Assembly: GCA_947365915.1 (NCBI GenBank)
Contig: CANAXT010000003.1
Coordinates: 1 to 61,370 of the forward strand
Direction: 5' to 3'
Length of the DNA stretch: 61,370 nucleotides
DNA from: an uncultured Mycoplasmatota bacterium
GTDB taxonomy: Bacteria; Bacillota_I; Bacilli_A; RF39; UBA660
In this document: one piece after another, positions 1 to 61,370 of the stretch
Layout: the number at the start of each line of letters is the position of its first letter
Position numbering within the stretch: the first letter of the stretch is position 1
Notes under the pieces: model-generated
The model's database searches: none
What the model saw: the letters and a program-made list of their open reading frames with translations, nothing else
What the model was told of the DNA's origin: nothing
Position numbers and translations under genes: made by a program

Positions 1-201
1 TACCAGGTTTGGAGTTTCACCAAACTATATATTAAGCACCGAACTGGCGCACCCTCATAAACAAAAAAAAACCTTTATTTTAGGGCTTTCCTTTATTAAT
101 AATGTTATTTTAGTTAAAATTTATCGTATTCAAATGAACTGTTTGTTAATACTTTTTTATCAAAAATTTTGTCAAATTCAATGGAAAATATTAATCATTT
201 T

Positions 202-1683
202 CTATACTCTTATGTCTTCTTTGGTAATTGTTTTTAAAGTATTTTTGTTTTTGGTGTTTTTGGTATTGGTTGCATGTTTTAAAATGGTTTTTTCATAAAT
301 ATTACGAATGAATCTGGCGTTTCCAAAGTTTTTGGTGTTTTTATTTTCGTTGATCAATATCTTTAATTGTTCTAATACCTCTTTATCAATGATAAATCCT
401 GCTTTTTTGGTCATGTTTATGAATATTTGTTTTAGTTCCTCTGTGGTGTAATCTTCAAATTCTAATGTGTAACCGATTCTAGATACGATTCCAGAGTTGG
501 AGTTTAAAAAGGCTTGCATTTCTTTGGTGTATCCAGCAAATATCACTACCAATTGGTCACGATAGTCTTCCATTGCTTTGATGAGTGTTGCGATGGCTTC
601 TCCATTATATGAATTTTTCCCATCATCTTTTAGGGCGTATGCTTCATCTATAAATAGTACTCCTCCCATAGCTTTTTCAATAACTGCCATGGTTTTGGGT
701 CCTGTTTGTCCAACGTATTCTCCAACTAAGTCTTTGGCGCTTACTTCAATGAGTTTGTTTTCTTTGATGTATTTTAAGTCAAATAGAATGTTACAAATCA
801 TTCTAGCGACTGTTGTTTTTCCAGTTCCTGGGTTTCCTAAGAAAACCATATGAAGATTTATGTTGTTTATTTTTAAGCCGGTTTTACTTTTGAATGTGAT
901 TAAGTCTACTAATTCATTTAAAGTTTGTTTTATTTTGTTTAATCCTACTAATTCGTTTAATTCTTGAAATACTTCTTTTGTTGATTTTGTTTTTTCTAAT
1001 TCTGGAATTTTTTTATAAAAAGTTATGTATTCTATTATTTGACTTAGATAAGTATCTGCGTCTTTGTTTTGATATGTTTTTTCGATATAGTTTAAAAGTT
1101 CTCGTTTTTGTGAGTCTTCTAAATCTAGTTGGGTGGTTATGTTGTTATACATTTCTTGAATAGTTGGATTTTCACCAATGATTTTGAAAGCAAAGAGTTT
1201 TTCTAGTTCTTGATCATGGAAAAAGAAGTCTTGTAGTTCTTCTTTTGTTCCTGTGATGAGTACTATTTTCCTGTTTTCTATTTTTTCTTTTAATAAGTGA
1301 ATCAGTTTGTTTTTTTTCTCTTGTTCATATTCTTTAAAAGCTTCTAGGTCTTTGATTAGTAAAATGGTATTGAAATCTATTTTGTCTATATTCTCTATTT
1401 GGTAAAATGAGAGATATGTAATTTGTTTTTCTCCATATTGATAAGTATTACTTGCTTGTTTTATGATTGAAGCGATTTCTTCTATTGTTTTTTTGCTATC
1501 GGTTTCTAAGGAAATTCTAAATGCGATTTTATTTTTTTCGGTTCCTTTACAGTAGTTTTCCATAAATTGAATCATTTTTTTTAGTAGTGTTTTTGATGTT
1601 TCTTCTATGTATAATTCATCAATTTCTTTGGTATTGTTGGAATTAACTTCTGTTTTAAAGAAGTCGTTATAAATGCTATTCAT
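202..1683 (-). CDS. AAA+ ATPase, SpoVK/CbbX(CfxQ)-type, with a ~250-aa N-terminal extension
   Basis: 493-aa ORF with Walker A 'GNPGTGKTTVAR' and Walker B 'VLFIDEAYAL'. Its ATG lies 1 nt from the stop of the upstream TelA-like gene, suggesting translational coupling. Confidence 0.8.
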   Translation of the reverse strand: MNSIYNDFFKTEVNSNNTKEIDELYIEETSKTLLKKMIQFMENYCKGTEKNKIAFRISLETDSKKTIEEIASIIKQASNTYQYGEKQITYLSFYQIENIDKIDFNTILLIKDLEAFKEYEQEKKNKLIHLLKEKIENRKIVLITGTKEELQDFFFHDQELEKLFAFKIIGENPTIQEMYNNITTQLDLEDSQKRELLNYIEKTYQNKDADTYLSQIIEYITFYKKIPELEKTKSTKEVFQELNELVGLNKIKQTLNELVDLITFKSKTGLKINNINLHMVFLGNPGTGKTTVARMICNILFDLKYIKENKLIEVSAKDLVGEYVGQTGPKTMAVIEKAMGGVLFIDEAYALKDDGKNSYNGEAIATLIKAMEDYRDQLVVIFAGYTKEMQAFLNSNSGIVSRIGYTLEFEDYTTEELKQIFINMTKKAGFIIDKEVLEQLKILINENKNTKNFGNARFIRNIYEKTILKHATNTKNTKNKNTLKTITKEDIRV

Positions 1684-1684
1684 T

Positions 1685-2824
1685 TTACACCTTTATTTCT
1701 AATAGTTTGTCTTTTAGTTCTTTTTCAATTACAGCAAGTTCTGATTCTGCCATTTGTCTATTTTGTCTTCCTTCTTCGTGGATTTTTATGACTTCGTCAA
1801 TGGTAGTAATGATATCTTGGTTTGTTTTTTTGATGGTGTCAATGTCTACGATGGCTCTTTCTGATTCTCTTGCGATATCAATAGATCCTTGTTTTAGGGT
1901 TTCGCTATTTTTTATTAGCATCTCATTGGTAAGTTTTGATACCGCTTGTTCGTCTTTGAGGGCTTTTTTGGTGTTTGCGATTCCTAGCGCTAAAACGATT
2001 TGGTTTTTCCATAATGGTATGGTATTGGTAATAGAGCTTTGAATTTTTTCTACTAATTCTGCTTCGCTATTTTGTAGTAGTCTAATTTGTGGTGCCATTT
2101 GAATGGAAATGATTCTGGTAATTTTTAAGTCGTGTATTTTCTTTTCAAAGCGGTTGATAATGTTTTCCATGTCTTGAATTTTTTGAATGTCTAGTTGGTC
2201 ATTTGTTTCTAGAGCTCGTTTTTTTAAGAGTGGTAATTCTTTCGTTTTTAGTTCTTCTAGTTTTCGTTCTCCAGCTATGATATATAGTGAGATTTCTTTA
2301 AAGTATTCTAAGTTTTTTTCATACATGGTATCAAAGATATTGATATCTTTTAGTAACATGATTTTGTTTTTTTCTAGTCCGTTTTCGATGGTGTCGATGT
2401 TTTTTTCGATTTTGTTATATTTGGCAATGATGGTGTTGAAGTCTTTTTTTAGTTTGTTAAAGATTTTAAAGATTCCTTTTTTGTTTGTTTGATCGATAGA
2501 GGTATCAAAATCTTTTATTTCTGATACTAGGTTTGATAGTAAGTCTCCTACTTCTTTTGCGTCTTTTGTTTTCACATCTTTTAATACGGCATCTGAGAAT
2601 TCACTGATTTTGTTTTGGGCACTTGCTCCATATTGTAAGATTTGAGTGGCGTCAAAGACATCTATTTTTTGATTGAATTCTTCAATTGCTTTTTTTTCTT
2701 CTTCTGATAGTTCTTCATAGTTTAGTGATTTTTCTATTTTTTCGTCTGTTATTTTTTCGTTTTTTTCGATGATTTGTTCTACTTTTTTGTCATCTATTTT
2801 GTTTTGTACTTTTAATTCTTCCAT
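1685..2824 (-). CDS. telA: TelA/YaaN-family toxic anion resistance-like protein
   Basis: 379-aa helical, coiled-coil-rich protein of TelA size and composition. It sits downstream of an XpaC-like gene (one lipoprotein ORF, 2829-4007, lies between them), recalling the xpaC-yaaN pair of Bacillus/Listeria. Family call is from memory, not an HMM. Confidence 0.65.
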   Translation of the reverse strand: MEELKVQNKIDDKKVEQIIEKNEKITDEKIEKSLNYEELSEEEKKAIEEFNQKIDVFDATQILQYGASAQNKISEFSDAVLKDVKTKDAKEVGDLLSNLVSEIKDFDTSIDQTNKKGIFKIFNKLKKDFNTIIAKYNKIEKNIDTIENGLEKNKIMLLKDINIFDTMYEKNLEYFKEISLYIIAGERKLEELKTKELPLLKKRALETNDQLDIQKIQDMENIINRFEKKIHDLKITRIISIQMAPQIRLLQNSEAELVEKIQSSITNTIPLWKNQIVLALGIANTKKALKDEQAVSKLTNEMLIKNSETLKQGSIDIARESERAIVDIDTIKKTNQDIITTIDEVIKIHEEGRQNRQMAESELAVIEKELKDKLLEIKV

Positions 2825-2828
2825 ATTT

Positions 2829-4007
2829 TTAATTCTCCTTTAAATATTCTATTAGTTCGTTATAGTAATCCATTTTTAGGCTTGATACGATACTGGTTAT
2901 GGTTTTTGGTACACCAATTCCAAGGGATGTTACGTCATAGTTTTCTCCTGTAATTCCAGTTCTAAATCCATATTTTGTCCATGCGATTTGTCCAATTTCT
3001 TTGTCGTTTAATGCTTCATAGAGTTTTTTTCCGTTTTCGGTAAAGGCGGCAAAGCAATGGGAGTTCCAAATGGTTGGTTTTGGATACAATATGACAATGT
3101 CGTTTTTGATTTGTTCAAATCCTTCTTGGTTGGAGTTGGCAAAGTCAATTAGACTTTTTTCATAGTCTACAATCATTGGTTCTCCACCCATACCAGTTTT
3201 CAGGTATCTTTCAAATAGGTCAGCTGGTGTGTTGTTCATATAGCCTGATTTTTCATAAAATTGTTTTAGTTTTGGTAAGTTGGTTTTTAGGTTTTCATCA
3301 TTGATCCCGTTTTCTCCTAATATGGATAATAATAATCCATAGTAAGTGGCTCCTGGTGAGGATGAGATTGGGTCTGTTGATGAAATATTAATGTTTCCAT
3401 ATAAGTCGTTTAGTCCTATGTCACTCCATTTTTTTCCTTCTAATATGTAAGTGATTAGTTTGTTCATGTCTGTGATGTAATAAACGTCATCTGTTTTGGT
3501 AACGATGTTTTCGTTTATTAATGCTTCTACGACTGGTTTCCAACTATAGATTACAATTGGTGTATTTAAGGTTAGGTTTCCTGCTAGAACAGGATATCTT
3601 TCTGCTTCGTTTTCTTTTGGTGACAGTTTATAGTAGTCATAAAATCGTTGGTCTGATGTAAATAAGGCGTCATATTTTGAGGCTTGTTCGGTATGAATGG
3701 ATACTGGTTGTTTGTTTTCTATTTGTTTTATGATTTCTTGGTTTCCAAATCCGACTTCTTCTCTGATTAATGGTAAGTTAATTGTTTTTCCGTTACTCCA
3801 TGTATCGAAAACTACGTTTAAGTGATATTTTGTTTCTAGAATTTTCAAAACTTCTTTGTCAGAAATAAAGTCTTCTTTTCCTCCTCCTGTTGCGACGTAA
3901 ACAGTGGTTAAGTTTTTTGTGTTTTCGTTTGTGGTACAGGCTTTTATTCCTATTATAAATACAATCAGAAATATGAATATTCCAATTCCTGTTAGTCTTT
4001 TATTCAT
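2829..4007 (-). CDS. Lipoprotein with a solute-binding-protein-like extracellular domain
   Basis: 392 aa. Signal peptide plus lipobox 'IGIKAC'. Resembles the N-terminal half of the vWA protein at 4616-6214. Overlaps the upstream gene by 8 nt. Confidence 0.6.
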   Translation of the reverse strand: MNKRLTGIGIFIFLIVFIIGIKACTTNENTKNLTTVYVATGGGKEDFISDKEVLKILETKYHLNVVFDTWSNGKTINLPLIREEVGFGNQEIIKQIENKQPVSIHTEQASKYDALFTSDQRFYDYYKLSPKENEAERYPVLAGNLTLNTPIVIYSWKPVVEALINENIVTKTDDVYYITDMNKLITYILEGKKWSDIGLNDLYGNINISSTDPISSSPGATYYGLLLSILGENGINDENLKTNLPKLKQFYEKSGYMNNTPADLFERYLKTGMGGEPMIVDYEKSLIDFANSNQEGFEQIKNDIVILYPKPTIWNSHCFAAFTENGKKLYEALNDKEIGQIAWTKYGFRTGITGENYDVTSLGIGVPKTITSIVSSLKMDYYNELIEYLKEN

Positions 4008-4614
4008 GTTTATTCTCCTTATCTAAGATATCAAGTGCATCATCTTTTAGTCCATCACTTTTTAACATAGAGTTTAGTACTTTCATTTCAACGTTGGTTT
4101 CAATGATATCTTTTTGGTATAAGTTATTTAGTATTTCTTTGAATGCTTCGTTTGATTCTTGCAGCATTTGTTTGGTAGAACTCAAAAATTTTTTGCTTTC
4201 TTTTGATGAGAGTTCTTGATTTTCGATGTTGTCATATTGGTCTATTATTTTTGTAACTGCGGGTAAATAGTAGTCGAAAAATTTGTTTGTTCCTGCAATT
4301 TTATAAGGTTTGGTTTCGATGGTTCTAATGATTTTGAATACGTTTTTATGAATTTCTCTTAGGGTTTCTTTTACTTCTTCATCGTTGATTTCTTTAATCA
4401 TTGCTAAAATATGTCTGTCTTTTTCTTTGGCATTTTTTATTAGGTCTATTTGTTCAGTTTCTTTTTGTTTGTTTTTTTTGAATACTAGTTCTCCTGCACA
4501 AAAGGCAGATGCTCCAATTAATAAGGATGGAATCACTGGTACTGATAAGGTTAGATATGGTATTGCGAAAAAGATTCCTCCGGTTAGTGCGGAAAGTATG
4601 TCATGATTTTTCAT
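4000..4614 (-). CDS. XpaC-like (5-bromo-4-chloroindolyl phosphate hydrolysis family) membrane protein
   Basis: 204 aa with two N-terminal TM helices and a helical C-terminal domain. Gene order beside telA matches known xpaC-telA pairs. Confidence 0.5.
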   Translation of the reverse strand: MKNHDILSALTGGIFFAIPYLTLSVPVIPSLLIGASAFCAGELVFKKNKQKETEQIDLIKNAKEKDRHILAMIKEINDEEVKETLREIHKNVFKIIRTIETKPYKIAGTNKFFDYYLPAVTKIIDQYDNIENQELSSKESKKFLSSTKQMLQESNEAFKEILNNLYQKDIIETNVEMKVLNSMLKSDGLKDDALDILDKENKHE

Positions 4615-4615
4615 A

Positions 4616-6214
4616 TTAATTATATCCTCTCACTTCTTTAAAGGCAGATAGCAAATTGGTTTTTCCATCAAATACTCTAGCGTTTGTTAGTTTTGCGATT
4701 TGTTCTAGTTGTTCTTCTATGGCTTCTCCAAAGGTAATACTGTAAACAGGAATATTGGTTTTGGTGTTTTGATACGTTGTAGATAGTTTTATAAATCTTC
4801 CTACGTTGATGTCTCCATCGGTCAAGGCAATGATGGTTTTTGTGTAGTCATTGGATTCTTGATTTAGTATTTCGATTCCTTTTTGGATTGCGTCATATAA
4901 TGCTGTTGTTCCTCCTACTTGTAAGGTGGATATGTTTTTTTGTAGTTGTTCTGTTTGATATCCATTTTCGGTGGTCCAAGTATCTATTACTTGGGTACTA
5001 AAAGGAATGATTGTAATTTTGTCTTTTTCTGAAAATTGAAGATTGTCTTCTTTGGCTTGTTCGTAGTCTAAGATATAGTTCATGGCATTCTTTAGTTCTG
5101 TGATTCCTTCTCCATGCATACTTCCTGAGTAGTCGAGGCAAAAGACAACGTGTGTTGGTTTTCTCACTTTTTCGATGTAGAGGTTTAGTGCTAAGGTCAT
5201 GATTTTTTTGGATGGAAATTTGGTTACATTCAGATAGTTTTCTGTATCTATTCCCCATTCTTTATTGAATATTTTTTGGTCTGCTTTGTTGGTTGTTCCT
5301 CCATACCATGTTCTTCTTCCTTTGTTTTCTAGTTTTTTTTGTGATTCTTTACTAAGTAAGTATTGTTGAATTTTTGTGAATTCTTCATTTTTATTTTTGT
5401 TAATGAGTCCAAATGTGGAGTCATTGATTGCTACACCATCTGTTGGAAATAATAGATATAATGGTTCTTTTCCGTTTTCTGTTAGGGTTTTATTGATGTT
5501 AATTAATGAGGATTCTGATGCGATTACGGCTTCGTATTGATCGTTATTTAAAAACATTTCTTCTAAGTAGTCTTCTTCTTTGCTTACTCGTTCTACTCCT
5601 GAAAAAATAGAGGTTAAGTCTGTTAGTAAGGTTTCGTCTCTAATGATTTCTTCGGTTAGTATTTCTGGGTTTCCTGCTAGAGCGTTTAGAAATCCAAAGT
5701 AAGCGGTTGCTCCCGTATTGGTTTGGGTAACTGATGACATGACATATTTTATTTTTTTGTCACGAATGAGGTTTAAAAGGTCGTTATTACTTACTTTGGT
5801 ATTAATGAGTCCTAGTTCTTTTGCTTTTGTTTTTTTTATTCCAAATACGACTGGACTAATACTAATGGATTTTGAGTTGTTAATGAGAGATGGGTTTTTA
5901 AGCATATATGACCACATGGAGTTTGAAAGCCATACGGCATCATATTGATTACTATTTTGATCTAGTTCGTCAATAATTTCTAAGTCCCCCATATACTGGA
6001 ATTTTAGTTTTATTTGTTCTTTTTTGGCGTATTTTTGGATATCATTTTCTAAGTCTTTGTTTTCATATGATGATAGTATTGTAAGTTGTTGTGGACTTTT
6101 TATCCAAATTTGTCCAGATTTGAATAAGGAAACGATACTGGTAATAAAAATAAAGATACTAAAAATAAATGCGACTATTCCAATGATCCATATTTCTTTT
6201 TTGTTATTTTCCAT
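4616..6214 (-). CDS. Membrane-anchored protein with a solute-binding-like domain and a C-terminal von Willebrand factor A domain
   Basis: 532 aa. N-terminal TM helix. MIDAS-type motif 'FCLDYSGSM' followed by 'ALTDGD'. First gene of the five-gene operon. Confidence 0.75.
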   Translation of the reverse strand: MENNKKEIWIIGIVAFIFSIFIFITSIVSLFKSGQIWIKSPQQLTILSSYENKDLENDIQKYAKKEQIKLKFQYMGDLEIIDELDQNSNQYDAVWLSNSMWSYMLKNPSLINNSKSISISPVVFGIKKTKAKELGLINTKVSNNDLLNLIRDKKIKYVMSSVTQTNTGATAYFGFLNALAGNPEILTEEIIRDETLLTDLTSIFSGVERVSKEEDYLEEMFLNNDQYEAVIASESSLININKTLTENGKEPLYLLFPTDGVAINDSTFGLINKNKNEEFTKIQQYLLSKESQKKLENKGRRTWYGGTTNKADQKIFNKEWGIDTENYLNVTKFPSKKIMTLALNLYIEKVRKPTHVVFCLDYSGSMHGEGITELKNAMNYILDYEQAKEDNLQFSEKDKITIIPFSTQVIDTWTTENGYQTEQLQKNISTLQVGGTTALYDAIQKGIEILNQESNDYTKTIIALTDGDINVGRFIKLSTTYQNTKTNIPVYSITFGEAIEEQLEQIAKLTNARVFDGKTNLLSAFKEVRGYN

Positions 6215-6264
6215 GTTATCACCTTTAGTATAAGTATAACATTTTGATGTATAAAAGGAAAGTT

Positions 6265-6293
6265 TTTTTCAAAAAAAACTAGATATCTAGTTT
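6265..6293 (-). terminator. Intrinsic terminator after the split PD-(D/E)XK gene
   Basis: On the minus strand, AAACUAGAUAUCUAGUUU palindrome followed by a U-run. Overlaps the stop codon at 6292-6294. Confidence 0.6.
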
Positions 6294-7929
6294 ATCTTAC
6301 AATGCAAGTTTTTTCACAAAATACGATTGCATATGTTGTGATGTTTTTTACTTGATCTAGTTTTAATTCTTGATAGTATTCTTTCTCTTTCATTTGATTT
6401 ATTGCTTTTTCTGCTTCTTTTTCCATAACTTCCAATGTGTCCGCAATTTTAATTTCAATAATGATTCCTATACTTCTGTCTACTTTTTCAATTAATAAAT
6501 CATATCTTCCAATTCCTGCTTCTCTATTTGATTTTACGATAAATAATTCATTTGAGAATATTGAAAATAGGCCTAGTAAGTAACCATGGTAAAAGACTTC
6601 TTTTTGATCATGATAGGATCCTCTTAATAACAAACTATTTAAAAATTCTTCTATTTTTTGTTTTTCATCATGTAATACAGCTTCTCTAAATTGAGAGAGT
6701 TTTTTGTTTACATCAAATCCTACTGTCATTTCCTTTATAATTTTTATAAATTCTTCTTTTACTTCTTTGTTTGGAATTCTAAAATATTCTTCGATTTCGT
6801 TATATTTATTTTTAATACTTTTATCATATGTTAAATAGCCTGATGCCAATAATAAATTAAAAATCACTTCTCCATTTTCTATGTTGTCCGTTAAGTCTTA
6901 GAATGTTATCATGTTGTTATAAGCAAATGTAATACTTTCTCCTAGTATTAGTTTTTCGATTTCTATTTTATTTTCTTCATTTGTTTCTTTTAAGATTTGT
7001 TTAATTAATGCGTTGTCTGAAGTATTGAACCAGTAAGAAATGACTTTTTTATCTTGGACATAGTTTAAGATACTCCATGGGTTATAAATTGCTGCTCCTC
7101 CAAAGTTATATCCATTGTAATATTCTTTGATATTTTGAGTGAGTTCTAGCCCATAATCGTTTAATAATTCTTTTGTTTCTGATTCCGTAAATCCAAAATA
7201 TTCGTTATATTGTTCACTCATGATATCATAAATTTTCGGGTTATTAAATCCACTAAAAATACTTTCTTTACTGACTCTTGTGATTCCTGTTAGAATTCCC
7301 ATTTTTAAGTTTTCGTTTCCTTTTAGGCTACTTGAAAATACGCCTCGAATTAGGCTCATCACTTCTTCATATATATGATTGACATAAGAATTCACAATTG
7401 GAGCATCGTATTCATCGATTAAGATAATGACTCTTTCTTCATGATATCGATATAGCCAAGCAGATAAAAAATTTATAGCTTGGGTGTAATCATCTTCTGT
7501 TCCAAGTTCTCCCTTAATAATTTCGAATTTTCTTTTTTCTTCTTCATCTAATACTTCTTTTACATAACTTTTTTCTGTATATAACTTAGCTATCATAATT
7601 TTGAATTGATTTAATACTTGTTCATATGTATTTCTCTTTAATTCTTTAAAATCAACATGAATGACTGGATATTTTCCACATTCTTTCATGTATTCTGAAG
7701 ATTCTATATATAATCCTTTAAATAATTCTTTTTCTTTTTTGTCAATGTTAAAGAAGCTGTCAATCATAGATAATAGTAAAGTTTTTCTAAATCTTCTAGG
7801 TCTGAGAAATATAGAAACTAAAGGTTTATTATATAGTATTTCTTCTATTACCTTCGTCTTATCTACATAATAATTATTATTTTCAATTAGCCTTCTAAAA
7901 TTATCTTCTCCTATTGGTACTGGTCTCAT
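6292..7929 (-). pseudogene. AAA-ATPase-like / PD-(D/E)XK (PDDEXK_9-type) protein interrupted by one in-frame TAA (6898-6900)
   Basis: ORFs 6898-7929 and 6292-6867 are in the same frame, separated only by a TAA. The intact paralog (48405-50045) has CAA (Gln) at the aligned codon ('MITFQDL' vs 'MITF*DL'). Long identical runs are shared, e.g. 'GNENLKMGILTGITRVSKESIFSGFNNP'. Confidence 0.8.
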
Positions 7930-7985
7930 GGAATCACCTATTCTCTATTATAATAGAGTTTGGTTGTTAATACAAGTTTTTAAGT

Positions 7986-8168
7986 AAAAAAAAAGCCCAA
8001 AAGATCGGCGCTCGTAACGATAAAAACCTGATCTCCCAGGTGGGTATCACAGAATCGATATCAGGAGTCCTGTACTGTGTACAAGCATTCAACAACAACC
8101 GATTCATTAGATTCCCAATCGTTATAATTAGTAGGTTTTTCAATAAAAGCAAACCATATCTTTTAGGC
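7986..8168 (-). ncRNA. Candidate ~180-nt stable sRNA (6S-like architecture); identity unconfirmed
   Basis: Has its own promoter (see next feature). The 5' end GCCUAAAAGAU (8168-8158) pairs with the 3' end AUCUUUUGGGC (8005-7995), followed by U9. Internal helices include CACAG/CUGUG, CAGG-ACU-CCUG and AAAAACCU/AGGUUUUU. No RBS-preceded ORF. Confidence 0.4.
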
Positions 8169-8174
8169 AATTTC

Positions 8175-8204
8175 ATTATATCATATTCCGTAACTGTTTG
8201 TCAC
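8175..8204 (-). promoter_or_regulatory. Sigma-A-type promoter for the sRNA candidate
   Basis: Minus strand reads GTGACA, 18 nt, TGaTATAAT (extended -10). Confidence 0.5.
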
Positions 8205-8251
8205 CTGAGTTTTTATCATTTTACATTTTTTTACTTTTTTATAGGAATTTA

Positions 8252-9367
8252 TTATTTTTTACCAATATCTGGTAGTCCTGCATTTTTTTGTTGATGCGCT
8301 AAAGCAAGTACTTTTTCTTTTCCGTTTTGTAATGCTTGAATGGATCTTCCATTTCCTAATGTATCGATGATTTCTGCTAGATAAGGCATGCAGTTGACAC
8401 TTTCTAGCCATCTTCTTTTTAAATATTCATCTGGTATGTATGTTAAGTTGGTGGTATAAACACGATCGAAGATTCCTTTTTTATAAGCTTGATCAAAGTT
8501 TTCTATTCCACTTGTAAAAAGAGCAAATGAAGCGGCTAAGTATATTTTTCTAGCGCCCATTTCTTTCATTTTATTGGCTACATCAAACATGGATTCACCT
8601 GAGGCAATCATGTCATCTACAATTAAAATGTCTTTGCCAGTAACTTCTTTTCCTAAATAAGCATGTTCTACTACTGGATTTTTTCCATCTTTTACAATAG
8701 AATAATCTCTTCTTTTATAAGAAACTCCAAGATCGCATCCTAATAGTTCGGCATAATATCTAGCACGTTCTACGGCTCCCATGTCTGGACTTACAATAAA
8801 AATGTTGTCTAAGTCAATTTGTTCTTTTTTCAAAATGGTTTCTAATATAGTATGTGTTGGATAAAAATTGTCAAATGGAAGATTTGGAATTGCGTTTTGG
8901 ACTTGCGGATCATGAGCATCAAACGTAACAATTCCATTCACTCCTAAGGCTTCTAGTTCTTGAAGTGCCATGGCACAATCTAAGGATTCTCTTCCTTTTC
9001 GTTTGTGTTGTCTAGATTCATATAGTAAAGGCATTACAACATGAATACTAGACGTGTGGCCTTTGATTGCGGAAATGACTCTTTTGATATCTTGAAAATG
9101 TTCATCTGGTGTCATGATGTGGTCATTTCCATATAGTTTATAAGTGCAGCCATAGTTTCCTACATCAGATAATATGAATACATCTTTATGTCTTACTGTT
9201 GATTCTAGTTCTACTTTTCCTTCTCCATTACTAAATCTTGGTTGTTTGAGTGGAACTACAAGTTCACTTATATTTTCATATCGGTCTTGTAATCGTAAGG
9301 CGATTTCTTCTCCTCTCTTTTCAAAATTTTTTAAAATCACTAATCGAATATTTTGATTTACTTTCAA
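8252..9367 (-). CDS. prs: Ribose-phosphate diphosphokinase (PRPP synthetase), long form
   Basis: Motifs 'DAHDPQVQ' and the PRPP loop 'ILIVDDMIASGES'. TTG at 9367 sits 9 nt after GGGAGG. The ORF-track GTG at 9376 abuts the SD and is the alternative start. Confidence 0.85.
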   Translation of the reverse strand: MKVNQNIRLVILKNFEKRGEEIALRLQDRYENISELVVPLKQPRFSNGEGKVELESTVRHKDVFILSDVGNYGCTYKLYGNDHIMTPDEHFQDIKRVISAIKGHTSSIHVVMPLLYESRQHKRKGRESLDCAMALQELEALGVNGIVTFDAHDPQVQNAIPNLPFDNFYPTHTILETILKKEQIDLDNIFIVSPDMGAVERARYYAELLGCDLGVSYKRRDYSIVKDGKNPVVEHAYLGKEVTGKDILIVDDMIASGESMFDVANKMKEMGARKIYLAASFALFTSGIENFDQAYKKGIFDRVYTTNLTYIPDEYLKRRWLESVNCMPYLAEIIDTLGNGRSIQALQNGKEKVLALAHQQKNAGLPDIGKK

Positions 9368-9438
9368 AACTAACACCCTCCCACTAATTTCAATTTTAGT
9401 ATAGCATGAAAAAAATGGATTTTCTAGTAAATTGGCGC

Positions 9439-9460
9439 AAAAAAAATAACTTTCGTTATT
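9439..9460 (-). terminator. Intrinsic terminator after aspS
   Basis: On the minus strand, AAUAAC-GAAA-GUUAUU followed by a U-run. Overlaps the aspS stop codon. Confidence 0.55.
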
Positions 9461-11201
9461 TTCTTAATTCAATTCCTAGTTCTTTTAGTTGTGATTCATC
9501 TACTGTATTCGGTGCTTCACTCATTAAGTCTGATGCACTTGCTGTTTTTGGAAAGGCGATTACTTCTCTTATGTTTTCTGTTTTGGATAATAACATTGTT
9601 AAACGGTCTAGTCCAAAGGCAAGTCCTCCATGTGGTGGGGTTCCATATCCAAAGGCGTCTATGAAAAATCCAAATTTTCTTCTGGCTTCTTCTAATGTGA
9701 ATCCTAAGGCTTCAAACATTTTTTCTTGGGTTTTTGAGTTATGGATACGGATGCTTCCTCCTCCTGCTTCATATCCATTGATGACGATGTCATAGGCTTT
9801 TGCTTTACAGTGTGCTTTATCTGTCATTAGTTTTTCAATATCTTCTTCTAGAGGCGCGGTAAAGGGATGATGGCATGCTACATAACGGTTTTCTTCTTCG
9901 CTATATTCAAATACTGGAAAGTTTACTACCCAAAGTAGTTTGTAATCATCTGGATCAATTAGGTTTAAATCATGTCCTAATTTGACACGTAGGGCTCCCA
10001 TACTATTTTTGACAATATCTTTTTGATCAGCGATGATTAGTACTAAGTCATTATTTTCTAAGTTTAATGTTTGTTTTAGGTTTTCTTTTTCTTCTTCACT
10101 GATATTTTTGATGATACTTCCTTTTAGTTCTTCGTTTGTGTATTGTATATAAGCAAGTCCTGTTGCTTTGTATGTTTTTACGAATGTAGTCAGTTCATCT
10201 AGTTTTTTTCTAGAGTATTGGTCTACTGCGTTTTTGGCAACAATGGCATTAATGATTCCTCCATTTTTCATGACTGTCTGGAAAAGTCCAAATTCAGTGT
10301 TTTTGAAGATTGCAGTTAAGTCTTGTATTTTCATGTCAAAACGCATGTCTGGTTTGTCACTTCCATAGTTTTCGATGGCTTCTTGGTATTCCATTTTTAA
10401 AAGTGGTAATTCAATTTCAATTCCTTTTACTTTTTTAAATACATAAGCGATGAGACGTTCTGCTAGATCCATGACATCGTTTTGGTCTACAAAGCTCATT
10501 TCTAAGTCAATTTGGGTAAATTCTGGTTGACGATCTGCTCTTAAGTCTTCATCGCGAAAGCATTTAGCAATTTGATAGTATCGTTCCATTCCTCCTACCA
10601 TCAGTAGTTGTTTGAATAATTGTGGTGATTGTGGAAGTGCATAAAATCTTCCTTTGTTTACTCTGGATGGTACTAAGTAGTCTCTGGCTCCTTCTGGTGT
10701 GGATTTACAAAGAACAGGTGTTTCTACTTCTACAAAGTCTTGCTCGTCTAAGAATTCTCTAGTGGCTTTCATGATTTGGTGACGAGTGATTATGTTTTCT
10801 TTGAGATTGTTTCTTCTTAAATCTAGGTAACGATATTTTAATCTTGTGTCTTCTAGGGCTGTGGTGGTGTCACTAATTTCAAATGGTAGTTCTTTGGCGG
10901 TATTTAATATTTCTATTTCGGTTACTTCTAGTTCAATTTCTCCGGTATCCATGTTTGGGTTTTTGTTTTCTCGTTCTTTGATTTCTCCAGTTAAGGAAAC
11001 TACGTATTCATTTTTTAATGTTTCTGCTTGTTTGTAACACTCTTGTTCTGGTCTTACTAGGGCCTGTATGATTCCACTACGGTCTCTTAGGTCTAAAAAT
11101 AGTAGTCCTCCTAGATTTCTTTTTTTGTTAATCCATCCTTGTAGTGTTACTTGTTTATTTACGTCTTTTAGACGAAAGTCATTATTTCTATATTGTTTCA
11201 T
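9456..11201 (-). CDS. aspS: Aspartate--tRNA ligase
   Basis: 581 aa. Class II motifs ('FRDEDLRADRQPEFTQID', 'GGGSIRIH', 'HGGLAFGLDR'). Confidence 0.95.
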   Translation of the reverse strand: MKQYRNNDFRLKDVNKQVTLQGWINKKRNLGGLLFLDLRDRSGIIQALVRPEQECYKQAETLKNEYVVSLTGEIKERENKNPNMDTGEIELEVTEIEILNTAKELPFEISDTTTALEDTRLKYRYLDLRRNNLKENIITRHQIMKATREFLDEQDFVEVETPVLCKSTPEGARDYLVPSRVNKGRFYALPQSPQLFKQLLMVGGMERYYQIAKCFRDEDLRADRQPEFTQIDLEMSFVDQNDVMDLAERLIAYVFKKVKGIEIELPLLKMEYQEAIENYGSDKPDMRFDMKIQDLTAIFKNTEFGLFQTVMKNGGIINAIVAKNAVDQYSRKKLDELTTFVKTYKATGLAYIQYTNEELKGSIIKNISEEEKENLKQTLNLENNDLVLIIADQKDIVKNSMGALRVKLGHDLNLIDPDDYKLLWVVNFPVFEYSEEENRYVACHHPFTAPLEEDIEKLMTDKAHCKAKAYDIVINGYEAGGGSIRIHNSKTQEKMFEALGFTLEEARRKFGFFIDAFGYGTPPHGGLAFGLDRLTMLLSKTENIREVIAFPKTASASDLMSEAPNTVDESQLKELGIELRK

Positions 11202-12477
11202 GTATATCCTCCTCTATGTTTTGATCAAAAAATTGGATTAATTGTTCTTCTTTGATTTTGTATTCTTGTTTGGTTTGGTTGTTTTTTATGGTTAGTGTTT
11301 TGGTTTTGGTTTCTTCACTTCCAATTAGTATTACATATTTTGTTTGTAGTCGGTCTGCTTGTTTAAAGTTGCTTTTGATATTTCGGTTCATCATGTCTAT
11401 GTCTGTTATAAATCCATTCATTCTTAATGAAGTGGTGATTTCTAGGGCGTATGGTTTTATTGTTTCTTCTAATGGTATTACGTAAATATCGATTTCTTGA
11501 TTTTTTATGATATCTATTTTTTCATATTCTAGTGCTGTTAATAATCGTTCCATTCCAAGGGCAAATCCGACTCCTGGTGTTTTTGGTCCTCCTAGTGTTT
11601 CTACTAGTCCATCGTATCTTCCTCCACCGCATAATACATTCTGGCTTCCAAATCCTTCGACGTTTGCTTCTACTTCAAATACAGTATGAGTATAATAGTC
11701 TAATCCTCTTACTAGGTTTGGGTCTTCTATGTATGGTATTTGTAATGCTTCTAAGTATTTTTTTACGGCTTCATAGTGTTTTTTGCTTTCTTCGTTTAAG
11801 TAATCTTTTAGTTTTGGTGCATTTCTTAAAACGTCTTTGTCTTTATCTATTTTGCAGTCTAGGATTCTAAGTGGGTTTTTTTGGTACCGATTTTTGCAGT
11901 CTTCACATAAGGTTTCGATATGTGGTTCAAAGTATTCTAGTAATGCTTTTTTATAGTTTTTTCTAGATTCTTGATCTCCTAAGCTATTTAGATGTACTTT
12001 GATTCCTTTTAATCCAAGTAAGCGGAAAAACTGGACTGGAATGCTGATGATTTCGGCATCCATTATGGGGTCAGGGCTTCCAAATACTTCGACTCCCATT
12101 TGATAGAATTCACGGTATCTTCCTGATTGTGGTCGTTCATATCGGTACATTGGTCCTGTATACCAACATTTGACTGGACTGGATGCTCTTCCGTACATTT
12201 TATTTTCGATAAAACTTCTTACGATTCCAGCTGTTCCTTCTGGTCTCAGTGTCATGTTTCGGTTTCCTCTATCTATAAAGTCATAGGTTTCTTTTGTAAC
12301 AATGTCTGTGGAGTCGCCGACGCCTCTATGAAATAGTTCACTGGATTCAAATAGTGGTGTTCTCATGTATTCGTAGTTGTATTTTTCCATGAGGCAAGCA
12401 AATAGTTTTTCTAGGTATTGTATTTTTTTCCCTTGTATATCAAATACATCATAAGTTCCTTTTGGTTTTTGTATCAT
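11188..12477 (-). CDS. hisS: Histidine--tRNA ligase
   Basis: 429 aa with 'RPEGTAGIVR', 'YRYERPQSGRYREFYQ' and 'GGGRYDGL'. Overlaps aspS by 14 nt (operon). Confidence 0.95.
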   Translation of the reverse strand: MIQKPKGTYDVFDIQGKKIQYLEKLFACLMEKYNYEYMRTPLFESSELFHRGVGDSTDIVTKETYDFIDRGNRNMTLRPEGTAGIVRSFIENKMYGRASSPVKCWYTGPMYRYERPQSGRYREFYQMGVEVFGSPDPIMDAEIISIPVQFFRLLGLKGIKVHLNSLGDQESRKNYKKALLEYFEPHIETLCEDCKNRYQKNPLRILDCKIDKDKDVLRNAPKLKDYLNEESKKHYEAVKKYLEALQIPYIEDPNLVRGLDYYTHTVFEVEANVEGFGSQNVLCGGGRYDGLVETLGGPKTPGVGFALGMERLLTALEYEKIDIIKNQEIDIYVIPLEETIKPYALEITTSLRMNGFITDIDMMNRNIKSNFKQADRLQTKYVILIGSEETKTKTLTIKNNQTKQEYKIKEEQLIQFFDQNIEEDIHETI

Positions 12478-12493
12478 ATTCTCATTCCTTTCA

Positions 12494-12703
12494 AAAAACG
12501 TCCCTAAGTTTAAAACTTAAGGACGAAAGTATCGCGGTGCCACCTTATTTTATTGTATAAAACAATACGCTTGGTTCTTTTAACGCAAGAAGTACGGTTA
12601 TTTTACGTTTAGTGTCTTTCTAAAGTATCCTTCCGAATGTTTTCACCTTAATCATTCTCTCTTTGGGAAGTGATTTCTTTTTACTCTTCTAAACAAATAA
12701 TAT
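12494..12703 (-). promoter_or_regulatory. T-box leader of the hisS-aspS operon
   Basis: On the minus strand: AGAGA bulge, T-box sequence AAGGUGGCACCGCG (12533-12546), then a 13-bp terminator CGUCCUUAAGUUU/AAACUUAGGGACG plus U6 (12494-12526). The specifier region contains GACAC (12612-12616). Confidence 0.85.
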
Positions 12704-12709
12704 AGTTTT

Positions 12710-12738
12710 AGTATAGTACGATTTTTTGTTTTCGTCAA
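12710..12738 (-). promoter_or_regulatory. Promoter of the T-box/hisS-aspS transcript
   Basis: Minus strand reads TTGACG, 17 nt, TATACT. Confidence 0.5.
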
Positions 12739-12741
12739 GTT

Positions 12742-13566
12742 CTAAGCTGCTTTTTTTAATCCAAATAGTTCTAAAATTTTGGTTTTATTTTTCTCTGGTT
12801 CGGATTGATAGAATTGACCAAGATCTGTTTGTTGATCTATATAATTATGTGTCCTAGTTTGTTTAGGATTTTCTTGGTTTTGTGAGAAAAATCTACCATA
12901 TTCTCCCTGTTTATATAGTTCTGTTTCTTCTACTTCTATTTCATTTGGATGAATAATTTCTAGTACATCTGATGTGATGGTGCTTCTTGTTAGTCGCATA
13001 TGTGTATTTGTTCCATAACAAGCGAGATAGACTCCATTGATGCTTTCTTGTTCTACTTCTTTCATTTTAGATTCTAAGGCAACTAGTTTACAGTTATTTA
13101 TTCTTAAATTGCCATGTAGTGTTGATATTTTAATGCCTGTTTTCCCAATTAGTTCTGAGTTTTCATATGAGGTTGTTCCATAAGTTGATTGTAGTGTTAA
13201 TGAGGATAGGCTTTCTAGTTTATTTTTTTGAAATGATTGTACATCCGATGTGATAGAGATGCGTCCTAAGGCTTTTAATGTCGTTCCTTCTAACATTTTA
13301 AAGCATCCTCCATTAATAGAAAGTGATGTTAAGTTACTGGTGTCTACGTTTTCTCTGAATGTAACTTTTGGGGCATCTAAATAAATGGATTCACAGAATT
13401 TATTTTCGCTTAATAATTCAATTGTGTTGGTTCTAGAGTGAAATTTAAAGTTCATTAATGTACAATTTTTAAATAGAAATGTACAATGTTCATAATCTGT
13501 CATTTGAAAGGTTCCAAATAAGGTTTCATCATGAACAATGATTGTTTTTCCTAATACTTTTGACAT
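12742..13566 (-). CDS. Hypothetical protein (repetitive beta-rich)
   Basis: Long ORF. ATG at 13566 is preceded by TAGGGGGAA. No family recognised. Confidence 0.5.
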   Translation of the reverse strand: MSKVLGKTIIVHDETLFGTFQMTDYEHCTFLFKNCTLMNFKFHSRTNTIELLSENKFCESIYLDAPKVTFRENVDTSNLTSLSINGGCFKMLEGTTLKALGRISITSDVQSFQKNKLESLSSLTLQSTYGTTSYENSELIGKTGIKISTLHGNLRINNCKLVALESKMKEVEQESINGVYLACYGTNTHMRLTRSTITSDVLEIIHPNEIEVEETELYKQGEYGRFFSQNQENPKQTRTHNYIDQQTDLGQFYQSEPEKNKTKILELFGLKKAA

Positions 13567-13927
13567 ATATATTCCCCCTAACAAGTCCTATAAAAGACAT
13601 TATATTAATATAACACGTTTCTGTGTTTCTGTCAAAAGTTTTTTGATATTTTTTTCAGAAAAATTGGGTTCATTAGGAATGTCACTGAAAATTATTTTTA
13701 CGAAGGCAACTATGTCTTCATCATTGATTTCACTTTCAAAATTAAGACTTTGGACCATGGCTGAATAATGAACTCCTTTTTTAGCAATTGTGTTAATTCT
13801 TTTGTGAAAATGACATCTGCACTTTTTCATTTTTACTACATTCAATATAATACTTTTTAAATTTCTAACAGAAAAATCTTTTATATTTAATTTTTCAATA
13901 GAAAAACAAACCAATTTGTTTGCTTTT

Positions 13928-15949
13928 CTATTCTGTATAATCGCAAGCGCTACATTTGATTTTTTTATTTTTTTCTGTTAACATGCTTCCACATTCTGGG
14001 CATTTTTTTCCAGTTGGTAAGTCCCAATAAGCCGTTTTACAGGTTGGATAATTGTTACAACCATAGAATAGTTTACCTCGTTTGGTTTTTTTCTCGATGA
14101 TCATTCCATCACAGTTTGGACATTTGGTAATTTCTACAATTGCTTTGGGATCTGCTTTGATATATTTACATTCTGGAAAATTACTGCAGGCTGTAAAGCT
14201 TCCATATTTTCCTTTTCGAATGACAAGTGGATGACCACATTCTGGACAGTCTTCTCCTGTTTTTTCGGCCTCTTTTTTTGGCATTGCATCAAAAGCATGT
14301 TTCACACTTGGTTCAAATTGGTCATAAAAGTCTTTTAGTGTGTTATACCAAATGATTTTTCCATCAGCAATTTGGTCTAAATCTTCTTCCATTAGGGCTG
14401 TGTATTCTACGTTAATAAGATGGGAAAAGTATTCTTGTAATTTGTCTGTAATTTCAAATCCGATTTCGGTTGGTATGAATCGTTTGTCTACTACATTTAC
14501 ATATCCTCTAGTTTTTAAGGTTTCCATTGTGGTTGCATAAGTACTAGGTCTTCCAATTCCTAGTTCTTCCATTTCTTTGATGAGTTTTGCTTCTGAATAT
14601 CGTGCTGGTGGTTTGGTAAAGTGTTGTTCTTTTTCAATTTCGTCTGTTTCAAGTTCTTTTGTTTGATCTAGTGCTGGTAATAAGTGGTCTTTGGTATCTT
14701 CGTATTCTTTATACACTTTTAAGTATCCATCGAAAATAATCACTTGCCCTGTTGCCTTAAATTGGTAATTCTTATTGTCTAAAATAACAGTTGTATTATT
14801 GGTTTTGGCATCTGCCATAAGAGACGCTAAGGCACGATAATAAATTAGACGATACAGTTTATATTCATCGTTTGTTAAGTATGGTTTTAAGCTGATTGGA
14901 TCTCTATTAATGCTGGTTGGACGAATGGCTTCATGGGCATCTTGTACGTTTTCTTTTTTCTTTCCTTGTTTTACTTTTCCAATGTATTTTTCTCCATATT
15001 CTTGTTTTATATACCCCATTGTTTCTTTTACAAATTCATCTGAAAGTCTTATGGAGTCTGTACGCATATAGCTGATTAAACCAACTGTTTCATTTTCTAA
15101 TTTAATTCCTTCATATAGTTTTTGGGCAATGCTCATTGTTTTTTTTGAAGTCATTCCTAATTTTGAGGATGCTTCTTGTTGTAAGGTACTGGTTATAAAA
15201 GGAACTTTTGATGGTTTATTTTTGGTTTTTTGTTCTATATTTTCTATTTTGAATTGATTACTTAATTCTGATAAGATTTGATCGGCTTTTTCTTCGTTTG
15301 GTATTTCAATATCTTTATGGTTATACCAACATAGATCGGCTTCAAATTCTTCAAATTTAGCTGCAATGGTCCAGTATTCTTCTGGTTTAAAGGCTTCAAT
15401 TTCTCTTTCTCGATCCACTACTAGTTTTAAGGCAACGCTTTGAACTCTTCCAGCACTACTTCCATCGGTTTTTGATTGAATGAGTTTGCTTAAGCGAAAT
15501 CCAATAATACGGTCTAAGATTCTTCTGGCTTCTTGACTGTTGACTAAGTCTTGATCAATTTTTCTAGCGTGTTTTAAGGATTCTAAAACGGCATTTTTGG
15601 TAATTTCATTGAATACAATTCGATCGTATTTTTTTGGATTTAGTCCTAGGGCATCATAAAGGTGCCAGGCAATGGCTTCTCCTTCGCGATCGGGGTCGCT
15701 TGCTAGGTATACAAAGTCAGAGTCTTTCACTTCTTTTTTGAGTTCATCAATGAGTTTTTTCTTGCCTTTGATTGGAATATAGTCTGGTTTAAAGTTGTTT
15801 TCGATGTCAACTCCAAATCCATATTTTCCTTTGGTTGAAAGGTCTCTTACGTGTCCTTTACTGGAAACGACTTGGTAGTCTTTTCCTAAGTAGTTCGATA
15901 TGGTTGTTGCTTTATGTGGTGATTCGACGATTACTAATTTTTTTCCCAT
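13928..15949 (-). CDS. topA: DNA topoisomerase I
   Basis: 673 aa. TOPRIM 'LVIVESPHKA', 'SDPDREGEAI', and C-terminal CxxC zinc ribbons. Confidence 0.95.
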   Translation of the reverse strand: MGKKLVIVESPHKATTISNYLGKDYQVVSSKGHVRDLSTKGKYGFGVDIENNFKPDYIPIKGKKKLIDELKKEVKDSDFVYLASDPDREGEAIAWHLYDALGLNPKKYDRIVFNEITKNAVLESLKHARKIDQDLVNSQEARRILDRIIGFRLSKLIQSKTDGSSAGRVQSVALKLVVDREREIEAFKPEEYWTIAAKFEEFEADLCWYNHKDIEIPNEEKADQILSELSNQFKIENIEQKTKNKPSKVPFITSTLQQEASSKLGMTSKKTMSIAQKLYEGIKLENETVGLISYMRTDSIRLSDEFVKETMGYIKQEYGEKYIGKVKQGKKKENVQDAHEAIRPTSINRDPISLKPYLTNDEYKLYRLIYYRALASLMADAKTNNTTVILDNKNYQFKATGQVIIFDGYLKVYKEYEDTKDHLLPALDQTKELETDEIEKEQHFTKPPARYSEAKLIKEMEELGIGRPSTYATTMETLKTRGYVNVVDKRFIPTEIGFEITDKLQEYFSHLINVEYTALMEEDLDQIADGKIIWYNTLKDFYDQFEPSVKHAFDAMPKKEAEKTGEDCPECGHPLVIRKGKYGSFTACSNFPECKYIKADPKAIVEITKCPNCDGMIIEKKTKRGKLFYGCNNYPTCKTAYWDLPTGKKCPECGSMLTEKNKKIKCSACDYTE

Positions 15950-16008
15950 AGTTCACTTCCTTTATATCATTCTCATTTATACACTATTATTGAGGTATTG
16001 TCAACTTG

Positions 16009-16944
16009 TTAGGAAACTTTTCCGCATTTGCTTCCCCAAGATTCTATGAATTTGTGATCTTTATAGATTCTTAATATTTCACAGTGGTTGGAACATCCTT
16101 CACATTCTCTTCCTTTTGTTTCAAAGCTGATATCTAAAATTTTTAAGTTTTTCGGTGTTTTTGATTGTTTTTGGTGAGCCATTATGGCAATTCCTATGGC
16201 TCCCATTAGATGGCTATTAGGGTCTACAATGACTTCTGTTTTTAGTATTTCATTAAAATATTTTACGACTCCTTTGTTTTTACTAACTCCTCCTTGAAAG
16301 ACAATGGGTTCTTCTATTTTTTTTCCTTTTCCAACGTTGTTTAGGTAGTTTAGGACAACGCTTCTACATAGTCCTGCTATGATGTCTTCTTTTTGATATC
16401 CTACTTGGGCTTTATGAATTAAGTCTGATTCGGCAAATACTGTACATCGGGCTGCGATTTTAACAGGGTTTTTGGATTTTAGTGCGAGTGTTCCAAAGTC
16501 TTCAATTTCAACGCCTAGTCGTTTGGACTGACTGGAAAGGAATGATCCAGTTCCGGCTGCACAAAGTGTGTTCATGGCGTAGTCTGTAATAATACCATCT
16601 TTTAGTAAAATGATTTTGGAGTCTTGACCTCCTATTTCTAGTATGGTTCTTGCATTTTTATAAAATTGTGTGGTTCCTATGGCGTGAGCGGTAATTTCAT
16701 TTTTTACGACATCGGCGTCTACCATGAGTCCGATTAGTTTTCTAGCGCTTCCTGTTGTTCCAATTCCATAGATTGTTATGTCTTTTGTTTTATTTTGAAG
16801 TTCTTTTAATAGTCGTTTGACTGCTTCTATGGGGTTTCCTTCAGTCCATATGTAGCTAGATTCTAAGATCTGGTTATTTTCGTCTAGTATGACTCCTTTG
16901 GTAGAGATTGATCCAATGTCAATTCCTAGATATCCTTTTTTCAT
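16009..16944 (-). CDS. BadF/BadG/BcrA/BcrD-type ATPase (CoA-substrate-specific enzyme activase-like)
   Basis: 311 aa. Actin-like ATPase motifs 'LGIDIGSISTK' and 'GIGTTGSARK'. Cys-rich C-terminus 'CEGCSNHCE'. Confidence 0.8.
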   Translation of the reverse strand: MKKGYLGIDIGSISTKGVILDENNQILESSYIWTEGNPIEAVKRLLKELQNKTKDITIYGIGTTGSARKLIGLMVDADVVKNEITAHAIGTTQFYKNARTILEIGGQDSKIILLKDGIITDYAMNTLCAAGTGSFLSSQSKRLGVEIEDFGTLALKSKNPVKIAARCTVFAESDLIHKAQVGYQKEDIIAGLCRSVVLNYLNNVGKGKKIEEPIVFQGGVSKNKGVVKYFNEILKTEVIVDPNSHLMGAIGIAIMAHQKQSKTPKNLKILDISFETKGRECEGCSNHCEILRIYKDHKFIESWGSKCGKVS

Positions 16945-18013
16945 TTTTTTTCCTCATTTCTAACATGTCATAGAAGGCTTCTAGTCTGGTTTGGATTCCA
17001 ACTTCTGATGTATTTATGTCAAAGCTAAAAAAGATGATTGGTACTTGATAGTCAGCACAGACTTTGGTTAGTACTGGCATCGCTCCTATTTCTGGGGTGC
17101 AAAAGGATGATTTGATATGGATAATGCCGTCATATCCTTCAATACAAAGTTCTTTTGCTCTTCCAATGTTATCGGCAGCATCGGCTCCCATTTGATAGGT
17201 AATATATTCTGATGTGTTTTTTAGGTATTGTTTTATTTTTTTGTGTTTTTGAAATAAAAGGTAGGATACATCGGTATATCTTTTTATTTCTATATTCATG
17301 GATGCTAGGGTTCGTTCTAGTTCATAGTTGGAATATGGTTCCATGATGGTATAAAGTTCTCCTATGATTCCAATTTTTATGGTTTTATTTGGTTTGTTTG
17401 TTTTTATTTTTTGGAATTCTTTTTTATATTTTTTGTATAGGCGTCTTAGTTTTGTATGTGTTTTTACGTTTTCAAAGTCTTTTAGCATTTGCCATTTTAG
17501 TTTTTGGAAACTTCCTTTTTCTATTTCGAAACCGATATTGGCTCTTATATAGTGGTCAATATGATCCATGTATTGAATCATTTTTTTGGTGATGCTTCCA
17601 TAGTAGATGCCTTTTAGGATTGAAAATTTTGGGTCTATTTCTTTCATGATTTTGTAAATGCGTTTGATATCTGTTGTTCCTGCTGTTACAAGGTTATAGA
17701 GTTTGACATTGTATCCAAGGTCTTTGAGGATTTGTTCTTGTAATTCGGCGTAATATCCGTATCTACAACCTCCTCCAGCTTGGATTAGAATGTTTGCTCC
17801 TTCTTCGATTCCTTCGATCATGGTTCCTAAGGTATATTTGAAAGGTGTGCATACAAATTCTGGGCTATATTTGGTTCCTATTTCGATGGTTTTGGTGGTA
17901 ATGGGTTTTGGTTTTATGATTTTGTTTCTCACTATATGTGAAAGTAGAAAGTGTGCTGGTACTGCATAGTCTCCCATTTGGGGAAATGTAATACTATTTT
18001 GTGGTTTGTCCAA
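16919..18013 (-). CDS. Acyl-CoA dehydratase activase-related protein (2-hydroxyacyl-CoA dehydratase-like domain)
   Basis: 364 aa. Overlaps both neighbours (26 and 20 nt). Domain order is typical of split versions of the large activase-related proteins of Clostridia. Confidence 0.6.
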   Translation of the reverse strand: MDKPQNSITFPQMGDYAVPAHFLLSHIVRNKIIKPKPITTKTIEIGTKYSPEFVCTPFKYTLGTMIEGIEEGANILIQAGGGCRYGYYAELQEQILKDLGYNVKLYNLVTAGTTDIKRIYKIMKEIDPKFSILKGIYYGSITKKMIQYMDHIDHYIRANIGFEIEKGSFQKLKWQMLKDFENVKTHTKLRRLYKKYKKEFQKIKTNKPNKTIKIGIIGELYTIMEPYSNYELERTLASMNIEIKRYTDVSYLLFQKHKKIKQYLKNTSEYITYQMGADAADNIGRAKELCIEGYDGIIHIKSSFCTPEIGAMPVLTKVCADYQVPIIFFSFDINTSEVGIQTRLEAFYDMLEMRKKNEKRISRN

Positions 18014-18899
18014 GGATATCTATAAAGCTTTCTAGTCTTGTTTCTATTCCAGCACTTCCACTTTCTTCATCGATGATGAGATTTAAATGAGGGATTTTTA
18101 TTTTTCGAATCATGAGTTCATTGACTAGTGAGTCTGGTCCACATGGGAATGTGGTTAAAAATAAAATGCCATCGATTTTTTGTTTCCATTCTTCTATGGT
18201 TCCAATGAGTTCTTTATTATATTTCCAATATAGGTTTGGGGACAGTTTGGTACTATTTTGTATGGTTTTATGGTCTATTAGATATTCTCCATTGATATAT
18301 TCTACTTGCAAGTTTTTGAGTATTTCTTTGATTGTTTTTCCAATATAAGGATCTTCTAAGTTGTAGGGATGGCTAATGATTAGGAGTTTGGGGTTATTGC
18401 TTTCTAGTTTTTTCATTTCGTTTTTTCGTTTTTGTTTTCTTTGTTTTTCTTCTTTTTGTTTACTGTTTTGGTATGCGAGTATGGATTGTTCTTTTCCTTT
18501 TCCTAGGGCGAGTCCAAGTTTTATAAATGCGTTTTGTTCTGTTTGATGGTGTGCTTCGTCTATGTTATAGGTTAATAGTTTGTTTGTAAATAGATTTGAT
18601 ACGATATCGAAGAGTCCTAAAAAGTTGGTACAGGTTTGTTCGTATGTTCCATAGTTGTCTATTCTAGGAACTAGGATATAGTCACATCTTGATTCTAAGT
18701 AAGAGACATGTCCAAGGTAAATTTTTAATGAAAGGCACATTTCGTCGTTGGCGATTTTTTTGCCTCGTTCTAGTGTTTCGTTTGTTGTTTCTGGACTGAT
18801 AATGATAGTGCATCCGAGTTCTTCTAGGAAGGTTTTCCATAGGTCTTTATAGTAGTAATAGTGTAAGGCTCTTGGAATTCCAATTTTGATCTTGTCCAT
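17994..18899 (-). CDS. Acyl-CoA dehydratase activase-related protein (DUF2229-like)
   Basis: 301 aa. First gene of the three-gene overlapping unit. Confidence 0.55.
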   Translation of the reverse strand: MDKIKIGIPRALHYYYYKDLWKTFLEELGCTIIISPETTNETLERGKKIANDEMCLSLKIYLGHVSYLESRCDYILVPRIDNYGTYEQTCTNFLGLFDIVSNLFTNKLLTYNIDEAHHQTEQNAFIKLGLALGKGKEQSILAYQNSKQKEEKQRKQKRKNEMKKLESNNPKLLIISHPYNLEDPYIGKTIKEILKNLQVEYINGEYLIDHKTIQNSTKLSPNLYWKYNKELIGTIEEWKQKIDGILFLTTFPCGPDSLVNELMIRKIKIPHLNLIIDEESGSAGIETRLESFIDILGQTTK

Positions 18900-18984
18900 A
18901 ATATCACCTAGATTTATTGTATGTTTTGGTTTTGTTATTATGAATAATTCTTTTTATATTGTTCATATTAATATGGGTGATGTC

Positions 18985-19140
18985 ATGGAGAAACAAACAA
19001 TTCATTGTTCTGTTCACAATTGTGATTTTTGTGATGTACTAGAGGATTGTTGCTGCTTAAAGGAAATTAAGGTGTGCAATTGTGATAGTGATCATGAAAG
19101 GGAATCAACGATGTGTGACAGTTTTAGAGAGAAAAAATAA
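18985..19140 (+). CDS. DUF1540-like Cys-rich small protein
   Basis: 51 aa starting 'MEKQTIHCSVHNCDFC...'. Multiple Cys/His residues. Internal ATG preceded by GGGTGA. One of the few plus-strand genes. Confidence 0.6.
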   Translation: MEKQTIHCSVHNCDFCDVLEDCCCLKEIKVCNCDSDHERESTMCDSFREKK

Positions 19141-19158
19141 AGCGTTCTATGTGGCGCT

Positions 19159-19464
19159 TTATTTGATTTCACTAATGCTTTTTAGGTCTTTTATTTTTAG
19201 ATATTGTTTGATTGTTTGTTTTCTATTATGGTATTCAAATATAAACCATTTGTCGTCATAGTCGGTTATTTCTCCTATGATTTCACTAAATAAGTAGGAG
19301 TCTTCTACGTTTTCGTTGTTTAATGTGATATAGACTTTTTTGTTTTGATAATGACTGAGGTCTATTTTTTTGTTGTTTTCTTTTGTTTCTATTTTTAGTT
19401 TGTCATTGATGTCTAAAAGGGTTAATAATATGGCAATGTTTAATATGATGATTACTATGTTCAA
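19159..19464 (-). CDS. Small membrane-anchored protein; its C-terminal domain is shared with the upstream HTH protein
   Basis: 101 aa with an N-terminal TM helix. 4-nt overlap with 19461-19889. The C-terminal ~55 aa align by eye with the C-terminus of the 142-aa HTH protein. Confidence 0.55.
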   Translation of the reverse strand: MNIVIIILNIAILLTLLDINDKLKIETKENNKKIDLSHYQNKKVYITLNNENVEDSYLFSEIIGEITDYDDKWFIFEYHNRKQTIKQYLKIKDLKSISEIK

Positions 19465-19889
19465 TTTTGTTCCTCCTCTATTATTTTAATGGCGGATATT
19501 AGGTCTATATCGATTAGTTTTTCTACTGTTTGTTTTTTTTCTTTGTATGATATTTTCATCCAATCCTGATTTGTTTCGATGATGGTACATAGGGTGTCAT
19601 ATAGTTCATTGTAATCGTCTGTTTCAACAGCGATATAGCATTTTTTTCCAATTAAGTTTGTTAATATGTTTTTTTTGTTACAGTTTATTTTTAGTTGGTT
19701 GTTGGTTAGGTCGTCTAGGCTTATGTTAAAATAGGATGCGATTTGTTTGGCTTGGTTGATATCAGGATTGGTAATATCATTTTCCCAGTTGAATAATGTT
19801 TGTCTGGTTATTTGTAGGTTTTTAGATAGTTTTTCTGCAGTTAAGTTTTGTTTTTTTCTAAGTTGTGTTATTTTTTCTCCTAGTGTCAT
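19461..19889 (-). CDS. XRE-family HTH transcriptional regulator
   Basis: 142 aa with 'ITRQTLFNWENDITNPDINQ'. Confidence 0.8.
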   Translation of the reverse strand: MTLGEKITQLRKKQNLTAEKLSKNLQITRQTLFNWENDITNPDINQAKQIASYFNISLDDLTNNQLKINCNKKNILTNLIGKKCYIAVETDDYNELYDTLCTIIETNQDWMKISYKEKKQTVEKLIDIDLISAIKIIEEEQN

Positions 19890-19996
19890 TTTTTCACCTC
19901 GTTTTTATTATATTACAATTTTGGTATTTGTTATAGAAAATGTCTTTTACATTTTGTATAAATTGTTTTACAAGCGTGAAAAAAAAGTGTATTTTT

Positions 19997-20719
19997 TTAC
20001 ACTTCGTTATAGATATTTTCAAATAATTCTACTGTCCTTGTTACAATTTCGATGGTTCTATTTTTGTATTTGTTATAAATGTTGGTATGATTTTTATTTT
20101 GATTTTCATTTAATAGTGTTCCATCTTTTTGACAATATATGGTTGTATTGTTTTCGTTTAGGTATGTGATTTTCATGTTTTTTCCGTCATAGTCTGCGGC
20201 TATGGCTTCTTCGTCTGTCCATTCTGTACTAATGGCTGATATTTGTGGTTCTAATGCTTGTGGCATTTTGGTATACACTTTATAGTTGATTCCATTTTCA
20301 GTAATTGAATAAAAACCGATTTCATCTTTTTTAAATCCTAGTTGTTTGATATTAGACATAATTGTTTCATTTTTTTGGTTGTTCTTTTTTTGCTGTTCTG
20401 TTTTGATTTGTTTGTTTACTATAAAGGCAAGTACTATCATCAATAGTATGAGTGTAAGTGTGATGGTTATGGTTTTAAATATTTTACTTGATTTTAAGTC
20501 TTTGTCTATTTTTTTGATCATGTTTTTATCACCTTTTAATAAGAGGTCTAAGGAAATGTGAAATTCATTACTGATTTTGATTAGTGTTTCGATGTCTGGA
20601 TAGTTTTTTTCATTTTCCCAGTTCGATACGGTCTGTCTGGTTACGTTTAGAATTTCTGCGAACTGGTCTTGAGACATCTTATTATCCTTTCTGATTTTTA
20701 GTATTTTTTTACCCAGCAT
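19997..20719 (-). CDS. XRE-family HTH protein with a TM helix and an extracytoplasmic domain
   Basis: 240 aa with 'VTRQTVSNWENEKNYPD', then TM 'ITITLTLILLMIVLAFIV'. Confidence 0.8.
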   Translation of the reverse strand: MLGKKILKIRKDNKMSQDQFAEILNVTRQTVSNWENEKNYPDIETLIKISNEFHISLDLLLKGDKNMIKKIDKDLKSSKIFKTITITLTLILLMIVLAFIVNKQIKTEQQKKNNQKNETIMSNIKQLGFKKDEIGFYSITENGINYKVYTKMPQALEPQISAISTEWTDEEAIAADYDGKNMKITYLNENNTTIYCQKDGTLLNENQNKNHTNIYNKYKNRTIEIVTRTVELFENIYNEV

Positions 20720-20815
20720 CGTTTTTTTTCCTCCTTTCTTTCAATTATGATACTATTTTGGAATCTGTTTTTCTATCAAATTTGTTTTCCATTGTTCGCA
20801 AGTGTTTCTTGCGTT

Positions 20816-21373
20816 TTATGATTCACAATTTCCTTTTTTTGATTTGAAGTATTTTTCTAAGTTTTCTATACTGCTGTCAATATTATTAAAATCAACTAAT
20901 TTTTTAATTTCATTTGTCATTGAATCTGAACAATTTTCACATTTAAAGTATTGATCAGTTCCAAATTCAATTATGTATTGGTTATCTTTTATATTACAAA
21001 TTGTTGTTGCACTACTTTCTACATTGGGCATTTTTCCTGTTGCAAGAAATAAAATTAAGACAATCAGATCAATGATGAAAAGTGTGATAAACGCTACTCC
21101 AATGAATTTGAGAATTTTAATCGTGAAGTGTGCGAGTTTTTCGGTATTACTCACCTTTTCTACTAATGTGTTTTTTATATTATTGTTTAGTAGTTCATCG
21201 ATACTAATATTTAATGCATTCGATAAAAGTTTTAATTGATCTGGGTTGGGTGTGGTTTGTCCTAATTCCCAATTGGAAATGGTTTGTCTTGTGACTTCTA
21301 TTTTTTCTCCTAATTGTTCTTGTGAAAGTCCTTTTTTCTTCCTTAATTCTAAAATTTTATTTCCTAATGACAT
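20816..21373 (-). CDS. XRE-family HTH protein with a TM helix and a Cys-containing extracytoplasmic domain
   Basis: ATG at 21373 follows AAAGGAG. Contains 'VTRQTISNWELGQTTPN', then TM 'FIGVAFITLFIIDLIVLILFL'. Confidence 0.8.
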   Translation of the reverse strand: MSLGNKILELRKKKGLSQEQLGEKIEVTRQTISNWELGQTTPNPDQLKLLSNALNISIDELLNNNIKNTLVEKVSNTEKLAHFTIKILKFIGVAFITLFIIDLIVLILFLATGKMPNVESSATTICNIKDNQYIIEFGTDQYFKCENCSDSMTNEIKKLVDFNNIDSSIENLEKYFKSKKGNCES

Positions 21374-21551
21374 AATATTTGCTCCTTTCACTTTTCATTA
21401 TAAATGAAAGTTATTTGGCAAGTCTACCAAAAAGCTTTGGAACTTTGTCAAAGTTTTTTCACATTAAAAAAATACTTCTCTCTTAATAAGTATTTAATAG
21501 ATCGTTCTTTTTCCTAATATTTGTATTATCATTTTTTGATTATTTTTAAAG

Positions 21552-21581
21552 TAAAAAAACTAATTCATTTCTGAAATAGTT
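21552..21581 (-). terminator. Terminator after the tRNA
   Basis: On the minus strand, AACUAUUUCA-GAAA-UGAAUUAGUU hairpin followed by U7. Confidence 0.55.
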
Positions 21582-21593
21582 ATTTATCAAATA

Positions 21594-21670
21594 TGGTAGC
21601 GACGAGTGGATTCGAACCACCGACCTACTGGGTATGAACCAGTTGCTCTAGCCAACTGAGCTACATCGCC
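21594..21670 (-). tRNA. tRNA-Met (anticodon CAU), elongator-type
   Basis: 77 nt: GGCGAUGUAGCUCAGUUGGCUAGAGCAACUGGUUCAUACCCAGUAGGUCGGUGGUUCGAAUCCACUCGUCGCUACCA. Folds as a cloverleaf with encoded CCA. The anticodon stem lacks the initiator 3xG-C feature; tRNA-Ile2 (lysidine) is not excluded. Confidence 0.85.
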
Positions 21671-21810
21671 ATTTGGAACAATATGATTGTATCATATTTA
21701 TATTTATTTGACAATACTTATTTTTAATTTTTTATATCTTATTCATTGATATATCAATCATATTTTGATTCCACTTTCTGATTTTTCTTTTTGAGTTCTA
21801 AAATGGAAGT

Positions 21811-22731
21811 TTATCCCATTATTTGCCCACCATTGTTATGTAATACTTGACCTGTTACATAACTAGAGTCATCAGATGCTAAAAAAACGTATGTTGGAGC
21901 AAGTTCATAAGGCATTGCACCTCTTGCCATAGCTGCATCTGCTCCGAGTGATGGAATTTTTTCTTTTACCCAGCAAGCTGGTTGTAATGGAGTCCAAAAA
22001 AATCCTGGGGCAATGGCATTGACACGAATATTTTTGAGCGCTAAATTCCTAGCTAAGGCTCTTGTAAATCCTACGATGGCTCCTTTTGTTGTAACGTAAT
22101 CAATTAGTTGTGGATCTCCGTAAAATGTTGTAACTGAAGTTAAATTGATGATAGAGTCTCCTGATTTTAGATATGGGAGTACTTCTTTGGTAAGATAAAA
22201 CATACCATAAATATTCACTTTCATGGTTCTATCGAATTGTTCATCACATATGTTTTCTAAAGAGTCTTGTTGGTATTGTACTCCAGCATTATTTACTAAA
22301 ATATTGATTTTACCAAAATGATTTAGTGTTTCCATCACAATTTTTTTACAAAATTCTTTTTCTGTAATATCTCCTGATAATAGTAAACATTCTCCTCCAA
22401 GTTGTTCTATATATTCTTTTGTTTCTTTGGCATCTATATGTTCATTATAATAAGGAATGACTACTTTGGCGCCTTCTTTGGCATAAGCTATGGCTGCTGC
22501 TCTTCCAAGACCACTATCACCACCTGTAATGATAGCAACTTTATCTTTTAATTTCCCACTTCCTTTATAATTGGGATTATCAAATATTGGTCTAGGATTC
22601 ATGATGTATTCTAAACCTGGTTGTTCTGCTTGGGATTGTTCTGGAGCCATAATTTGATATTCTTTGCTTTGAATTCCTAATGGATTATAGTAGTTATAAA
22701 ATGTATTGCCAAATTTGTAATCATAGTTCAT
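21811..22731 (-). CDS. SDR-family oxidoreductase (YhdF/YghA-like)
   Basis: 306 aa with 'ITGGDSGLGRA', 'NNAG' and a YxxxK region. Confidence 0.85.
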   Translation of the reverse strand: MNYDYKFGNTFYNYYNPLGIQSKEYQIMAPEQSQAEQPGLEYIMNPRPIFDNPNYKGSGKLKDKVAIITGGDSGLGRAAAIAYAKEGAKVVIPYYNEHIDAKETKEYIEQLGGECLLLSGDITEKEFCKKIVMETLNHFGKINILVNNAGVQYQQDSLENICDEQFDRTMKVNIYGMFYLTKEVLPYLKSGDSIINLTSVTTFYGDPQLIDYVTTKGAIVGFTRALARNLALKNIRVNAIAPGFFWTPLQPACWVKEKIPSLGADAAMARGAMPYELAPTYVFLASDDSSYVTGQVLHNNGGQIMG

Positions 22732-22811
22732 AATATACCTCCTCCTTTACATATTATGAACTAGGTTACAGTATGTGATTATCAGAATTTAAAAAAGCGA
22801 TTGATTTCGCT

Positions 22812-23102
22812 TTATCCAATAATTTTTTTTAAATATTCTCCAATTGGATCACTGTCAAAATGAATAAACTTATTTTCTTTTAACCAACAAGTTGTATTTC
22901 GTTCTTGATGTTCTACTTTTTCTATTTCTTCTAGTTTTAAAGAACAAACAACGTTTTTTTCTTCTCCTGATTCTTGAAATGCGATAAAACGTTGGTTGGT
23001 TACAATGAGTTGAACTTCTATTGTCTGTTCCTCTGATTGCATCCAAGCTTGTGTATCCATCACTTCAATTGTTTCGTTTTCATAAAATTCTAATTGTTTC
23101 AT
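22812..23102 (-). CDS. Hypothetical small protein
   Basis: 96-aa ORF between two annotated genes. No family recognised. Confidence 0.4.
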   Translation of the reverse strand: MKQLEFYENETIEVMDTQAWMQSEEQTIEVQLIVTNQRFIAFQESGEEKNVVCSLKLEEIEKVEHQERNTTCWLKENKFIHFDSDPIGEYLKKIIG

Positions 23103-23131
23103 CGTATCACCTCTTTTAGTATAACATCTTA

Positions 23132-23914
23132 CTATGTAAAAAACAACTGATAAATTTTCGCCATTAACACTTGACTAACAGGAGCTCGATATATAAACTT
23201 TGGTTTTTCGGCTTCTATTGCTTTACAAATTTTTGAAACAATGGAGTTCATATTTTTTCTGGCTACTGTTAATAATAGTTTGTCTTGTTTATGTAGTAGT
23301 TCTAAAACGTCTTCAAAATAGTGATCCGTTTTTACTTCTGGATATTTATTTTCTAACATAACTTGGTTAAATCCTGTTCGATATAATCCTGGTTCTATCA
23401 TAGTTAATTGGATTGGAATTTTGGATTCTAGTAGTTCTAAATGTAAACATTCCATCCATTTGATTAGACTGGCTTTTGTAGAACAATAACTTCCTAAGAA
23501 AGGAACTGGTACAATTCCTGCTAGAGATGCCATCATAATAATTTTACCACTTCTTTTTTTCTCCATTTTTTGTAAGATATGTTGTAGTAATTCTAAGTTA
23601 GAAAATATGTTGGTTTCGTAGTTTTCACGAATTTTACTAATATCCATATTGATAATACTTCCTCCAAAACCAATTGCTGCATTTGCGATATATATGTCTA
23701 TATCTATATTGTCTAATTGTTTCCAATCTTCTTTATTGGTTATGTCTAATTTTAAGCAAGTAATATGAAGTTCTTCTTGATATTTTTTTTGAAGTTGTTC
23801 TAGTTCTTTTTTTGTATGTACAGCTGCGTAAATGTGATAGTCTTTTTTTAGTAATTGTTTTAATACATGATGTGCGATTCCACTTCTCGCTCCTGTTATT
23901 AAAATATTTTTCAT
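23132..23914 (-). CDS. SDR-family oxidoreductase
   Basis: 260 aa with 'ITGARSGIA', 'NAAIG' and 'YCSTKAS'. Confidence 0.85.
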   Translation of the reverse strand: MKNILITGARSGIAHHVLKQLLKKDYHIYAAVHTKKELEQLQKKYQEELHITCLKLDITNKEDWKQLDNIDIDIYIANAAIGFGGSIINMDISKIRENYETNIFSNLELLQHILQKMEKKRSGKIIMMASLAGIVPVPFLGSYCSTKASLIKWMECLHLELLESKIPIQLTMIEPGLYRTGFNQVMLENKYPEVKTDHYFEDVLELLHKQDKLLLTVARKNMNSIVSKICKAIEAEKPKFIYRAPVSQVLMAKIYQLFFT

Positions 23915-23932
23915 AAAAAATCACCAGTATTA

Positions 23933-24775
23933 TTATTTACTAGTGACTTTATTATTATAACATTCAATTACATTTTTTAATAAAATCATCACTGTCATAG
24001 GACCAATTCCTCCTGGTACTTTGGTAATATAAGAGGCTTTTTCTTTGACTTCATCAAATTTTACGTCTCCATATACTTTTCCGTTTTCCCAAGTTGTTCC
24101 AGCATCGATAATAACTGCTCCTTCTTTTACCATATCTGCAGTGATCATTTCTTTTTGTCCTGTTGCTGTAATTAGGATATCTGCTGATGTGGTAATTTGT
24201 TTTAGGTTTTCTGTTTTTGAGTGACAAATGGTCACTGTTGCGTCTTTTTTCATTAACAATTGGACTAATGGTTTCCCAATTAAGTTACTTCTTCCAATAA
24301 GCGCTACATGTTTCCCACTTATTTCAATTTCGCTTAGTCGAAGGATTTCCATAACTGCTAGTGCGGTACATGGTATAAAGCATTTTCGATTGGTGTAAAA
24401 ACGGGCAATACTTTTATCTGTTAATCCATCAATGTCTTTTGAGACATCAATTGCGTTTACGATTCGTTTGGTACTCATTCCATTTGGGAGTGGTAATTGA
24501 ATGATGATTCCATCTACATATTCATCGTTATTTAATTCTACTATTTTATTGATAATTTCTCGTTCACTTGTATCAAAGGCATACTGAAATAGACGAAAAT
24601 TCATTCCGATTTCGGTTGATATTTGTGATATGGCATCTACGTATGGTGTTGTTGATGCTTCTTCTCCAATTTGAACGACTGCAATACTTGGTTTAATCAT
24701 ACAAGTTTTTACTTTTGATGTCAGTTCTTCTTGTAATTGTTTGCTGATATCCTTTCCATCTAAAATCTGACTCAT
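23933..24775 (-). CDS. folD: Bifunctional methylenetetrahydrofolate dehydrogenase/cyclohydrolase
   Basis: 280 aa with 'PCTALAVMEIL', 'GRSNLIGKPL' and 'VPGGIGPMTV'. Confidence 0.92.
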   Translation of the reverse strand: MSQILDGKDISKQLQEELTSKVKTCMIKPSIAVVQIGEEASTTPYVDAISQISTEIGMNFRLFQYAFDTSEREIINKIVELNNDEYVDGIIIQLPLPNGMSTKRIVNAIDVSKDIDGLTDKSIARFYTNRKCFIPCTALAVMEILRLSEIEISGKHVALIGRSNLIGKPLVQLLMKKDATVTICHSKTENLKQITTSADILITATGQKEMITADMVKEGAVIIDAGTTWENGKVYGDVKFDEVKEKASYITKVPGGIGPMTVMILLKNVIECYNNKVTSK

Positions 24776-24859
24776 AAAACCACCTCTATTACTTCCATAA
24801 TACTACTATATCATAAATAAAAGTGAAAAAAAATATTTTTTTGTTTGGTTTACAGTTTG

Positions 24860-25510
24860 TTATACATTCTCATGGATAATCCATTTAATATCTTCTATGG
24901 TTTTGTTTAGGTTATATCGACCATTTCCAATTGGGTAATAGACAGCATAAAATTTGTAAGTTCTGTTGTTGATGGTTTTAAGGAAACTTTGTTTTCTTAC
25001 TTGTGAGACTTGAATTTTTTGATCTAATACGATGCTACTGACTTGATTTCCAAATAAAATAATGATTTTTGGTTTTACGATTTCAAATTCTTTATATAAC
25101 AGTTGTAGGTATTCTTTATAAACAGAATTTGGAAGTGATCTTGCATCGATTTGGGTACATTTTCCAAGGTTTGTGATGAAGTATTTATGTTTTTTTATGT
25201 CTTCATATACTTCTTCTGCGAAGGCTTCTGTCCATTCTTCTCTTTTGATCGTTTTTATTTTTTTGTATATGTGTTTATCTAATAGGTTTAGTGCTACAAA
25301 TAAGTCCCATATGTTTTTGGTTCCAATCCAAGGTGATTTTAATCCTTTCCAAGTTTTTTCTGCTGCGAGAATTTTTTTTGTAGGGTTCATAAATACAAAG
25401 CATATATCTGGATTTTGTTCTAGTCCACCATTATAAATGGAGTCTAATTCTTTGGCACCATATATTTGTCCTAGTTTGTCATATTCTTTATTTAGTTCTT
25501 TTAACAACAT
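24860..25510 (-). CDS. Uracil-DNA glycosylase superfamily protein
   Basis: 216 aa. Pattern 'ICFVFMNPT...' resembles UDG family 4/5. Call is tentative. Confidence 0.5.
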   Translation of the reverse strand: MLLKELNKEYDKLGQIYGAKELDSIYNGGLEQNPDICFVFMNPTKKILAAEKTWKGLKSPWIGTKNIWDLFVALNLLDKHIYKKIKTIKREEWTEAFAEEVYEDIKKHKYFITNLGKCTQIDARSLPNSVYKEYLQLLYKEFEIVKPKIIILFGNQVSSIVLDQKIQVSQVRKQSFLKTINNRTYKFYAVYYPIGNGRYNLNKTIEDIKWIIHENV

Positions 25511-25535
25511 ATTTAAAAAAATAGGTTTCCCTATT

Positions 25536-26075
25536 TTAATAGTTTGTTGCTTTTAGTTCAAAATATGCTTTTGGATGTGAACAAATTGGACATACTTCTG
25601 GTGCTTTTTCTCCAAAGTGAACATGTCCACAGTTACGACATACCCACATTGTTTTTTCTGCTTTTTCAAATACTTTTCCTTCTTTAATGTTTGCTAGTAA
25701 TGCTTTGTATCTTTCTTCATGTTCTTTTTCTATTTTTCCTACTCCTTCGAATAAAAAGGCAATATGGTCAAATCCTTCTTCACGTGCTGTTTTGGCGAAT
25801 TCAGCATACATTTCTGTCCATTCGTAGTTTTCTCCATTGGCTGCGTCTTCTAAGTTTTCGATGGTTGATGGAATTTCTCCTTCATGTAGTAATTTAAACC
25901 ACATTTTCGCATGTTCTTTTTCGTTTCCTGCTGTTTCTTCAAAGATTGCAGCTACTTGTTCATATCCTTCTTTTTTGGCTTTTGATGCGTAATATGTATA
26001 TTTATTTCTAGCTTGGCTTTCTCCTGCAAATGCTGCCATTAAGTTTTGTTCTGTTTTTGTTCCTTTTAAGTTCAT
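25536..26075 (-). CDS. rbr: Rubrerythrin
   Basis: 179 aa. Ferritin-like ExxH motifs plus a C-terminal rubredoxin-like 'CRNCGH...CPICSHP'. Confidence 0.9.
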
Positions 26076-26294
26076 TTTTTACCTTCTTTCTAATACCAAT
26101 GATTTTGATCATTCTTCTATATTATAATCGTTTTGGTTTTCAAAAGTCAAGAAAAAAGTATCACTTTTTATGAGAAGAAATTTGTTTTATCGTTATAAAA
26201 TAATTGTATTATTTTGTCATTTTTATTTTCTTTTTTTTGTTTTTTTATGTTACAATATATTTCAGTAATTATTATAAATTATTGGAGGTATTTT

Positions 26295-27380
26295 ATGAAA
26301 ACTAGGTTGTTAAATTGTGATATATTAAGAATTATTGCATTTTCTTTTGTAGTTGGGGTTCATAGTCTTTCTTATGCAGAATTTTACGTTACACCTATGA
26401 CTGGAACTACCATGTTGTTTTTAAATTTTTTACGTTGCTTATTTATCACTTGCGTTCCTTTATTTTTGGTTTTATCTGGATATTTAATGATAGAAAAAAC
26501 ATTAAGTAAGAATTATTTAAAAAAATTATCCAGAATTATTGTAACTTATATTTTATGTAGTATTGCTTGCATGGTTGGATTACATTTTACTGAAAATGGT
26601 GTTTTTTCCATTAAACATCTCATTTCTGGAATATTATCTTTTACTGCTGCACCATATGCTTGGTATGTCAATATGTATTTAGGTTTATATTTACTGATTC
26701 CTTTTTTAAATATTCTTTGGAATAATCTCAAAAATAAACAAGAGAAATTATATTTAATTATTGTATTATCTATATTAACTGTATTACCTACATTATTCAA
26801 TATTTTTCGATTTGATAGTTTAAATTGGTGGATTCATCCTGCTAATTCTAGGGATTATCAACAATTGATTCCTAATTTTTGGCAGGAGATTCTTTACCCT
26901 ATTCTTTATTATTTTATCGGGTGCTATTTAAAACAATTTCCACTTAAAATGTCTACTAAGAAAAATACTTTGTATTTAATGATATCTATCTTATTATTTG
27001 GTTTATTCAATTATTATCGTGATTATGGTTTTACATTTTATGGTTCTATTTTTTCAAATTATTTTTCATTTGAATGTCTGATTGTAACTGTTCTTTTTGC
27101 CAATTTAGTTTTATGTAATCTTCACTTTAAAATAAGTAATGAAAAAGTTATTAAATTCATATCTAAAGTTTCTTATTTAACATTTGGTGCATATTTACTT
27201 TCCAAAATTTTTGATTCTTGGTTTTATCCCTTTTTATTAGATCATACTTCTACTATGAAAGAGCGTCTTCCATTTTTCATTCCTATTATTATACTCATTA
27301 TGATATGTTCTTTATTATTATCGTTTATTATTGACCTCGTACAACAGTTAATTTTTAAAGTTTGCAAGCAAAAAAAATAA
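26295..27380 (+). CDS. Acyltransferase family 3 membrane protein
   Basis: ATG at 26295 follows GGAGG. Polytopic, with an N-terminal 'CDILRIIAFSFVVGVHS' pattern. Confidence 0.7.
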   Translation: MKTRLLNCDILRIIAFSFVVGVHSLSYAEFYVTPMTGTTMLFLNFLRCLFITCVPLFLVLSGYLMIEKTLSKNYLKKLSRIIVTYILCSIACMVGLHFTENGVFSIKHLISGILSFTAAPYAWYVNMYLGLYLLIPFLNILWNNLKNKQEKLYLIIVLSILTVLPTLFNIFRFDSLNWWIHPANSRDYQQLIPNFWQEILYPILYYFIGCYLKQFPLKMSTKKNTLYLMISILLFGLFNYYRDYGFTFYGSIFSNYFSFECLIVTVLFANLVLCNLHFKISNEKVIKFISKVSYLTFGAYLLSKIFDSWFYPFLLDHTSTMKERLPFFIPIIILIMICSLLLSFIIDLVQQLIFKVCKQKK

Positions 27381-27397
27381 TTATGCTCTTTTTATAG

Positions 27398-27443
27398 AAA
27401 ACAGTATCACTTTTTTGTGCTATAAAATAGTGATACTGTTTTT
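27398..27443. terminator. Bidirectional hairpin between convergent genes
   Basis: AAAACAGTATCACT ... AGTGATACTGTTTT: a 12-14-bp stem flanked by A/T runs. Overlaps the last codons of the minus-strand gene. Confidence 0.6.
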
Positions 27444-27991
27444 GAAAATTCATATAAAATAATATTACTTTTATTGACTGCTATGCTTTTTCCCATAGCT
27501 TTTCCACCTATTGTTAGGGCTGCTATAATCGCTGTTACAAGTAAACTTATAATTAGTGGATCTATGTTCATAGAACTTGAAATCGTAATGGATAAAATTG
27601 CTCCTGTTGATCCTGATATAATTCCACAGATGTCTCCAATGACATCGTTACAAAATGAGGAAACTTTGTCTGCATTTTTTTTGAATTTCACAGCAATACT
27701 AGCTCCTCTTACTTTTCTAGACGCCATAGAGTGAAATGGGGTTTCATCAGCTGCGGTTACAGCAACTCCAATCATATCAAATAGAATTCCTAGTGCAATA
27801 AAAGCAATTAAAATAATGATTCCAATTATAATATTTACTTTAGGCATTACAGTTTCTGATAATAGCGAAAAAGCAATAGACAAAGTGAATGCGATTATAG
27901 ATATTTTTAAAACCCATTTATAGTCAATTAATTTTTTTTCTTTTTTTAGTTTTTTATTTTTTTTTAGTTCATCAATATATCTTCCCATCAT
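27407..27991 (-). CDS. Four-TM membrane protein with a DxxxD motif; OapA-like (OLE-associated protein A) candidate
   Basis: ~194 aa starting 'MMGRYID' (GAGGTG SD). Four hydrophobic helices. 'FCNDVIGDICG' lies in helix 3. Positioned directly downstream of and co-oriented with the large ncRNA candidate. Confidence 0.5.
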   Translation of the reverse strand: MMGRYIDELKKNKKLKKEKKLIDYKWVLKISIIAFTLSIAFSLLSETVMPKVNIIIGIIILIAFIALGILFDMIGVAVTAADETPFHSMASRKVRGASIAVKFKKNADKVSSFCNDVIGDICGIISGSTGAILSITISSSMNIDPLIISLLVTAIIAALTIGGKAMGKSIAVNKSNIILYEFSKTVSLFYSTKK

Positions 27992-28019
27992 ACACCTCAA
28001 AATACAAAAAAAATGGCTA

Positions 28020-28605
28020 TTCATATAGTAAACTTTACGTCTTAGGTCAAGTAGGATTTCCCTTACTTCAAACTTTTCCGTTACCAGAAAAGGGGTTCCC
28101 CATTACAGAAGTAAATATACCGTCACCGAATATATGACTTGATTACCACTGAGTACGCACTGCAATCCCATATGAATAGACACTCTAGGAGATTTCCTCA
28201 ACAATTCGATTTATTATTAGTTCCCTTTTGCAAGTATTGTTTCATATTGCAATCATTTAGTTTGGTCGGCCAATCAAATTAAAATCGTTCAATAATTCCC
28301 AAATACTCACTCAGGACAAGCTACACTACTCGTAACTTATCATCACATAGTAGGTTTAATCCTAAGTCGTCACTTCTCCATCAACTTTCGTGTATAGGGA
28401 AATAACAAGGTTAGGTCTCCAAGATGGAAGGGTCGTTTCTGTATGCCATTACAGTCGCCCGGCCATCTATACCTCCCAGCATCCACCCCAAACTGGGCGT
28501 AAGAAGCAGACACCAGAAGTTTCACAGATATGCTCTTTAGTGACTTTTTAGTTCCACCTTCATAATAATCGAAATTGACTAGAATAATGTGCCATTTCAA
28601 TTCAT
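28020..28605 (-). ncRNA. Large (~585 nt) structured ncRNA candidate; OLE-like by size and context
   Basis: No credible ORF. Strong promoter at 28613-28642. G+C is ~50% (28381-28500) and ~37% (28021-28140) by hand count, in an AT-rich context. Several complementary segments, including a 10-bp helix 28017-28026/28170-28179. Confidence 0.55.
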
Positions 28606-28612
28606 GTTATCC

Positions 28613-28642
28613 ATTTTAACAGATTTTTTTTTAATTGTCAAA
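28613..28642 (-). promoter_or_regulatory. Near-consensus sigma-A promoter driving the large ncRNA
   Basis: Minus strand reads TTGACA, 17 nt, TGtTAAAAT. The -35 box lies in the palindrome TGTCAAaTTGACA (28637-28649). Confidence 0.6.
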
Positions 28643-28690
28643 TTGACATTATATTATATGTCTGATTGTGAATTCTATGATCTTTTATAT

Positions 28691-31027
28691 CTATTTTCCT
28701 TGATAATGTTTTAACCAATAATATTCTATGTTGTTAAATTCTTCTAATTTTTTCTTTCCATTTTCAGATAAACTTGTTGTAAAATCATTTTCATAGTACC
28801 AAGGAGTATGGATCACTTTTAGTTGTTTTTTTAAATCAGTTAGATATTGTAAGTAAGCGTTTCCTTTCCATGATAAGTTTTCGAATAATTCTGGCATTAA
28901 AAACATTGGGCTGATGGTAGGTGCATCCCCTACAAAATCATTTTTCGTTACTTTTTTTGCTACTTCATTTGCCCAAATGAAGTATGGAACTCCATAATAA
29001 TTTAAAAATCCTTCTTCTGTATTGGTATCCATATCAATACCCATTTGTCTGTATCCAATTTCTCCATCTCCTAAAAATGGATTATGATCTGCAAATACTA
29101 ATATTACAACAGGTTCCTTTTGTTTTTTAAAGTAATCTACTAATTTCTTTAATGATTTATTGGTATCTTTTATTCCGTGCAAATAATTATTAATCGTATT
29201 ATAAATTACCTCATCCATTTCTTCTGGCTGTTCTAAATATTTTTCTTCATATAACTTTTCTGCACTATATGGTCCATGGTTTTGATAAGTTACGGAAAAA
29301 TGAAAGTATGGTTTGTCCTTTTTGACTGATTTTTCATATCCTTTAATTATATAATCAAAAAATTTGTCATCTGTTAAAAATGTTTCTTGAACTTTTGAAA
29401 AACGATTTTCATAATAATCAAAATTTTGAAATCCTAATATTTCATCTACATTTCTTCTGTTATAGAACCATCCATAAATAGGATGCATTGCTTCTGTATA
29501 ATATCCTTGCTCATTAAAATATTGTACAAATGAGTTTGCGTTTTTACGAAAAGATGGTAATTGATAATATCCTGTTAAATAACTTCTTTCCGTATTAATT
29601 GTTCCTCCACCAAATACATTAGACACAATTTTTCCAGAATACGATTCCTTTTCTATTTGATGAAAATCTTCATAAATATCTTCTGTTAATTTCACAGAGT
29701 CAAATTTAGATATATCTTGATATGCCTCTAACATAATTGAAATTACATTTACTTTTTTATCTGAAGATATGTTTTCTAATTTGTAATTTGAAAGTATTAT
29801 TTCTGCTTTTTTATTATTATAATTTTCTGGCTTTTTTATTTTAACTACTTTAGTACTATGAAGAAATGGATAAATAAATCCACGTATTTTATACTGTTGA
29901 GTTTCAGACCAAATATTAATATTAGATTGATCCCCTACTTTGTTATATAATTTATCACTTTGATAAATTGGTTTTAATCCAATCAATGCAATTGAAAAAA
30001 TAATCATTGCGTACAATATTCTTTTTTTCACTTTCATTTTACTTTTAGTTCGATATAAAAATAATATAAACATAATCAATAATGAGGTAATGATCAATAC
30101 TACCATAAATAAGGTTATTTTTAATTCATATCTTTTTGACATTTCAAATGCTTCTGTAAAAAGCGTTAAATCTGTTGCTACAAATGGGTCATCACGGTAG
30201 ATCAATTTTGTACGATTTACAAATCCCATAATAAAAACTAAAAAATTTGTAATTCCAAAGCTAAGCCATAATCTTTTTGTCAATATATAAAATAATATTA
30301 AAGTAATTAAAATTGGTATTCCATTTAATAAAACTACCGAAGTTTGCTTCCAATAAATTTTAAATGTTGGCATATCCATTCCCTGACTTGAAAAATAAAA
30401 ATTAATTGTTAAAATCCAAGCGGATAATAAAAGCATAATCCCTATCATTTGTAATACTATTTTAGGAAAATTATTCAAATTCTTTTTTGTATATGGAATG
30501 ATTTTTCTAAAGTTTCTATAAATATAAGACTTTTCGGCTTTGTCAAATAATTCTTCATCAGATTTTCGGTATCCATAAAACGTATTAATTTTTATTTTAC
30601 TTAATTTTCCTATTCGTTCCTCTTGAACGAATATTTTCCCTAATAATTGTCCAGTTTCGAAACAATAATCAGTTGCCTTTGTTTTATATTCTGGTAATGC
30701 TTTTTTTATCAATTCTAATGGTAAAGCACTGATTAAAATGCATTCTTTAGGAAAAAAATCTCTTAGAATTCGATCATCTAATCGATTTTTGTGGGTATCC
30801 CAAAATTGTGTAATAGTAGTATCACTATTTTCTTTTAAAAATGAAAAATAAAATACATAATATTGTTCTTTCGTAATTTTATTTAGTTTAAATAAAAAAT
30901 AATAAAATATATGTAAAAAGATATATTTTATTATTTTTCTATTTTGGGTACAGCAAAATAGAAAAAAGTCACGTGCTAAATTTCCTTTGTAAATAATTTT
31001 TTCAAATTCTATTATTTTGTAATTCAT
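28691..31027 (-). CDS. LtaS-type sulfatase-fold (phosphoglycerol/phospho-sugar) transferase with a degenerate HAD-like N-terminal domain
   Basis: 778 aa. Central polytopic segment, then an extracellular sulfatase-like domain ('ISIMLEAYQD', 'GGGTINTERSYLTG', 'FADHNP'). The N-terminal ~190 aa are paralogous to the HAD domain of 44558-45538. Confidence 0.75.
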   Translation of the reverse strand: MNYKIIEFEKIIYKGNLARDFFLFCCTQNRKIIKYIFLHIFYYFLFKLNKITKEQYYVFYFSFLKENSDTTITQFWDTHKNRLDDRILRDFFPKECILISALPLELIKKALPEYKTKATDYCFETGQLLGKIFVQEERIGKLSKIKINTFYGYRKSDEELFDKAEKSYIYRNFRKIIPYTKKNLNNFPKIVLQMIGIMLLLSAWILTINFYFSSQGMDMPTFKIYWKQTSVVLLNGIPILITLILFYILTKRLWLSFGITNFLVFIMGFVNRTKLIYRDDPFVATDLTLFTEAFEMSKRYELKITLFMVVLIITSLLIMFILFLYRTKSKMKVKKRILYAMIIFSIALIGLKPIYQSDKLYNKVGDQSNINIWSETQQYKIRGFIYPFLHSTKVVKIKKPENYNNKKAEIILSNYKLENISSDKKVNVISIMLEAYQDISKFDSVKLTEDIYEDFHQIEKESYSGKIVSNVFGGGTINTERSYLTGYYQLPSFRKNANSFVQYFNEQGYYTEAMHPIYGWFYNRRNVDEILGFQNFDYYENRFSKVQETFLTDDKFFDYIIKGYEKSVKKDKPYFHFSVTYQNHGPYSAEKLYEEKYLEQPEEMDEVIYNTINNYLHGIKDTNKSLKKLVDYFKKQKEPVVILVFADHNPFLGDGEIGYRQMGIDMDTNTEEGFLNYYGVPYFIWANEVAKKVTKNDFVGDAPTISPMFLMPELFENLSWKGNAYLQYLTDLKKQLKVIHTPWYYENDFTTSLSENGKKKLEEFNNIEYYWLKHYQGK

Positions 31028-31127
31028 AATAAATCTCCTTAATTAAAAGTATAAAGAAAAAAAAGAAAAAAATCAATAATATCACATATTTTTCACTTTT
31101 TTGATTATAAGATTCTTAAATATATTT

Positions 31128-32813
31128 TTATGGTATCATCCACATAAAATGAGAAGGATAATATTCTCTTCCGAATTCTACAATATTCCATAATTCTTTA
31201 CCATTACAATAAATCATAATTAAGAAAATCAAAAGCCAAACAATATTTTTATATTTTGGAATCTTTTCAAAAACCTGCTTTAATAGTAATGAAATTAAAA
31301 TAAAGTAAGCCCAAGAAAAATAAATTCCATAAATTATTAATCCATTTTCTGCGGTTCCCCAGCCGATAATACATAAAATTACAAACGAGAATAATAACCA
31401 TCCAAAACTAATTTGCGCAATTTTATTTTTTCGATTTAGTATAAATGATAGAACCATTAGGATTATTAAAACTAATCCAAATATATTAATTCCTGTAGAC
31501 GCTTGTAATTGATATGAAACATGGTCAAGTGTTACATGATCTATGGTTGCCTTTGGTGCTATAAAGCAACTAGAGATAAAATTAATATATTGATATAATC
31601 TATCTATAAAATCTACATCCGTTCCCATATGTTGCTGATACACCTCAAATCCGGTTATACAGTTGACTATTCTTCCTGCTTGTCCACATAGAATAATTAA
31701 AAAGCAAAAAATCAGTCCATATTTTATTCCTTCTTTTATAAATTTTTTCCAATCTTTGCAAAATACAAGAAAAGGCAATAAAACTGCATTTGTAATTAGT
31801 GATCCTGTTGCTGCGCTAAATAAAAATGGGTTTGACTTCTTTTTTTCAACAAAATAATATATTAAAATAATTAGCCAAAATAGTCCAAAAATATATTGTT
31901 CTACATTAAGTGTAAAAAATATAGTTGCAAACATCAATGCATAAAATATAGCAAAAAATATATTTTCTTTTTTATTAATTAATCGCGCTAATAAAATTGA
32001 ACAAATAATTAATACTAATCCTTGAAGACAAACAATAAAAAATGAATATATCGTAGTTCTCGGGAAAAAGCTAAAAATTTCAGCTCCAATATCTGCAATC
32101 ATTCCAAATGGAAAAGCAAAAGCTGCAAATAGTGGTTGTCTAAGATCATTTTCAGGAGCATTAAAATTTAAAAAACTATTTCGGTTAATTTGAATTCCAT
32201 TGTCTGTAGTATATAATATATCATATAATTCTATATTTTCTGTTTTAACATTAAAAGGAGCAGTAAAAGCAGTTGTATTTAAATTGACCCAAGTAATTAA
32301 AATCAAAGAAACAACGCATGCTACTACAAAGTACTTTTTTTCAAATTTTGAAAGGCTTTTAAAAAACGAAATAATTTTTGGTAAACAATAATGTATAATT
32401 ACAAACCATACAAGGCATAGAAATGGGATTGATAATATTTGTAATCCCAATTGTCCGAATAACCATAAACTATTACTATCCATATTACATAGTGAAGAAA
32501 ATTTTAATATCGTACTCTTCATGAATGACTCAGCAACAGTAAAATAATGAAGTAATATTCGACTAGTTTGTACCCCCAAAAAAATACAAATCCAATAATC
32601 TAATTGATACTTTATCACTGGTTTCCATTCCACAATTTTTATTATTATATGCTTATAAAATAATGCATATCCTGCTGCAATTCCAACTATCAATGCACTC
32701 ATTATACTAATTAACTTGGGACTATCAATAGTTACTATTTGATTACAACATATTATTGAAAATAATAGTATCACGTTCAAAACTTTTTCTCTTTTCACAC
32801 AAAATCGTTTCAT
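31128..32813 (-). CDS. Polytopic membrane protein, GT-C-like glycosyltransferase candidate
   Basis: 561 aa with more than 12 hydrophobic helices. Sits between the LtaS-like and UbiA-like genes. No family recognised. Confidence 0.35.
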   Translation of the reverse strand: MKRFCVKREKVLNVILLFSIICCNQIVTIDSPKLISIMSALIVGIAAGYALFYKHIIIKIVEWKPVIKYQLDYWICIFLGVQTSRILLHYFTVAESFMKSTILKFSSLCNMDSNSLWLFGQLGLQILSIPFLCLVWFVIIHYCLPKIISFFKSLSKFEKKYFVVACVVSLILITWVNLNTTAFTAPFNVKTENIELYDILYTTDNGIQINRNSFLNFNAPENDLRQPLFAAFAFPFGMIADIGAEIFSFFPRTTIYSFFIVCLQGLVLIICSILLARLINKKENIFFAIFYALMFATIFFTLNVEQYIFGLFWLIILIYYFVEKKKSNPFLFSAATGSLITNAVLLPFLVFCKDWKKFIKEGIKYGLIFCFLIILCGQAGRIVNCITGFEVYQQHMGTDVDFIDRLYQYINFISSCFIAPKATIDHVTLDHVSYQLQASTGINIFGLVLIILMVLSFILNRKNKIAQISFGWLLFSFVILCIIGWGTAENGLIIYGIYFSWAYFILISLLLKQVFEKIPKYKNIVWLLIFLIMIYCNGKELWNIVEFGREYYPSHFMWMIP

Positions 32814-32826
32814 TCTTACACTTCCT

Positions 32827-33705
32827 TCACCATAAATAAATAATTCCCATTACGACTAGTCCATAAATTAAAATAATGCTTAATAATAATTTATCTTCTA
32901 ATACAACATCTACAGGATCTCCCAAACTATCATTTTCTACATCCATGCTATATTTCATTAGAATTAGAATCACGATTGGGACAGTCCAAATCAGTAAGTT
33001 TCCTGTTTTTAAAACATTATTTGGATCTACTGTCCATAATGCGTAAAATACGATTGTTAAAGATAAACACATATACATATTTTTATCTAGAAAATTTTCA
33101 TTGTAGTATTTTAATACTTCTCTAGATTTAGTACCAGATTTCTTTATTTCATTTCTTCTTTTGCCTAGTCCTAAATAAAAAGCAGCTGATATGATTGTTA
33201 AATATAACCAGTTAGAGACTGAAATTTCTGTGATACTAGCTCCATACAATACTCTAATTAAAAATCCAGAAACTAAAATTGTAATATCTAAAAGAGGTAC
33301 ATTTTTCAAACCAAAACTATAAAAAAGATTAATAATTATATATACTAGTATATATAAGTAACTCGCATGAGTTACTTCTGAAGTTGCACCAATTTGAAAC
33401 AATAATGAAATGAAGAACAAGCATATTGCTAGTATAATTGCATTTTTCACACTTACTTTTTCTGAAGCGATTGGTCTATCTTTTTTCTTTTCATGTAATT
33501 TATCTCTTTCTTTATCTCTAATATCATTTACAATATAAACAATGGAAGTTGAAAGCGAAAATGCAAAAAAAGCCATTATTGTTGAAATCAATAAATTTAG
33601 ATTCAATAAATTACTACTAAATATGATCGGAAAAAATATCAACAAATTTTTTATATAATGTTTTGGTCTCATTAGTTTTAAATATTGTTTCATAAACACT
33701 CTCAC
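32827..33705 (-). CDS. UbiA-family polyprenyl-phosphate phosphoribosyltransferase (DPPR synthase-like)
   Basis: 292 aa. 'MRPKHYIKNLLIF' and 'NDIRDKERDKLHEKKKDRPIASEKV' match the NDxxDxxxD..H..K..RPIA signature of the mycobacterial UbiA (Rv3806c) family. Confidence 0.8.
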   Translation of the reverse strand: MRVFMKQYLKLMRPKHYIKNLLIFFPIIFSSNLLNLNLLISTIMAFFAFSLSTSIVYIVNDIRDKERDKLHEKKKDRPIASEKVSVKNAIILAICLFFISLLFQIGATSEVTHASYLYILVYIIINLFYSFGLKNVPLLDITILVSGFLIRVLYGASITEISVSNWLYLTIISAAFYLGLGKRRNEIKKSGTKSREVLKYYNENFLDKNMYMCLSLTIVFYALWTVDPNNVLKTGNLLIWTVPIVILILMKYSMDVENDSLGDPVDVVLEDKLLLSIILIYGLVVMGIIYLW

Positions 33706-33711
33706 TTTCTA

Positions 33712-34056
33712 TCATTTTTTAGCAATTAGTATAATACCAATAATAATTAAAATAATTCCCATCACATTGGTTATCGAGCAAGATTCCTTAAATACAAATA
33801 TTCCAATTAATAATACAATAATTTGTACTATTCCTGTTAAAATTGGAAAAATATAAGATAAATCAAAAGATACTAACAATTTTTGCCATATTAGAAAACT
33901 TGCAATATAAAAAATAAATCCTAAACATGTTATAAATCCAATTTTAAATTGTATAGAATCTTTTAGAGAAAACGATAAGCTATCTCCACCCATTTTCATA
34001 AATAATAATCCAAGAGAGGTACAAATTAAGTATATAATACTAAGTAATAATTTCAT
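33712..34056 (-). CDS. Small 4-TM SMR/EamA-like protein (ArnE/F-type lipid-linked sugar flippase candidate)
   Basis: 114 aa with four hydrophobic helices. Overlaps the upstream GT-C gene. Confidence 0.55.
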   Translation of the reverse strand: MKLLLSIIYLICTSLGLLFMKMGGDSLSFSLKDSIQFKIGFITCLGFIFYIASFLIWQKLLVSFDLSYIFPILTGIVQIIVLLIGIFVFKESCSITNVMGIILIIIGIILIAKK

Positions 34057-35353
34057 TTTTTGTTTTCCTTTCCTTGTATTTATTCCACATAATTGAAATA
34101 CCGATTCCTATTATAATAAATTGCATAAAATATAAAGTTTGTGCATATCTATCAAATGAGAACGTATAAGAATATAGTGCTATTTGAAATATATAAGTAG
34201 TTACCAGCAATGCCATTTCTTTCCAATATCTTTTAAAAACAACAATCATAATTAATGAACAAAAAGTTAAAATGAGTGTTATATTACGTATTAAAAGATT
34301 CCATTCTTTTGGCACTTTTAATACTTCTTTCCAATAAAATGTACTAGTAAGCATAATTTTAGGTTTATACAACATATAAGATTTTAACATGGCTTTGGGA
34401 TTTTTTTTCCACCATTCCTTCATTCTATATTTTGCTTTGATTCCATCATATTCTAATGTATAATATTGATTTAAGGCTGACAATTTATTTGATTCTTTGC
34501 CAAATAGGTATTTTTTCATTTCCATCGATAGCTTATCATCTACATTTTTTTTATAATCTAATTCTTCATCTAAAGGATAATCATATCCTTGGTAAGTTCC
34601 CAATAGTAATGGATTTCCTGTTCCATATGTTAATGGAATAAATTTGTTAAATACTTTATAATTGCGAATTGTCCAAGGAATTAAAAATAAAGATAACACT
34701 CCAGCTGCAATGATTCCTTGTTTTATGAGTAATTTAAAATCATATTTCTTTAGTAATAAATAGAAAAATAAGAATAATGGATAAATTCCAATATTTGGTC
34801 GAATCATGATTCCGAATATATACCAAAATACAATCCACCAAAAATCTTTCCATTCTTTTGTTTTACTGAGTTTCAATGTATGATAAATTAAAAATATAAA
34901 TGACAACATAAATGGCGTTTCTGTTAAAACCATACTATTCATCCATAAAAAGTCTGTTGTTAATAACAAACAAGTAATTATTCCAGATATTATGTCATTT
35001 GCAAAAAAACGCATAATTTTATATAAACCATAAATTGATAGTTCTGCCATAATAATCCAAAATAATTTTAAAGAAAGCCATAATAATCCTCCTTTTCCAA
35101 AAATTAAAGCAAAAAAGGAAATTAAAATTGGCATACCTGGCATAATTTGGGCTGTTTTCTCATAATTATGAATCGTGATTTTTCCACTTTCCAAAAATTG
35201 TATTCCACTATTGACATAACTTAAATCATCACTTCCTAATGTATAAGAGTAACCAAGTTGATAAAGTACTAATAAATTTAAAATACATGAAACAATAAGT
35301 AATAAATATAAAATTTTATTTTCTTTTATATGTTTTTTAATCTTATTTTTCAT
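34040..35353 (-). CDS. GT-C fold glycosyltransferase (ArnT/PMT family 39-like)
   Basis: 437 aa, polytopic. 'GSDDLSY' lies in the first loop. Context is a GT2 and a small flippase. Confidence 0.6.
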   Translation of the reverse strand: MKNKIKKHIKENKILYLLLIVSCILNLLVLYQLGYSYTLGSDDLSYVNSGIQFLESGKITIHNYEKTAQIMPGMPILISFFALIFGKGGLLWLSLKLFWIIMAELSIYGLYKIMRFFANDIISGIITCLLLTTDFLWMNSMVLTETPFMLSFIFLIYHTLKLSKTKEWKDFWWIVFWYIFGIMIRPNIGIYPLFLFFYLLLKKYDFKLLIKQGIIAAGVLSLFLIPWTIRNYKVFNKFIPLTYGTGNPLLLGTYQGYDYPLDEELDYKKNVDDKLSMEMKKYLFGKESNKLSALNQYYTLEYDGIKAKYRMKEWWKKNPKAMLKSYMLYKPKIMLTSTFYWKEVLKVPKEWNLLIRNITLILTFCSLIMIVVFKRYWKEMALLVTTYIFQIALYSYTFSFDRYAQTLYFMQFIIIGIGISIMWNKYKERKTKNEIIT

Positions 35354-35708
35354 CCATTTTATTCCTTTCCAGTTCCTGTTTTAAAATTCCAAATTCCTGT
35401 GTTAATACCATCAATTTGTGCTTCAATTCTGATACAATAATTGTCAAACTAAATGAAATCACTAAAAGAACAATAATACCCCCTAAAAAAAGCAAGTTGC
35501 TAAGGGTTTCTATTCCAAAACTTTTCGCAATTTGTTCTAATGGTTCTGGTATAATCGCACAAATAAACATAGCAAAAGCAGAGATGAACCATACTACAGA
35601 ATATCTAACTGAAATTTTTCGTTTATGGACATATCGGTATATGAAAAAAGTAAAACATAAAATTAAAAATATAAGTTCAATTTGTAAACGTAATGGTACA
35701 TTATTCAT
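35343..35708 (-). CDS. DUF2304-like small membrane protein
   Basis: Starts 'MNNVPLRLQIELIF' and overlaps the GT2 stop by 8 nt. Typical partner of GtrB-like GT2 genes. Confidence 0.55.
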   Translation of the reverse strand: MNNVPLRLQIELIFLILCFTFFIYRYVHKRKISVRYSVVWFISAFAMFICAIIPEPLEQIAKSFGIETLSNLLFLGGIIVLLVISFSLTIIVSELKHKLMVLTQEFGILKQELERNKMDEK

Positions 35709-36423
35709 TCTTTTTCCCTCCGCTTCCAACTGCCGTAATAATAATAGCAAGTCCTACTTTTATCATATAAAATAATGACTTTAATGCTCTAATTGATGAG
35801 GTGCCACCTTCTCTTTCTAACATTCTCACTGGAACTTCTTTGATTTTACAACCAGATTTGATTAAGGTTACTAGTGTTTCTGGTTCAGGATAATCACTAG
35901 GATAATAAGAAACAAACATATTAATTATTTTATTATTAGCAGCACGAAAACCTGATGTAACATCCTTTATTTTAACTCCTGTACAAATCCGAATCAAACT
36001 CGATAGTAGTTTGATTCCAAGTCTTCTGGTAGAAGAAGACTTGAAATCGCTTTCTTTACCAACAAATCTAGAGCCAACAACAAAATCATATTTTTCTTCT
36101 ATAATTGGTCTAATTAAAGTTTCAATATAATGCTCATCATGCTGTCCATCTCCATCAAATTGAATTGCAATATCATAATGGTTATATTTTGCAAAACGAT
36201 AACCAGTCTGCACTGCACCTCCAATTCCCAAATTATTAACTAAATTAATATGCTTAATATTTTCTGTTTCTAAAATTTCTCTTGTCCTATCTGTTGAGCC
36301 ATCATTAATTACGATATAATCAAGCTCTATTTTTGGAATTTTTACTGCTTTTACTTTTTTTACTGTGTTTAAAATGTTTATTTCTTCATTATAAGCAGGA
36401 ATAATCATTAATACCTTTTTCAT
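35701..36423 (-). CDS. GT2 polyprenyl-phosphate glycosyltransferase (GtrB/ArnC/DPM1-like)
   Basis: 240 aa with 'IIPAYNEE', 'INDGSTD' and 'QFDGDGQH'. Confidence 0.85.
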   Translation of the reverse strand: MKKVLMIIPAYNEEINILNTVKKVKAVKIPKIELDYIVINDGSTDRTREILETENIKHINLVNNLGIGGAVQTGYRFAKYNHYDIAIQFDGDGQHDEHYIETLIRPIIEEKYDFVVGSRFVGKESDFKSSSTRRLGIKLLSSLIRICTGVKIKDVTSGFRAANNKIINMFVSYYPSDYPEPETLVTLIKSGCKIKEVPVRMLEREGGTSSIRALKSLFYMIKVGLAIIITAVGSGGKKNE

Positions 36424-36446
36424 AGTTCACTCCTAACTACAATCAT

Positions 36447-37550
36447 TTATTTTGAAAATCTGGCTATGATTGCATTTACAATACGTTTGCTTGCTTCTCC
36501 ATCTCCATACGGATTACTTGATTTACTCATCGCCTCATATGTTTGATGATCGGTTAATAATGTTTTGGTTTCACTATATATTTTTTCTTCATCTGTTCCC
36601 ACTAGTTTTAAAGTTCCCGCTTTAATTCCTTCTGGTCTTTCTGTTGTATCTCTTAAAACCAATACTGGTTTTCCAAGTGATGGAGCTTCTTCTTGAATTC
36701 CTCCACTATCTGTTAAAATGATATGAGAACTAGCTATAAAATTGTGAAAATCAAATACTTCTAATGGTTCAATCAATTTTACTCTATCTGAGTCTTTTAA
36801 AACTTCATTTGCAATTTCTCTTACTTTTGGATTCATATGAATTGGATATACAACTTTTATATCTTTAAATTCATCCACAATTCGTTTTACTGCTCTAAAG
36901 ATATGATACATCGGTTCTCCTAAATTTTCTCTTCTATGAGCAGTTAATAAAATCATTTTGTTATTTCCTACCCAATCTAGTACTTCATGATGATAATCCT
37001 CTTTTACTGTCGTTTTCATTGCATCAATTGCAGTATTTCCAGTTACAAAAATAGTGTTTTCTTTTTTTCCTTCATCTATTAAATTTTTGGCACTTAATGC
37101 GGTTGGAGAAAAATGCATATCTGCCATACAACCTACCATTTGACGATTCATTTCTTCTGGATATGGGGAATATTTGTCCCATGTTCTAAGTCCAGCTTCT
37201 ACATGCCCTATAGCAGTACTGTTGTAAAAAGCTGCTAATGCTCCTGCAAATGTAGTTGTTGTATCTCCATGAACTAAAACGATATCGGGTTTTTCTTTTT
37301 TTATGACTTCTTCTAATCCATTAAGTGCTCTTGTTGTTACTTCTCCTAATGTTTGTCCTTGTTTCATGATATTCAAATCATAATCTGGTTTGATTTCAAA
37401 TGTTTCCAACACTTGGTCCAGCATCTCTCTATGTTGTGCTGTTACACAAACAATACAGCTGATTTCTTCCCTACTTTTTAATTCTTTTACTAGTGGTGCC
37501 ATTTTTATGGCTTCTGGTCTTGTCCCGAATACAGTCATTACTTTAATCAT
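36447..37550 (-). CDS. mnaA: UDP-N-acetylglucosamine 2-epimerase (non-hydrolysing)
   Basis: 367 aa with 'VFGTRPEAIKMAPL', 'VHGDTTT' and 'DSGGIQEEAPSLGKPVLVLR'. Confidence 0.92.
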   Translation of the reverse strand: MIKVMTVFGTRPEAIKMAPLVKELKSREEISCIVCVTAQHREMLDQVLETFEIKPDYDLNIMKQGQTLGEVTTRALNGLEEVIKKEKPDIVLVHGDTTTTFAGALAAFYNSTAIGHVEAGLRTWDKYSPYPEEMNRQMVGCMADMHFSPTALSAKNLIDEGKKENTIFVTGNTAIDAMKTTVKEDYHHEVLDWVGNNKMILLTAHRRENLGEPMYHIFRAVKRIVDEFKDIKVVYPIHMNPKVREIANEVLKDSDRVKLIEPLEVFDFHNFIASSHIILTDSGGIQEEAPSLGKPVLVLRDTTERPEGIKAGTLKLVGTDEEKIYSETKTLLTDHQTYEAMSKSSNPYGDGEASKRIVNAIIARFSK

Positions 37551-37565
37551 ACTTTTTCCTCTTTT

Positions 37566-38696
37566 CTAAACATTTCTTAAAAATGAAATCCATTTTTCTT
37601 TTACTATGTCAAATGAGTATTGTTGAACACTTTTTTTCGCAGTTTCTCCTAGTAAGTTTCTTTTTTCTCTGTTTTCAATCAACTCTCCTATTTGTTCAGC
37701 CATTTGTTTTATGTTTCTATTTTCTATTAGATAACCATTTTTATCTGGTTCAATAATTTCATGTGCGCCTTGTGCACTAGAGAATGCTATTAGTGGAATT
37801 CCAAATGAAGCTGCTTCTAATAAGACAATTCCAAATGATTCTTCATAGGAACACATAACATAAATAGAGTTGTGTAACATTTCTTTATAAATGTATTCCT
37901 TATTTTGAAATCCATGGAGTATTACAGACTTGTCTAATTCTAATTCTTTTATTTTCTGTTTTATCAAATTCATTTGAACGCCATCACCAATAATGTTCAG
38001 TTTCCAATCTGGATATTTTTGATGTACTAATTCAAAAACCTCAATTAGGTCTAAAAATCCTTTTTCAGGAGATAGTCTTCCGATCGATATTAAATTTTTT
38101 TCACTTAAATTTGATTTTTCTTTTGGCCAATATTCTAATGCATTTGGAATAAAGATACATTTTGTTTTACCATGAGTTTTAGTTTTATAAAACTCAGTTA
38201 ATTCATTTGATACAGGCATCAGGTAATCTATGTTGGTACAAGATTTTTTTATTTTCTCTATATATTTTTGATTGTTATTATGATGGCAGTGTTCTTGAGC
38301 AATTTTGATTGTATCCTCTTTTCCATATTTATTTAGTAATTTAGTATATAAAATACGGCTTGATATTATAATATCTGCATCACTATTTTTTATATATTTT
38401 TTCATTTCAGAAGTTCTTTTTTTTAAAATGTATAAACTTTTGATACCTTCTTTAAAAGCTTTAAAAAAATTTTTCCTTTTTAAATACTGTTTAAATATTT
38501 CACGATTGGGTTTTAAATTTGTTAAATAAGTTACTTTGACCTTTTTATTCATTTTATATGGTATTTCATCTATCAATTTATAGGTAATTACCAGCTCAAC
38601 TTCATAATCATCACATAACATGTTCGACATGTTGGCAATCGCTTGTTCTACGCCTCCATAACCAAGATGGAGTCCTAAAATCGAAATTTTTTTCAT
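37566..38696 (-). CDS. GT4-family glycosyltransferase
   Basis: 376 aa with 'GRLSPEKG' and 'ESFGIVLLEA'. Confidence 0.85.
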   Translation of the reverse strand: MKKISILGLHLGYGGVEQAIANMSNMLCDDYEVELVITYKLIDEIPYKMNKKVKVTYLTNLKPNREIFKQYLKRKNFFKAFKEGIKSLYILKKRTSEMKKYIKNSDADIIISSRILYTKLLNKYGKEDTIKIAQEHCHHNNNQKYIEKIKKSCTNIDYLMPVSNELTEFYKTKTHGKTKCIFIPNALEYWPKEKSNLSEKNLISIGRLSPEKGFLDLIEVFELVHQKYPDWKLNIIGDGVQMNLIKQKIKELELDKSVILHGFQNKEYIYKEMLHNSIYVMCSYEESFGIVLLEAASFGIPLIAFSSAQGAHEIIEPDKNGYLIENRNIKQMAEQIGELIENREKRNLLGETAKKSVQQYSFDIVKEKWISFLRNV

Positions 38697-38699
38697 CTA

Positions 38700-39401
38700 C
38701 TACTCTCCTAGTTTTTGGATTTTCTTTCGATACCAACTTGCCTTGTTTTTGCTTGTAATTCTTAATTTTAAGAATTCATTGATTTTTCTTTTATATGGCT
38801 TTTTTTCATCTAACCAGGAACCATTAAATACATGTATGGAAACAGAATCTTTTGAAGGATTACAGAGCACTGTATCAGGATAAACAACAATTCCTTCTTT
38901 TAATTCTTGATATTGGTTGTTTTTTTTACATTTGTATTTATCTACTAGAATATCAGAGACCGAAATGGTGTTATTATTCTGAAAATCAAATTCATAGTTT
39001 TCTAAATTGTCGTAATAATCTAACATGTCTTTTACAAAAGGATGTCCTTTTTCTGCTCCAAATACTGCTGTAAAAGGAAATTCAGGTCGTTCAAAGCCTA
39101 CAAAAGCACGATGAGATAGGAATTGATCAAAATTATCTAAAATTAATACATCTGTATCTAAATAGATTCCTCCTTCGTGGTAAATTACATAAGCTCTTAT
39201 GTAATCACTTACATATGCCCATTTTTTTGCTTTATATGCTGCTTCTATAAATGGATGAGAATGAATATCAAAATTTGACTCATTCCATTCTATAATCTCA
39301 TAATCTGTTAAGTGTTTTTTCCATGTTTTCATACATTTTTGAATATTTTTAGGTTTTTCTTTTCCTCCAACCCATATAAAATGAATTTTTTTTGGTATCA
39401 T
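38700..39401 (-). CDS. DXD-motif glycosyltransferase (Gly_transf_sug/GT32-like)
   Basis: 233 aa with 'IPKKIHFIWVGG', 'SDYIRAYVIYHEGGIYLDTDV'. Confidence 0.75.
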   Translation of the reverse strand: MIPKKIHFIWVGGKEKPKNIQKCMKTWKKHLTDYEIIEWNESNFDIHSHPFIEAAYKAKKWAYVSDYIRAYVIYHEGGIYLDTDVLILDNFDQFLSHRAFVGFERPEFPFTAVFGAEKGHPFVKDMLDYYDNLENYEFDFQNNNTISVSDILVDKYKCKKNNQYQELKEGIVVYPDTVLCNPSKDSVSIHVFNGSWLDEKKPYKRKINEFLKLRITSKNKASWYRKKIQKLGE

Positions 39402-39410
39402 ATAATCCTC

Positions 39411-42221
39411 CTATTTTTTTGTAATTTTCACTTCTGATTCAATACATAAAAATTTTGTAATCGCACAGGCTCTTTCAAATTCTGTTTCATTTTGAACTAT
39501 AATTTCATCAAATCCCTTTTTCATTTCTTTTAAGATTTGTTTATAAAATTTTGGAAGTTTATTTTCTAATAATTGTTTGTTAAATTTTCTCATTTCGTTT
39601 CCTAAGTATATATCTTCATCATGGTAGATATCAGAAAATGTAATTTTTCTTTTGTTCTTTTGCTTATAAAAGCTTACTAAACTGTCTAGATAGATATTGT
39701 TTTTATAATCTTCTCCAAATCTTTTTTGTATTACAAATTCTACAATGTTCTCTTTATTTTCACTTTCTTTGCAACTATATTTTGGTTTATATATATTTAA
39801 TAGGTGTAGTTTTGAAAATATTCTAAAAATGGTGTACTGTTTTTGATAGTTAGGAATGTCATAGTATTTCATCAAAGTTGTCAAAGTTCTTAGTTCTCCG
39901 TTAATTACATTTAGTTTTCCGAGTTCATTATTGATATAGTTAGAACTATGAACACGATATCTTAAAAGCTCAAAGTCTACGGTTTCTACATTTAATGTTT
40001 TTACTTTTTTATCAAAATGTAGCCAGAATGGCATATTCCAAGTTAGATAAGTTTCTTTTATTTTTGTAACATAACATTCTTTTTTAAAGAATCCAACGTC
40101 TACATATAAGTTCCTTCCAAGCCATAACATTTGAATTGCTGGAATTTTTTTATTTTTTGAATAATTTAATACTTCTTGTCTTCCTGTTAATTTTCCATTG
40201 TCATCAATAATTAATAGGGGTGCAATGATAGCATCTAACTGATGATTTTGTTCCATATAGAAAACAGCTTTTTCAAATGTGTCATTCGTTGCTAATAAGT
40301 CATCTGAGTGTAATATGAAAACATAATCTCCTGTAATATAGTCTAGTCCATGAATAATCGCTTTTAATTGATCTGTATTTTCTTGATAAATATATTGAAT
40401 TCGTTTTTCTATATCGCATTTTTTCATGAACTCTTCTATAATTTTTTTTGTGTCATCCGTTGAGCCATCATCTACAATTACAAGTTCCCAATTTTTATAA
40501 CTTTGTTTCATTAAACTATCTAGAGATAGTAAAATTGTTTCTGAATCGTTATAGGTTGGCATAATTACAGATACTTTTTTTCTTCCACTTTTTGTTGTTT
40601 TTTCAAATGTAGATCGTAGTAATTGTCCTAGTACAAATCCTAATATCAATGATACAACTAATCCATCCATTACATTACCGCTATAAAACGCTGAAAAGAA
40701 AGTAATTCCGAGCGCTAATGCAAGTGTACAATTGTAGAATGTAAATTTTTCTTTAAAGTGTATTAAAATCTTTACAATGCAAATACCTAATAATATTAAA
40801 TATGGGAATAAAAGTAGTATTAATCCAATCCATCCTAATGAATAATAATGGGATAAAAAGTCACGTTCTAGATTAAATATATTAGACATTCTAGAATATG
40901 TAATTCCATACAATTCATCTTTTGGATTCTTATTAATTTCTTTTACTCGTTTTAACATGTCTTCTTCTAATATCCTGTAATTTACTCGTTCTGACATCGG
41001 TCGTTTCATTTCTTGATACCAAAAACTAGCGTCATATTGGTATGGATAAGAATTTTTTATAAACGTTTTTTCTAAAGCAAAATTTCCATATTCTTTTTTC
41101 AAAAATGAAACTAAATAGTTTTCTTTTTCTTCTTCTGTTTTTAAATTATTTAAACTATTTTCGACTACTTGCATTTTTTTATTTTCTATATCAACTTCGC
41201 TTTCACATTTTTCTTTCCAATTGACTTTTATATTTTTTTCTGTGACATGGTATGTGTATGGATCTGAAAAATTAAATTTGATTTCTTTACATATTTTCTT
41301 ATGATGATGCTCCTCACTGATTTGTTCAGTAACAGAACTTCTATTTTCCATTGGAGATTTTGGAAGTAATACTAAACAGCAAATACATAAACATAAAAAT
41401 ATGAGTATTGTTTTTTTTGAAATTCGTATTTCTTTTTTTATTATTCCGAAAAAGAAATACATAACCAACATACATACTAATAAAATCATAAATCCAAGTG
41501 CAGCCACTTTGGTTCCAAGCATAAACATTGCAAATAGTTGCATAAATATTAGACAAATATTTTTCCGATTTGGATTTTTTATTGTAAAGTAAAATACGAG
41601 TGGCGTTAATAATAATTCTAAAGCTGCTATTTGATTTGCATACATGAAAAATCCTTTGGAAGCACCTAACCGATAAGATAATGGTTCTTTTCCAAACCAA
41701 TCAAAAATAGAGCCTGTTATTTTTAAATTTGTATAGGAATTCAATGATATTTCTAGCAAATTGGTAACAATGATACTTCCAGATATTAAAATTACCAACC
41801 ATGATATCACTGTTTCTATTTGTTTTTTATTAAATTTTAGATGTGATGAAATAAATACTAATGTAAGTGGTAATAGCATTCTAATAATATAAAATAATTC
41901 TGAAACAATGCTATAAGAAAAATTGCCTTCTACTTTTGATTGAAAGTGTAGTGCATTTTGATGATGCAATATTGTATATATTAAGATGAGTGCAAGATAT
42001 ATAAAAATCCACATGTACTTTTTTTCCCATTTTATTGTAAAAAGTAGTAATAACAACAATATTCCTACAAATATTATTCGAATAATTGTCGATGGTGAAA
42101 AATGAAAGAAGGAAATGACTTGTGGCTCAAATAATATATAAATATCTAATATTGGTTGTATAATTAAAAATACCATACATAGTTTCAATAATAAATTTTG
42201 ATTTATTTTTTTTTGTTTCAT
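39411..42221 (-). CDS. Fusion protein: O-antigen ligase/polymerase-like (Wzy-type) membrane domain plus a C-terminal GT2 glycosyltransferase
   Basis: 936 aa. The N-terminal ~540 aa are polytopic. GT2 motifs 'VSVIMPTYNDSE' and 'LVIVDDGSTDDT' follow. Confidence 0.65.
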   Translation of the reverse strand: MKQKKINQNLLLKLCMVFLIIQPILDIYILFEPQVISFFHFSPSTIIRIIFVGILLLLLLFTIKWEKKYMWIFIYLALILIYTILHHQNALHFQSKVEGNFSYSIVSELFYIIRMLLPLTLVFISSHLKFNKKQIETVISWLVILISGSIIVTNLLEISLNSYTNLKITGSIFDWFGKEPLSYRLGASKGFFMYANQIAALELLLTPLVFYFTIKNPNRKNICLIFMQLFAMFMLGTKVAALGFMILLVCMLVMYFFFGIIKKEIRISKKTILIFLCLCICCLVLLPKSPMENRSSVTEQISEEHHHKKICKEIKFNFSDPYTYHVTEKNIKVNWKEKCESEVDIENKKMQVVENSLNNLKTEEEKENYLVSFLKKEYGNFALEKTFIKNSYPYQYDASFWYQEMKRPMSERVNYRILEEDMLKRVKEINKNPKDELYGITYSRMSNIFNLERDFLSHYYSLGWIGLILLLFPYLILLGICIVKILIHFKEKFTFYNCTLALALGITFFSAFYSGNVMDGLVVSLILGFVLGQLLRSTFEKTTKSGRKKVSVIMPTYNDSETILLSLDSLMKQSYKNWELVIVDDGSTDDTKKIIEEFMKKCDIEKRIQYIYQENTDQLKAIIHGLDYITGDYVFILHSDDLLATNDTFEKAVFYMEQNHQLDAIIAPLLIIDDNGKLTGRQEVLNYSKNKKIPAIQMLWLGRNLYVDVGFFKKECYVTKIKETYLTWNMPFWLHFDKKVKTLNVETVDFELLRYRVHSSNYINNELGKLNVINGELRTLTTLMKYYDIPNYQKQYTIFRIFSKLHLLNIYKPKYSCKESENKENIVEFVIQKRFGEDYKNNIYLDSLVSFYKQKNKRKITFSDIYHDEDIYLGNEMRKFNKQLLENKLPKFYKQILKEMKKGFDEIIVQNETEFERACAITKFLCIESEVKITKK

Positions 42222-42309
42222 ACTACACTCCTTGCTATTTATTGTTTTTATTATATCATGTATATTTTTACATGTAAACTAAGCAGAATTTTCTTTTAAA
42301 AAGTTTACA

Positions 42310-43812
42310 TCAATTCCTTTTAATAAATTTTTTTAAATTAAATCTTTCAACAAATGAAAGTTCATTATTTTTATAAAAATAAAATGTTACAATTACAAAA
42401 TTTAATATAAAAATTATCATTGACATTAAAATCCAGATTACAATCGAAGAATATTTTATGACATTAAATATATTAAGTATCATAAATGAAATAATAATAA
42501 TTATTATATATTTTAAATTTTTCATTTGATATTTTTTTGATTCTTTTTGAAACAACTCTTTATGAATTGTAATAGATTTTGGAATATAATCTGCACATAT
42601 AAACGATATAATCGTTGCTATTAAAACTCCTGGTATTCCTAAAAAATGCACTAATATTATCGATAATGACAAATTAATGATACATTCTAAAATGACATAC
42701 TTTTTTACTTTTTCAAACATTCCAGATGCTAATGTATATACTTTTAAAGGGGTTTTTATAATCTGATAATATAGTGAAATACTAAATAATAAAGCTAGAC
42801 AAAAGGTGGTAACAATTTTTCCTTCATACCAGATTTGAATAAATGGATTAATTGCGAATAGTAATGGAATAAATAGAATATCGGCAATATAAAAACAGAA
42901 CGTATTAAATTCCATAAAAATATCATATCCTTTTTCTTTATCTGTTACTAATAAATTTGCAACACTACTCATCGTTGCTCCTGTTAATTTGTCAATAATC
43001 TGCCGTAATGATTCCATGATGTAGTTATAAGCTGTATAAATAACTACACTTCCTAATCCAATTACTTTCGTAATTATTATGATATCAATATTATTTGTAA
43101 TTAAATTTCCTATAGAATTTACAAATAAATGTTTTACATCTTTTGCTACTGTAAAATCTTTTTTTTCATGATAATTAATATTTTTGTATTGTATTCTACT
43201 GGCTATTACTAAAATTAAATTGGAAACAATACTTGTAATTAAAAGTGATATGACAATTTCTAATAATTGGCCACCAATTAATACAATAATAATTTCGATT
43301 ACTGATTTTAATAAAGTTGTAATTTGATATATTAGGTTTGGAACATATCTTTTTTGATCTGCATCGAAAATAACTCTATGCGCTAGTGTAAAATACAATA
43401 TTGTTTGACTAATCAAATATATAAAGAATGTAACTTGTATGTAGTTAAATGAAACTGTTTTTGCATGAACTAATAATCCAATATTTAGTGTAATTAGAAT
43501 TCCACCTGCTAATATTATGATACCTATAATACGAAACAAAAATCTAGCAGTAGACATAATCACATTAATCCGTTTGGTATCGTGTTTTGCTAATGGTCCA
43601 TAGAGTTGAAATAAAATAGCGCTATTAACTCCACCCTCTATTATGACCAAATATGCGATCACTTGCGCATATAATTGATATAATCCTAGTTGTTCTTCTC
43701 CTAAAAAATCTAAAAATAATTTAGACTTATAAATTCCTAGAAAGGCAATTAATATTTGCGGAAATGCATCAGTTAAAAAATTTATAATTGTTTTTTTTGT
43801 TCTCATTTTCAT
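42310..43812 (-). CDS. Wzx-type (MOP superfamily) polysaccharide flippase
   Basis: 500 aa with ~14 TM helices and the typical N-terminal 'INFLTDAFPQILIAFLGI' pattern. Confidence 0.7.
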   Translation of the reverse strand: MKMRTKKTIINFLTDAFPQILIAFLGIYKSKLFLDFLGEEQLGLYQLYAQVIAYLVIIEGGVNSAILFQLYGPLAKHDTKRINVIMSTARFLFRIIGIIILAGGILITLNIGLLVHAKTVSFNYIQVTFFIYLISQTILYFTLAHRVIFDADQKRYVPNLIYQITTLLKSVIEIIIVLIGGQLLEIVISLLITSIVSNLILVIASRIQYKNINYHEKKDFTVAKDVKHLFVNSIGNLITNNIDIIIITKVIGLGSVVIYTAYNYIMESLRQIIDKLTGATMSSVANLLVTDKEKGYDIFMEFNTFCFYIADILFIPLLFAINPFIQIWYEGKIVTTFCLALLFSISLYYQIIKTPLKVYTLASGMFEKVKKYVILECIINLSLSIILVHFLGIPGVLIATIISFICADYIPKSITIHKELFQKESKKYQMKNLKYIIIIIISFMILNIFNVIKYSSIVIWILMSMIIFILNFVIVTFYFYKNNELSFVERFNLKKFIKRN

Positions 43813-43830
43813 TTCCTTTCTATCATTTTG

Positions 43831-44553
43831 TTACTTTTCTCGTTTCTTATACTTTCTCACTTGAAATATAAATTTGACATTACTGTTATAAAAACGTTTG
43901 ATTCTTTTTGGTTCTTTTATTAAACGATAAAACCATTCTAAGTTTAATTTTTGAAATATTTTGGGTGCTCTTTTTTTGGTTCCACTTATAACATCAAAAG
44001 ATCCTCCTACTCCAACAAAGATTCCTTTTTTAAAGTCTTTAAAGTGTTTATAGATTAGTTTTTCTTGAGCTGGTATTCCTAAAGCTACCAAAACGATATC
44101 TGGTTCTTTTTTCTTAATATCTTCAAATACTTGATCTTTATCTTCTACATACCCATTACGGTATCCTAACATTTTTAAATTAGGATAATCTTGTTCTATT
44201 TTTTTTACGACTAAAGAAATGACTTCTTCTTTGGCTCCTAATAAATAAATTGATTTTTTTTGTTCATTTCCAAGTCTAAGTAGTTCCCAAGCAATATCAA
44301 TTCCTGTAATTCGTTCGGTTACTGCATAGTCCAACATATGGGCAGCTTTTACAATTCCAATTCCATCTGGTACTAGTGTTGTATCTTTGTCTAAAATAAT
44401 TTTTTCCATTTCTTTTTCTTTGGAAGCTATCATAAATGTTTCTGGATTAGCGGTCACAATAAGTTTTTTTTGTTCTTTTTTTAAAGCTTCTTCTAATAAT
44501 TGTATAAAATCATCAAATGATTTTGTGTATAATCGTTTAAAAAATTCATTCAT
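43831..44553 (-). CDS. tagA: WecB/TagA/CpsF-family glycosyltransferase (N-acetylmannosaminyltransferase-like)
   Basis: 240 aa with 'VTANPE', 'PDGIGIV', 'GVGGSFDV' and 'LEWFYRL'. Confidence 0.85.
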   Translation of the reverse strand: MNEFFKRLYTKSFDDFIQLLEEALKKEQKKLIVTANPETFMIASKEKEMEKIILDKDTTLVPDGIGIVKAAHMLDYAVTERITGIDIAWELLRLGNEQKKSIYLLGAKEEVISLVVKKIEQDYPNLKMLGYRNGYVEDKDQVFEDIKKKEPDIVLVALGIPAQEKLIYKHFKDFKKGIFVGVGGSFDVISGTKKRAPKIFQKLNLEWFYRLIKEPKRIKRFYNSNVKFIFQVRKYKKREK

Positions 44554-44557
44554 TTTA

Positions 44558-45538
44558 TCACCTCTTTTTCGTTTGAAATGTAAAAATTGATAGTGCTAGA
44601 TAAGTAATTGGAATTCCTATCACAGCTGCTACTATATACGCTATTAATTTGTGTAAATGTAAGATATCAATAAAGATAAATACAGAAATGAGTTGTATTA
44701 AAAAGTTTGGAATATAGGAAATAGAAAATTTGATCAATTTTTTGATTCCTAATTTTTTGTCTTTAAATGTAATATAGCTATTTAATAGATAAGATATTAG
44801 TAAACTCGTGATATAGCCTATTACAAAAGCCAATGTTGCGTTTTCAATGAATAATGAATATAAATAAGCGAATAAAACTCCATTAAAGGTATTGATACAC
44901 CCAACAAATACAAATCTGATAAATTCTGGATTAAAAAAAGTATGTTTGATTTTTTTCATGAATGATGGTTTATATTCTTGATATGGAATAATGATATTTT
45001 TTATTACCATAAATCCTTTTTTAGAAATTTCTATCATCGGTGAATCTGAGGTACTATCTGTATACATTTCTTCTATTTTTCCTTTTGGATATTTTTCATT
45101 TATTCGTTTTACTTTTTCTACTCCATAGCAATTTTCTTTTAAAAATTTTCCAGTTTCAATATCAACTACAGATGCGATTAAGTCTTTTACTTTTAATTTT
45201 TCAGCTGGTATCTTTAGTAAAAACTCTGGGGAAGCTGAAATAATGATATCATTTTTATGATCTTTTTCTAAATACCAAGGTTTTATTTTTTTTATATGTT
45301 TTTCCCAAAATTCTTCTAATAAACTTTCCCTATTTTCAAAATCTTTTAAGAAGCAGAAAAAAACAGTTTTCATTTCGGTTTTGGTTTTAAGTCCTAAAAT
45401 ATAAAGTCCTAAAAAGAAGAGTTGTTTGATCCAATATTTACAAATGGATTTTTTCTTTTTGAAACAATATTTATAAAAGTCAATTGAGGAATCTCCATCA
45501 TAAATGGTTCCATCAAAGTCATAAGCAATTATTTTCAT
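44558..45538 (-). CDS. HAD-IB phosphatase domain fused to a GtrA-like 4-TM domain
   Basis: 326 aa. HAD motif I 'AYDFDGTIYDGDS' and motif IV 'YTDSTSDSPM'. The C-terminal ~125 aa are GtrA-like ('FIRFVFVGCINTFNG'). Confidence 0.7.
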   Translation of the reverse strand: MKIIAYDFDGTIYDGDSSIDFYKYCFKKKKSICKYWIKQLFFLGLYILGLKTKTEMKTVFFCFLKDFENRESLLEEFWEKHIKKIKPWYLEKDHKNDIIISASPEFLLKIPAEKLKVKDLIASVVDIETGKFLKENCYGVEKVKRINEKYPKGKIEEMYTDSTSDSPMIEISKKGFMVIKNIIIPYQEYKPSFMKKIKHTFFNPEFIRFVFVGCINTFNGVLFAYLYSLFIENATLAFVIGYITSLLISYLLNSYITFKDKKLGIKKLIKFSISYIPNFLIQLISVFIFIDILHLHKLIAYIVAAVIGIPITYLALSIFTFQTKKR

Positions 45539-46602
45539 ACTTCCTCCTTATATTTTTGATACCACTTTTTCCAAAATGGAGTTTCAATAAAGTTAAATAT
45601 TCTTCCAATCAAACTACTAAGTATCCATATAATGATAAAGTAAAATGGGAAAATTAGATATTGATGGTTTTGAATGATTGTTACAAGTGAGAAATGATGT
45701 AAGATACGTTCTATTAAAAGAAACACAATTGGATGAAATAGAAATATGGTATAACTGTTTTTTTCATAAGAGGTAAATATAAATTTGAAAGCATGAATTT
45801 GTTTTAGTTTATCAATTCCTTTTAAAAACCAATTTAGAATTACATAAAGAAATGATAAAAAGCTTAAGTTATATAGTAAAAATATGAGGTTATACTGAAA
45901 TTTATTGATTTGCATATCAAATGGATATAAGTTGGTAATTCCTAAAATTAGTGTGGTTAAAAGTGATATGATTCCAATTGTTCCAATGATTTGTTTTTGT
46001 TTTTTGTTTTGTTCTTTTAAGATAGGATAAAAGAATCCTAAGTAAGTAAAAAAATTATATAATAACCAACACTTAAATTCCATTTGGTTTGGAATCCATA
46101 GATCCATAATGAGAATGATAAGCATCATTACGATAAGTGGCAATAATTTCCACCAGATTTGTTCTTTTTTTTCAAAGTAGTAACGAAATAATGGCATAGT
46201 AATGGTAATTAATAAAAATGGCCAGATAAACCAAAGGGCTGATCCTAAATAAGGGACCCCTAATGTTGGAACGGTTCTAGGTATCACGAATCCAAATTGT
46301 TTGATACTGAATGTAGCATAGGTTAAAAATGCAATCAATAATCCTACTACAACGTAACACCAATAAGGAATTAATAATCGTTTTAATCTTTTTTTGATAA
46401 ATTCTAGATAGTTTTTTTTCTTTGCAATCATAAAGCTAGCTCCACTTACAAAAAAGAAAAGTGGCATTTCTATAAGCAAAAATGATTTTAATGTTGCTTC
46501 TGTTGATGAGTAAAAAAAGTAAGTCCAAAAGATACAATGAATTAAAATCACCCAAGTCATTGCAAATCCTCTTAGTGTGTCTATGGTTTGATCACGTTTC
46601 AT
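45535..46602 (-). CDS. Acyltransferase family 3 membrane protein
   Basis: 355 aa, polytopic, with 'DTLRGFAMTWVILIHC'. Confidence 0.7.
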   Translation of the reverse strand: MKRDQTIDTLRGFAMTWVILIHCIFWTYFFYSSTEATLKSFLLIEMPLFFFVSGASFMIAKKKNYLEFIKKRLKRLLIPYWCYVVVGLLIAFLTYATFSIKQFGFVIPRTVPTLGVPYLGSALWFIWPFLLITITMPLFRYYFEKKEQIWWKLLPLIVMMLIILIMDLWIPNQMEFKCWLLYNFFTYLGFFYPILKEQNKKQKQIIGTIGIISLLTTLILGITNLYPFDMQINKFQYNLIFLLYNLSFLSFLYVILNWFLKGIDKLKQIHAFKFIFTSYEKNSYTIFLFHPIVFLLIERILHHFSLVTIIQNHQYLIFPFYFIIIWILSSLIGRIFNFIETPFWKKWYQKYKEEV

Positions 46603-46665
46603 AAGTACCTCCTAATGTTACTTCAATTATAACAAATTTTCTCTTCTATTTCTACAAAATTTGCA

Positions 46666-46690
46666 GAAAAAAAGAATCTATTTGATTCTT
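46666..46690 (-). terminator. Terminator after rnj
   Basis: On the minus strand, AAGAAUC-AAAUA-GAUUCUU followed by U7. Confidence 0.6.
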
Positions 46691-48335
46691 ATACTTCTTG
46701 CATGACAATTAAAATCATTGGTTTGCATTCTGTTTGTTGATAGAAATATTTTCCAACTTTGTCTCGAATTCCTGATTTGATCTTGTTGAAATCTACATAG
46801 TTTTGTTTGGTATTTTCGTTTACAATGTTAAGTGAAATGTTTTCGGCTTCTTTGATTAAGTCAATGTTATCTTTGACATAGATAAATCCTCTGGTTAGTA
46901 TTTCTGGACCTGCTAATACTTTTTTGATTTCTTTATCTAATGTTACTGTAACAATGACTATTCCATTATCACTTAATGCTTCACGGTCTTTTAATACAAG
47001 TTCTCCGATATCCCCTACTGTTTTTCCATCAATTAAAATGTCATCTACTTTGATGGTTTCTTGTTTTTCTACAAGTTCTCCATTTATAAAGGTTGCGGTT
47101 TGTCCGTTTAGTCTTAATAATATATGGTCTTCATCCATTCCTAATGATTCTGCAGATTTGGCACTTTCTACTTGATGCCTGTATTCTCCTATTACTGGGA
47201 AAAAATATTTTGGATTCATTAGGTCTAACATTAGCATCACGTCTTCACTAGAGGCATGATGAGATAAGTATTTTTTACTGGATAAGATAATTAAGTTAGC
47301 TCCGATTCTAGCGACATTATCATGCATTGTTGTTGCACTTTTTTCCATTCCATCATAAACTGGGGCTGCAAATACAACGGTATCTTCACTATTGATTTTG
47401 ATAAATTTGTCATAGCCTCTAATAATTCTTTTTAAGTTAGAGAATGGTTTTTCTCTTTCGTCAGAGATTAAGACAATAATATTTGGATCGTTTACATGAC
47501 GAATGTTTTGAAGTTTTGTTTTATCAAATTTTAAATATCCTAAGTCTATACTTTTTAAGATAATCGCTTCTAGGCTTTTTCCTAATATTACTACTTTCCG
47601 GTCTGTTTTTAGTATTTCTGTAAATAGTTCTTGGATGCGGTAAAATTGGGCTCCTGAAATATTGAATAGAATTCTTCCTTCGTTTCGATATAATATTTCT
47701 GACATCGCACTTGCAGTTCTATGTTTTGGAGAGGTAAATCCAGTTCTGTCTGCATATAGTGATTCACTCATTAAACATAAAACGCCTTGTTTTCCTACAT
47801 AAGCAAGTTTTCCAATGTCTGTTTTGTAAGCTCCTATCATAGTTGGATCAAAGATAAAGTTTCCCGTATAAAATATGGCTCCATCTGGTGTGTAAATAAC
47901 GTATCCAACAGAGTCTGGTACTGAGTGTGTTAGACTGATTGGGAAAATAGATACATTTCCGAAATTAATTTTGCGGTGAGCTTTGATTATTTTTAATTGG
48001 TTGGTTTTGATTCCTTCTTCTGATAGTGTTGTTTTTAAAAGTTCAATCGTAAATGTTGTTCCATAAATTGGAATATTTGGAAAGTCCGCTATCATATCAG
48101 GAATGGCTCCCATTTGTTCATCATGACCATGGGTAATAAAAATTCCTTTGATTCTTTTTTGATTTTCTTTTAAGTAATCATAGTTTGGAATAATATAATC
48201 TACGCCAAGCATTTTATCATCAGCATATTTTAATCCGGCATCAAATACAAAAATATCTTTATCAACTTCTACAACATACATGTTTTTTCCGATTTCATTT
48301 AGTCCTCCTAGACTAAATATTCTTATTTTACTCAT
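46689..48335 (-). CDS. rnj: Ribonuclease J
   Basis: 548 aa. Metallo-beta-lactamase 'ITHGHDEQMG' plus beta-CASP and C-terminal domains. Confidence 0.92.
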   Translation of the reverse strand: MSKIRIFSLGGLNEIGKNMYVVEVDKDIFVFDAGLKYADDKMLGVDYIIPNYDYLKENQKRIKGIFITHGHDEQMGAIPDMIADFPNIPIYGTTFTIELLKTTLSEEGIKTNQLKIIKAHRKINFGNVSIFPISLTHSVPDSVGYVIYTPDGAIFYTGNFIFDPTMIGAYKTDIGKLAYVGKQGVLCLMSESLYADRTGFTSPKHRTASAMSEILYRNEGRILFNISGAQFYRIQELFTEILKTDRKVVILGKSLEAIILKSIDLGYLKFDKTKLQNIRHVNDPNIIVLISDEREKPFSNLKRIIRGYDKFIKINSEDTVVFAAPVYDGMEKSATTMHDNVARIGANLIILSSKKYLSHHASSEDVMLMLDLMNPKYFFPVIGEYRHQVESAKSAESLGMDEDHILLRLNGQTATFINGELVEKQETIKVDDILIDGKTVGDIGELVLKDREALSDNGIVIVTVTLDKEIKKVLAGPEILTRGFIYVKDNIDLIKEAENISLNIVNENTKQNYVDFNKIKSGIRDKVGKYFYQQTECKPMILIVMQEV

Positions 48336-48356
48336 TTTTTACTCCTTTCTTTTTCC

Positions 48357-48401
48357 AAAAAAAATGACTAATTCATTATACCACAAAGGTTTCAATTAGT
48401 C
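48357..48401 (-). terminator. Terminator after the intact AAA/PD-(D/E)XK gene
   Basis: On the minus strand, GACUAAUU...AAUUAGUC (8 bp, 20-nt loop) followed by a U-run. Confidence 0.45.
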
Positions 48402-48404
48402 TAT

Positions 48405-50045
48405 TTAATTTCTTACAATACAAGTTTTTTCACAAAATACGATTGCATATTCTAAAATGTTTTTTACTTGATCTAGTTTTAATTCTTGATAGTATTCTTT
48501 TTCTTTCATTTGGTTTAAGGCCTTTATAGCTAATTCTTCCATCTCTTCTAATGTGCTCGCTATTTTAATTTCGATAATCATTCCAATACTTCTATCTATT
48601 CTTTCAATCAGTAAATCATATCTTCCAATTCCTGCTTCTCGATTTGATTTTACAATAAAGTTTTTGTTAATAAATCCAGTAAATAGTCCTAGTGCATAAC
48701 CATGATAAAACATTTCTTTGGCATCATGATAACTCATACTTAATAACTGCGCATTAATGTATTTTTCTATTTTTTCTTTTTCATTGTTTAAAAAGAACTT
48801 TAAGAAATGGACTTGTTTTTCTAAGTCTTCTTTATTGATAGTTTCTGTTATTATTTTTATGAATTCTTCTTTTACTTCTTTGTTTGGTATTTTAAAGTAA
48901 TTGATTGATTTATCGGTTAGTTCATCGTTAATGCTTTTGTCATATGTTAGGTACCCTGATGCAAGTAATAGGTTAAATATGACATGTTTATTGTTTATGT
49001 TATTTTGTAAATCTTGAAATGTAATCATGTTATCATAAGTAAATGATATACTTTCTCCTAGTATTAGTTTTTCAATTTCTATTTTGTTTTCTTCACTTGT
49101 TTCCTTTAATATTTGCTTAATTAAAGCATTATCCGAAGTATTAAACCAATAAGGAATGACTTTTTTATGCAGTGCATAGTTTAAGATACTCCATGGGTTA
49201 TAGATGGCTGTTCCTCCAAAATTATATCCGTTATAGTATTCTTTGATATTTTGGGTAAGTTCTAGTCCATAGTAGTTTAATAATTCTTTGGTTTCATCTT
49301 CGGTAAATCCAAAATATTCATTATATTGTTCACTCATGATATCAAATATTAATGGGTTATTAAATCCACTAAAGATACTTTCTTTACTGACTCTTGTAAT
49401 TCCTGTTAAGATTCCCATTTTTAGGTTTTCATTTCCTTTTAGGCTGCTTGAGAATACGCCTCTCATTAGGCTCATCACTTCTTCATATATATGATTGACA
49501 TAAGAGTTTGTAATTGGAGCATCATATTCGTCAATTAAGATAATGACTTTTTCTTTATGATATCTGAATAACCATAATGATAATAAGTTGATCGCTTGTG
49601 TGTAATCATCTTTGGTTGCTTGCTCGTTTTTTATTAATTCAAATTTTCTGTTTTCTGCTTCATTTAAAACTTCTTTGACATATTCTTTTTCTGTAAATAG
49701 TTTTGACATCATAATTTTAAATTGATTGAGTACTTCTTCATAAGTATTTCGTTTTAACTCTTTGAAATCTACATGAATGACTGGGTATTTAGAGCATTCT
49801 TTCATGTATTCTGATTTTTCAATATATAGTCCTTTAAATAGTTCTTTTTCTTTTTTATCAATGTTAAAAAAACTATCTAGCATAGAAAGTAATAGTGTTT
49901 TCCCGAATCTTCTAGGTCTAGGAAATAAAACGACTAGATTATTATTATATAGTATTTCTTCTATGACTTTTGTTTTATCTACATAATAATCGTTATTTTC
50001 AATTAATCGTCTAAAATTGTCTTCTCCTATTGGTATTGGTTTCAT
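48405..50045 (-). CDS. AAA-ATPase-like domain / PD-(D/E)XK nuclease (PDDEXK_9-type) protein, intact copy
   Basis: 546 aa starting 'MKPIPIGEDNF' (SD AGAGGTG). N-terminal P-loop-like 'PRRFGKTLLLS' and 'ILIDEYD'. C-terminal 'GIGRYDLLIE...IIEIK' nuclease core. Confidence 0.8.
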   Translation of the reverse strand: MKPIPIGEDNFRRLIENNDYYVDKTKVIEEILYNNNLVVLFPRPRRFGKTLLLSMLDSFFNIDKKEKELFKGLYIEKSEYMKECSKYPVIHVDFKELKRNTYEEVLNQFKIMMSKLFTEKEYVKEVLNEAENRKFELIKNEQATKDDYTQAINLLSLWLFRYHKEKVIILIDEYDAPITNSYVNHIYEEVMSLMRGVFSSSLKGNENLKMGILTGITRVSKESIFSGFNNPLIFDIMSEQYNEYFGFTEDETKELLNYYGLELTQNIKEYYNGYNFGGTAIYNPWSILNYALHKKVIPYWFNTSDNALIKQILKETSEENKIEIEKLILGESISFTYDNMITFQDLQNNINNKHVIFNLLLASGYLTYDKSINDELTDKSINYFKIPNKEVKEEFIKIITETINKEDLEKQVHFLKFFLNNEKEKIEKYINAQLLSMSYHDAKEMFYHGYALGLFTGFINKNFIVKSNREAGIGRYDLLIERIDRSIGMIIEIKIASTLEEMEELAIKALNQMKEKEYYQELKLDQVKNILEYAIVFCEKTCIVRN

Positions 50046-50121
50046 GGAATCACCTCTAATTTTATTATACGTGAATCTTTTCATTTTCACAAGATAAAAA
50101 AAAACGTTTCACACGTCTTCT

Positions 50122-50442
50122 TTAGCGTTTTACATATTGTGTTGGCTGCTCTAATGTTTCTTCTTTTTCAGTTAATAAATTTGATAGTTCTCTTAGTTCT
50201 TCTAAAGACATAGATTCTATTAGCATGCTAGCTGTATCGACTTGTTCTGCTTGTGCTACTATATGTTCATGTATGGCAGGAAATAGTGTGGCTTCTGATA
50301 TGGTTAAGCATAGAGATGATGCGAGTGTTGCTCCTGCTCCTATTCCTCCTTTTTTGATTCCATTTGCTGATGTTGTAGTTACTGGAGTTCCAACAGTTGA
50401 AAGTCCAGTTCCAAATGCAGTAGTAAATCCTAATGTTCCCAT
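50122..50442 (-). CDS. Small Gly/Thr/Ala-rich protein with an acidic helical C-terminus
   Basis: 106 aa starting 'MGTLGFTTAFGTGLS' (SD AAAGGAG lies inside the end of the upstream ORF). No family recognised. Confidence 0.45.
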   Translation of the reverse strand: MGTLGFTTAFGTGLSTVGTPVTTTSANGIKKGGIGAGATLASSLCLTISEATLFPAIHEHIVAQAEQVDTASMLIESMSLEELRELSNLLTEKEETLEQPTQYVKR

Positions 50443-50446
50443 ATTT

Positions 50447-51238
50447 TTATGCTCCTTTCTTTGTATATTGTTTTTGTTTTTCTGTTTCAATCGCTGTAAT
50501 CATTTCTCTCATTTGTCTTAATTGTTCTAATGTGGTAATACAAGATGCAATTTCTTCTTTTTTTGGTAGTGTTGTTTGTTCTAGTAATGGAGATATGGCT
50601 TTTCCCGCTTCTCCATATTTTTGAACACTTTTTTTGTTTTTTTGGTATTGTATTTTTTCTAGTTGTTCTTTTCTTATTTGAATTCTTAAAATATTATAGT
50701 TTTGTAGGTTGATACATTCAAAGTTGATTAGAACACTAACTCCTTGTAAGCATAGACAAATAAGTGCGATTAAGTTTGGTATTCCTGTAAATAATTGCAT
50801 TCCAATGATTGCGATGATACTTTTGATTCCATTTAAGATGATATCGTTTTGATGAATTTTTTTGTTTTGTTCTAGATAGTATAATGTTTGGTTTACGTTA
50901 TTCATATCTAAGTGATAATTCCTATTTTTTTCTTGAGCAATTTCTCTTCTAAATCTTAGTTTTTCTTTTTGATAGTAAGAGATGATCCATTTTTGTTCTT
51001 CTAGATTTTCTTTGGAATCTTCTTGCTTTTTCTTCCATCGTTTTGGAATGATTTTAGATATGAGACTTGTTTTGTTTAATGCTTTTTTTAATTTTCGATC
51101 TATCATTTTGTCATTTAAATGAATGGCTAGTTTGGTAAATGGTTTTAGTAGTTTATATTTGATTTTTTCTACTATAAATACCATTTTTTGAAATTGTCTA
51201 GCTCCACATCGCTCGTAAAATTCTAAACGCTCCATCAT
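50447..51238 (-). CDS. Hypothetical two-TM protein
   Basis: 263 aa. Central hairpin of two hydrophobic helices flanked by charged helical regions. Confidence 0.5.
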   Translation of the reverse strand: MMERLEFYERCGARQFQKMVFIVEKIKYKLLKPFTKLAIHLNDKMIDRKLKKALNKTSLISKIIPKRWKKKQEDSKENLEEQKWIISYYQKEKLRFRREIAQEKNRNYHLDMNNVNQTLYYLEQNKKIHQNDIILNGIKSIIAIIGMQLFTGIPNLIALICLCLQGVSVLINFECINLQNYNILRIQIRKEQLEKIQYQKNKKSVQKYGEAGKAISPLLEQTTLPKKEEIASCITTLEQLRQMREMITAIETEKQKQYTKKGA

Positions 51239-51314
51239 TTTTCCCCCTTTTTATTGATGGTTATGATAACACAAAAAAATGGATTCGTCAAATTTTGAAT
51301 CCATTGTGATGATT

Positions 51315-51947
51315 TTAGAATAGTAGTAGTGGTAAAATATAGAAAGTAACAAGTAGAGTTCCTGTAATGGTTGTTAAGAATACGTAAGGTAATTTATTTT
51401 TGTTTACGGTTGTTATTTCTGTCATATTTTGGTATAGAATGGTTAGATACAGTATTGTAGTTAAAACTATGATTAATAAAGCGAATTTGATGGAAATGAA
51501 TAGGAATAGTATGGTAATGAGCTCTAAAATTGTTGGGATGATCGATGTGATTCCAATCATTATAAATACAGTTTTTATGTCTAGTTTAGTTTTGCTGATT
51601 GGTCCTAGTAATAGGTACATAATGGTTCCTATCATGATTATGTTTACAATACTAAAGAATGTTCCTTGTAGGAATAGTTTTAAAAATTGGTTGTTTTGTG
51701 GTAAGAATGTGGTTAAAAAGTTGGTTGTTTCTTTTGTGATACTATAAAGTAGTATTCCTGATATGATGGCATTTATGAGTAATAGGATCAATGCGAATCC
51801 AAAGTTTTCTATTTTTGTGTTGTTTTTGATGGTATCAATTGGTTTTGTGAATATTTCTTTTGCGATGGTTGTAAATAAGTTTATGTAGTCTTTTTTACAG
51901 AGGTGTCCTTCTTCTAGTGGTTTCCCACATTTTGTACAATATTTCAT
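51315..51947 (-). CDS. Zinc-ribbon protein with a Yip1-like multi-TM domain
   Basis: 210 aa. N-terminal 'CTKCGKPLEEGHLC', then 4-5 TM helices. Confidence 0.6.
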   Translation of the reverse strand: MKYCTKCGKPLEEGHLCKKDYINLFTTIAKEIFTKPIDTIKNNTKIENFGFALILLLINAIISGILLYSITKETTNFLTTFLPQNNQFLKLFLQGTFFSIVNIIMIGTIMYLLLGPISKTKLDIKTVFIMIGITSIIPTILELITILFLFISIKFALLIIVLTTILYLTILYQNMTEITTVNKNKLPYVFLTTITGTLLVTFYILPLLLF

Positions 51948-51963
51948 TATTTTTTTCCTCCTT

Positions 51964-53040
51964 TTAATATCTAGAAAAGTAGTCTACTAAGTTATCCATA
52001 TCTATGATGTTGTCTGTTTGATAGGTTGCATTCATGTAAGTGTAGCTAGTTGATTCTTTGGTTTGTTGTATGTTGAAAAAGTCTGTATATTTTATTTGGT
52101 ATTTGTAGTTTGCTTTGAACCGAAATTCTAAGTATCCAAGTTCGTTTAGTTTGACGTTTTCTAGTGTGATTTTGGTAAATTCAATATTGGTTAATGTGTT
52201 GTAAGCGTTTTTTAAGTTGTCTTTTAGTTGGTTTTGTTTTTTTTCTAGATGTTTATTTTCTAATGGTGTTTCTTTTAGTATGCTGTCATAAAGGTTTGTT
52301 AGTTCTTTTTTGATTGTTTTTTCTATTTTGGTTTGTTCTTCTTTTTTGATCATGTCTAGTGAAAGGTGTGTTGTATATTTAGTTTTGTATGTATTTGGTG
52401 TGATTTCGTCTTCTATTGTGTACCCGTTTGGTAATGTGATTTCTATTTTTGTTGGTGCTTTTAGTACTTGGTTTAAGGTATAGATATCACTGTTGTCTGT
52501 TTTTTCTAGGTATTTTTTTTGTACTTTTTTTCCTGCGTATGTTATTTTTGAGTTTTTAGGTACAATGATTGAAAAGTCTTTTACGATGTTGTTTTCTATG
52601 TCGATTTTCCACTTTTTTAGGGATAAAAATGGTTGTTTTTTTAGGGTAATTGTTTCTTGGTTTGTTCCATATTGGATGGTTACGTTTGCTTGTGTTTTAT
52701 TGCGATTTACGTTTATGATTTTGAAGTCTTTGATGTTTGAATATGGTTTTGATAGGGATTTTATTGTGGTTTTGTTGATGAATGTTTTGTCTCCTTTGAT
52801 ATTTAAGTAGTGATTTATATTTTTTTGTTGTGTCATTGCTTTAAAGTAGTTTTTGGCGATTGTTTTTGGAGAGTTTAAATAGCTAAATAGTCCAATAGTA
52901 AGTATGATTACAGCTATTATTGAAGTTACAATTGTGATTGTTTTTTTTGTTTGTTTGTTTAGTTTTGTGTATTTTGTTCCACAGTTAGAACAGTATTTGT
53001 CTCCTTTGTTTTTTTGGGTTCCACATTTACTACAATACAT
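51964..53040 (-). CDS. Zinc-ribbon, single-TM protein with an extracytoplasmic domain
   Basis: 358 aa. 'YCSKCGTQ...YCSNCG', then TM 'ITIVTSIIAVIILTIGLF'. Confidence 0.6.
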   Translation of the reverse strand: MYCSKCGTQKNKGDKYCSNCGTKYTKLNKQTKKTITIVTSIIAVIILTIGLFSYLNSPKTIAKNYFKAMTQQKNINHYLNIKGDKTFINKTTIKSLSKPYSNIKDFKIINVNRNKTQANVTIQYGTNQETITLKKQPFLSLKKWKIDIENNIVKDFSIIVPKNSKITYAGKKVQKKYLEKTDNSDIYTLNQVLKAPTKIEITLPNGYTIEDEITPNTYKTKYTTHLSLDMIKKEEQTKIEKTIKKELTNLYDSILKETPLENKHLEKKQNQLKDNLKNAYNTLTNIEFTKITLENVKLNELGYLEFRFKANYKYQIKYTDFFNIQQTKESTSYTYMNATYQTDNIIDMDNLVDYFSRY

Positions 53041-53082
53041 GATGTACTCCTTTCATTGGTTTCGTTAAAAATAATTTTCTTG

Positions 53083-53111
53083 AAAACGGCGTTCTCAACG
53101 TACGCCGTTTT
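53083..53111. terminator. GC-rich hairpin terminator ~140 nt downstream of the pilin-like gene
   Basis: AAAACGGCG-11 nt-CGCCGTTTT. Confidence 0.6.
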
Positions 53112-53252
53112 CATATGTCTTTTTTTAGTTTTTTCAAATTAATATTATTTAATCTTCGTTGTTGTGTTCTTTCGTTCATGGTTGTCCGTGCTTTCGTTTT
53201 TTCTTCTTTTTTGGTACTCGTTTACAACAGAGAATTGCACACTCCGTAACGA

Positions 53253-54779
53253 TTAACCGAGCACTACCACCCGGAACGAGATATTACTGCCCGCAACACC
53301 ATTGCTCCAATTGAAGCAGAACACTCCTGCATCCGTCGTACCGCTATAATGCCCGCCACGCATGAACCAGGGAGCACCCGAAACGACGAAGAGGGCGTAA
53401 TCGGAATACCATCCGCTCGTCTCGCTTAGCGCATGTCCATAACATATTCCTGAGTTACATGCCGTTGTTGCATCTATACTTGTATAATTATCATAATACT
53501 TACTTGCTGGTAAACTACTAAATCCTGCATTCTTTATTGTACTATTATATACTCCCATTACGTATTCCCACGCTCCTCCACTCATATCATATACTCCATA
53601 TATTGTCCCACTTGTACTCGCGCCTGTTCCTCCTGGACTTACATTATATGCATTTGTACATGATGATACATTTCCTGAGCTTGGCGCTCCTGCACTACAC
53701 CCTGTTACATAGTTACTATTATTATTTATATATACTTCTTTGTTGGCTCCACTATAACTACTATTTCCATATTTTCCATATTTGCTTTGACTTAAGTATG
53801 CTACTGCTCCCCATTCACTATTCTTCATCATATGTGCATCCGCACTTGTACTTATTCCATATGAGTTCCCTGACGCACTGAATTTCTGCGCTGTTGCAAA
53901 CTGTGTACTTACATTTTGACTTCTTAGTGAATTTACATTTGGTTTTATCGTTGGGGTACTTGCACTTCCTGTTGTCTCAAATTTTCCTACCCATATTCCT
54001 GCTAATTCTTGTCCTCCGAAATTGAAAGCTGGATGAATGAGATAATTTGCAGTTGGGCTTGTCTTATCTTTTTTTATAAAGTTGACTTTGATTTCTCCTG
54101 GAGTTTCTGCTGTTCCTCCTGCATAGTTTGCTATATTCACATAATCATATTCATATCTTGGAATCCATACAAAATAGGCATCGATTTTGTCTTCTGGAAT
54201 TGGTGTTCCAACAGACACATTTCTGTAATCTGGAGCCACTGCTGCTGCATTTGCCCACATCCCTGTATTATAGTCATACCATTGATTATTTCCTGCTTCA
54301 TTGTTTTTATCAGCTCTAATCCAAGTTGTTCCATTCCATTTGATTGGGATTAATCCGTTTGATAGTGTTGGAACTTCTGCTCCTGATTTGTCCATATTTT
54401 CTGGTGGTTTTGTTTCTTTACAACTTGCTTCTGTATATTTGTAATCATATTGACTATATACTGCGTTATAACCAATTACCACACAACCATTCATGGTACT
54501 TTCATCTCTTGGGTCTTTGATTTCTTTTCCGGTTATGTATCCACCTTTTATGAGTTCTGTCAGTTCTAGATAATAGGCTCCACTTTCTGGTAACATACTG
54601 GCATGATCTACTCCCCATTTTCTTGCGTTTTCTTCAATTAATCCAACTTGTCTATCATATAATTTCTTTTTTGAATTTCTAATTGATTTATTGACATTTG
54701 GAAATATAATTAAGGCAATGAGTCCTAAAATGATAATCACACCTAATAGTTCTGTTAATGTAAAACCTTTTTTTTTCAT
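53253..54779 (-). CDS. Modular type IV pilin-like protein: prepilin N-terminus fused to an FGE-sulfatase/C-type-lectin-like domain
   Basis: Starts 'MKKKGFTLTELLGVIIILGLIAL' (class III signal, Glu+5) with SD AGGAGTG. C-terminal 'GGAWEYVMG ... RGG...ISFRVVVLG'. The upstream 34 codons in the ORF track lack support. Confidence 0.7.
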   Translation of the reverse strand: MKKKGFTLTELLGVIIILGLIALIIFPNVNKSIRNSKKKLYDRQVGLIEENARKWGVDHASMLPESGAYYLELTELIKGGYITGKEIKDPRDESTMNGCVVIGYNAVYSQYDYKYTEASCKETKPPENMDKSGAEVPTLSNGLIPIKWNGTTWIRADKNNEAGNNQWYDYNTGMWANAAAVAPDYRNVSVGTPIPEDKIDAYFVWIPRYEYDYVNIANYAGGTAETPGEIKVNFIKKDKTSPTANYLIHPAFNFGGQELAGIWVGKFETTGSASTPTIKPNVNSLRSQNVSTQFATAQKFSASGNSYGISTSADAHMMKNSEWGAVAYLSQSKYGKYGNSSYSGANKEVYINNNSNYVTGCSAGAPSSGNVSSCTNAYNVSPGGTGASTSGTIYGVYDMSGGAWEYVMGVYNSTIKNAGFSSLPASKYYDNYTSIDATTACNSGICYGHALSETSGWYSDYALFVVSGAPWFMRGGHYSGTTDAGVFCFNWSNGVAGSNISFRVVVLG

Positions 54780-54803
54780 TTGGTTCACTCCTATTCTTAT
54801 TTC

Positions 54804-54832
54804 ATTATAGTATAAATTTTTAATTTCAGCAA
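54804..54832 (-). promoter_or_regulatory. Promoter of the pilin-like gene
   Basis: Minus strand reads TTGCTG, 17 nt, TATAAT. Confidence 0.5.
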
Positions 54833-54841
54833 TATATTTTA

Positions 54842-54863
54842 CAAAAAAAAGAGGCTTCCCTCT
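54842..54863 (-). terminator. Terminator after the small peptide genes
   Basis: On the minus strand, AGAGG-GAAG-CCUCU followed by U8. Confidence 0.55.
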
Positions 54864-54865
54864 TT

Positions 54866-55000
54866 TTAGTAAAAGAAACATGAACCTAGTATGATTGCAA
54901 GTAAGATGTAAAGTACAATGATAATTACAAATCCGTTGTTATTGTTGCAGCAGTAGTTTTGTGTTGATCCTACGTTATTGCAAGAATTGTTGCATGCCAT
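54866..55000 (-). CDS. YjcZ-like small hydrophobic peptide (44 aa)
   Basis: Not in the ORF track. AAAAGGAGG SD then ATG. Encodes MACNNSCNNVGSTQNYCCNNNNGFVIIIVLYILLAIILGSCFFY: a Cys/Asn-rich head plus one TM helix. Confidence 0.6.
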   Translation of the reverse strand: MACNNSCNNVGSTQNYCCNNNNGFVIIIVLYILLAIILGSCFFY

Positions 55001-55023
55001 AATTGACACCTCCTTTTAAAATA

Positions 55024-55110
55024 TTAAATATAAGCTCCAAGTATAATAATTAAAAGTATGAATAGTACTAAAACGATAGCAGCTCCGCTTACACCTGTAT
55101 TGTTACACAT
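55024..55110 (-). CDS. YjcZ-like small hydrophobic peptide (28 aa)
   Basis: Not in the ORF track. AAAAGGAGG SD then ATG. Encodes MCNNTGVSGAAIVLVLFILLIIILGAYI. Confidence 0.55.
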   Translation of the reverse strand: MCNNTGVSGAAIVLVLFILLIIILGAYI

Positions 55111-55190
55111 ATGTCATTCCTCCTTTTTTATCTTTCACATTATTTTATGGAAAAATAAAATATATGTGATTACTTCTTTATAAATTCTTG

Positions 55191-55208
55191 TTTTTTTTTT
55201 TTTTTTTT
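55191..55208. repeat. Homopolymeric T18 tract in a divergent promoter region
   Basis: Counted directly: 18 consecutive T. Lies between a TTG-containing -35-like element and the TATAAT at 55217-55222. Confidence 0.9.
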
Positions 55209-55265
55209 GATATGATTATAATTGTTTGGTGGTTATATGCCATTGATTTTGAAAGGAGAACAAGA

Positions 55266-56234
55266 ATGAAGAAAAAGTTGTTAATAATTAGTCTTTGTGG
55301 CGCTATGTTGATGATGACTGGTTGTGGGAAAGTACCAAAGCTAAAAAATGGTGAGGAGGTTGCTGCTTCTATTGATGGAAAGAAGTTTACTGCCAATGAT
55401 TTATTTGATGAAATGAAGCAATATTATGGAACCAGTATTTTGGTTGATATGATTGATAGTTATATTGCGAATAAAGAGGTTAAAGATAGTGATGAGGCAA
55501 ATCAATATGCGGATTCTCAAATTAAGCAGTTAAAGCAGCAATATGAGTCTGGAAATATGAAGTTTGAGGATGCTTTAGTGAATGCTGGATTTAAGGATGA
55601 AAAAGCGTATAAAGATTATGTGATCTTAAGTTATAAAAAAGATAAAGTTGTTGAAAAATATTTAGAAAATGAGCTAACAAAGGAAGAAATTCAAAAACAT
55701 TATGATGAAGAGATTTTTGGTGAAATCACTGCTCAACATATTTTAATTAAACCTGATGTTGCTGATGATGCTACTGAGGAGCAAAAGGAAGAAGCTGAAA
55801 AGAAAGCAAAAGAAAAGGCGGAAGAGTTAATTAAAAAGATCAATGATGGCGAAGATTTTGGTAAGTTAGCTAAGGAAAATTCTGATGATGAAGGTACTGC
55901 TAGTGAAGGTGGAAAGTTAACGTTTTCTAAAGATCAAGTAGTCAGTGAGTTCTGGGAAGCTGCGAATAAGTTAAAAGACAAAGAAGTTTCTAAAGAACCT
56001 GTAAAAAGTACTTATGGATATCATATTATTTTAAAAAATAGTCAAAAAGAAAAACCAAAATTAAAAGATGTTGAAAGTGATATTAAGGATACTTTAGTTG
56101 CAAATAAAATCAGTGCGGATCAACAGATAAAAGACAAAACTTGGGTTAAGGTTCGTGAAAAATACAAATTAAAGATTGAAGATTCTTCTATTAATAAGAT
56201 TTATAAAAACACTGTAAAAAGCTTAGAAAAATAA
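55266..56234 (+). CDS. prsA: PrsA-like foldase lipoprotein (parvulin-type peptidyl-prolyl isomerase)
   Basis: Starts 'MKKKLLIISLCGAMLMMTGCGK' (lipobox) with SD AAAGGAG. Parvulin core 'AQHILIK...STYGYHIIL'. Confidence 0.85.
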   Translation: MKKKLLIISLCGAMLMMTGCGKVPKLKNGEEVAASIDGKKFTANDLFDEMKQYYGTSILVDMIDSYIANKEVKDSDEANQYADSQIKQLKQQYESGNMKFEDALVNAGFKDEKAYKDYVILSYKKDKVVEKYLENELTKEEIQKHYDEEIFGEITAQHILIKPDVADDATEEQKEEAEKKAKEKAEELIKKINDGEDFGKLAKENSDDEGTASEGGKLTFSKDQVVSEFWEAANKLKDKEVSKEPVKSTYGYHIILKNSQKEKPKLKDVESDIKDTLVANKISADQQIKDKTWVKVREKYKLKIEDSSINKIYKNTVKSLEK

Positions 56235-56274
56235 TTCTAAGTTTTTTTTAAGCTTCCATTTTATTTATAAGACT

Positions 56275-56502
56275 TTAACCAAGGTTGTCTTTATATTTCC
56301 ATACTCCAGTTGATTTCACTTTTATTAAGAACATTTCACTCATTTTTTTACCACCATTTACTGTTTCTAATAATTTTATATCTTCAATAAATTTATCAAA
56401 ATCAGATATAAATAATTCATCTTGTTTTTTCTTAAATTTATCATATTCTTTATAGGCCAATTCTTGAGCCACCTTGTGAGATATTGTCCCTGAATTATGC
56501 AA
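56275..56502 (-). pseudogene. RhuM-family C-terminal fragment
   Basis: 'GTISHKVAQELAYKEYDKFKKKQDELFISDFDKF' parallels the C-terminus of the neighbouring copy ('GKVSHEEALNHAKKEYNKYKNR'). Confidence 0.55.
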
Positions 56503-56547
56503 TATATTCGAGAGAACCTGTTCATATATCTAATCCAAATAACGCAA

Positions 56548-57592
56548 CTAATTTTTTATATCAATCATTTCTAAATCCTTAATACTTTCCAAATAATGAA
56601 GTTCCACTTCACTTGGTTTTAAAGCCATTCTATTTTTATATTTATTATATTCCTTTTTTGCATGATTTAAAGCTTCTTCATGACTAACTTTGCCAGCATC
56701 TTTTAATATATCTTTCCTATTCATTGTTAAGAAATAGTTTAATTCTTTAATCCAATCTTGCATAGTCATTGTATTTTCTTCGATTGCTTGTAACTCTGCA
56801 TAATCTAAATACATAGAAACAATTCTATTTAAAATATCTAATTCTTTATCTGTTAAATAATTTTTAGCAATTGTAGCATCTAATAATGTTGGATAGTCTC
56901 CACTAAAAGTAGTTAACCCCATAAAATCTTTAGCGCTATTTGCTCTTTTAACTATAATCTCCGCAGCAGTGTGTCCATGTACAGCCCAGTGCCTTTTGTT
57001 TTGAACCGTTTTAAAAAATTCCTGTGTTATTTTTGATTTAGGGTCATAGTCAACAGCTGTTGCATAAATGTCCAAAATTTTTCTCCAAAAAACTTTTTCT
57101 GATGACCTTATATCGCGAATTCTTTCAAGTAATTCATCAAAATATAGTCCGCCACCTGCTCGTTTTAACCAAAAACAGCAAGAAGCCCCCACTTCTTATC
57201 TAAGTGATGGGAGTATGTCACCAAGTCATCGTTCAAAATCCTTTTGTCATATATTCAGTTAATCTCTTATTAGCCCATTTTCTAAAATTTGTACCAATAT
57301 TAGATTTTACCCTAAAGCCTATAGCCACAATCATTTCAAGATTATAATAATTCATATTGTATGATTTTCCATTTGATGCAACTGTTCGGAATTTCCGAAC
57401 AGTTGTTAATTCATCTAATTCTCCTTCTTCGAATATATGCTTTATATGTTCTGATATATTAGATTTACTAGAATTATATAATTTTACCAATTGTTCCTGA
57501 TTTAGCCATACAGTATTGTCATGCATTTTAACTTCAATATTATCATTACCATTTTTATCTTTGTAAATGACTATATTTCCATGTTCTTCCAT
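56548..57592 (-). pseudogene. RhuM-family (virulence protein RhuM-like) gene, frame-disrupted
   Basis: The N-terminal part (57233-57592) ends '...YMTKGF*'. The continuation 'LKRAGGGLYFDELLERIRDIRSSEKVF...' is in another frame (56548-57192). Confidence 0.7.
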
Positions 57593-57703
57593 TATTTCTC
57601 CTCCTATCTTTTAATTATAAATACTAAAATCTCTAATTTTCATCAGTTTCTTTGCTTTTTATTTGATTTAGTATTATATGCTTATTATCAATCTTTCATT
57701 TTG

Positions 57704-58318
57704 TTAAATCATGTCATAATGGACAAACAAGCCAATTCGTAAGTCCATATTATCTTTATTAGAATCAACACTACAAGATGAATATATATCAGTAATTTTT
57801 TGATAAAATCTTCTTTCGCTAGAGCGAATATTTCTAATTCTTTCTAATGTTCTTTCAAAATAGTCTTCTCCAAAAATATAATTTGGATTTTTTAATCTTT
57901 CTTCATCCATCACTACACCGGTAATCAAATATTCCTTTAACACTTTTGTTGCCCATATTCTAAATTGTGTTGCTTTTTTGGAATTGACCCGATATCCTAC
58001 TGCGATAATCATATCTAAATTGTATATTTTAGATTTTCTTCCTCCTGTACTTTCGTCGGAAATTCCGACAGAAGTTTCTTCATTTAGTTCACCACTATTA
58101 AAAATATTATTAATATGTCCTGTTATAGTACTTCTTCCTACCCCAAACAATTCAGCAATCAAATTTTGTGTTAACCAAATATCATTATTAATTAATAGTA
58201 CATTTACTTTAATATCGTTATTATCGTCTCGATATATTAAAATATCCCATCTTTGTATTATTTCAAATAACTTATCTTCATAAGGAAAATATGATAAATA
58301 TTTTTCTATTTGTTCCAT
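57704..58318 (-). pseudogene. RhuM-family gene, 3'-truncated
   Basis: 204 aa. Homologous to the N-terminal 60% of the RhuM family and breaks off after 'ERIRNIRSSERRFYQKITDIY'. Confidence 0.6.
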
Positions 58319-58518
58319 ATCAAGATTATCATTGGTTTATCTGAATATAATCCATCATCTACTTTGAAATATTTTTTTTCATCTACTGCCTTTTGTATTT
58401 GATAATCAAATTTTAATTCTCTATGAAAATACAACATTTTAATCATCTAATATAATTTTAGACTAAATGACACACTAAGTCGACAACAAATGAGTCATTT
58501 AGCCTAATTTTTATCTAC

Positions 58519-59289
58519 CTAACTTTCTAATTCTTCTAAAGCTTGATTGATTTCTTCTATCGAGTATTGTTTTTGATATAGTTTTTGTTTGATTAAGAAA
58601 ATACAGTTTTCTTTTTTTTGATATTTTTGGTATAGTTTTTTGATTTCTTGTTTTAGTATTTCTGTATGGTCTATTTCTATACTGCCTAATATGTCTTCTA
58701 TTTTGTTTTGATCATATCCTAGATGAATCATTTCTTCTCTTATTTTTTGTTTTAAATGTTCCGTGGAATATTTATGATTCAGTCTGATTTTTTTTTCAAT
58801 TAGTTTTCTTAGTTTTTCATATATTTCGGATGTTTCTATTTTTTCTAGATATGTATCAATTAACGTTTCATCTAGATTTTCTTTTAATAAGTCTTCTTTG
58901 ATTTTATTCGGTCCATCACTGGATAACTGCATTCGATTATGGATGTAGGCTTCTATATATTTTTTTTCGTTTAATAGTCCAATTGATTTTAGTTTTTGAA
59001 TCATTTCTTTTTGTTCTATTTCAGATATTTTTTGTTTTTGTAAAAAGGTTAAAACTTCTTTTTCTGATCTTAATTTACGGTTGGTAAAGGATAATACTTT
59101 TTCATAAATTTCAGCGTTTTTGGTTTCTTTTATAATGGTTTCTAGTAGTTCTTCACTAATTTCTTTTTTTAGTAATAGTTGATATTTTAATATGATGGTA
59201 TCATAAGTTGTTATTTTCCTGTTTTCTAATTGTATCATGTATTTGTTTTTTCCTGTTTTTTTGATATGTATTAATTTCATTTTTTTCAC
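58519..59289 (-). CDS. recX: RecX-family regulatory protein
   Basis: 256 aa. Repeated three-helix RecX pattern ('RSEKEVLTFLQKQKISE', 'LLNEKKYIEAYIHNR'). Confidence 0.7.
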   Translation of the reverse strand: MKKMKLIHIKKTGKNKYMIQLENRKITTYDTIILKYQLLLKKEISEELLETIIKETKNAEIYEKVLSFTNRKLRSEKEVLTFLQKQKISEIEQKEMIQKLKSIGLLNEKKYIEAYIHNRMQLSSDGPNKIKEDLLKENLDETLIDTYLEKIETSEIYEKLRKLIEKKIRLNHKYSTEHLKQKIREEMIHLGYDQNKIEDILGSIEIDHTEILKQEIKKLYQKYQKKENCIFLIKQKLYQKQYSIEEINQALEELES

Positions 59290-59313
59290 TCCTAAAATAA
59301 AACTTAATACACA

Positions 59314-59508
59314 TTATTTGATATGTATTAAGTTTTCTTTGATTTCTTCTAATGCTTTTCCAATTTCTTTTTTTGAAATATATTCGTTTTCTTTCATTTG
59401 AAGATGACCTGTTTCTTTGATTTCTTTTGCTCTTTTTGAGGCAATATTCACCAGCAAGTATTTTGAACCCATTTGATTTAACAATTTGTCAATTGATGGA
59501 TATATCAT
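59314..59508 (-). CDS. rpoZ: DNA-directed RNA polymerase subunit omega
   Basis: 64 aa with 'PSIDKLLNQMGSKYLLVNIASKRAKEI'. Confidence 0.85.
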   Translation of the reverse strand: MIYPSIDKLLNQMGSKYLLVNIASKRAKEIKETGHLQMKENEYISKKEIGKALEEIKENLIHIK

Positions 59509-59592
59509 ATAAAATCCCTCCTATTTTGATTGTAACTTAGATTTTTGTAATGTGCAAGTGTTGTGCTTTAATTTTACAATATTTGACAATGG

Positions 59593-60867
59593 TTATCTGA
59601 TGATTTCATATATTAATGGGGCTTTTTCTACAAAGTGTGTACCAATTTCAAAGCATTCTAAGATGTGTCCTATTTCCATATCTTTTTGGTTTACATAAAT
59701 TTTTAAAAGTTCTTCATTTTCTAAGACAAAGTCTCCTACTTTTTTGGTTAATATGATCCCTACTCCATAGTCAATAGTGTCTTCTTTTTGATATCGTCCT
59801 GCTCCTATCATTCTCACAATTTCCCCTAATTTTTGGGTATGTATTTTTTGAATGTATCCTGTTTGTGTACTTTTTACAGAGAATACTTTTGGGGCAATTT
59901 CTAGTTGTTCTAGGTTTCCTCCTTGGGAGGTGACAAATTCTACTAGTTTTTGATATCCTTTTTGGTTATGGATATTTTCTTCTAGTTTTTTTCTTGCTTC
60001 TTTTTCAGAAATAGATGAAGCCAAATGAACCATAATAGAGCCTAATGTAAGTACTAGTTCGTATAGGTCTTTTTGATAGTTTCCTTTTAAGAATTCTATA
60101 CTTTCTTTTACTTCTAATGCATTTCCGATATGGGTTCCTAGTGGCTCATGCATACTGGTTAATACACAAACTACTTTTCTGTTGTATTGGTTTCCAATTT
60201 TAATCATAAAATGGGCTAAAGTTCTAGCGTCTTCAATCGTTTTAATTAAAGCTCCTTCTCCGATTTTGATATCAATTACCATGCATTCGGCACTTGAAGC
60301 TAGTTTTTTACTCATAATGCTTGATGCAATTAAAGGAATAGATTCTACGGTTCCTGTGACATCTCGAAGGGCGTATATTTTTTTATCGGCTGGTACTAGG
60401 TTTCCCATTTGTCCAACTAGGGCAAAATGGATTTTGTTAACTTGTTTTGTAAAGTTTTCTAATGACATTGTTGTTTGAAATCCTGGAATGGATTCTAGTT
60501 TGTCTATGGTTCCTCCTGTATGTCCTAGTCCTCTTCCACTCATTTTGGCGACGTTGATTCCTAATGATGCTACTAGTGGTGCTAGGACAAGTGTGGTTTT
60601 ATCTCCTACGCCTCCTGTAGAGTGTTTGTCTACCTTGATCCCATGAATGGACGATAAGTCTAGGGTTTCTCCACTACGATACATGGCATCTGTAAGTGTT
60701 AATACTTCGGGGTCGGTCATTCCATTAATACAAATGGCCATTAATAAGGCACTCATTTGATAGTCCTTGATGACACCGTTTGTGTATTCTTTTATGGCGT
60801 ATTCTATTTGTTCTTTTGAGAGTTCTCTTTTTTCTCTTTTTTGATTGATAATTTCTATTATATTCAT
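59593..60867 (-). CDS. pdp: Pyrimidine-nucleoside (thymidine) phosphorylase
   Basis: Starts 'MNIIEIINQKR' (SD GGTGA). Contains 'VDKHSTGGVGD' and 'SGRGLGHTGGTIDKLESIPG'. Confidence 0.92.
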   Translation of the reverse strand: MNIIEIINQKREKRELSKEQIEYAIKEYTNGVIKDYQMSALLMAICINGMTDPEVLTLTDAMYRSGETLDLSSIHGIKVDKHSTGGVGDKTTLVLAPLVASLGINVAKMSGRGLGHTGGTIDKLESIPGFQTTMSLENFTKQVNKIHFALVGQMGNLVPADKKIYALRDVTGTVESIPLIASSIMSKKLASSAECMVIDIKIGEGALIKTIEDARTLAHFMIKIGNQYNRKVVCVLTSMHEPLGTHIGNALEVKESIEFLKGNYQKDLYELVLTLGSIMVHLASSISEKEARKKLEENIHNQKGYQKLVEFVTSQGGNLEQLEIAPKVFSVKSTQTGYIQKIHTQKLGEIVRMIGAGRYQKEDTIDYGVGIILTKKVGDFVLENEELLKIYVNQKDMEIGHILECFEIGTHFVEKAPLIYEIIR

Positions 60868-60925
60868 ATGATTCACCATTTCTATTATACATGAATTTAG
60901 GAAAAATAGATACAAAAAGCAGTGT

Positions 60926-61261
60926 TTATTCTGCTTCTTGTCTTTTACTGGATAGAAAGGTTACTTTGTCTGCTACGACTTCGGTGACTTGTCTTTTGGT
61001 TTCTTCATCGACTTCTATATTTCTGGATTGGATGCGACCTTTTACACCGATTAAGTCGCCTTGTTTACAGTATTCAACAGTGCTTTCTGCTACTCCTCTC
61101 CAAAGAATACAAGAGATGAAGTCAGTATCATATTCTCCGTTGATGTTTTTATAGCTTCTTGGTACTGCTAATGTGATGTTGGTTACCTTTCTTCCTGTTT
61201 CGGTTTCACGAAGTTCTGGATCTCTTACCAGTCTTCCTACTAATATTGTTTGATTTAACAT
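60926..61261 (-). CDS. ssb: Single-stranded DNA-binding protein, short SsbB-like form
   Basis: 111 aa starting 'MLNQTILVGRLVRDPELR' (SD GGAGGA). OB fold, but no acidic DDxxPF tail. Confidence 0.85.
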   Translation of the reverse strand: MLNQTILVGRLVRDPELRETETGRKVTNITLAVPRSYKNINGEYDTDFISCILWRGVAESTVEYCKQGDLIGVKGRIQSRNIEVDEETKRQVTEVVADKVTFLSSKRQEAE

Positions 61262-61370
61262 ATAATTCCTCCTTACAACAGACACTATAAACAATAAAAA
61301 AAAGAAATGCAAATGAGGAGGTTGCTGAAAAAGTATACAAAGATTACTGTAAAGAATATCAGTAGTCTTT

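Follow-up and report, generated by a model that had tools for sequence, protein, structure and literature searches.

What lies in the roughly 700 nt that separate the stop codon of an LtaS-like gene (28691) from the start of a gene for a small membrane protein (27991), both on the minus strand, in a stretch with no credible open reading frame? The window analyzed here, a 61,370-nt stretch of DNA from an uncultured Mycoplasmatota bacterium, had been described in an earlier note as carrying in this gap an untranslated, G+C-enriched RNA with its own promoter, interpreted either as an OLE/OapA-like locus or as a distinct new class of large RNA. As characterized, OLE (ornate, large, extremophilic) RNA is abundant and stable, dimerizes, and enters a membrane-localized RNA–protein complex, and its partner OapA binds it at a 2:1 ratio and localizes it to the membrane. 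To our knowledge, OLE ranks with the largest and most highly conserved non-coding RNAs of bacteria that still lack a known biochemical function. The first of the two interpretations holds and the second is refuted: the gap contains a full-length OLE RNA, the downstream gene encodes an OapA homolog with the DxxxD motif, and the order of RNA and then oapA is kept in relatives. We regard it as almost certain that this is an ole-oapA locus, an OLE RNA gene followed by oapA, with transcription predicted to run from an extended −10 promoter and probably to a hairpin at the oapA stop codon, and found nothing that contradicts the identification. Because a full-length OLE RNA is followed by oapA, the locus is a further example of the known OLE/OapA system and not a novel RNA class; it holds no new kind of element, and standard Rfam annotation would label it.

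An Rfam 15 scan of the whole window, run at the curated thresholds, places a 615-nt OLE RNA (RF01071) at 27997-28611 on the minus strand. The match covers model positions 1-616 of 616 with 407.9 bits (E = 2e-116), eight times the gathering threshold of 50 bits. When we repeated the scan permissively, using 27300-28800, all 4227 Rfam families, and E-values up to 1, OLE was the sole family recovered, and M-box, ROOL, GOLLD, and raiA gave no match, the last three being, like OLE, large structured non-coding RNAs of Bacillota. The RNA also stands out in base composition, at 37.9% G+C in a window of 29.6%, with a rise from about 25% in the flanks to 35–46% inside the stretch; earlier hand counts of about 50% for 28381-28500 and about 37% for 28021-28140 prove exact (50.0% and 36.7%). 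All Rfam helices between model positions 198 and 383 are present, as is the P13 loop, and the RNA is therefore of the full-length type, an assignment that uses Rfam model positions and not the published stem names P7/P8. Two reduced forms of OLE, variants 1 and 2, have been described from TANB77 and RF39, gut clades with reduced genomes (Fernando and Breaker 2024, PMC11332333). Their hosts, like the present one, are uncultured gut Bacillota with small genomes of low G+C that only metagenome assemblies have revealed, but the variants are shortened relative to the full-length RNA found here.

The gene that follows is oapA (OLE-associated protein A; 27407-27991, minus strand). Its first ATG lies 5 nt beyond the end of the Rfam match on the same strand, and the ribosome-binding site read from the sequence, GAGGTG at 27998-27993, overlaps the last bases of that match. 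The ORF of about 194 aa proposed previously is present from 27991, but the second ATG at 27988, 4 nt downstream of GAGGTG, is the likelier start and gives 193 aa, as in most relatives. For comparison we fetched the locus of Halalkalibacterium (Bacillus) halodurans, whose OapA has been studied experimentally, using the sequence of a 20-nt OLE capture oligonucleotide from the supplement of PMC9723947; it contains OLE at 538.6 bits with a 204-aa OapA ORF directly downstream (L081 3056-3670). In BLASTP, the window protein and H. halodurans OapA (BH2780) share 42% identity and 66% positives over 171 of 194 residues (E = 4e-48), as expected if the downstream protein is OapA, and the block FCNDVIGDI is identical in the two. 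DVIGD, the DxxxD motif, occupies residues 116-120, and D116 and D120 are invariant in 31 homologs. OapA is defined by these two aspartates, which carry the mutations of the PM1 allele (PMC7936274, PMC11332333).

The predicted fold of the protein agrees with this assignment. In an AlphaFold2 model (mean pLDDT 79.8), residues 24-51, 54-80, 107-141, and 145-173 form long helices, and Kyte–Doolittle peaks centered near residues 37, 62, 126, and 153 match them, bearing out the four hydrophobic helices previously counted by eye. With 193–194 aa, the protein fits the description of OapA as a ~21-kDa protein with four transmembrane helices. The best Foldseek matches of the model in the PDB are the CorB structures 7M1T/7M1U (probability 1.00, TM-score 0.47 normalized to the query) and the CorC structures 7CFG and 7CFF; 7M1U is also the top match for H. 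halodurans OapA (Fernando and Breaker, PMC11332333). At the sequence level the resemblance is faint, in line with the distant CNNM-like domain of OapA, which scores lower than true CNNM proteins do: the Pfam CNNM match is below threshold (17.2 bits against a cutoff of 28.4; E = 0.004), a phmmer search of the PDB aligns OapA residues 54-160 to CorB residues 7-108 at only E = 4, and no NCBIfam model matches the window protein. Neither the sequence search nor the fold search of the PDB found a solved OapA structure. The protein thus shares a transmembrane fold with the Mg2+ transporters CNNM, CorB, CorC, and MpfA and differs from them in lacking CBS and CorC domains and in carrying the OapA-specific DxxxD; OapA has four membrane helices, whereas CorB has three per monomer (PMC11332333). 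Four helices and the CNNM-like fold are common to the window protein and H. halodurans OapA, but their lysine-rich tails lie at opposite ends. Here the tail is N-terminal, with nine lysines or arginines in residues 1-24, and in H. halodurans it is C-terminal (NGKKKKEKNSRK). Since four membrane helices should put both ends on the same side, the position of the tail may make no difference to its role.

A search of species-representative genomes, with the OapA homolog as query, yielded 80 related loci. All come from uncultured, low-G+C metagenome-assembled genomes, most of them titled Bacilli, Tenericutes, Mollicutes, or Bacillales and with isolate names that are largely gut or fecal. The closest reach 92% OapA identity, and the set fits the Bacillota hosts of OLE. 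In 76 of the 80 loci, a nucleotide HMM places OLE ahead of oapA and in the same orientation, and every one of the 17 loci scanned with Rfam has a full-length OLE (365–438 bits) that ends 1–122 nt before the oapA match.

These loci also bear on the promoter. The minus strand has a sigma-70-type promoter at 28641-28613, with the −35 box TTGACA at 28641-28636, a 17-nt spacer, and the extended −10 element TGtTAAAAT at 28621-28613; its hexamers match the consensus at 11 of 12 positions and the TG of the extended −10 is present. The near-consensus promoter predicted earlier is thus real and conserved, although its first base is 28641 and not 28642. Among the 75 relatives with enough upstream sequence, 72 have an equivalent promoter (at least 10 of 12 positions, 16–18-nt spacing) and 71 the TG, and in all but one of the relatives having the promoter it lies 15–27 nt upstream of the invariant motif TATTCTAGT. 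Recurrence on this scale means that the promoter is not a chance match. The palindrome noted around it can be read from the sequence as a perfect 13-nt one, TGTCAATTTGACA at 28648-28636 (minus strand), whose right half is the −35 box. A similar arrangement, TGT[CA]AA-N0-3-TTGACA, occurs in 19 of the 75 related loci and is therefore recurrent without being universal; the palindrome may act as an operator, or it may be no more than an upstream element rich in A+T.

From this promoter, which is preceded by the stop codon of the LtaS-like ORF, transcription would start near 28606. The untranslated stretch would then extend for about 615 nt to the start codon, so that the RNA predicted earlier exists but is longer than the ~585 nt first estimated. 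OLE would form the first ~610 nt of the transcript, which should continue into the oapA ribosome-binding site and ORF, as a simple terminator scan found no terminator-like site between the OLE RNA and oapA. The transcript probably ends at a hairpin over the oapA stop codon that is followed by U-rich sequence (27442-27398, minus strand). A fold of 27370-27470 on the minus strand has a minimum free energy of −18.4 kcal/mol, a centroid hairpin of −17.8 kcal/mol, and a z-score of −3.1, and none of 200 shuffles is as good. The simple scan missed this putative terminator because its 19-nt loop region exceeds the loop limit of the scan. The conserved promoter, the terminator-free junction, and the stable hairpin together suggest a ~1.2-kb transcript from about 28606 to about 27398, from which the OLE RNA may or may not be cleaved. 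Three sub-threshold Rfam matches (plastid psbA 3′UTR and mir-290), all on the hairpin after oapA, were dismissed as chance. On the other side of the hairpin, an acyltransferase_3 gene (26214-27380, plus strand) lies between oapA and a rubrerythrin gene. It converges on the hairpin, which may accordingly serve as a terminator in both directions, and it looks like a recent insertion, because in the nearest relative (L001) the rubrerythrin gene follows oapA after about 90 nt.

This arrangement raises the question of whether the main role of the RNA is in cis, with the RNA serving as a long 5′ leader or riboswitch that regulates oapA translation and not as a stand-alone RNA. In favor of a leader, an RNA with its own promoter is physically the 5′ UTR of oapA in this clade, the Rfam match extends over the ribosome-binding site of oapA, and no terminator intervenes. 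However, homologous OLE works in an RNA–protein complex, and its gene in H. halodurans belongs to an otherwise unrelated polycistronic operon (PMC12265935). Moreover, four relatives (L031, L037, L077, and L080) have another gene between OLE and oapA, which makes a direct cis effect on oapA translation impossible in those relatives, and the RNA is still conserved there. We therefore give the leader interpretation a very small probability and retain that of an OLE RNA with its partner gene.

Intervening genes of this kind are an observation in their own right. An extra ORF of 100–200 aa lies between OLE and oapA in L031 (3385-3990), L037 (3373-3939), L077 (3347-3922), L080 (3334-3900), and L051 (3510-3821). 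Those of L037, L077, and L080 encode a similar charged protein of about 190 aa, and that of L031 a cysteine-rich protein of 201 aa. These ORFs could encode lineage-specific partners of the complex.

How closely does the RNA itself follow the family? In the window RNA, 140 of the 159 consensus base pairs (88%) form as Watson–Crick or G–U pairs, and 213 of the 249 highly conserved (upper-case) consensus nucleotides (86%) are identical. Three of the four complementary segments picked out earlier by eye correspond to Rfam consensus helices (28018-28028/28168-28178, 28072-28080/28085-28093, and 28423-28432/28458-28467), whereas the fourth, 28456-28460/28495-28499, is not a consensus helix because 28499 pairs inside the hairpin at 28473-28519. 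We examined covariation in 76 RNAs aligned with MAFFT without regard to structure, onto which the Rfam structure was projected from the window's row. Across this alignment 86.5% of cells pair, compared with 39–46% (about 43%) when the partners are slid by 1–3 columns; 109 of 152 pairs have changed on both sides, and none of 500 shuffles matches any observed pairing measure. More than 200 columns are invariant across the relatives; in OLE RNAs, blocks of highly conserved nucleotides make up about 25% of positions. The covariation looked for in homologous regions is thus present. Some aligned relatives have large internal deletions (for example L049, L062, and L078).

These results leave very little room for the two remaining explanations. 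The RNA might belong to a new large structured class that resembles OLE merely in size and gene context. We found no support for this, the sole departure from the model being a missing 4-bp hairpin at model positions 424-435, and the end-to-end covariance-model match, the identity of conserved consensus nucleotides, and the direct alignment of the window RNA with H. halodurans OLE make a new class exceedingly improbable. That the region is a decayed protein gene or a degenerate, non-functional OLE relic is just as improbable: there is a 76-aa ORF on the sense strand and rare defective ole genes are mentioned in the literature (PMC11332333), but the closest relative lacks the ORF, which is not frame-conserved elsewhere either, compensatory changes maintain the base pairs, and both promoter and partner gene are conserved. 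As a gene, this ORF (28370-28600), the only sizable one in the sense direction, was rejected, being absent from L001 and truncated or absent in other relatives. Its lack of conservation and the covariation together argue for a structured RNA and against a decayed gene.

Comparison with the OLE RNAs of H. halodurans and Clostridium acetobutylicum shows the same full-length match, helices, and conserved nucleotide blocks, with oapA immediately downstream, and the window RNA aligns with that of H. halodurans along its whole length. The P13 hairpin (28115-28135, minus strand; AUAUA-U-UCG[GUGA]CGGUAUAU in the cmscan alignment) carries the features of the OapB-bound site of H. halodurans, a GUGA tetraloop and a bulged U (PMC7936274). 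The predicted OapB-binding site, in which the P13 GNRA loop lies next to P12.2, is complete in having the GUGA tetraloop, the bulged U, and the adjacent 6-bp helix. In the relatives, P13 (helix 15) covaries at all eight of its pairs, and 96.9% of its cells pair. The conserved blocks GGAGACC and GCUGGGAG, which flank the J4a/5 and J5/6 kink-turn of OLE (the OapC site), are also present. At 28473-28519 (minus strand; model positions 93-139) is a long 20-bp hairpin with a GCCCA loop, 18 of whose 20 pairs form, and the loop and many of the stem positions are invariant in the 76 sequences. It is probably the P3/P3.1 rod proposed to span the membrane, the name P3 having been mapped from the text of PMC12265935.

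Conversely, several features set the present locus apart from that of H. halodurans. The window RNA is much more A+U-rich (38% G+C), and a hairpin present in H. halodurans (model positions 424-435) is missing from it, as from all 76 aligned relatives. The RNA here has its own conserved promoter, whereas H. halodurans ole lies inside a folD-xseA-xseB-ispA-ole-oapA-dxs cluster and is reported to belong to a single polycistronic transcript (PMC12265935). A folD gene is also present in the window (23933-24775, minus strand), four genes downstream of oapA, and likewise in L001, L003, and L005; in the H. halodurans ole cluster it lies upstream (L081 6893-7741, minus strand). The proximity of folD to ole-oapA may be a remnant of an ancestral neighborhood or a coincidence. 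Genes for OapB and OapC were not found among the small ORFs and Pfam-scanned neighbors of the 61-kb window, a result that is uninformative for the rest of the genome because oapB and oapC are not normally linked to ole.

What the locus would do can be outlined from the H. halodurans and Clostridium acetobutylicum systems. By homology, the OLE RNA would fold into a conserved multi-domain (two-domain) structure and dimerize, and dimers of the four-helix, CNNM-like membrane protein OapA would bind it and anchor it at the cell membrane; recent work proposes that OLE spans the membrane (PMC12265935). The complex promotes growth when cells are stressed by alcohol, cold, Mg2+, or the carbon source (PMC12265935, PMC11332333, PMC12286853), and its counterpart here may help the cell withstand short-chain alcohols, cold, excess Mg2+, and poor carbon sources. 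Because such statements are transferred from distant organisms, we infer from homology only that the function is that of a membrane-anchored RNA–protein complex for stress adaptation.

OLE in reduced-genome gut Bacillota has already been published, and the value of the present locus lies in its being a clean and compact example, with promoter, RNA, oapA, and putative terminator within ~1.25 kb and a conserved core that is set off sharply from a very A+U-rich genome. Among the loci collected from relatives are natural deletions and insertions as well as cases of oapA only. One tentative reading, to which we assign a fairly low probability, is that in this clade ole-oapA is a self-contained two-gene unit with its own strong, conserved promoter, outside any housekeeping operon, and that its departures from H. 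halodurans and its oapA-only sisters are possible natural experiments. The departures of the clade are the loss of the 424-435 hairpin and the N-terminal position of the basic OapA tail; in this genome, the unit in addition sits at the downstream edge of a ~15-kb cluster for cell-envelope glycopolymers that includes the LtaS-like gene. If the reading were true, these departures and the oapA-only sisters could reveal which of its parts the complex can do without and whether it has any tie to cell-wall polymers.

The oapA-only sisters are four species-level genomes (L041/L085, L072/L082, L086, and L138) with intact oapA, DVIGD included. On their contigs, which extend 5.0–10 kb upstream of the gene, neither an nhmmer profile nor Rfam found OLE at E = 0.001. 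The literature describes OLE and OapA as almost completely mutually inclusive. In L041 and L072, apparent inserted defense or mobile-element genes lie upstream of oapA, as judged from translations only, and in L086 and L138 oapA directly adjoins ordinary genes.

The cluster upstream of ole runs from 28691 to 43812 on the minus strand. By Pfam, its members are the LtaS-like sulfatase-domain protein, a DUF6080-like membrane protein, a UbiA prenyltransferase, an SMR-like small membrane protein, a PMT_2 protein, a DUF2304 protein, a GT2 glycosyltransferase, a UDP-GlcNAc 2-epimerase, a GT1 glycosyltransferase, a DXD sugar transferase, an O-antigen-ligase-like/GT2 fusion, and a polysaccharide flippase. 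Published work notes that ole is statistically associated with genes for the cell wall; the LtaS-like neighbor is shared only by the nearest relative, L001.

Further from the locus, the window contains several other features, all on the minus strand. A T-box leader (12516-12700; 103 bits in Rfam against a threshold of 93) is found just ahead of a 429-aa ORF (11188-12477), and there is a 6S RNA gene at 7990-8172 (58.2 bits against a threshold of 46.4). A tRNA gene lies at 21597-21670, and three consecutive genes at 19461-21391 encode Xre-type HTH_3 domain proteins of 142, 240, and 191 aa.

Follow-up and report, generated by a model that had tools for sequence, protein, structure and literature searches.

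Diversity-generating retroelements (DGRs) are known systems in which error-prone reverse transcription rewrites a ligand-binding surface. The question raised by the locus considered here is whether such a retroelement has written the 3′ end of a pilin-like gene in a 61,370-bp contig of an uncultured Mycoplasmatota bacterium; this whole contig is referred to as the window. A preliminary description had read the abruptly G+C-rich end of the gene, at 53,241–53,440, as a DGR variable region (VR), and it had taken the gene for a remote target because no template repeat (TR), reverse transcriptase (RT) or Avd gene was seen in the window. We consider it very probable that 53,257–53,399 on the reverse strand is the VR of a DGR target gene. 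This reading is supported by hypervariability between strains, an adenine bias in the mismatches, a DGR cassette in a sister species, and the fold of the encoded protein.

The target gene and its 3′ end

The gene lies on the reverse strand in ordinary chromosomal surroundings, which include aspS, hisS, topA, folD, RNase J, prsA, and envelope polysaccharide genes. The longest open reading frame (ORF) spans 53,253–54,881 (−), and the likely true start is at 54,779 (MKKKGFTLTELL), as homologs start at MKKKGF and their alignments begin at the MKK-GFTL motif. The target gene, 53,253–54,779 (−), encodes a 508-aa variable protein and has its stop codon at 53,253–53,255; the ORF and the C-terminal peptide had been quoted correctly at the outset. 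Exact-protein look-ups with the target (with either start codon), its Zn-ribbon neighbor, and P0003 returned no record.

At the N-terminus, 54,702–54,779 (−) encodes a prepilin-type cleavage/methylation motif (KKG|FTLTE) and, after it, a hydrophobic helix. With 23.9 bits, the match to the Pfam family N_methyl (PF07963) exceeds its cut-off of 21.2, and the motif is of the G|F-x-x-x-E type. This motif suggests that the protein may be displayed on a type IV filament; no prepilin peptidase or filament assembly machinery is encoded in the window, according to a Pfam search of 46 of its 48 ORFs of at least 150 aa. The C-terminal part, 53,256–54,353 (−) with an approximate N-terminal limit, was assigned by Foldseek to a C-type-lectin (CLec)/FGE-sulfatase-like ligand-binding domain. 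An AlphaFold2 model built from 53 homologs (pLDDT 85.6, pTM 0.76) has a long helix (residues 8–58), a small beta sheet, and a large C-terminal domain. Against the PDB, Foldseek returned six significant matches with this model, all of them DGR variable proteins: TaqVP (5vf4, E 6.5e-10) and Mtd (1yu0–1yu3, E 3e-5 to 1e-4), with all others at E > 0.7. The C-type-lectin fold foreseen from the sequence is thus borne out, TaqVP and Mtd being the sole significant matches. The FGE-sulfatase half of that prediction stands for the fold and not for the Pfam family: PF03781 scores 16.2 bits, under its cut-off of 23.3, and covers residues 380–451 only, so that the resemblance is at the level of the fold and is not family membership.

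Homologs of the target protein are numerous, with more than 7,900 matches. In the closest of them, the C-terminus reads WYSD.A.FV.S..PWF.RGG....TT.AGVF.F....G.A....SFRVVVLG, in which letters mark fixed residues and dots hypervariable ones. The distant members P0064 and P0013 have no adjoining RT and no adenine-depleted tail, which indicates that the family is not uniformly DGR-targeted.

The 3′ end of the gene stands out from the contig in its base composition. The G+C content of 53,257–53,436 is 56.1%, in agreement with the ~56% first counted by hand for the last ~180 nt, whereas the contig as a whole has 29.6% over 61,370 bp. No other 180-nt segment of the contig reaches this value, which exceeds the mean of such segments (29.6%, sd 5.3) by about 5 sd; the second-highest has 47.8%. 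G+C returns to 30–45% within 20 nt upstream of 53,440 and is 30–35% below 53,240. On the other side of the stop codon, the G+C-rich tract had been said to continue; about 16 moderately G+C-rich nt do follow, and they lie outside the TR homology described below.

This island is at the same time a deficit of adenine on the coding strand. Adenine makes up 42% of the coding strand in 13 background genes and 41% in the rest of the target gene, but 14% in the 143-nt core at 53,257–53,399 (G+C 56.6%) and 1.9% at its scaffold positions, that is, those that are not A in the short TR of the sister species (TRb). At third codon positions, A drops to 6% within the VR, compared with 40% elsewhere in the gene and 49% in background genes. 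Adenine avoidance therefore explains a G+C-rich, rare-codon island in a genome of about 30% G+C, and with it the codons that had been remarked on as otherwise rare. The same domain and motifs occur in the non-diversified paralog P0004 and in P0064 and P0013, whose tails have 36–41% G+C and 25–28% A; none of the three has a TR match or an adenine-depleted tail. As they encode the same domain without the signature, the anomaly does not come from amino-acid content.

The VR itself, delimited by alignment to the sister-species TRs, by strain differences, and by composition, is the 143-nt segment 53,257–53,399 (−). It falls inside the 53,241–53,440 first proposed, and the TR homology is narrower than that proposal. 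Its invariant G+C-rich 3′ end at 53,257–53,279 (−), TCGTTCCGGGTGGTAGTGCTCGG, is a candidate initiation-of-mutagenic-homing element; this 23-mer is identical in the window, in a second strain (L146), in all VRs of the sister species, and in two of the sister TRs, and TRb is one base off. Upstream of the VR, 53,400–53,440 (−) forms a G+C-rich 5′ extension encoding GHALSETSGWYSD. These 41 nt (54% G+C, 27% A) are outside the known TR homology and are kept in all VR-bearing paralogs.

Between the target and the next gene, a hairpin (AAAACGGCG, an 11-nt loop, CGCCGTTTT) can be read at 53,083–53,111 (−). It is a likely terminator, judging from its sequence, and is identical in L146; a terminator scan, which was limited to loops of 3–8 nt, did not list it. 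A hairpin downstream of the VR is known from the DGR of phage BPP-1 and is not universal among DGRs. No significant DNA hairpin or cruciform was found downstream of the window VR, where 83 nt fold like shuffled sequences (z 0.24); the ortholog in sister strain L121 has a GTTGC-GAA-GCAAC mini-hairpin at this place (z −1.97).

Template repeats and a retroelement cassette in a sister species

The window was searched for the rest of the retroelement. Blastn with a word size of 7 found no near copy of 53,200–53,520 elsewhere in the contig, and neither tblastn nor Pfam (46 of 48 ORFs of at least 150 aa) found an RT or Avd homolog in its 61 kb, which agrees with what had first been stated. Searches for the cognate template were then made with patterns. 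A fully degenerate TR-compatible pattern, in which A is kept and each C, G or T may be A, was discarded, as it matched only the poly-A ends of contigs among viral contigs. A redesigned 81-nt pattern with third-position pyrimidines fixed had no match in viral contigs or representative genomes, and a scaffold-anchored 80-nt pattern had none in JGI metagenomes. The latter pattern recovered TRb among the fetched loci, which indicates that it works.

The closest homolog, P0002 (81% identity), occupies the syntenic locus of the metagenome-assembled genome (MAG) GCA_951801705.1, in the order prsA, target, Zn-ribbon protein, and Yip1-like protein, with RNase J further on, and it has the same G+C-rich tail. 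The exact 23-mer common to both tails was scanned over one representative genome per species, and it occurred at seven places, every one of them in the MAG of uncultured Bacilli bacterium MGBC102946; viral and metagenome contigs gave no match. Six of the seven are gene 3′ ends. The seventh (L128) is an A-rich non-coding copy, with 33% A and AAC codons, that starts abruptly within AT-rich non-coding DNA. Downstream of it on the same strand are genes for a 138-aa MutS_I protein (E 2.3e-13), a 118-aa bAvd (E 2e-22), and a 352-aa RT (RVT_1, E 6.8e-17) with IGNYTSQ and YMDD motifs. The sister species, at ~86% nucleotide identity to the window species, holds the syntenic ortholog and five further dispersed copies in addition to a DGR cassette. 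A TR near-copy beside an RT, for which a search had been suggested, is thus present in the sister species and absent from the window contig.

The cassette occurs in at least 10 assemblies, always beside cofD-whiA-spoIIR-rplI-dnaB; it is a stable chromosomal element and not a phage. In GCA_951801705.1, the TRs form a tandem array with a 359-bp period, of which 2.5 copies are present up to the contig end: a short TR (TRb, 143 nt), a long one (TRa, 149 nt), and the end of a third copy. An insertion sequence (IS) fragment separates the array from the gene for the MutS-like protein (MSL). No intact target adjoins the cassette, where a decayed remnant is all that is left, and the six VRs of the sister species are all on contigs other than the cassette contig. 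With the window contig also devoid of a cassette, the notion of a remote target has held up.

Mismatches between VRs and TRs fall on template adenines. The VR that is the positional ortholog of the window gene (L129, in MGBC102946) differs from TRa by 14 mismatches, which affect 14 of 39 adenines and none of 110 other positions (p 9e-10). The other VRs of the sister species have 4 to 11 non-A mismatches to the TRs, and these cluster where the TR copies differ from each other, which suggests further TR variants. In type, the window VR corresponds to the short TRb, with which it has AAT-TGG and ATC in common. Against TRb, the closest TR available and one from another species, it is mismatched at 21 of 39 adenines and at 11 of 104 other positions (odds ratio 9.9, Fisher p 1.8e-7). 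Upstream of the VR, the substitutions between the window and its ortholog have no such bias (68 of 582 A and 139 of 838 non-A positions; identity 85.4%). As far as they could be carried out, the checks proposed beforehand favored a DGR, and the adenine bias speaks against the ordinary, non-A-specific substitutions that had been named as an alternative. The more detailed claim that its NNY codons derive from AAY template codons is upheld as to the adenine bias, and the pattern is not pure, as some third codon positions differ too.

Variation between strains

A second strain of the window species was found via the neighboring Zn-ribbon protein (97% identical) on a 2,960-bp Logan contig from SRR31212436, the L146 mentioned above. 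It spans 50,470–53,427 of the window, so the whole VR is covered. A comparison of strains had been put forward in the preliminary description as a check, and it locates the hypervariability exactly in the VR: 34 of 143 positions differ at 53,257–53,399 (23.8%), against 2 of 28 in the 5′ extension (53,400–53,427), 12 of 216 in the intergenic spacer (53,041–53,256; 5.6%), 2.6% in the Zn-ribbon gene (51,964–53,040), and 1.9% in the remainder (50,470–51,963). The contrast between the VR and the rest has a Fisher p of 6e-21. Within the VR, the two strains agree in the scaffold codons and over the final 29 nt. This comparison supports diversification at the window locus.

The differing positions are again related to template adenines. 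Among the 34, 19 lie on the 39 adenines of the sister TRb (p 5e-5), 6 lie where other sister TR copies have A, and 8 of the other 9 fall on third codon positions. As 15 of the 34 are at positions that are not A in TRb, the cognate TR would differ from TRb, have several variants or contain AAA-type codons, or else drift or recombination would add to the differences. At one place, the window has AAT-TGG and L146 has AGC-CAC.

The sister species has a comparable pair of strains, L121 and L129, which are identical over ~4 kb downstream and have 67 differing columns in the last ~300 nt of the ortholog. L121 carries the short form of the VR and L129 the long form. Their differences reach upstream of the VR and include a 21-nt indel, which points to paralog recombination as well, probably, in the sister species.

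Origin of the variable region and comparison with known systems

Taken as the work of a DGR, the locus would be rewritten in the following way. A TR elsewhere in the genome would be transcribed; by analogy with the sister species, it would lie in a chromosomal cassette of TR array, MutS-like, bAvd, and RT genes beside cofD-whiA. The RT would copy the TR transcript, misincorporating opposite adenines, and the cDNA would then replace the VR, with the invariant G+C-rich 3′ element targeting it. Scaffold codons would survive because the template avoids adenine in them. We propose that the last ~47 codons of the CLec-fold domain form the ligand-binding surface and that the carrier is a protein with a type IV pilin-like N-terminus. 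Differences at non-A positions may come from a cognate template that has several variants or contains AAA-type codons, from drift, or from paralog recombination.

It is likely that a DGR is present and active in the window genome. An RT, P0241, is 91% identical to the sister RT, and its DNA is 86% identical to that of the sister species, that is, as diverged as the window. It is carried on a 1.8-kb Logan contig and on a 15-kb contig on record, and one copy of the RT comes from SRR31212431, a run number close to that of L146. Judging from its sequence divergence, P0241 probably belongs to the window species; this divergence and the neighboring run make it likely that the species retains the cassette. 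The FolD protein of the window matches another Logan sample, SRR23219396, which has no link to the RT.

The VR might also be a fossil, written by the DGR of an ancestor and now evolving normally after the TR/RT cassette was lost. We regard this as improbable. The absence of a cassette from the contig, the lack of matches to TR-compatible patterns in public collections, and the non-adenine mismatches to the sister TR would all suit such a relic, and isolates of Treponema denticola are reported to keep leftover targets after loss of the core DGR (PMC4891356). However, conspecific strains differ 9–12 times more in the VR than in its flanks while the scaffold and the 3′ element are identical, an excess that places diversification after the strain split, or very recently. 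Adenine depletion is, moreover, undiminished (1.9% at the scaffold against 42% coding-strand A in the genome), and an RT 91% identical to that of the sister species occurs in samples of the same SRA series as L146.

Less probable still, and in our view very unlikely, is simple mosaicism, in which a G+C-rich cassette is swapped among pilin-like paralogs or acquired horizontally without reverse transcription. The six paralogous 3′ ends of the sister species can recombine, L121 and L129 differ in VR length class and by the indel upstream of it, and the 41-nt G+C-rich extension is outside the TR. Such exchange leaves unaccounted for the preference for template adenines (14 of 39 adenines and none of 110 other positions in the sister species; p 1.8e-7 in the window), the A-rich non-coding template copies beside RT and Avd, and the fact that every VR is unique yet fixed at its non-A scaffold positions; recombination may nevertheless operate alongside retrohoming. 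An origin in amino-acid composition or selection on a Gly/Arg/Trp-rich domain, with no retroelement, deserves hardly any credence. The tail is indeed rich in Gly, Arg, Ser, and Val, and RGG...SFRVV is conserved across the family, but the control tails of P0004, P0064, and P0013 contradict this explanation by having the same motifs at 36–41% G+C and 25–28% A, as do the synonymous third positions of the VR (6% A against 40–49% elsewhere), and it was rejected.

A VR written by a DGR remains the preferred reading, and DGRs of this kind are already known. What is less usual is the type IV pilin-like carrier, the wholly remote targets, and, in the sister species, the multi-TR array. TaqVP (Thermus aquaticus) and Mtd (Bordetella phage BPP-1) share with the window protein the CLec fold and a VR at the extreme C-terminus; they are 13–16% identical to it in sequence, and both lack a prepilin signal and a pilin module. 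The gene for Mtd, a tail-fibre protein of the phage, lies beside its cassette, whereas the window target is remote. Remote targets are restricted to non-phage DGRs (PMC5758913, PMC4891356). For example, the chromosomal, non-phage DGR of T. denticola (TvpA family) has one cassette and seven remote targets (PMC4891356, PMC5758913). It resembles the present case in having several remote targets with a C-terminal CLec-fold VR, and in some isolates only VRs are left over. The Treponema system relies on an HRDC accessory gene and one TR, its targets are lipoproteins, and one of them adjoins the cassette, whereas the sister cassette has MutS-like and bAvd genes, a tandem array of at least three TRs, and no intact adjacent target, and its targets have pilin-type N-termini. 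MSL-containing DGRs make up architecture D of Wu et al. 2018, which includes the DGR of Legionella pneumophila (PMC5758913). The sister cassette agrees with this architecture in its small MutS-like protein and Avd upstream of the RT; it differs in its uncultured low-G+C Bacilli host, its remote pilin-like targets, its tandem TRs, and the IS fragment before the MSL gene.

As to the carrier, it had been remarked that a modular pilin would be unusual as a DGR target, and a 2024 survey lists a 'G-type pilin' domain among rare target domains, as 'scarcely represented' (PMC11661182). A literature search pairing DGRs with type IV pilins gave no DGR paper among the matches listed. In Bacteroides, DGRs diversify the adhesins of type V pili (bioRxiv 10.1101/2024.11.15.621889), which likewise concerns a gut bacterium and a DGR-diversified adhesive component of a pilus, pilus display of the window protein being suggested by its N-terminal motif only. 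That pilus is unrelated (type V, Bacteroidota), and the preprint mentions no type IV pili, remote targets, or Firmicutes. Streptococcus sanguinis PilB is a modular type IV pilin of a monoderm, with a class III signal peptide, a pilin module, and a C-terminal functional/adhesive module (PMC8179133). The window protein similarly fuses a pilin-type N-terminus to a C-terminal module; modules of the PilB type are not CLec and not known to be hypermutated, and the surroundings of the window gene showed no pilus machinery. With the locus described here, a Gram-positive gut bacterium joins a hypervariable lectin head to a type IV pilin-like protein, a type of carrier that the literature mentions only in passing; this suggests that adhesion or receptor recognition could be programmable on type IV filaments.

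Large DGR surveys need the VR to lie beside the RT on one contig and state that remote targets are missed (PMC8144416). It is important to note that sequence alone sufficed to recognize the isolated VR described here, through its depletion of adenine, its high G+C, and its rare codons; relatives then confirmed it. With less than even confidence, we further suggest that the lineage may run one chromosomal DGR as a multi-template system, in which each tandem TR could overwrite any of at least six dispersed pilin-like genes, a locus would switch between scaffold versions among strains (L121/L129; window/L146), and combinatorial lectin heads would be presented on type IV filaments. Two TRs with multiple VRs are reported for the DGR of Stenotrophomonas sp. 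SKA14 (PMC6642488), where the targets are DUF1566 proteins in tandem near the cassette; the sister species has a TR array of 359-bp period with two length classes and dispersed targets. If a multi-TR array of the sister type does serve the window locus, it would be an uncommon way to widen the writing range of one retroelement.

Strain differences and template repeats in the sister species

The length class of the variable region (VR) differs between two sister-species strains at one and the same locus, the ortholog of the window's target gene (5118-5420 of locus L121 versus 1-326 of locus L129), and the two strains are further distinguished by a 21-nt indel, with loss of TACNSGIC, immediately upstream of the VR. 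Taken together, these sequence differences suggest that different copies of the template repeat (TR) were used, or that paralogs have recombined. In the sister species, TRs occur in tandem with a unit of 359 bp, in at least three copies that include TR classes of 143 and 149 nt (1-902 of L132, the array locus). Strain MGBC102946 has a lone assembled TR, ahead of which lie a decayed target-gene 3' end and the same spacer (L128, its cassette locus, 4895-5460, minus strand). An IS-like fragment, consisting of an ORF with an RWKIEN motif, is located between the sister-species TR and a MutS-like gene.

A GTTGC-GAA-GCAAC mini-hairpin is found 4 nt 3' of the VR in the sister ortholog (L121 5420-5432; fold z −1.97), and it contains the GCGAAGC motif, which is very stable. 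No counterpart of this mini-hairpin exists in the window.

Family members without the hypermutation signature

The paralog P0004, whose gene is flanked by licD and rpsL (10001-11563 of L122; 8519-10081 of L123), retains the domain and still ends in the SFRVV motif. Its tail, the same sequence in two assemblies, has an AT-rich composition and shows no adenine depletion. Apparently, P0004 either is no target of the retroelement or has ceased to be one. More distant family members (L143 10001-11638 and 20708-21638, and L145 149-7042, neighbors included) are single genes amid housekeeping genes, close to other large proteins with the N_methyl motif (865-936 aa), and no reverse transcriptase lies within 10 kb of them. 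P0064, a distant member, is present as identical copies on 15 contigs. The majority of the family, which exceeds 7,900 members, is probably not hypermutated.

Apparently disrupted or duplicated genes in the window

Two minus-strand ORFs separated by about 500 nt match complementary parts of the RhuM profile, that is, positions 69-252 (56548-57192) and 16-112 (57704-58318), and the pair (56548-58318) looks like a disrupted or duplicated gene. Also on the minus strand, one AAA-ATPase_like plus PDDEXK_9 gene appears to be split into two ORFs (6292-6867 and 6898-7929), and another of 561 aa is intact (48405-50090). At the sister-species locus matching 48.4-50.1 kb, the gene is intact in two tandem copies, each with approximately 83% DNA identity to the split copy of the window. 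A local rise in G+C (42%, 50227-50406) falls within a 122-aa minus-strand ORF with a Gly/Thr/Ala-rich center (50122-50490).

Structured RNAs in the window

The minus strand encodes an OLE (Ornate Large Extremophilic) RNA at full length (27997-28611); the match scores 408 bits and spans positions 1-616 of the 616-position model. This RNA accounts for the second-highest G+C peak of the contig (47.8%, 28366-28545). The 205-aa ORF immediately 3' of it (27407-28024) has no Pfam match, and its product could be an OLE-associated protein. The same strand carries a 6S RNA (7990-8172; 58 bits), a T-box leader 5' of hisS (12516-12700; 103 bits), and a single tRNA-Met (CAT; 21594-21670).
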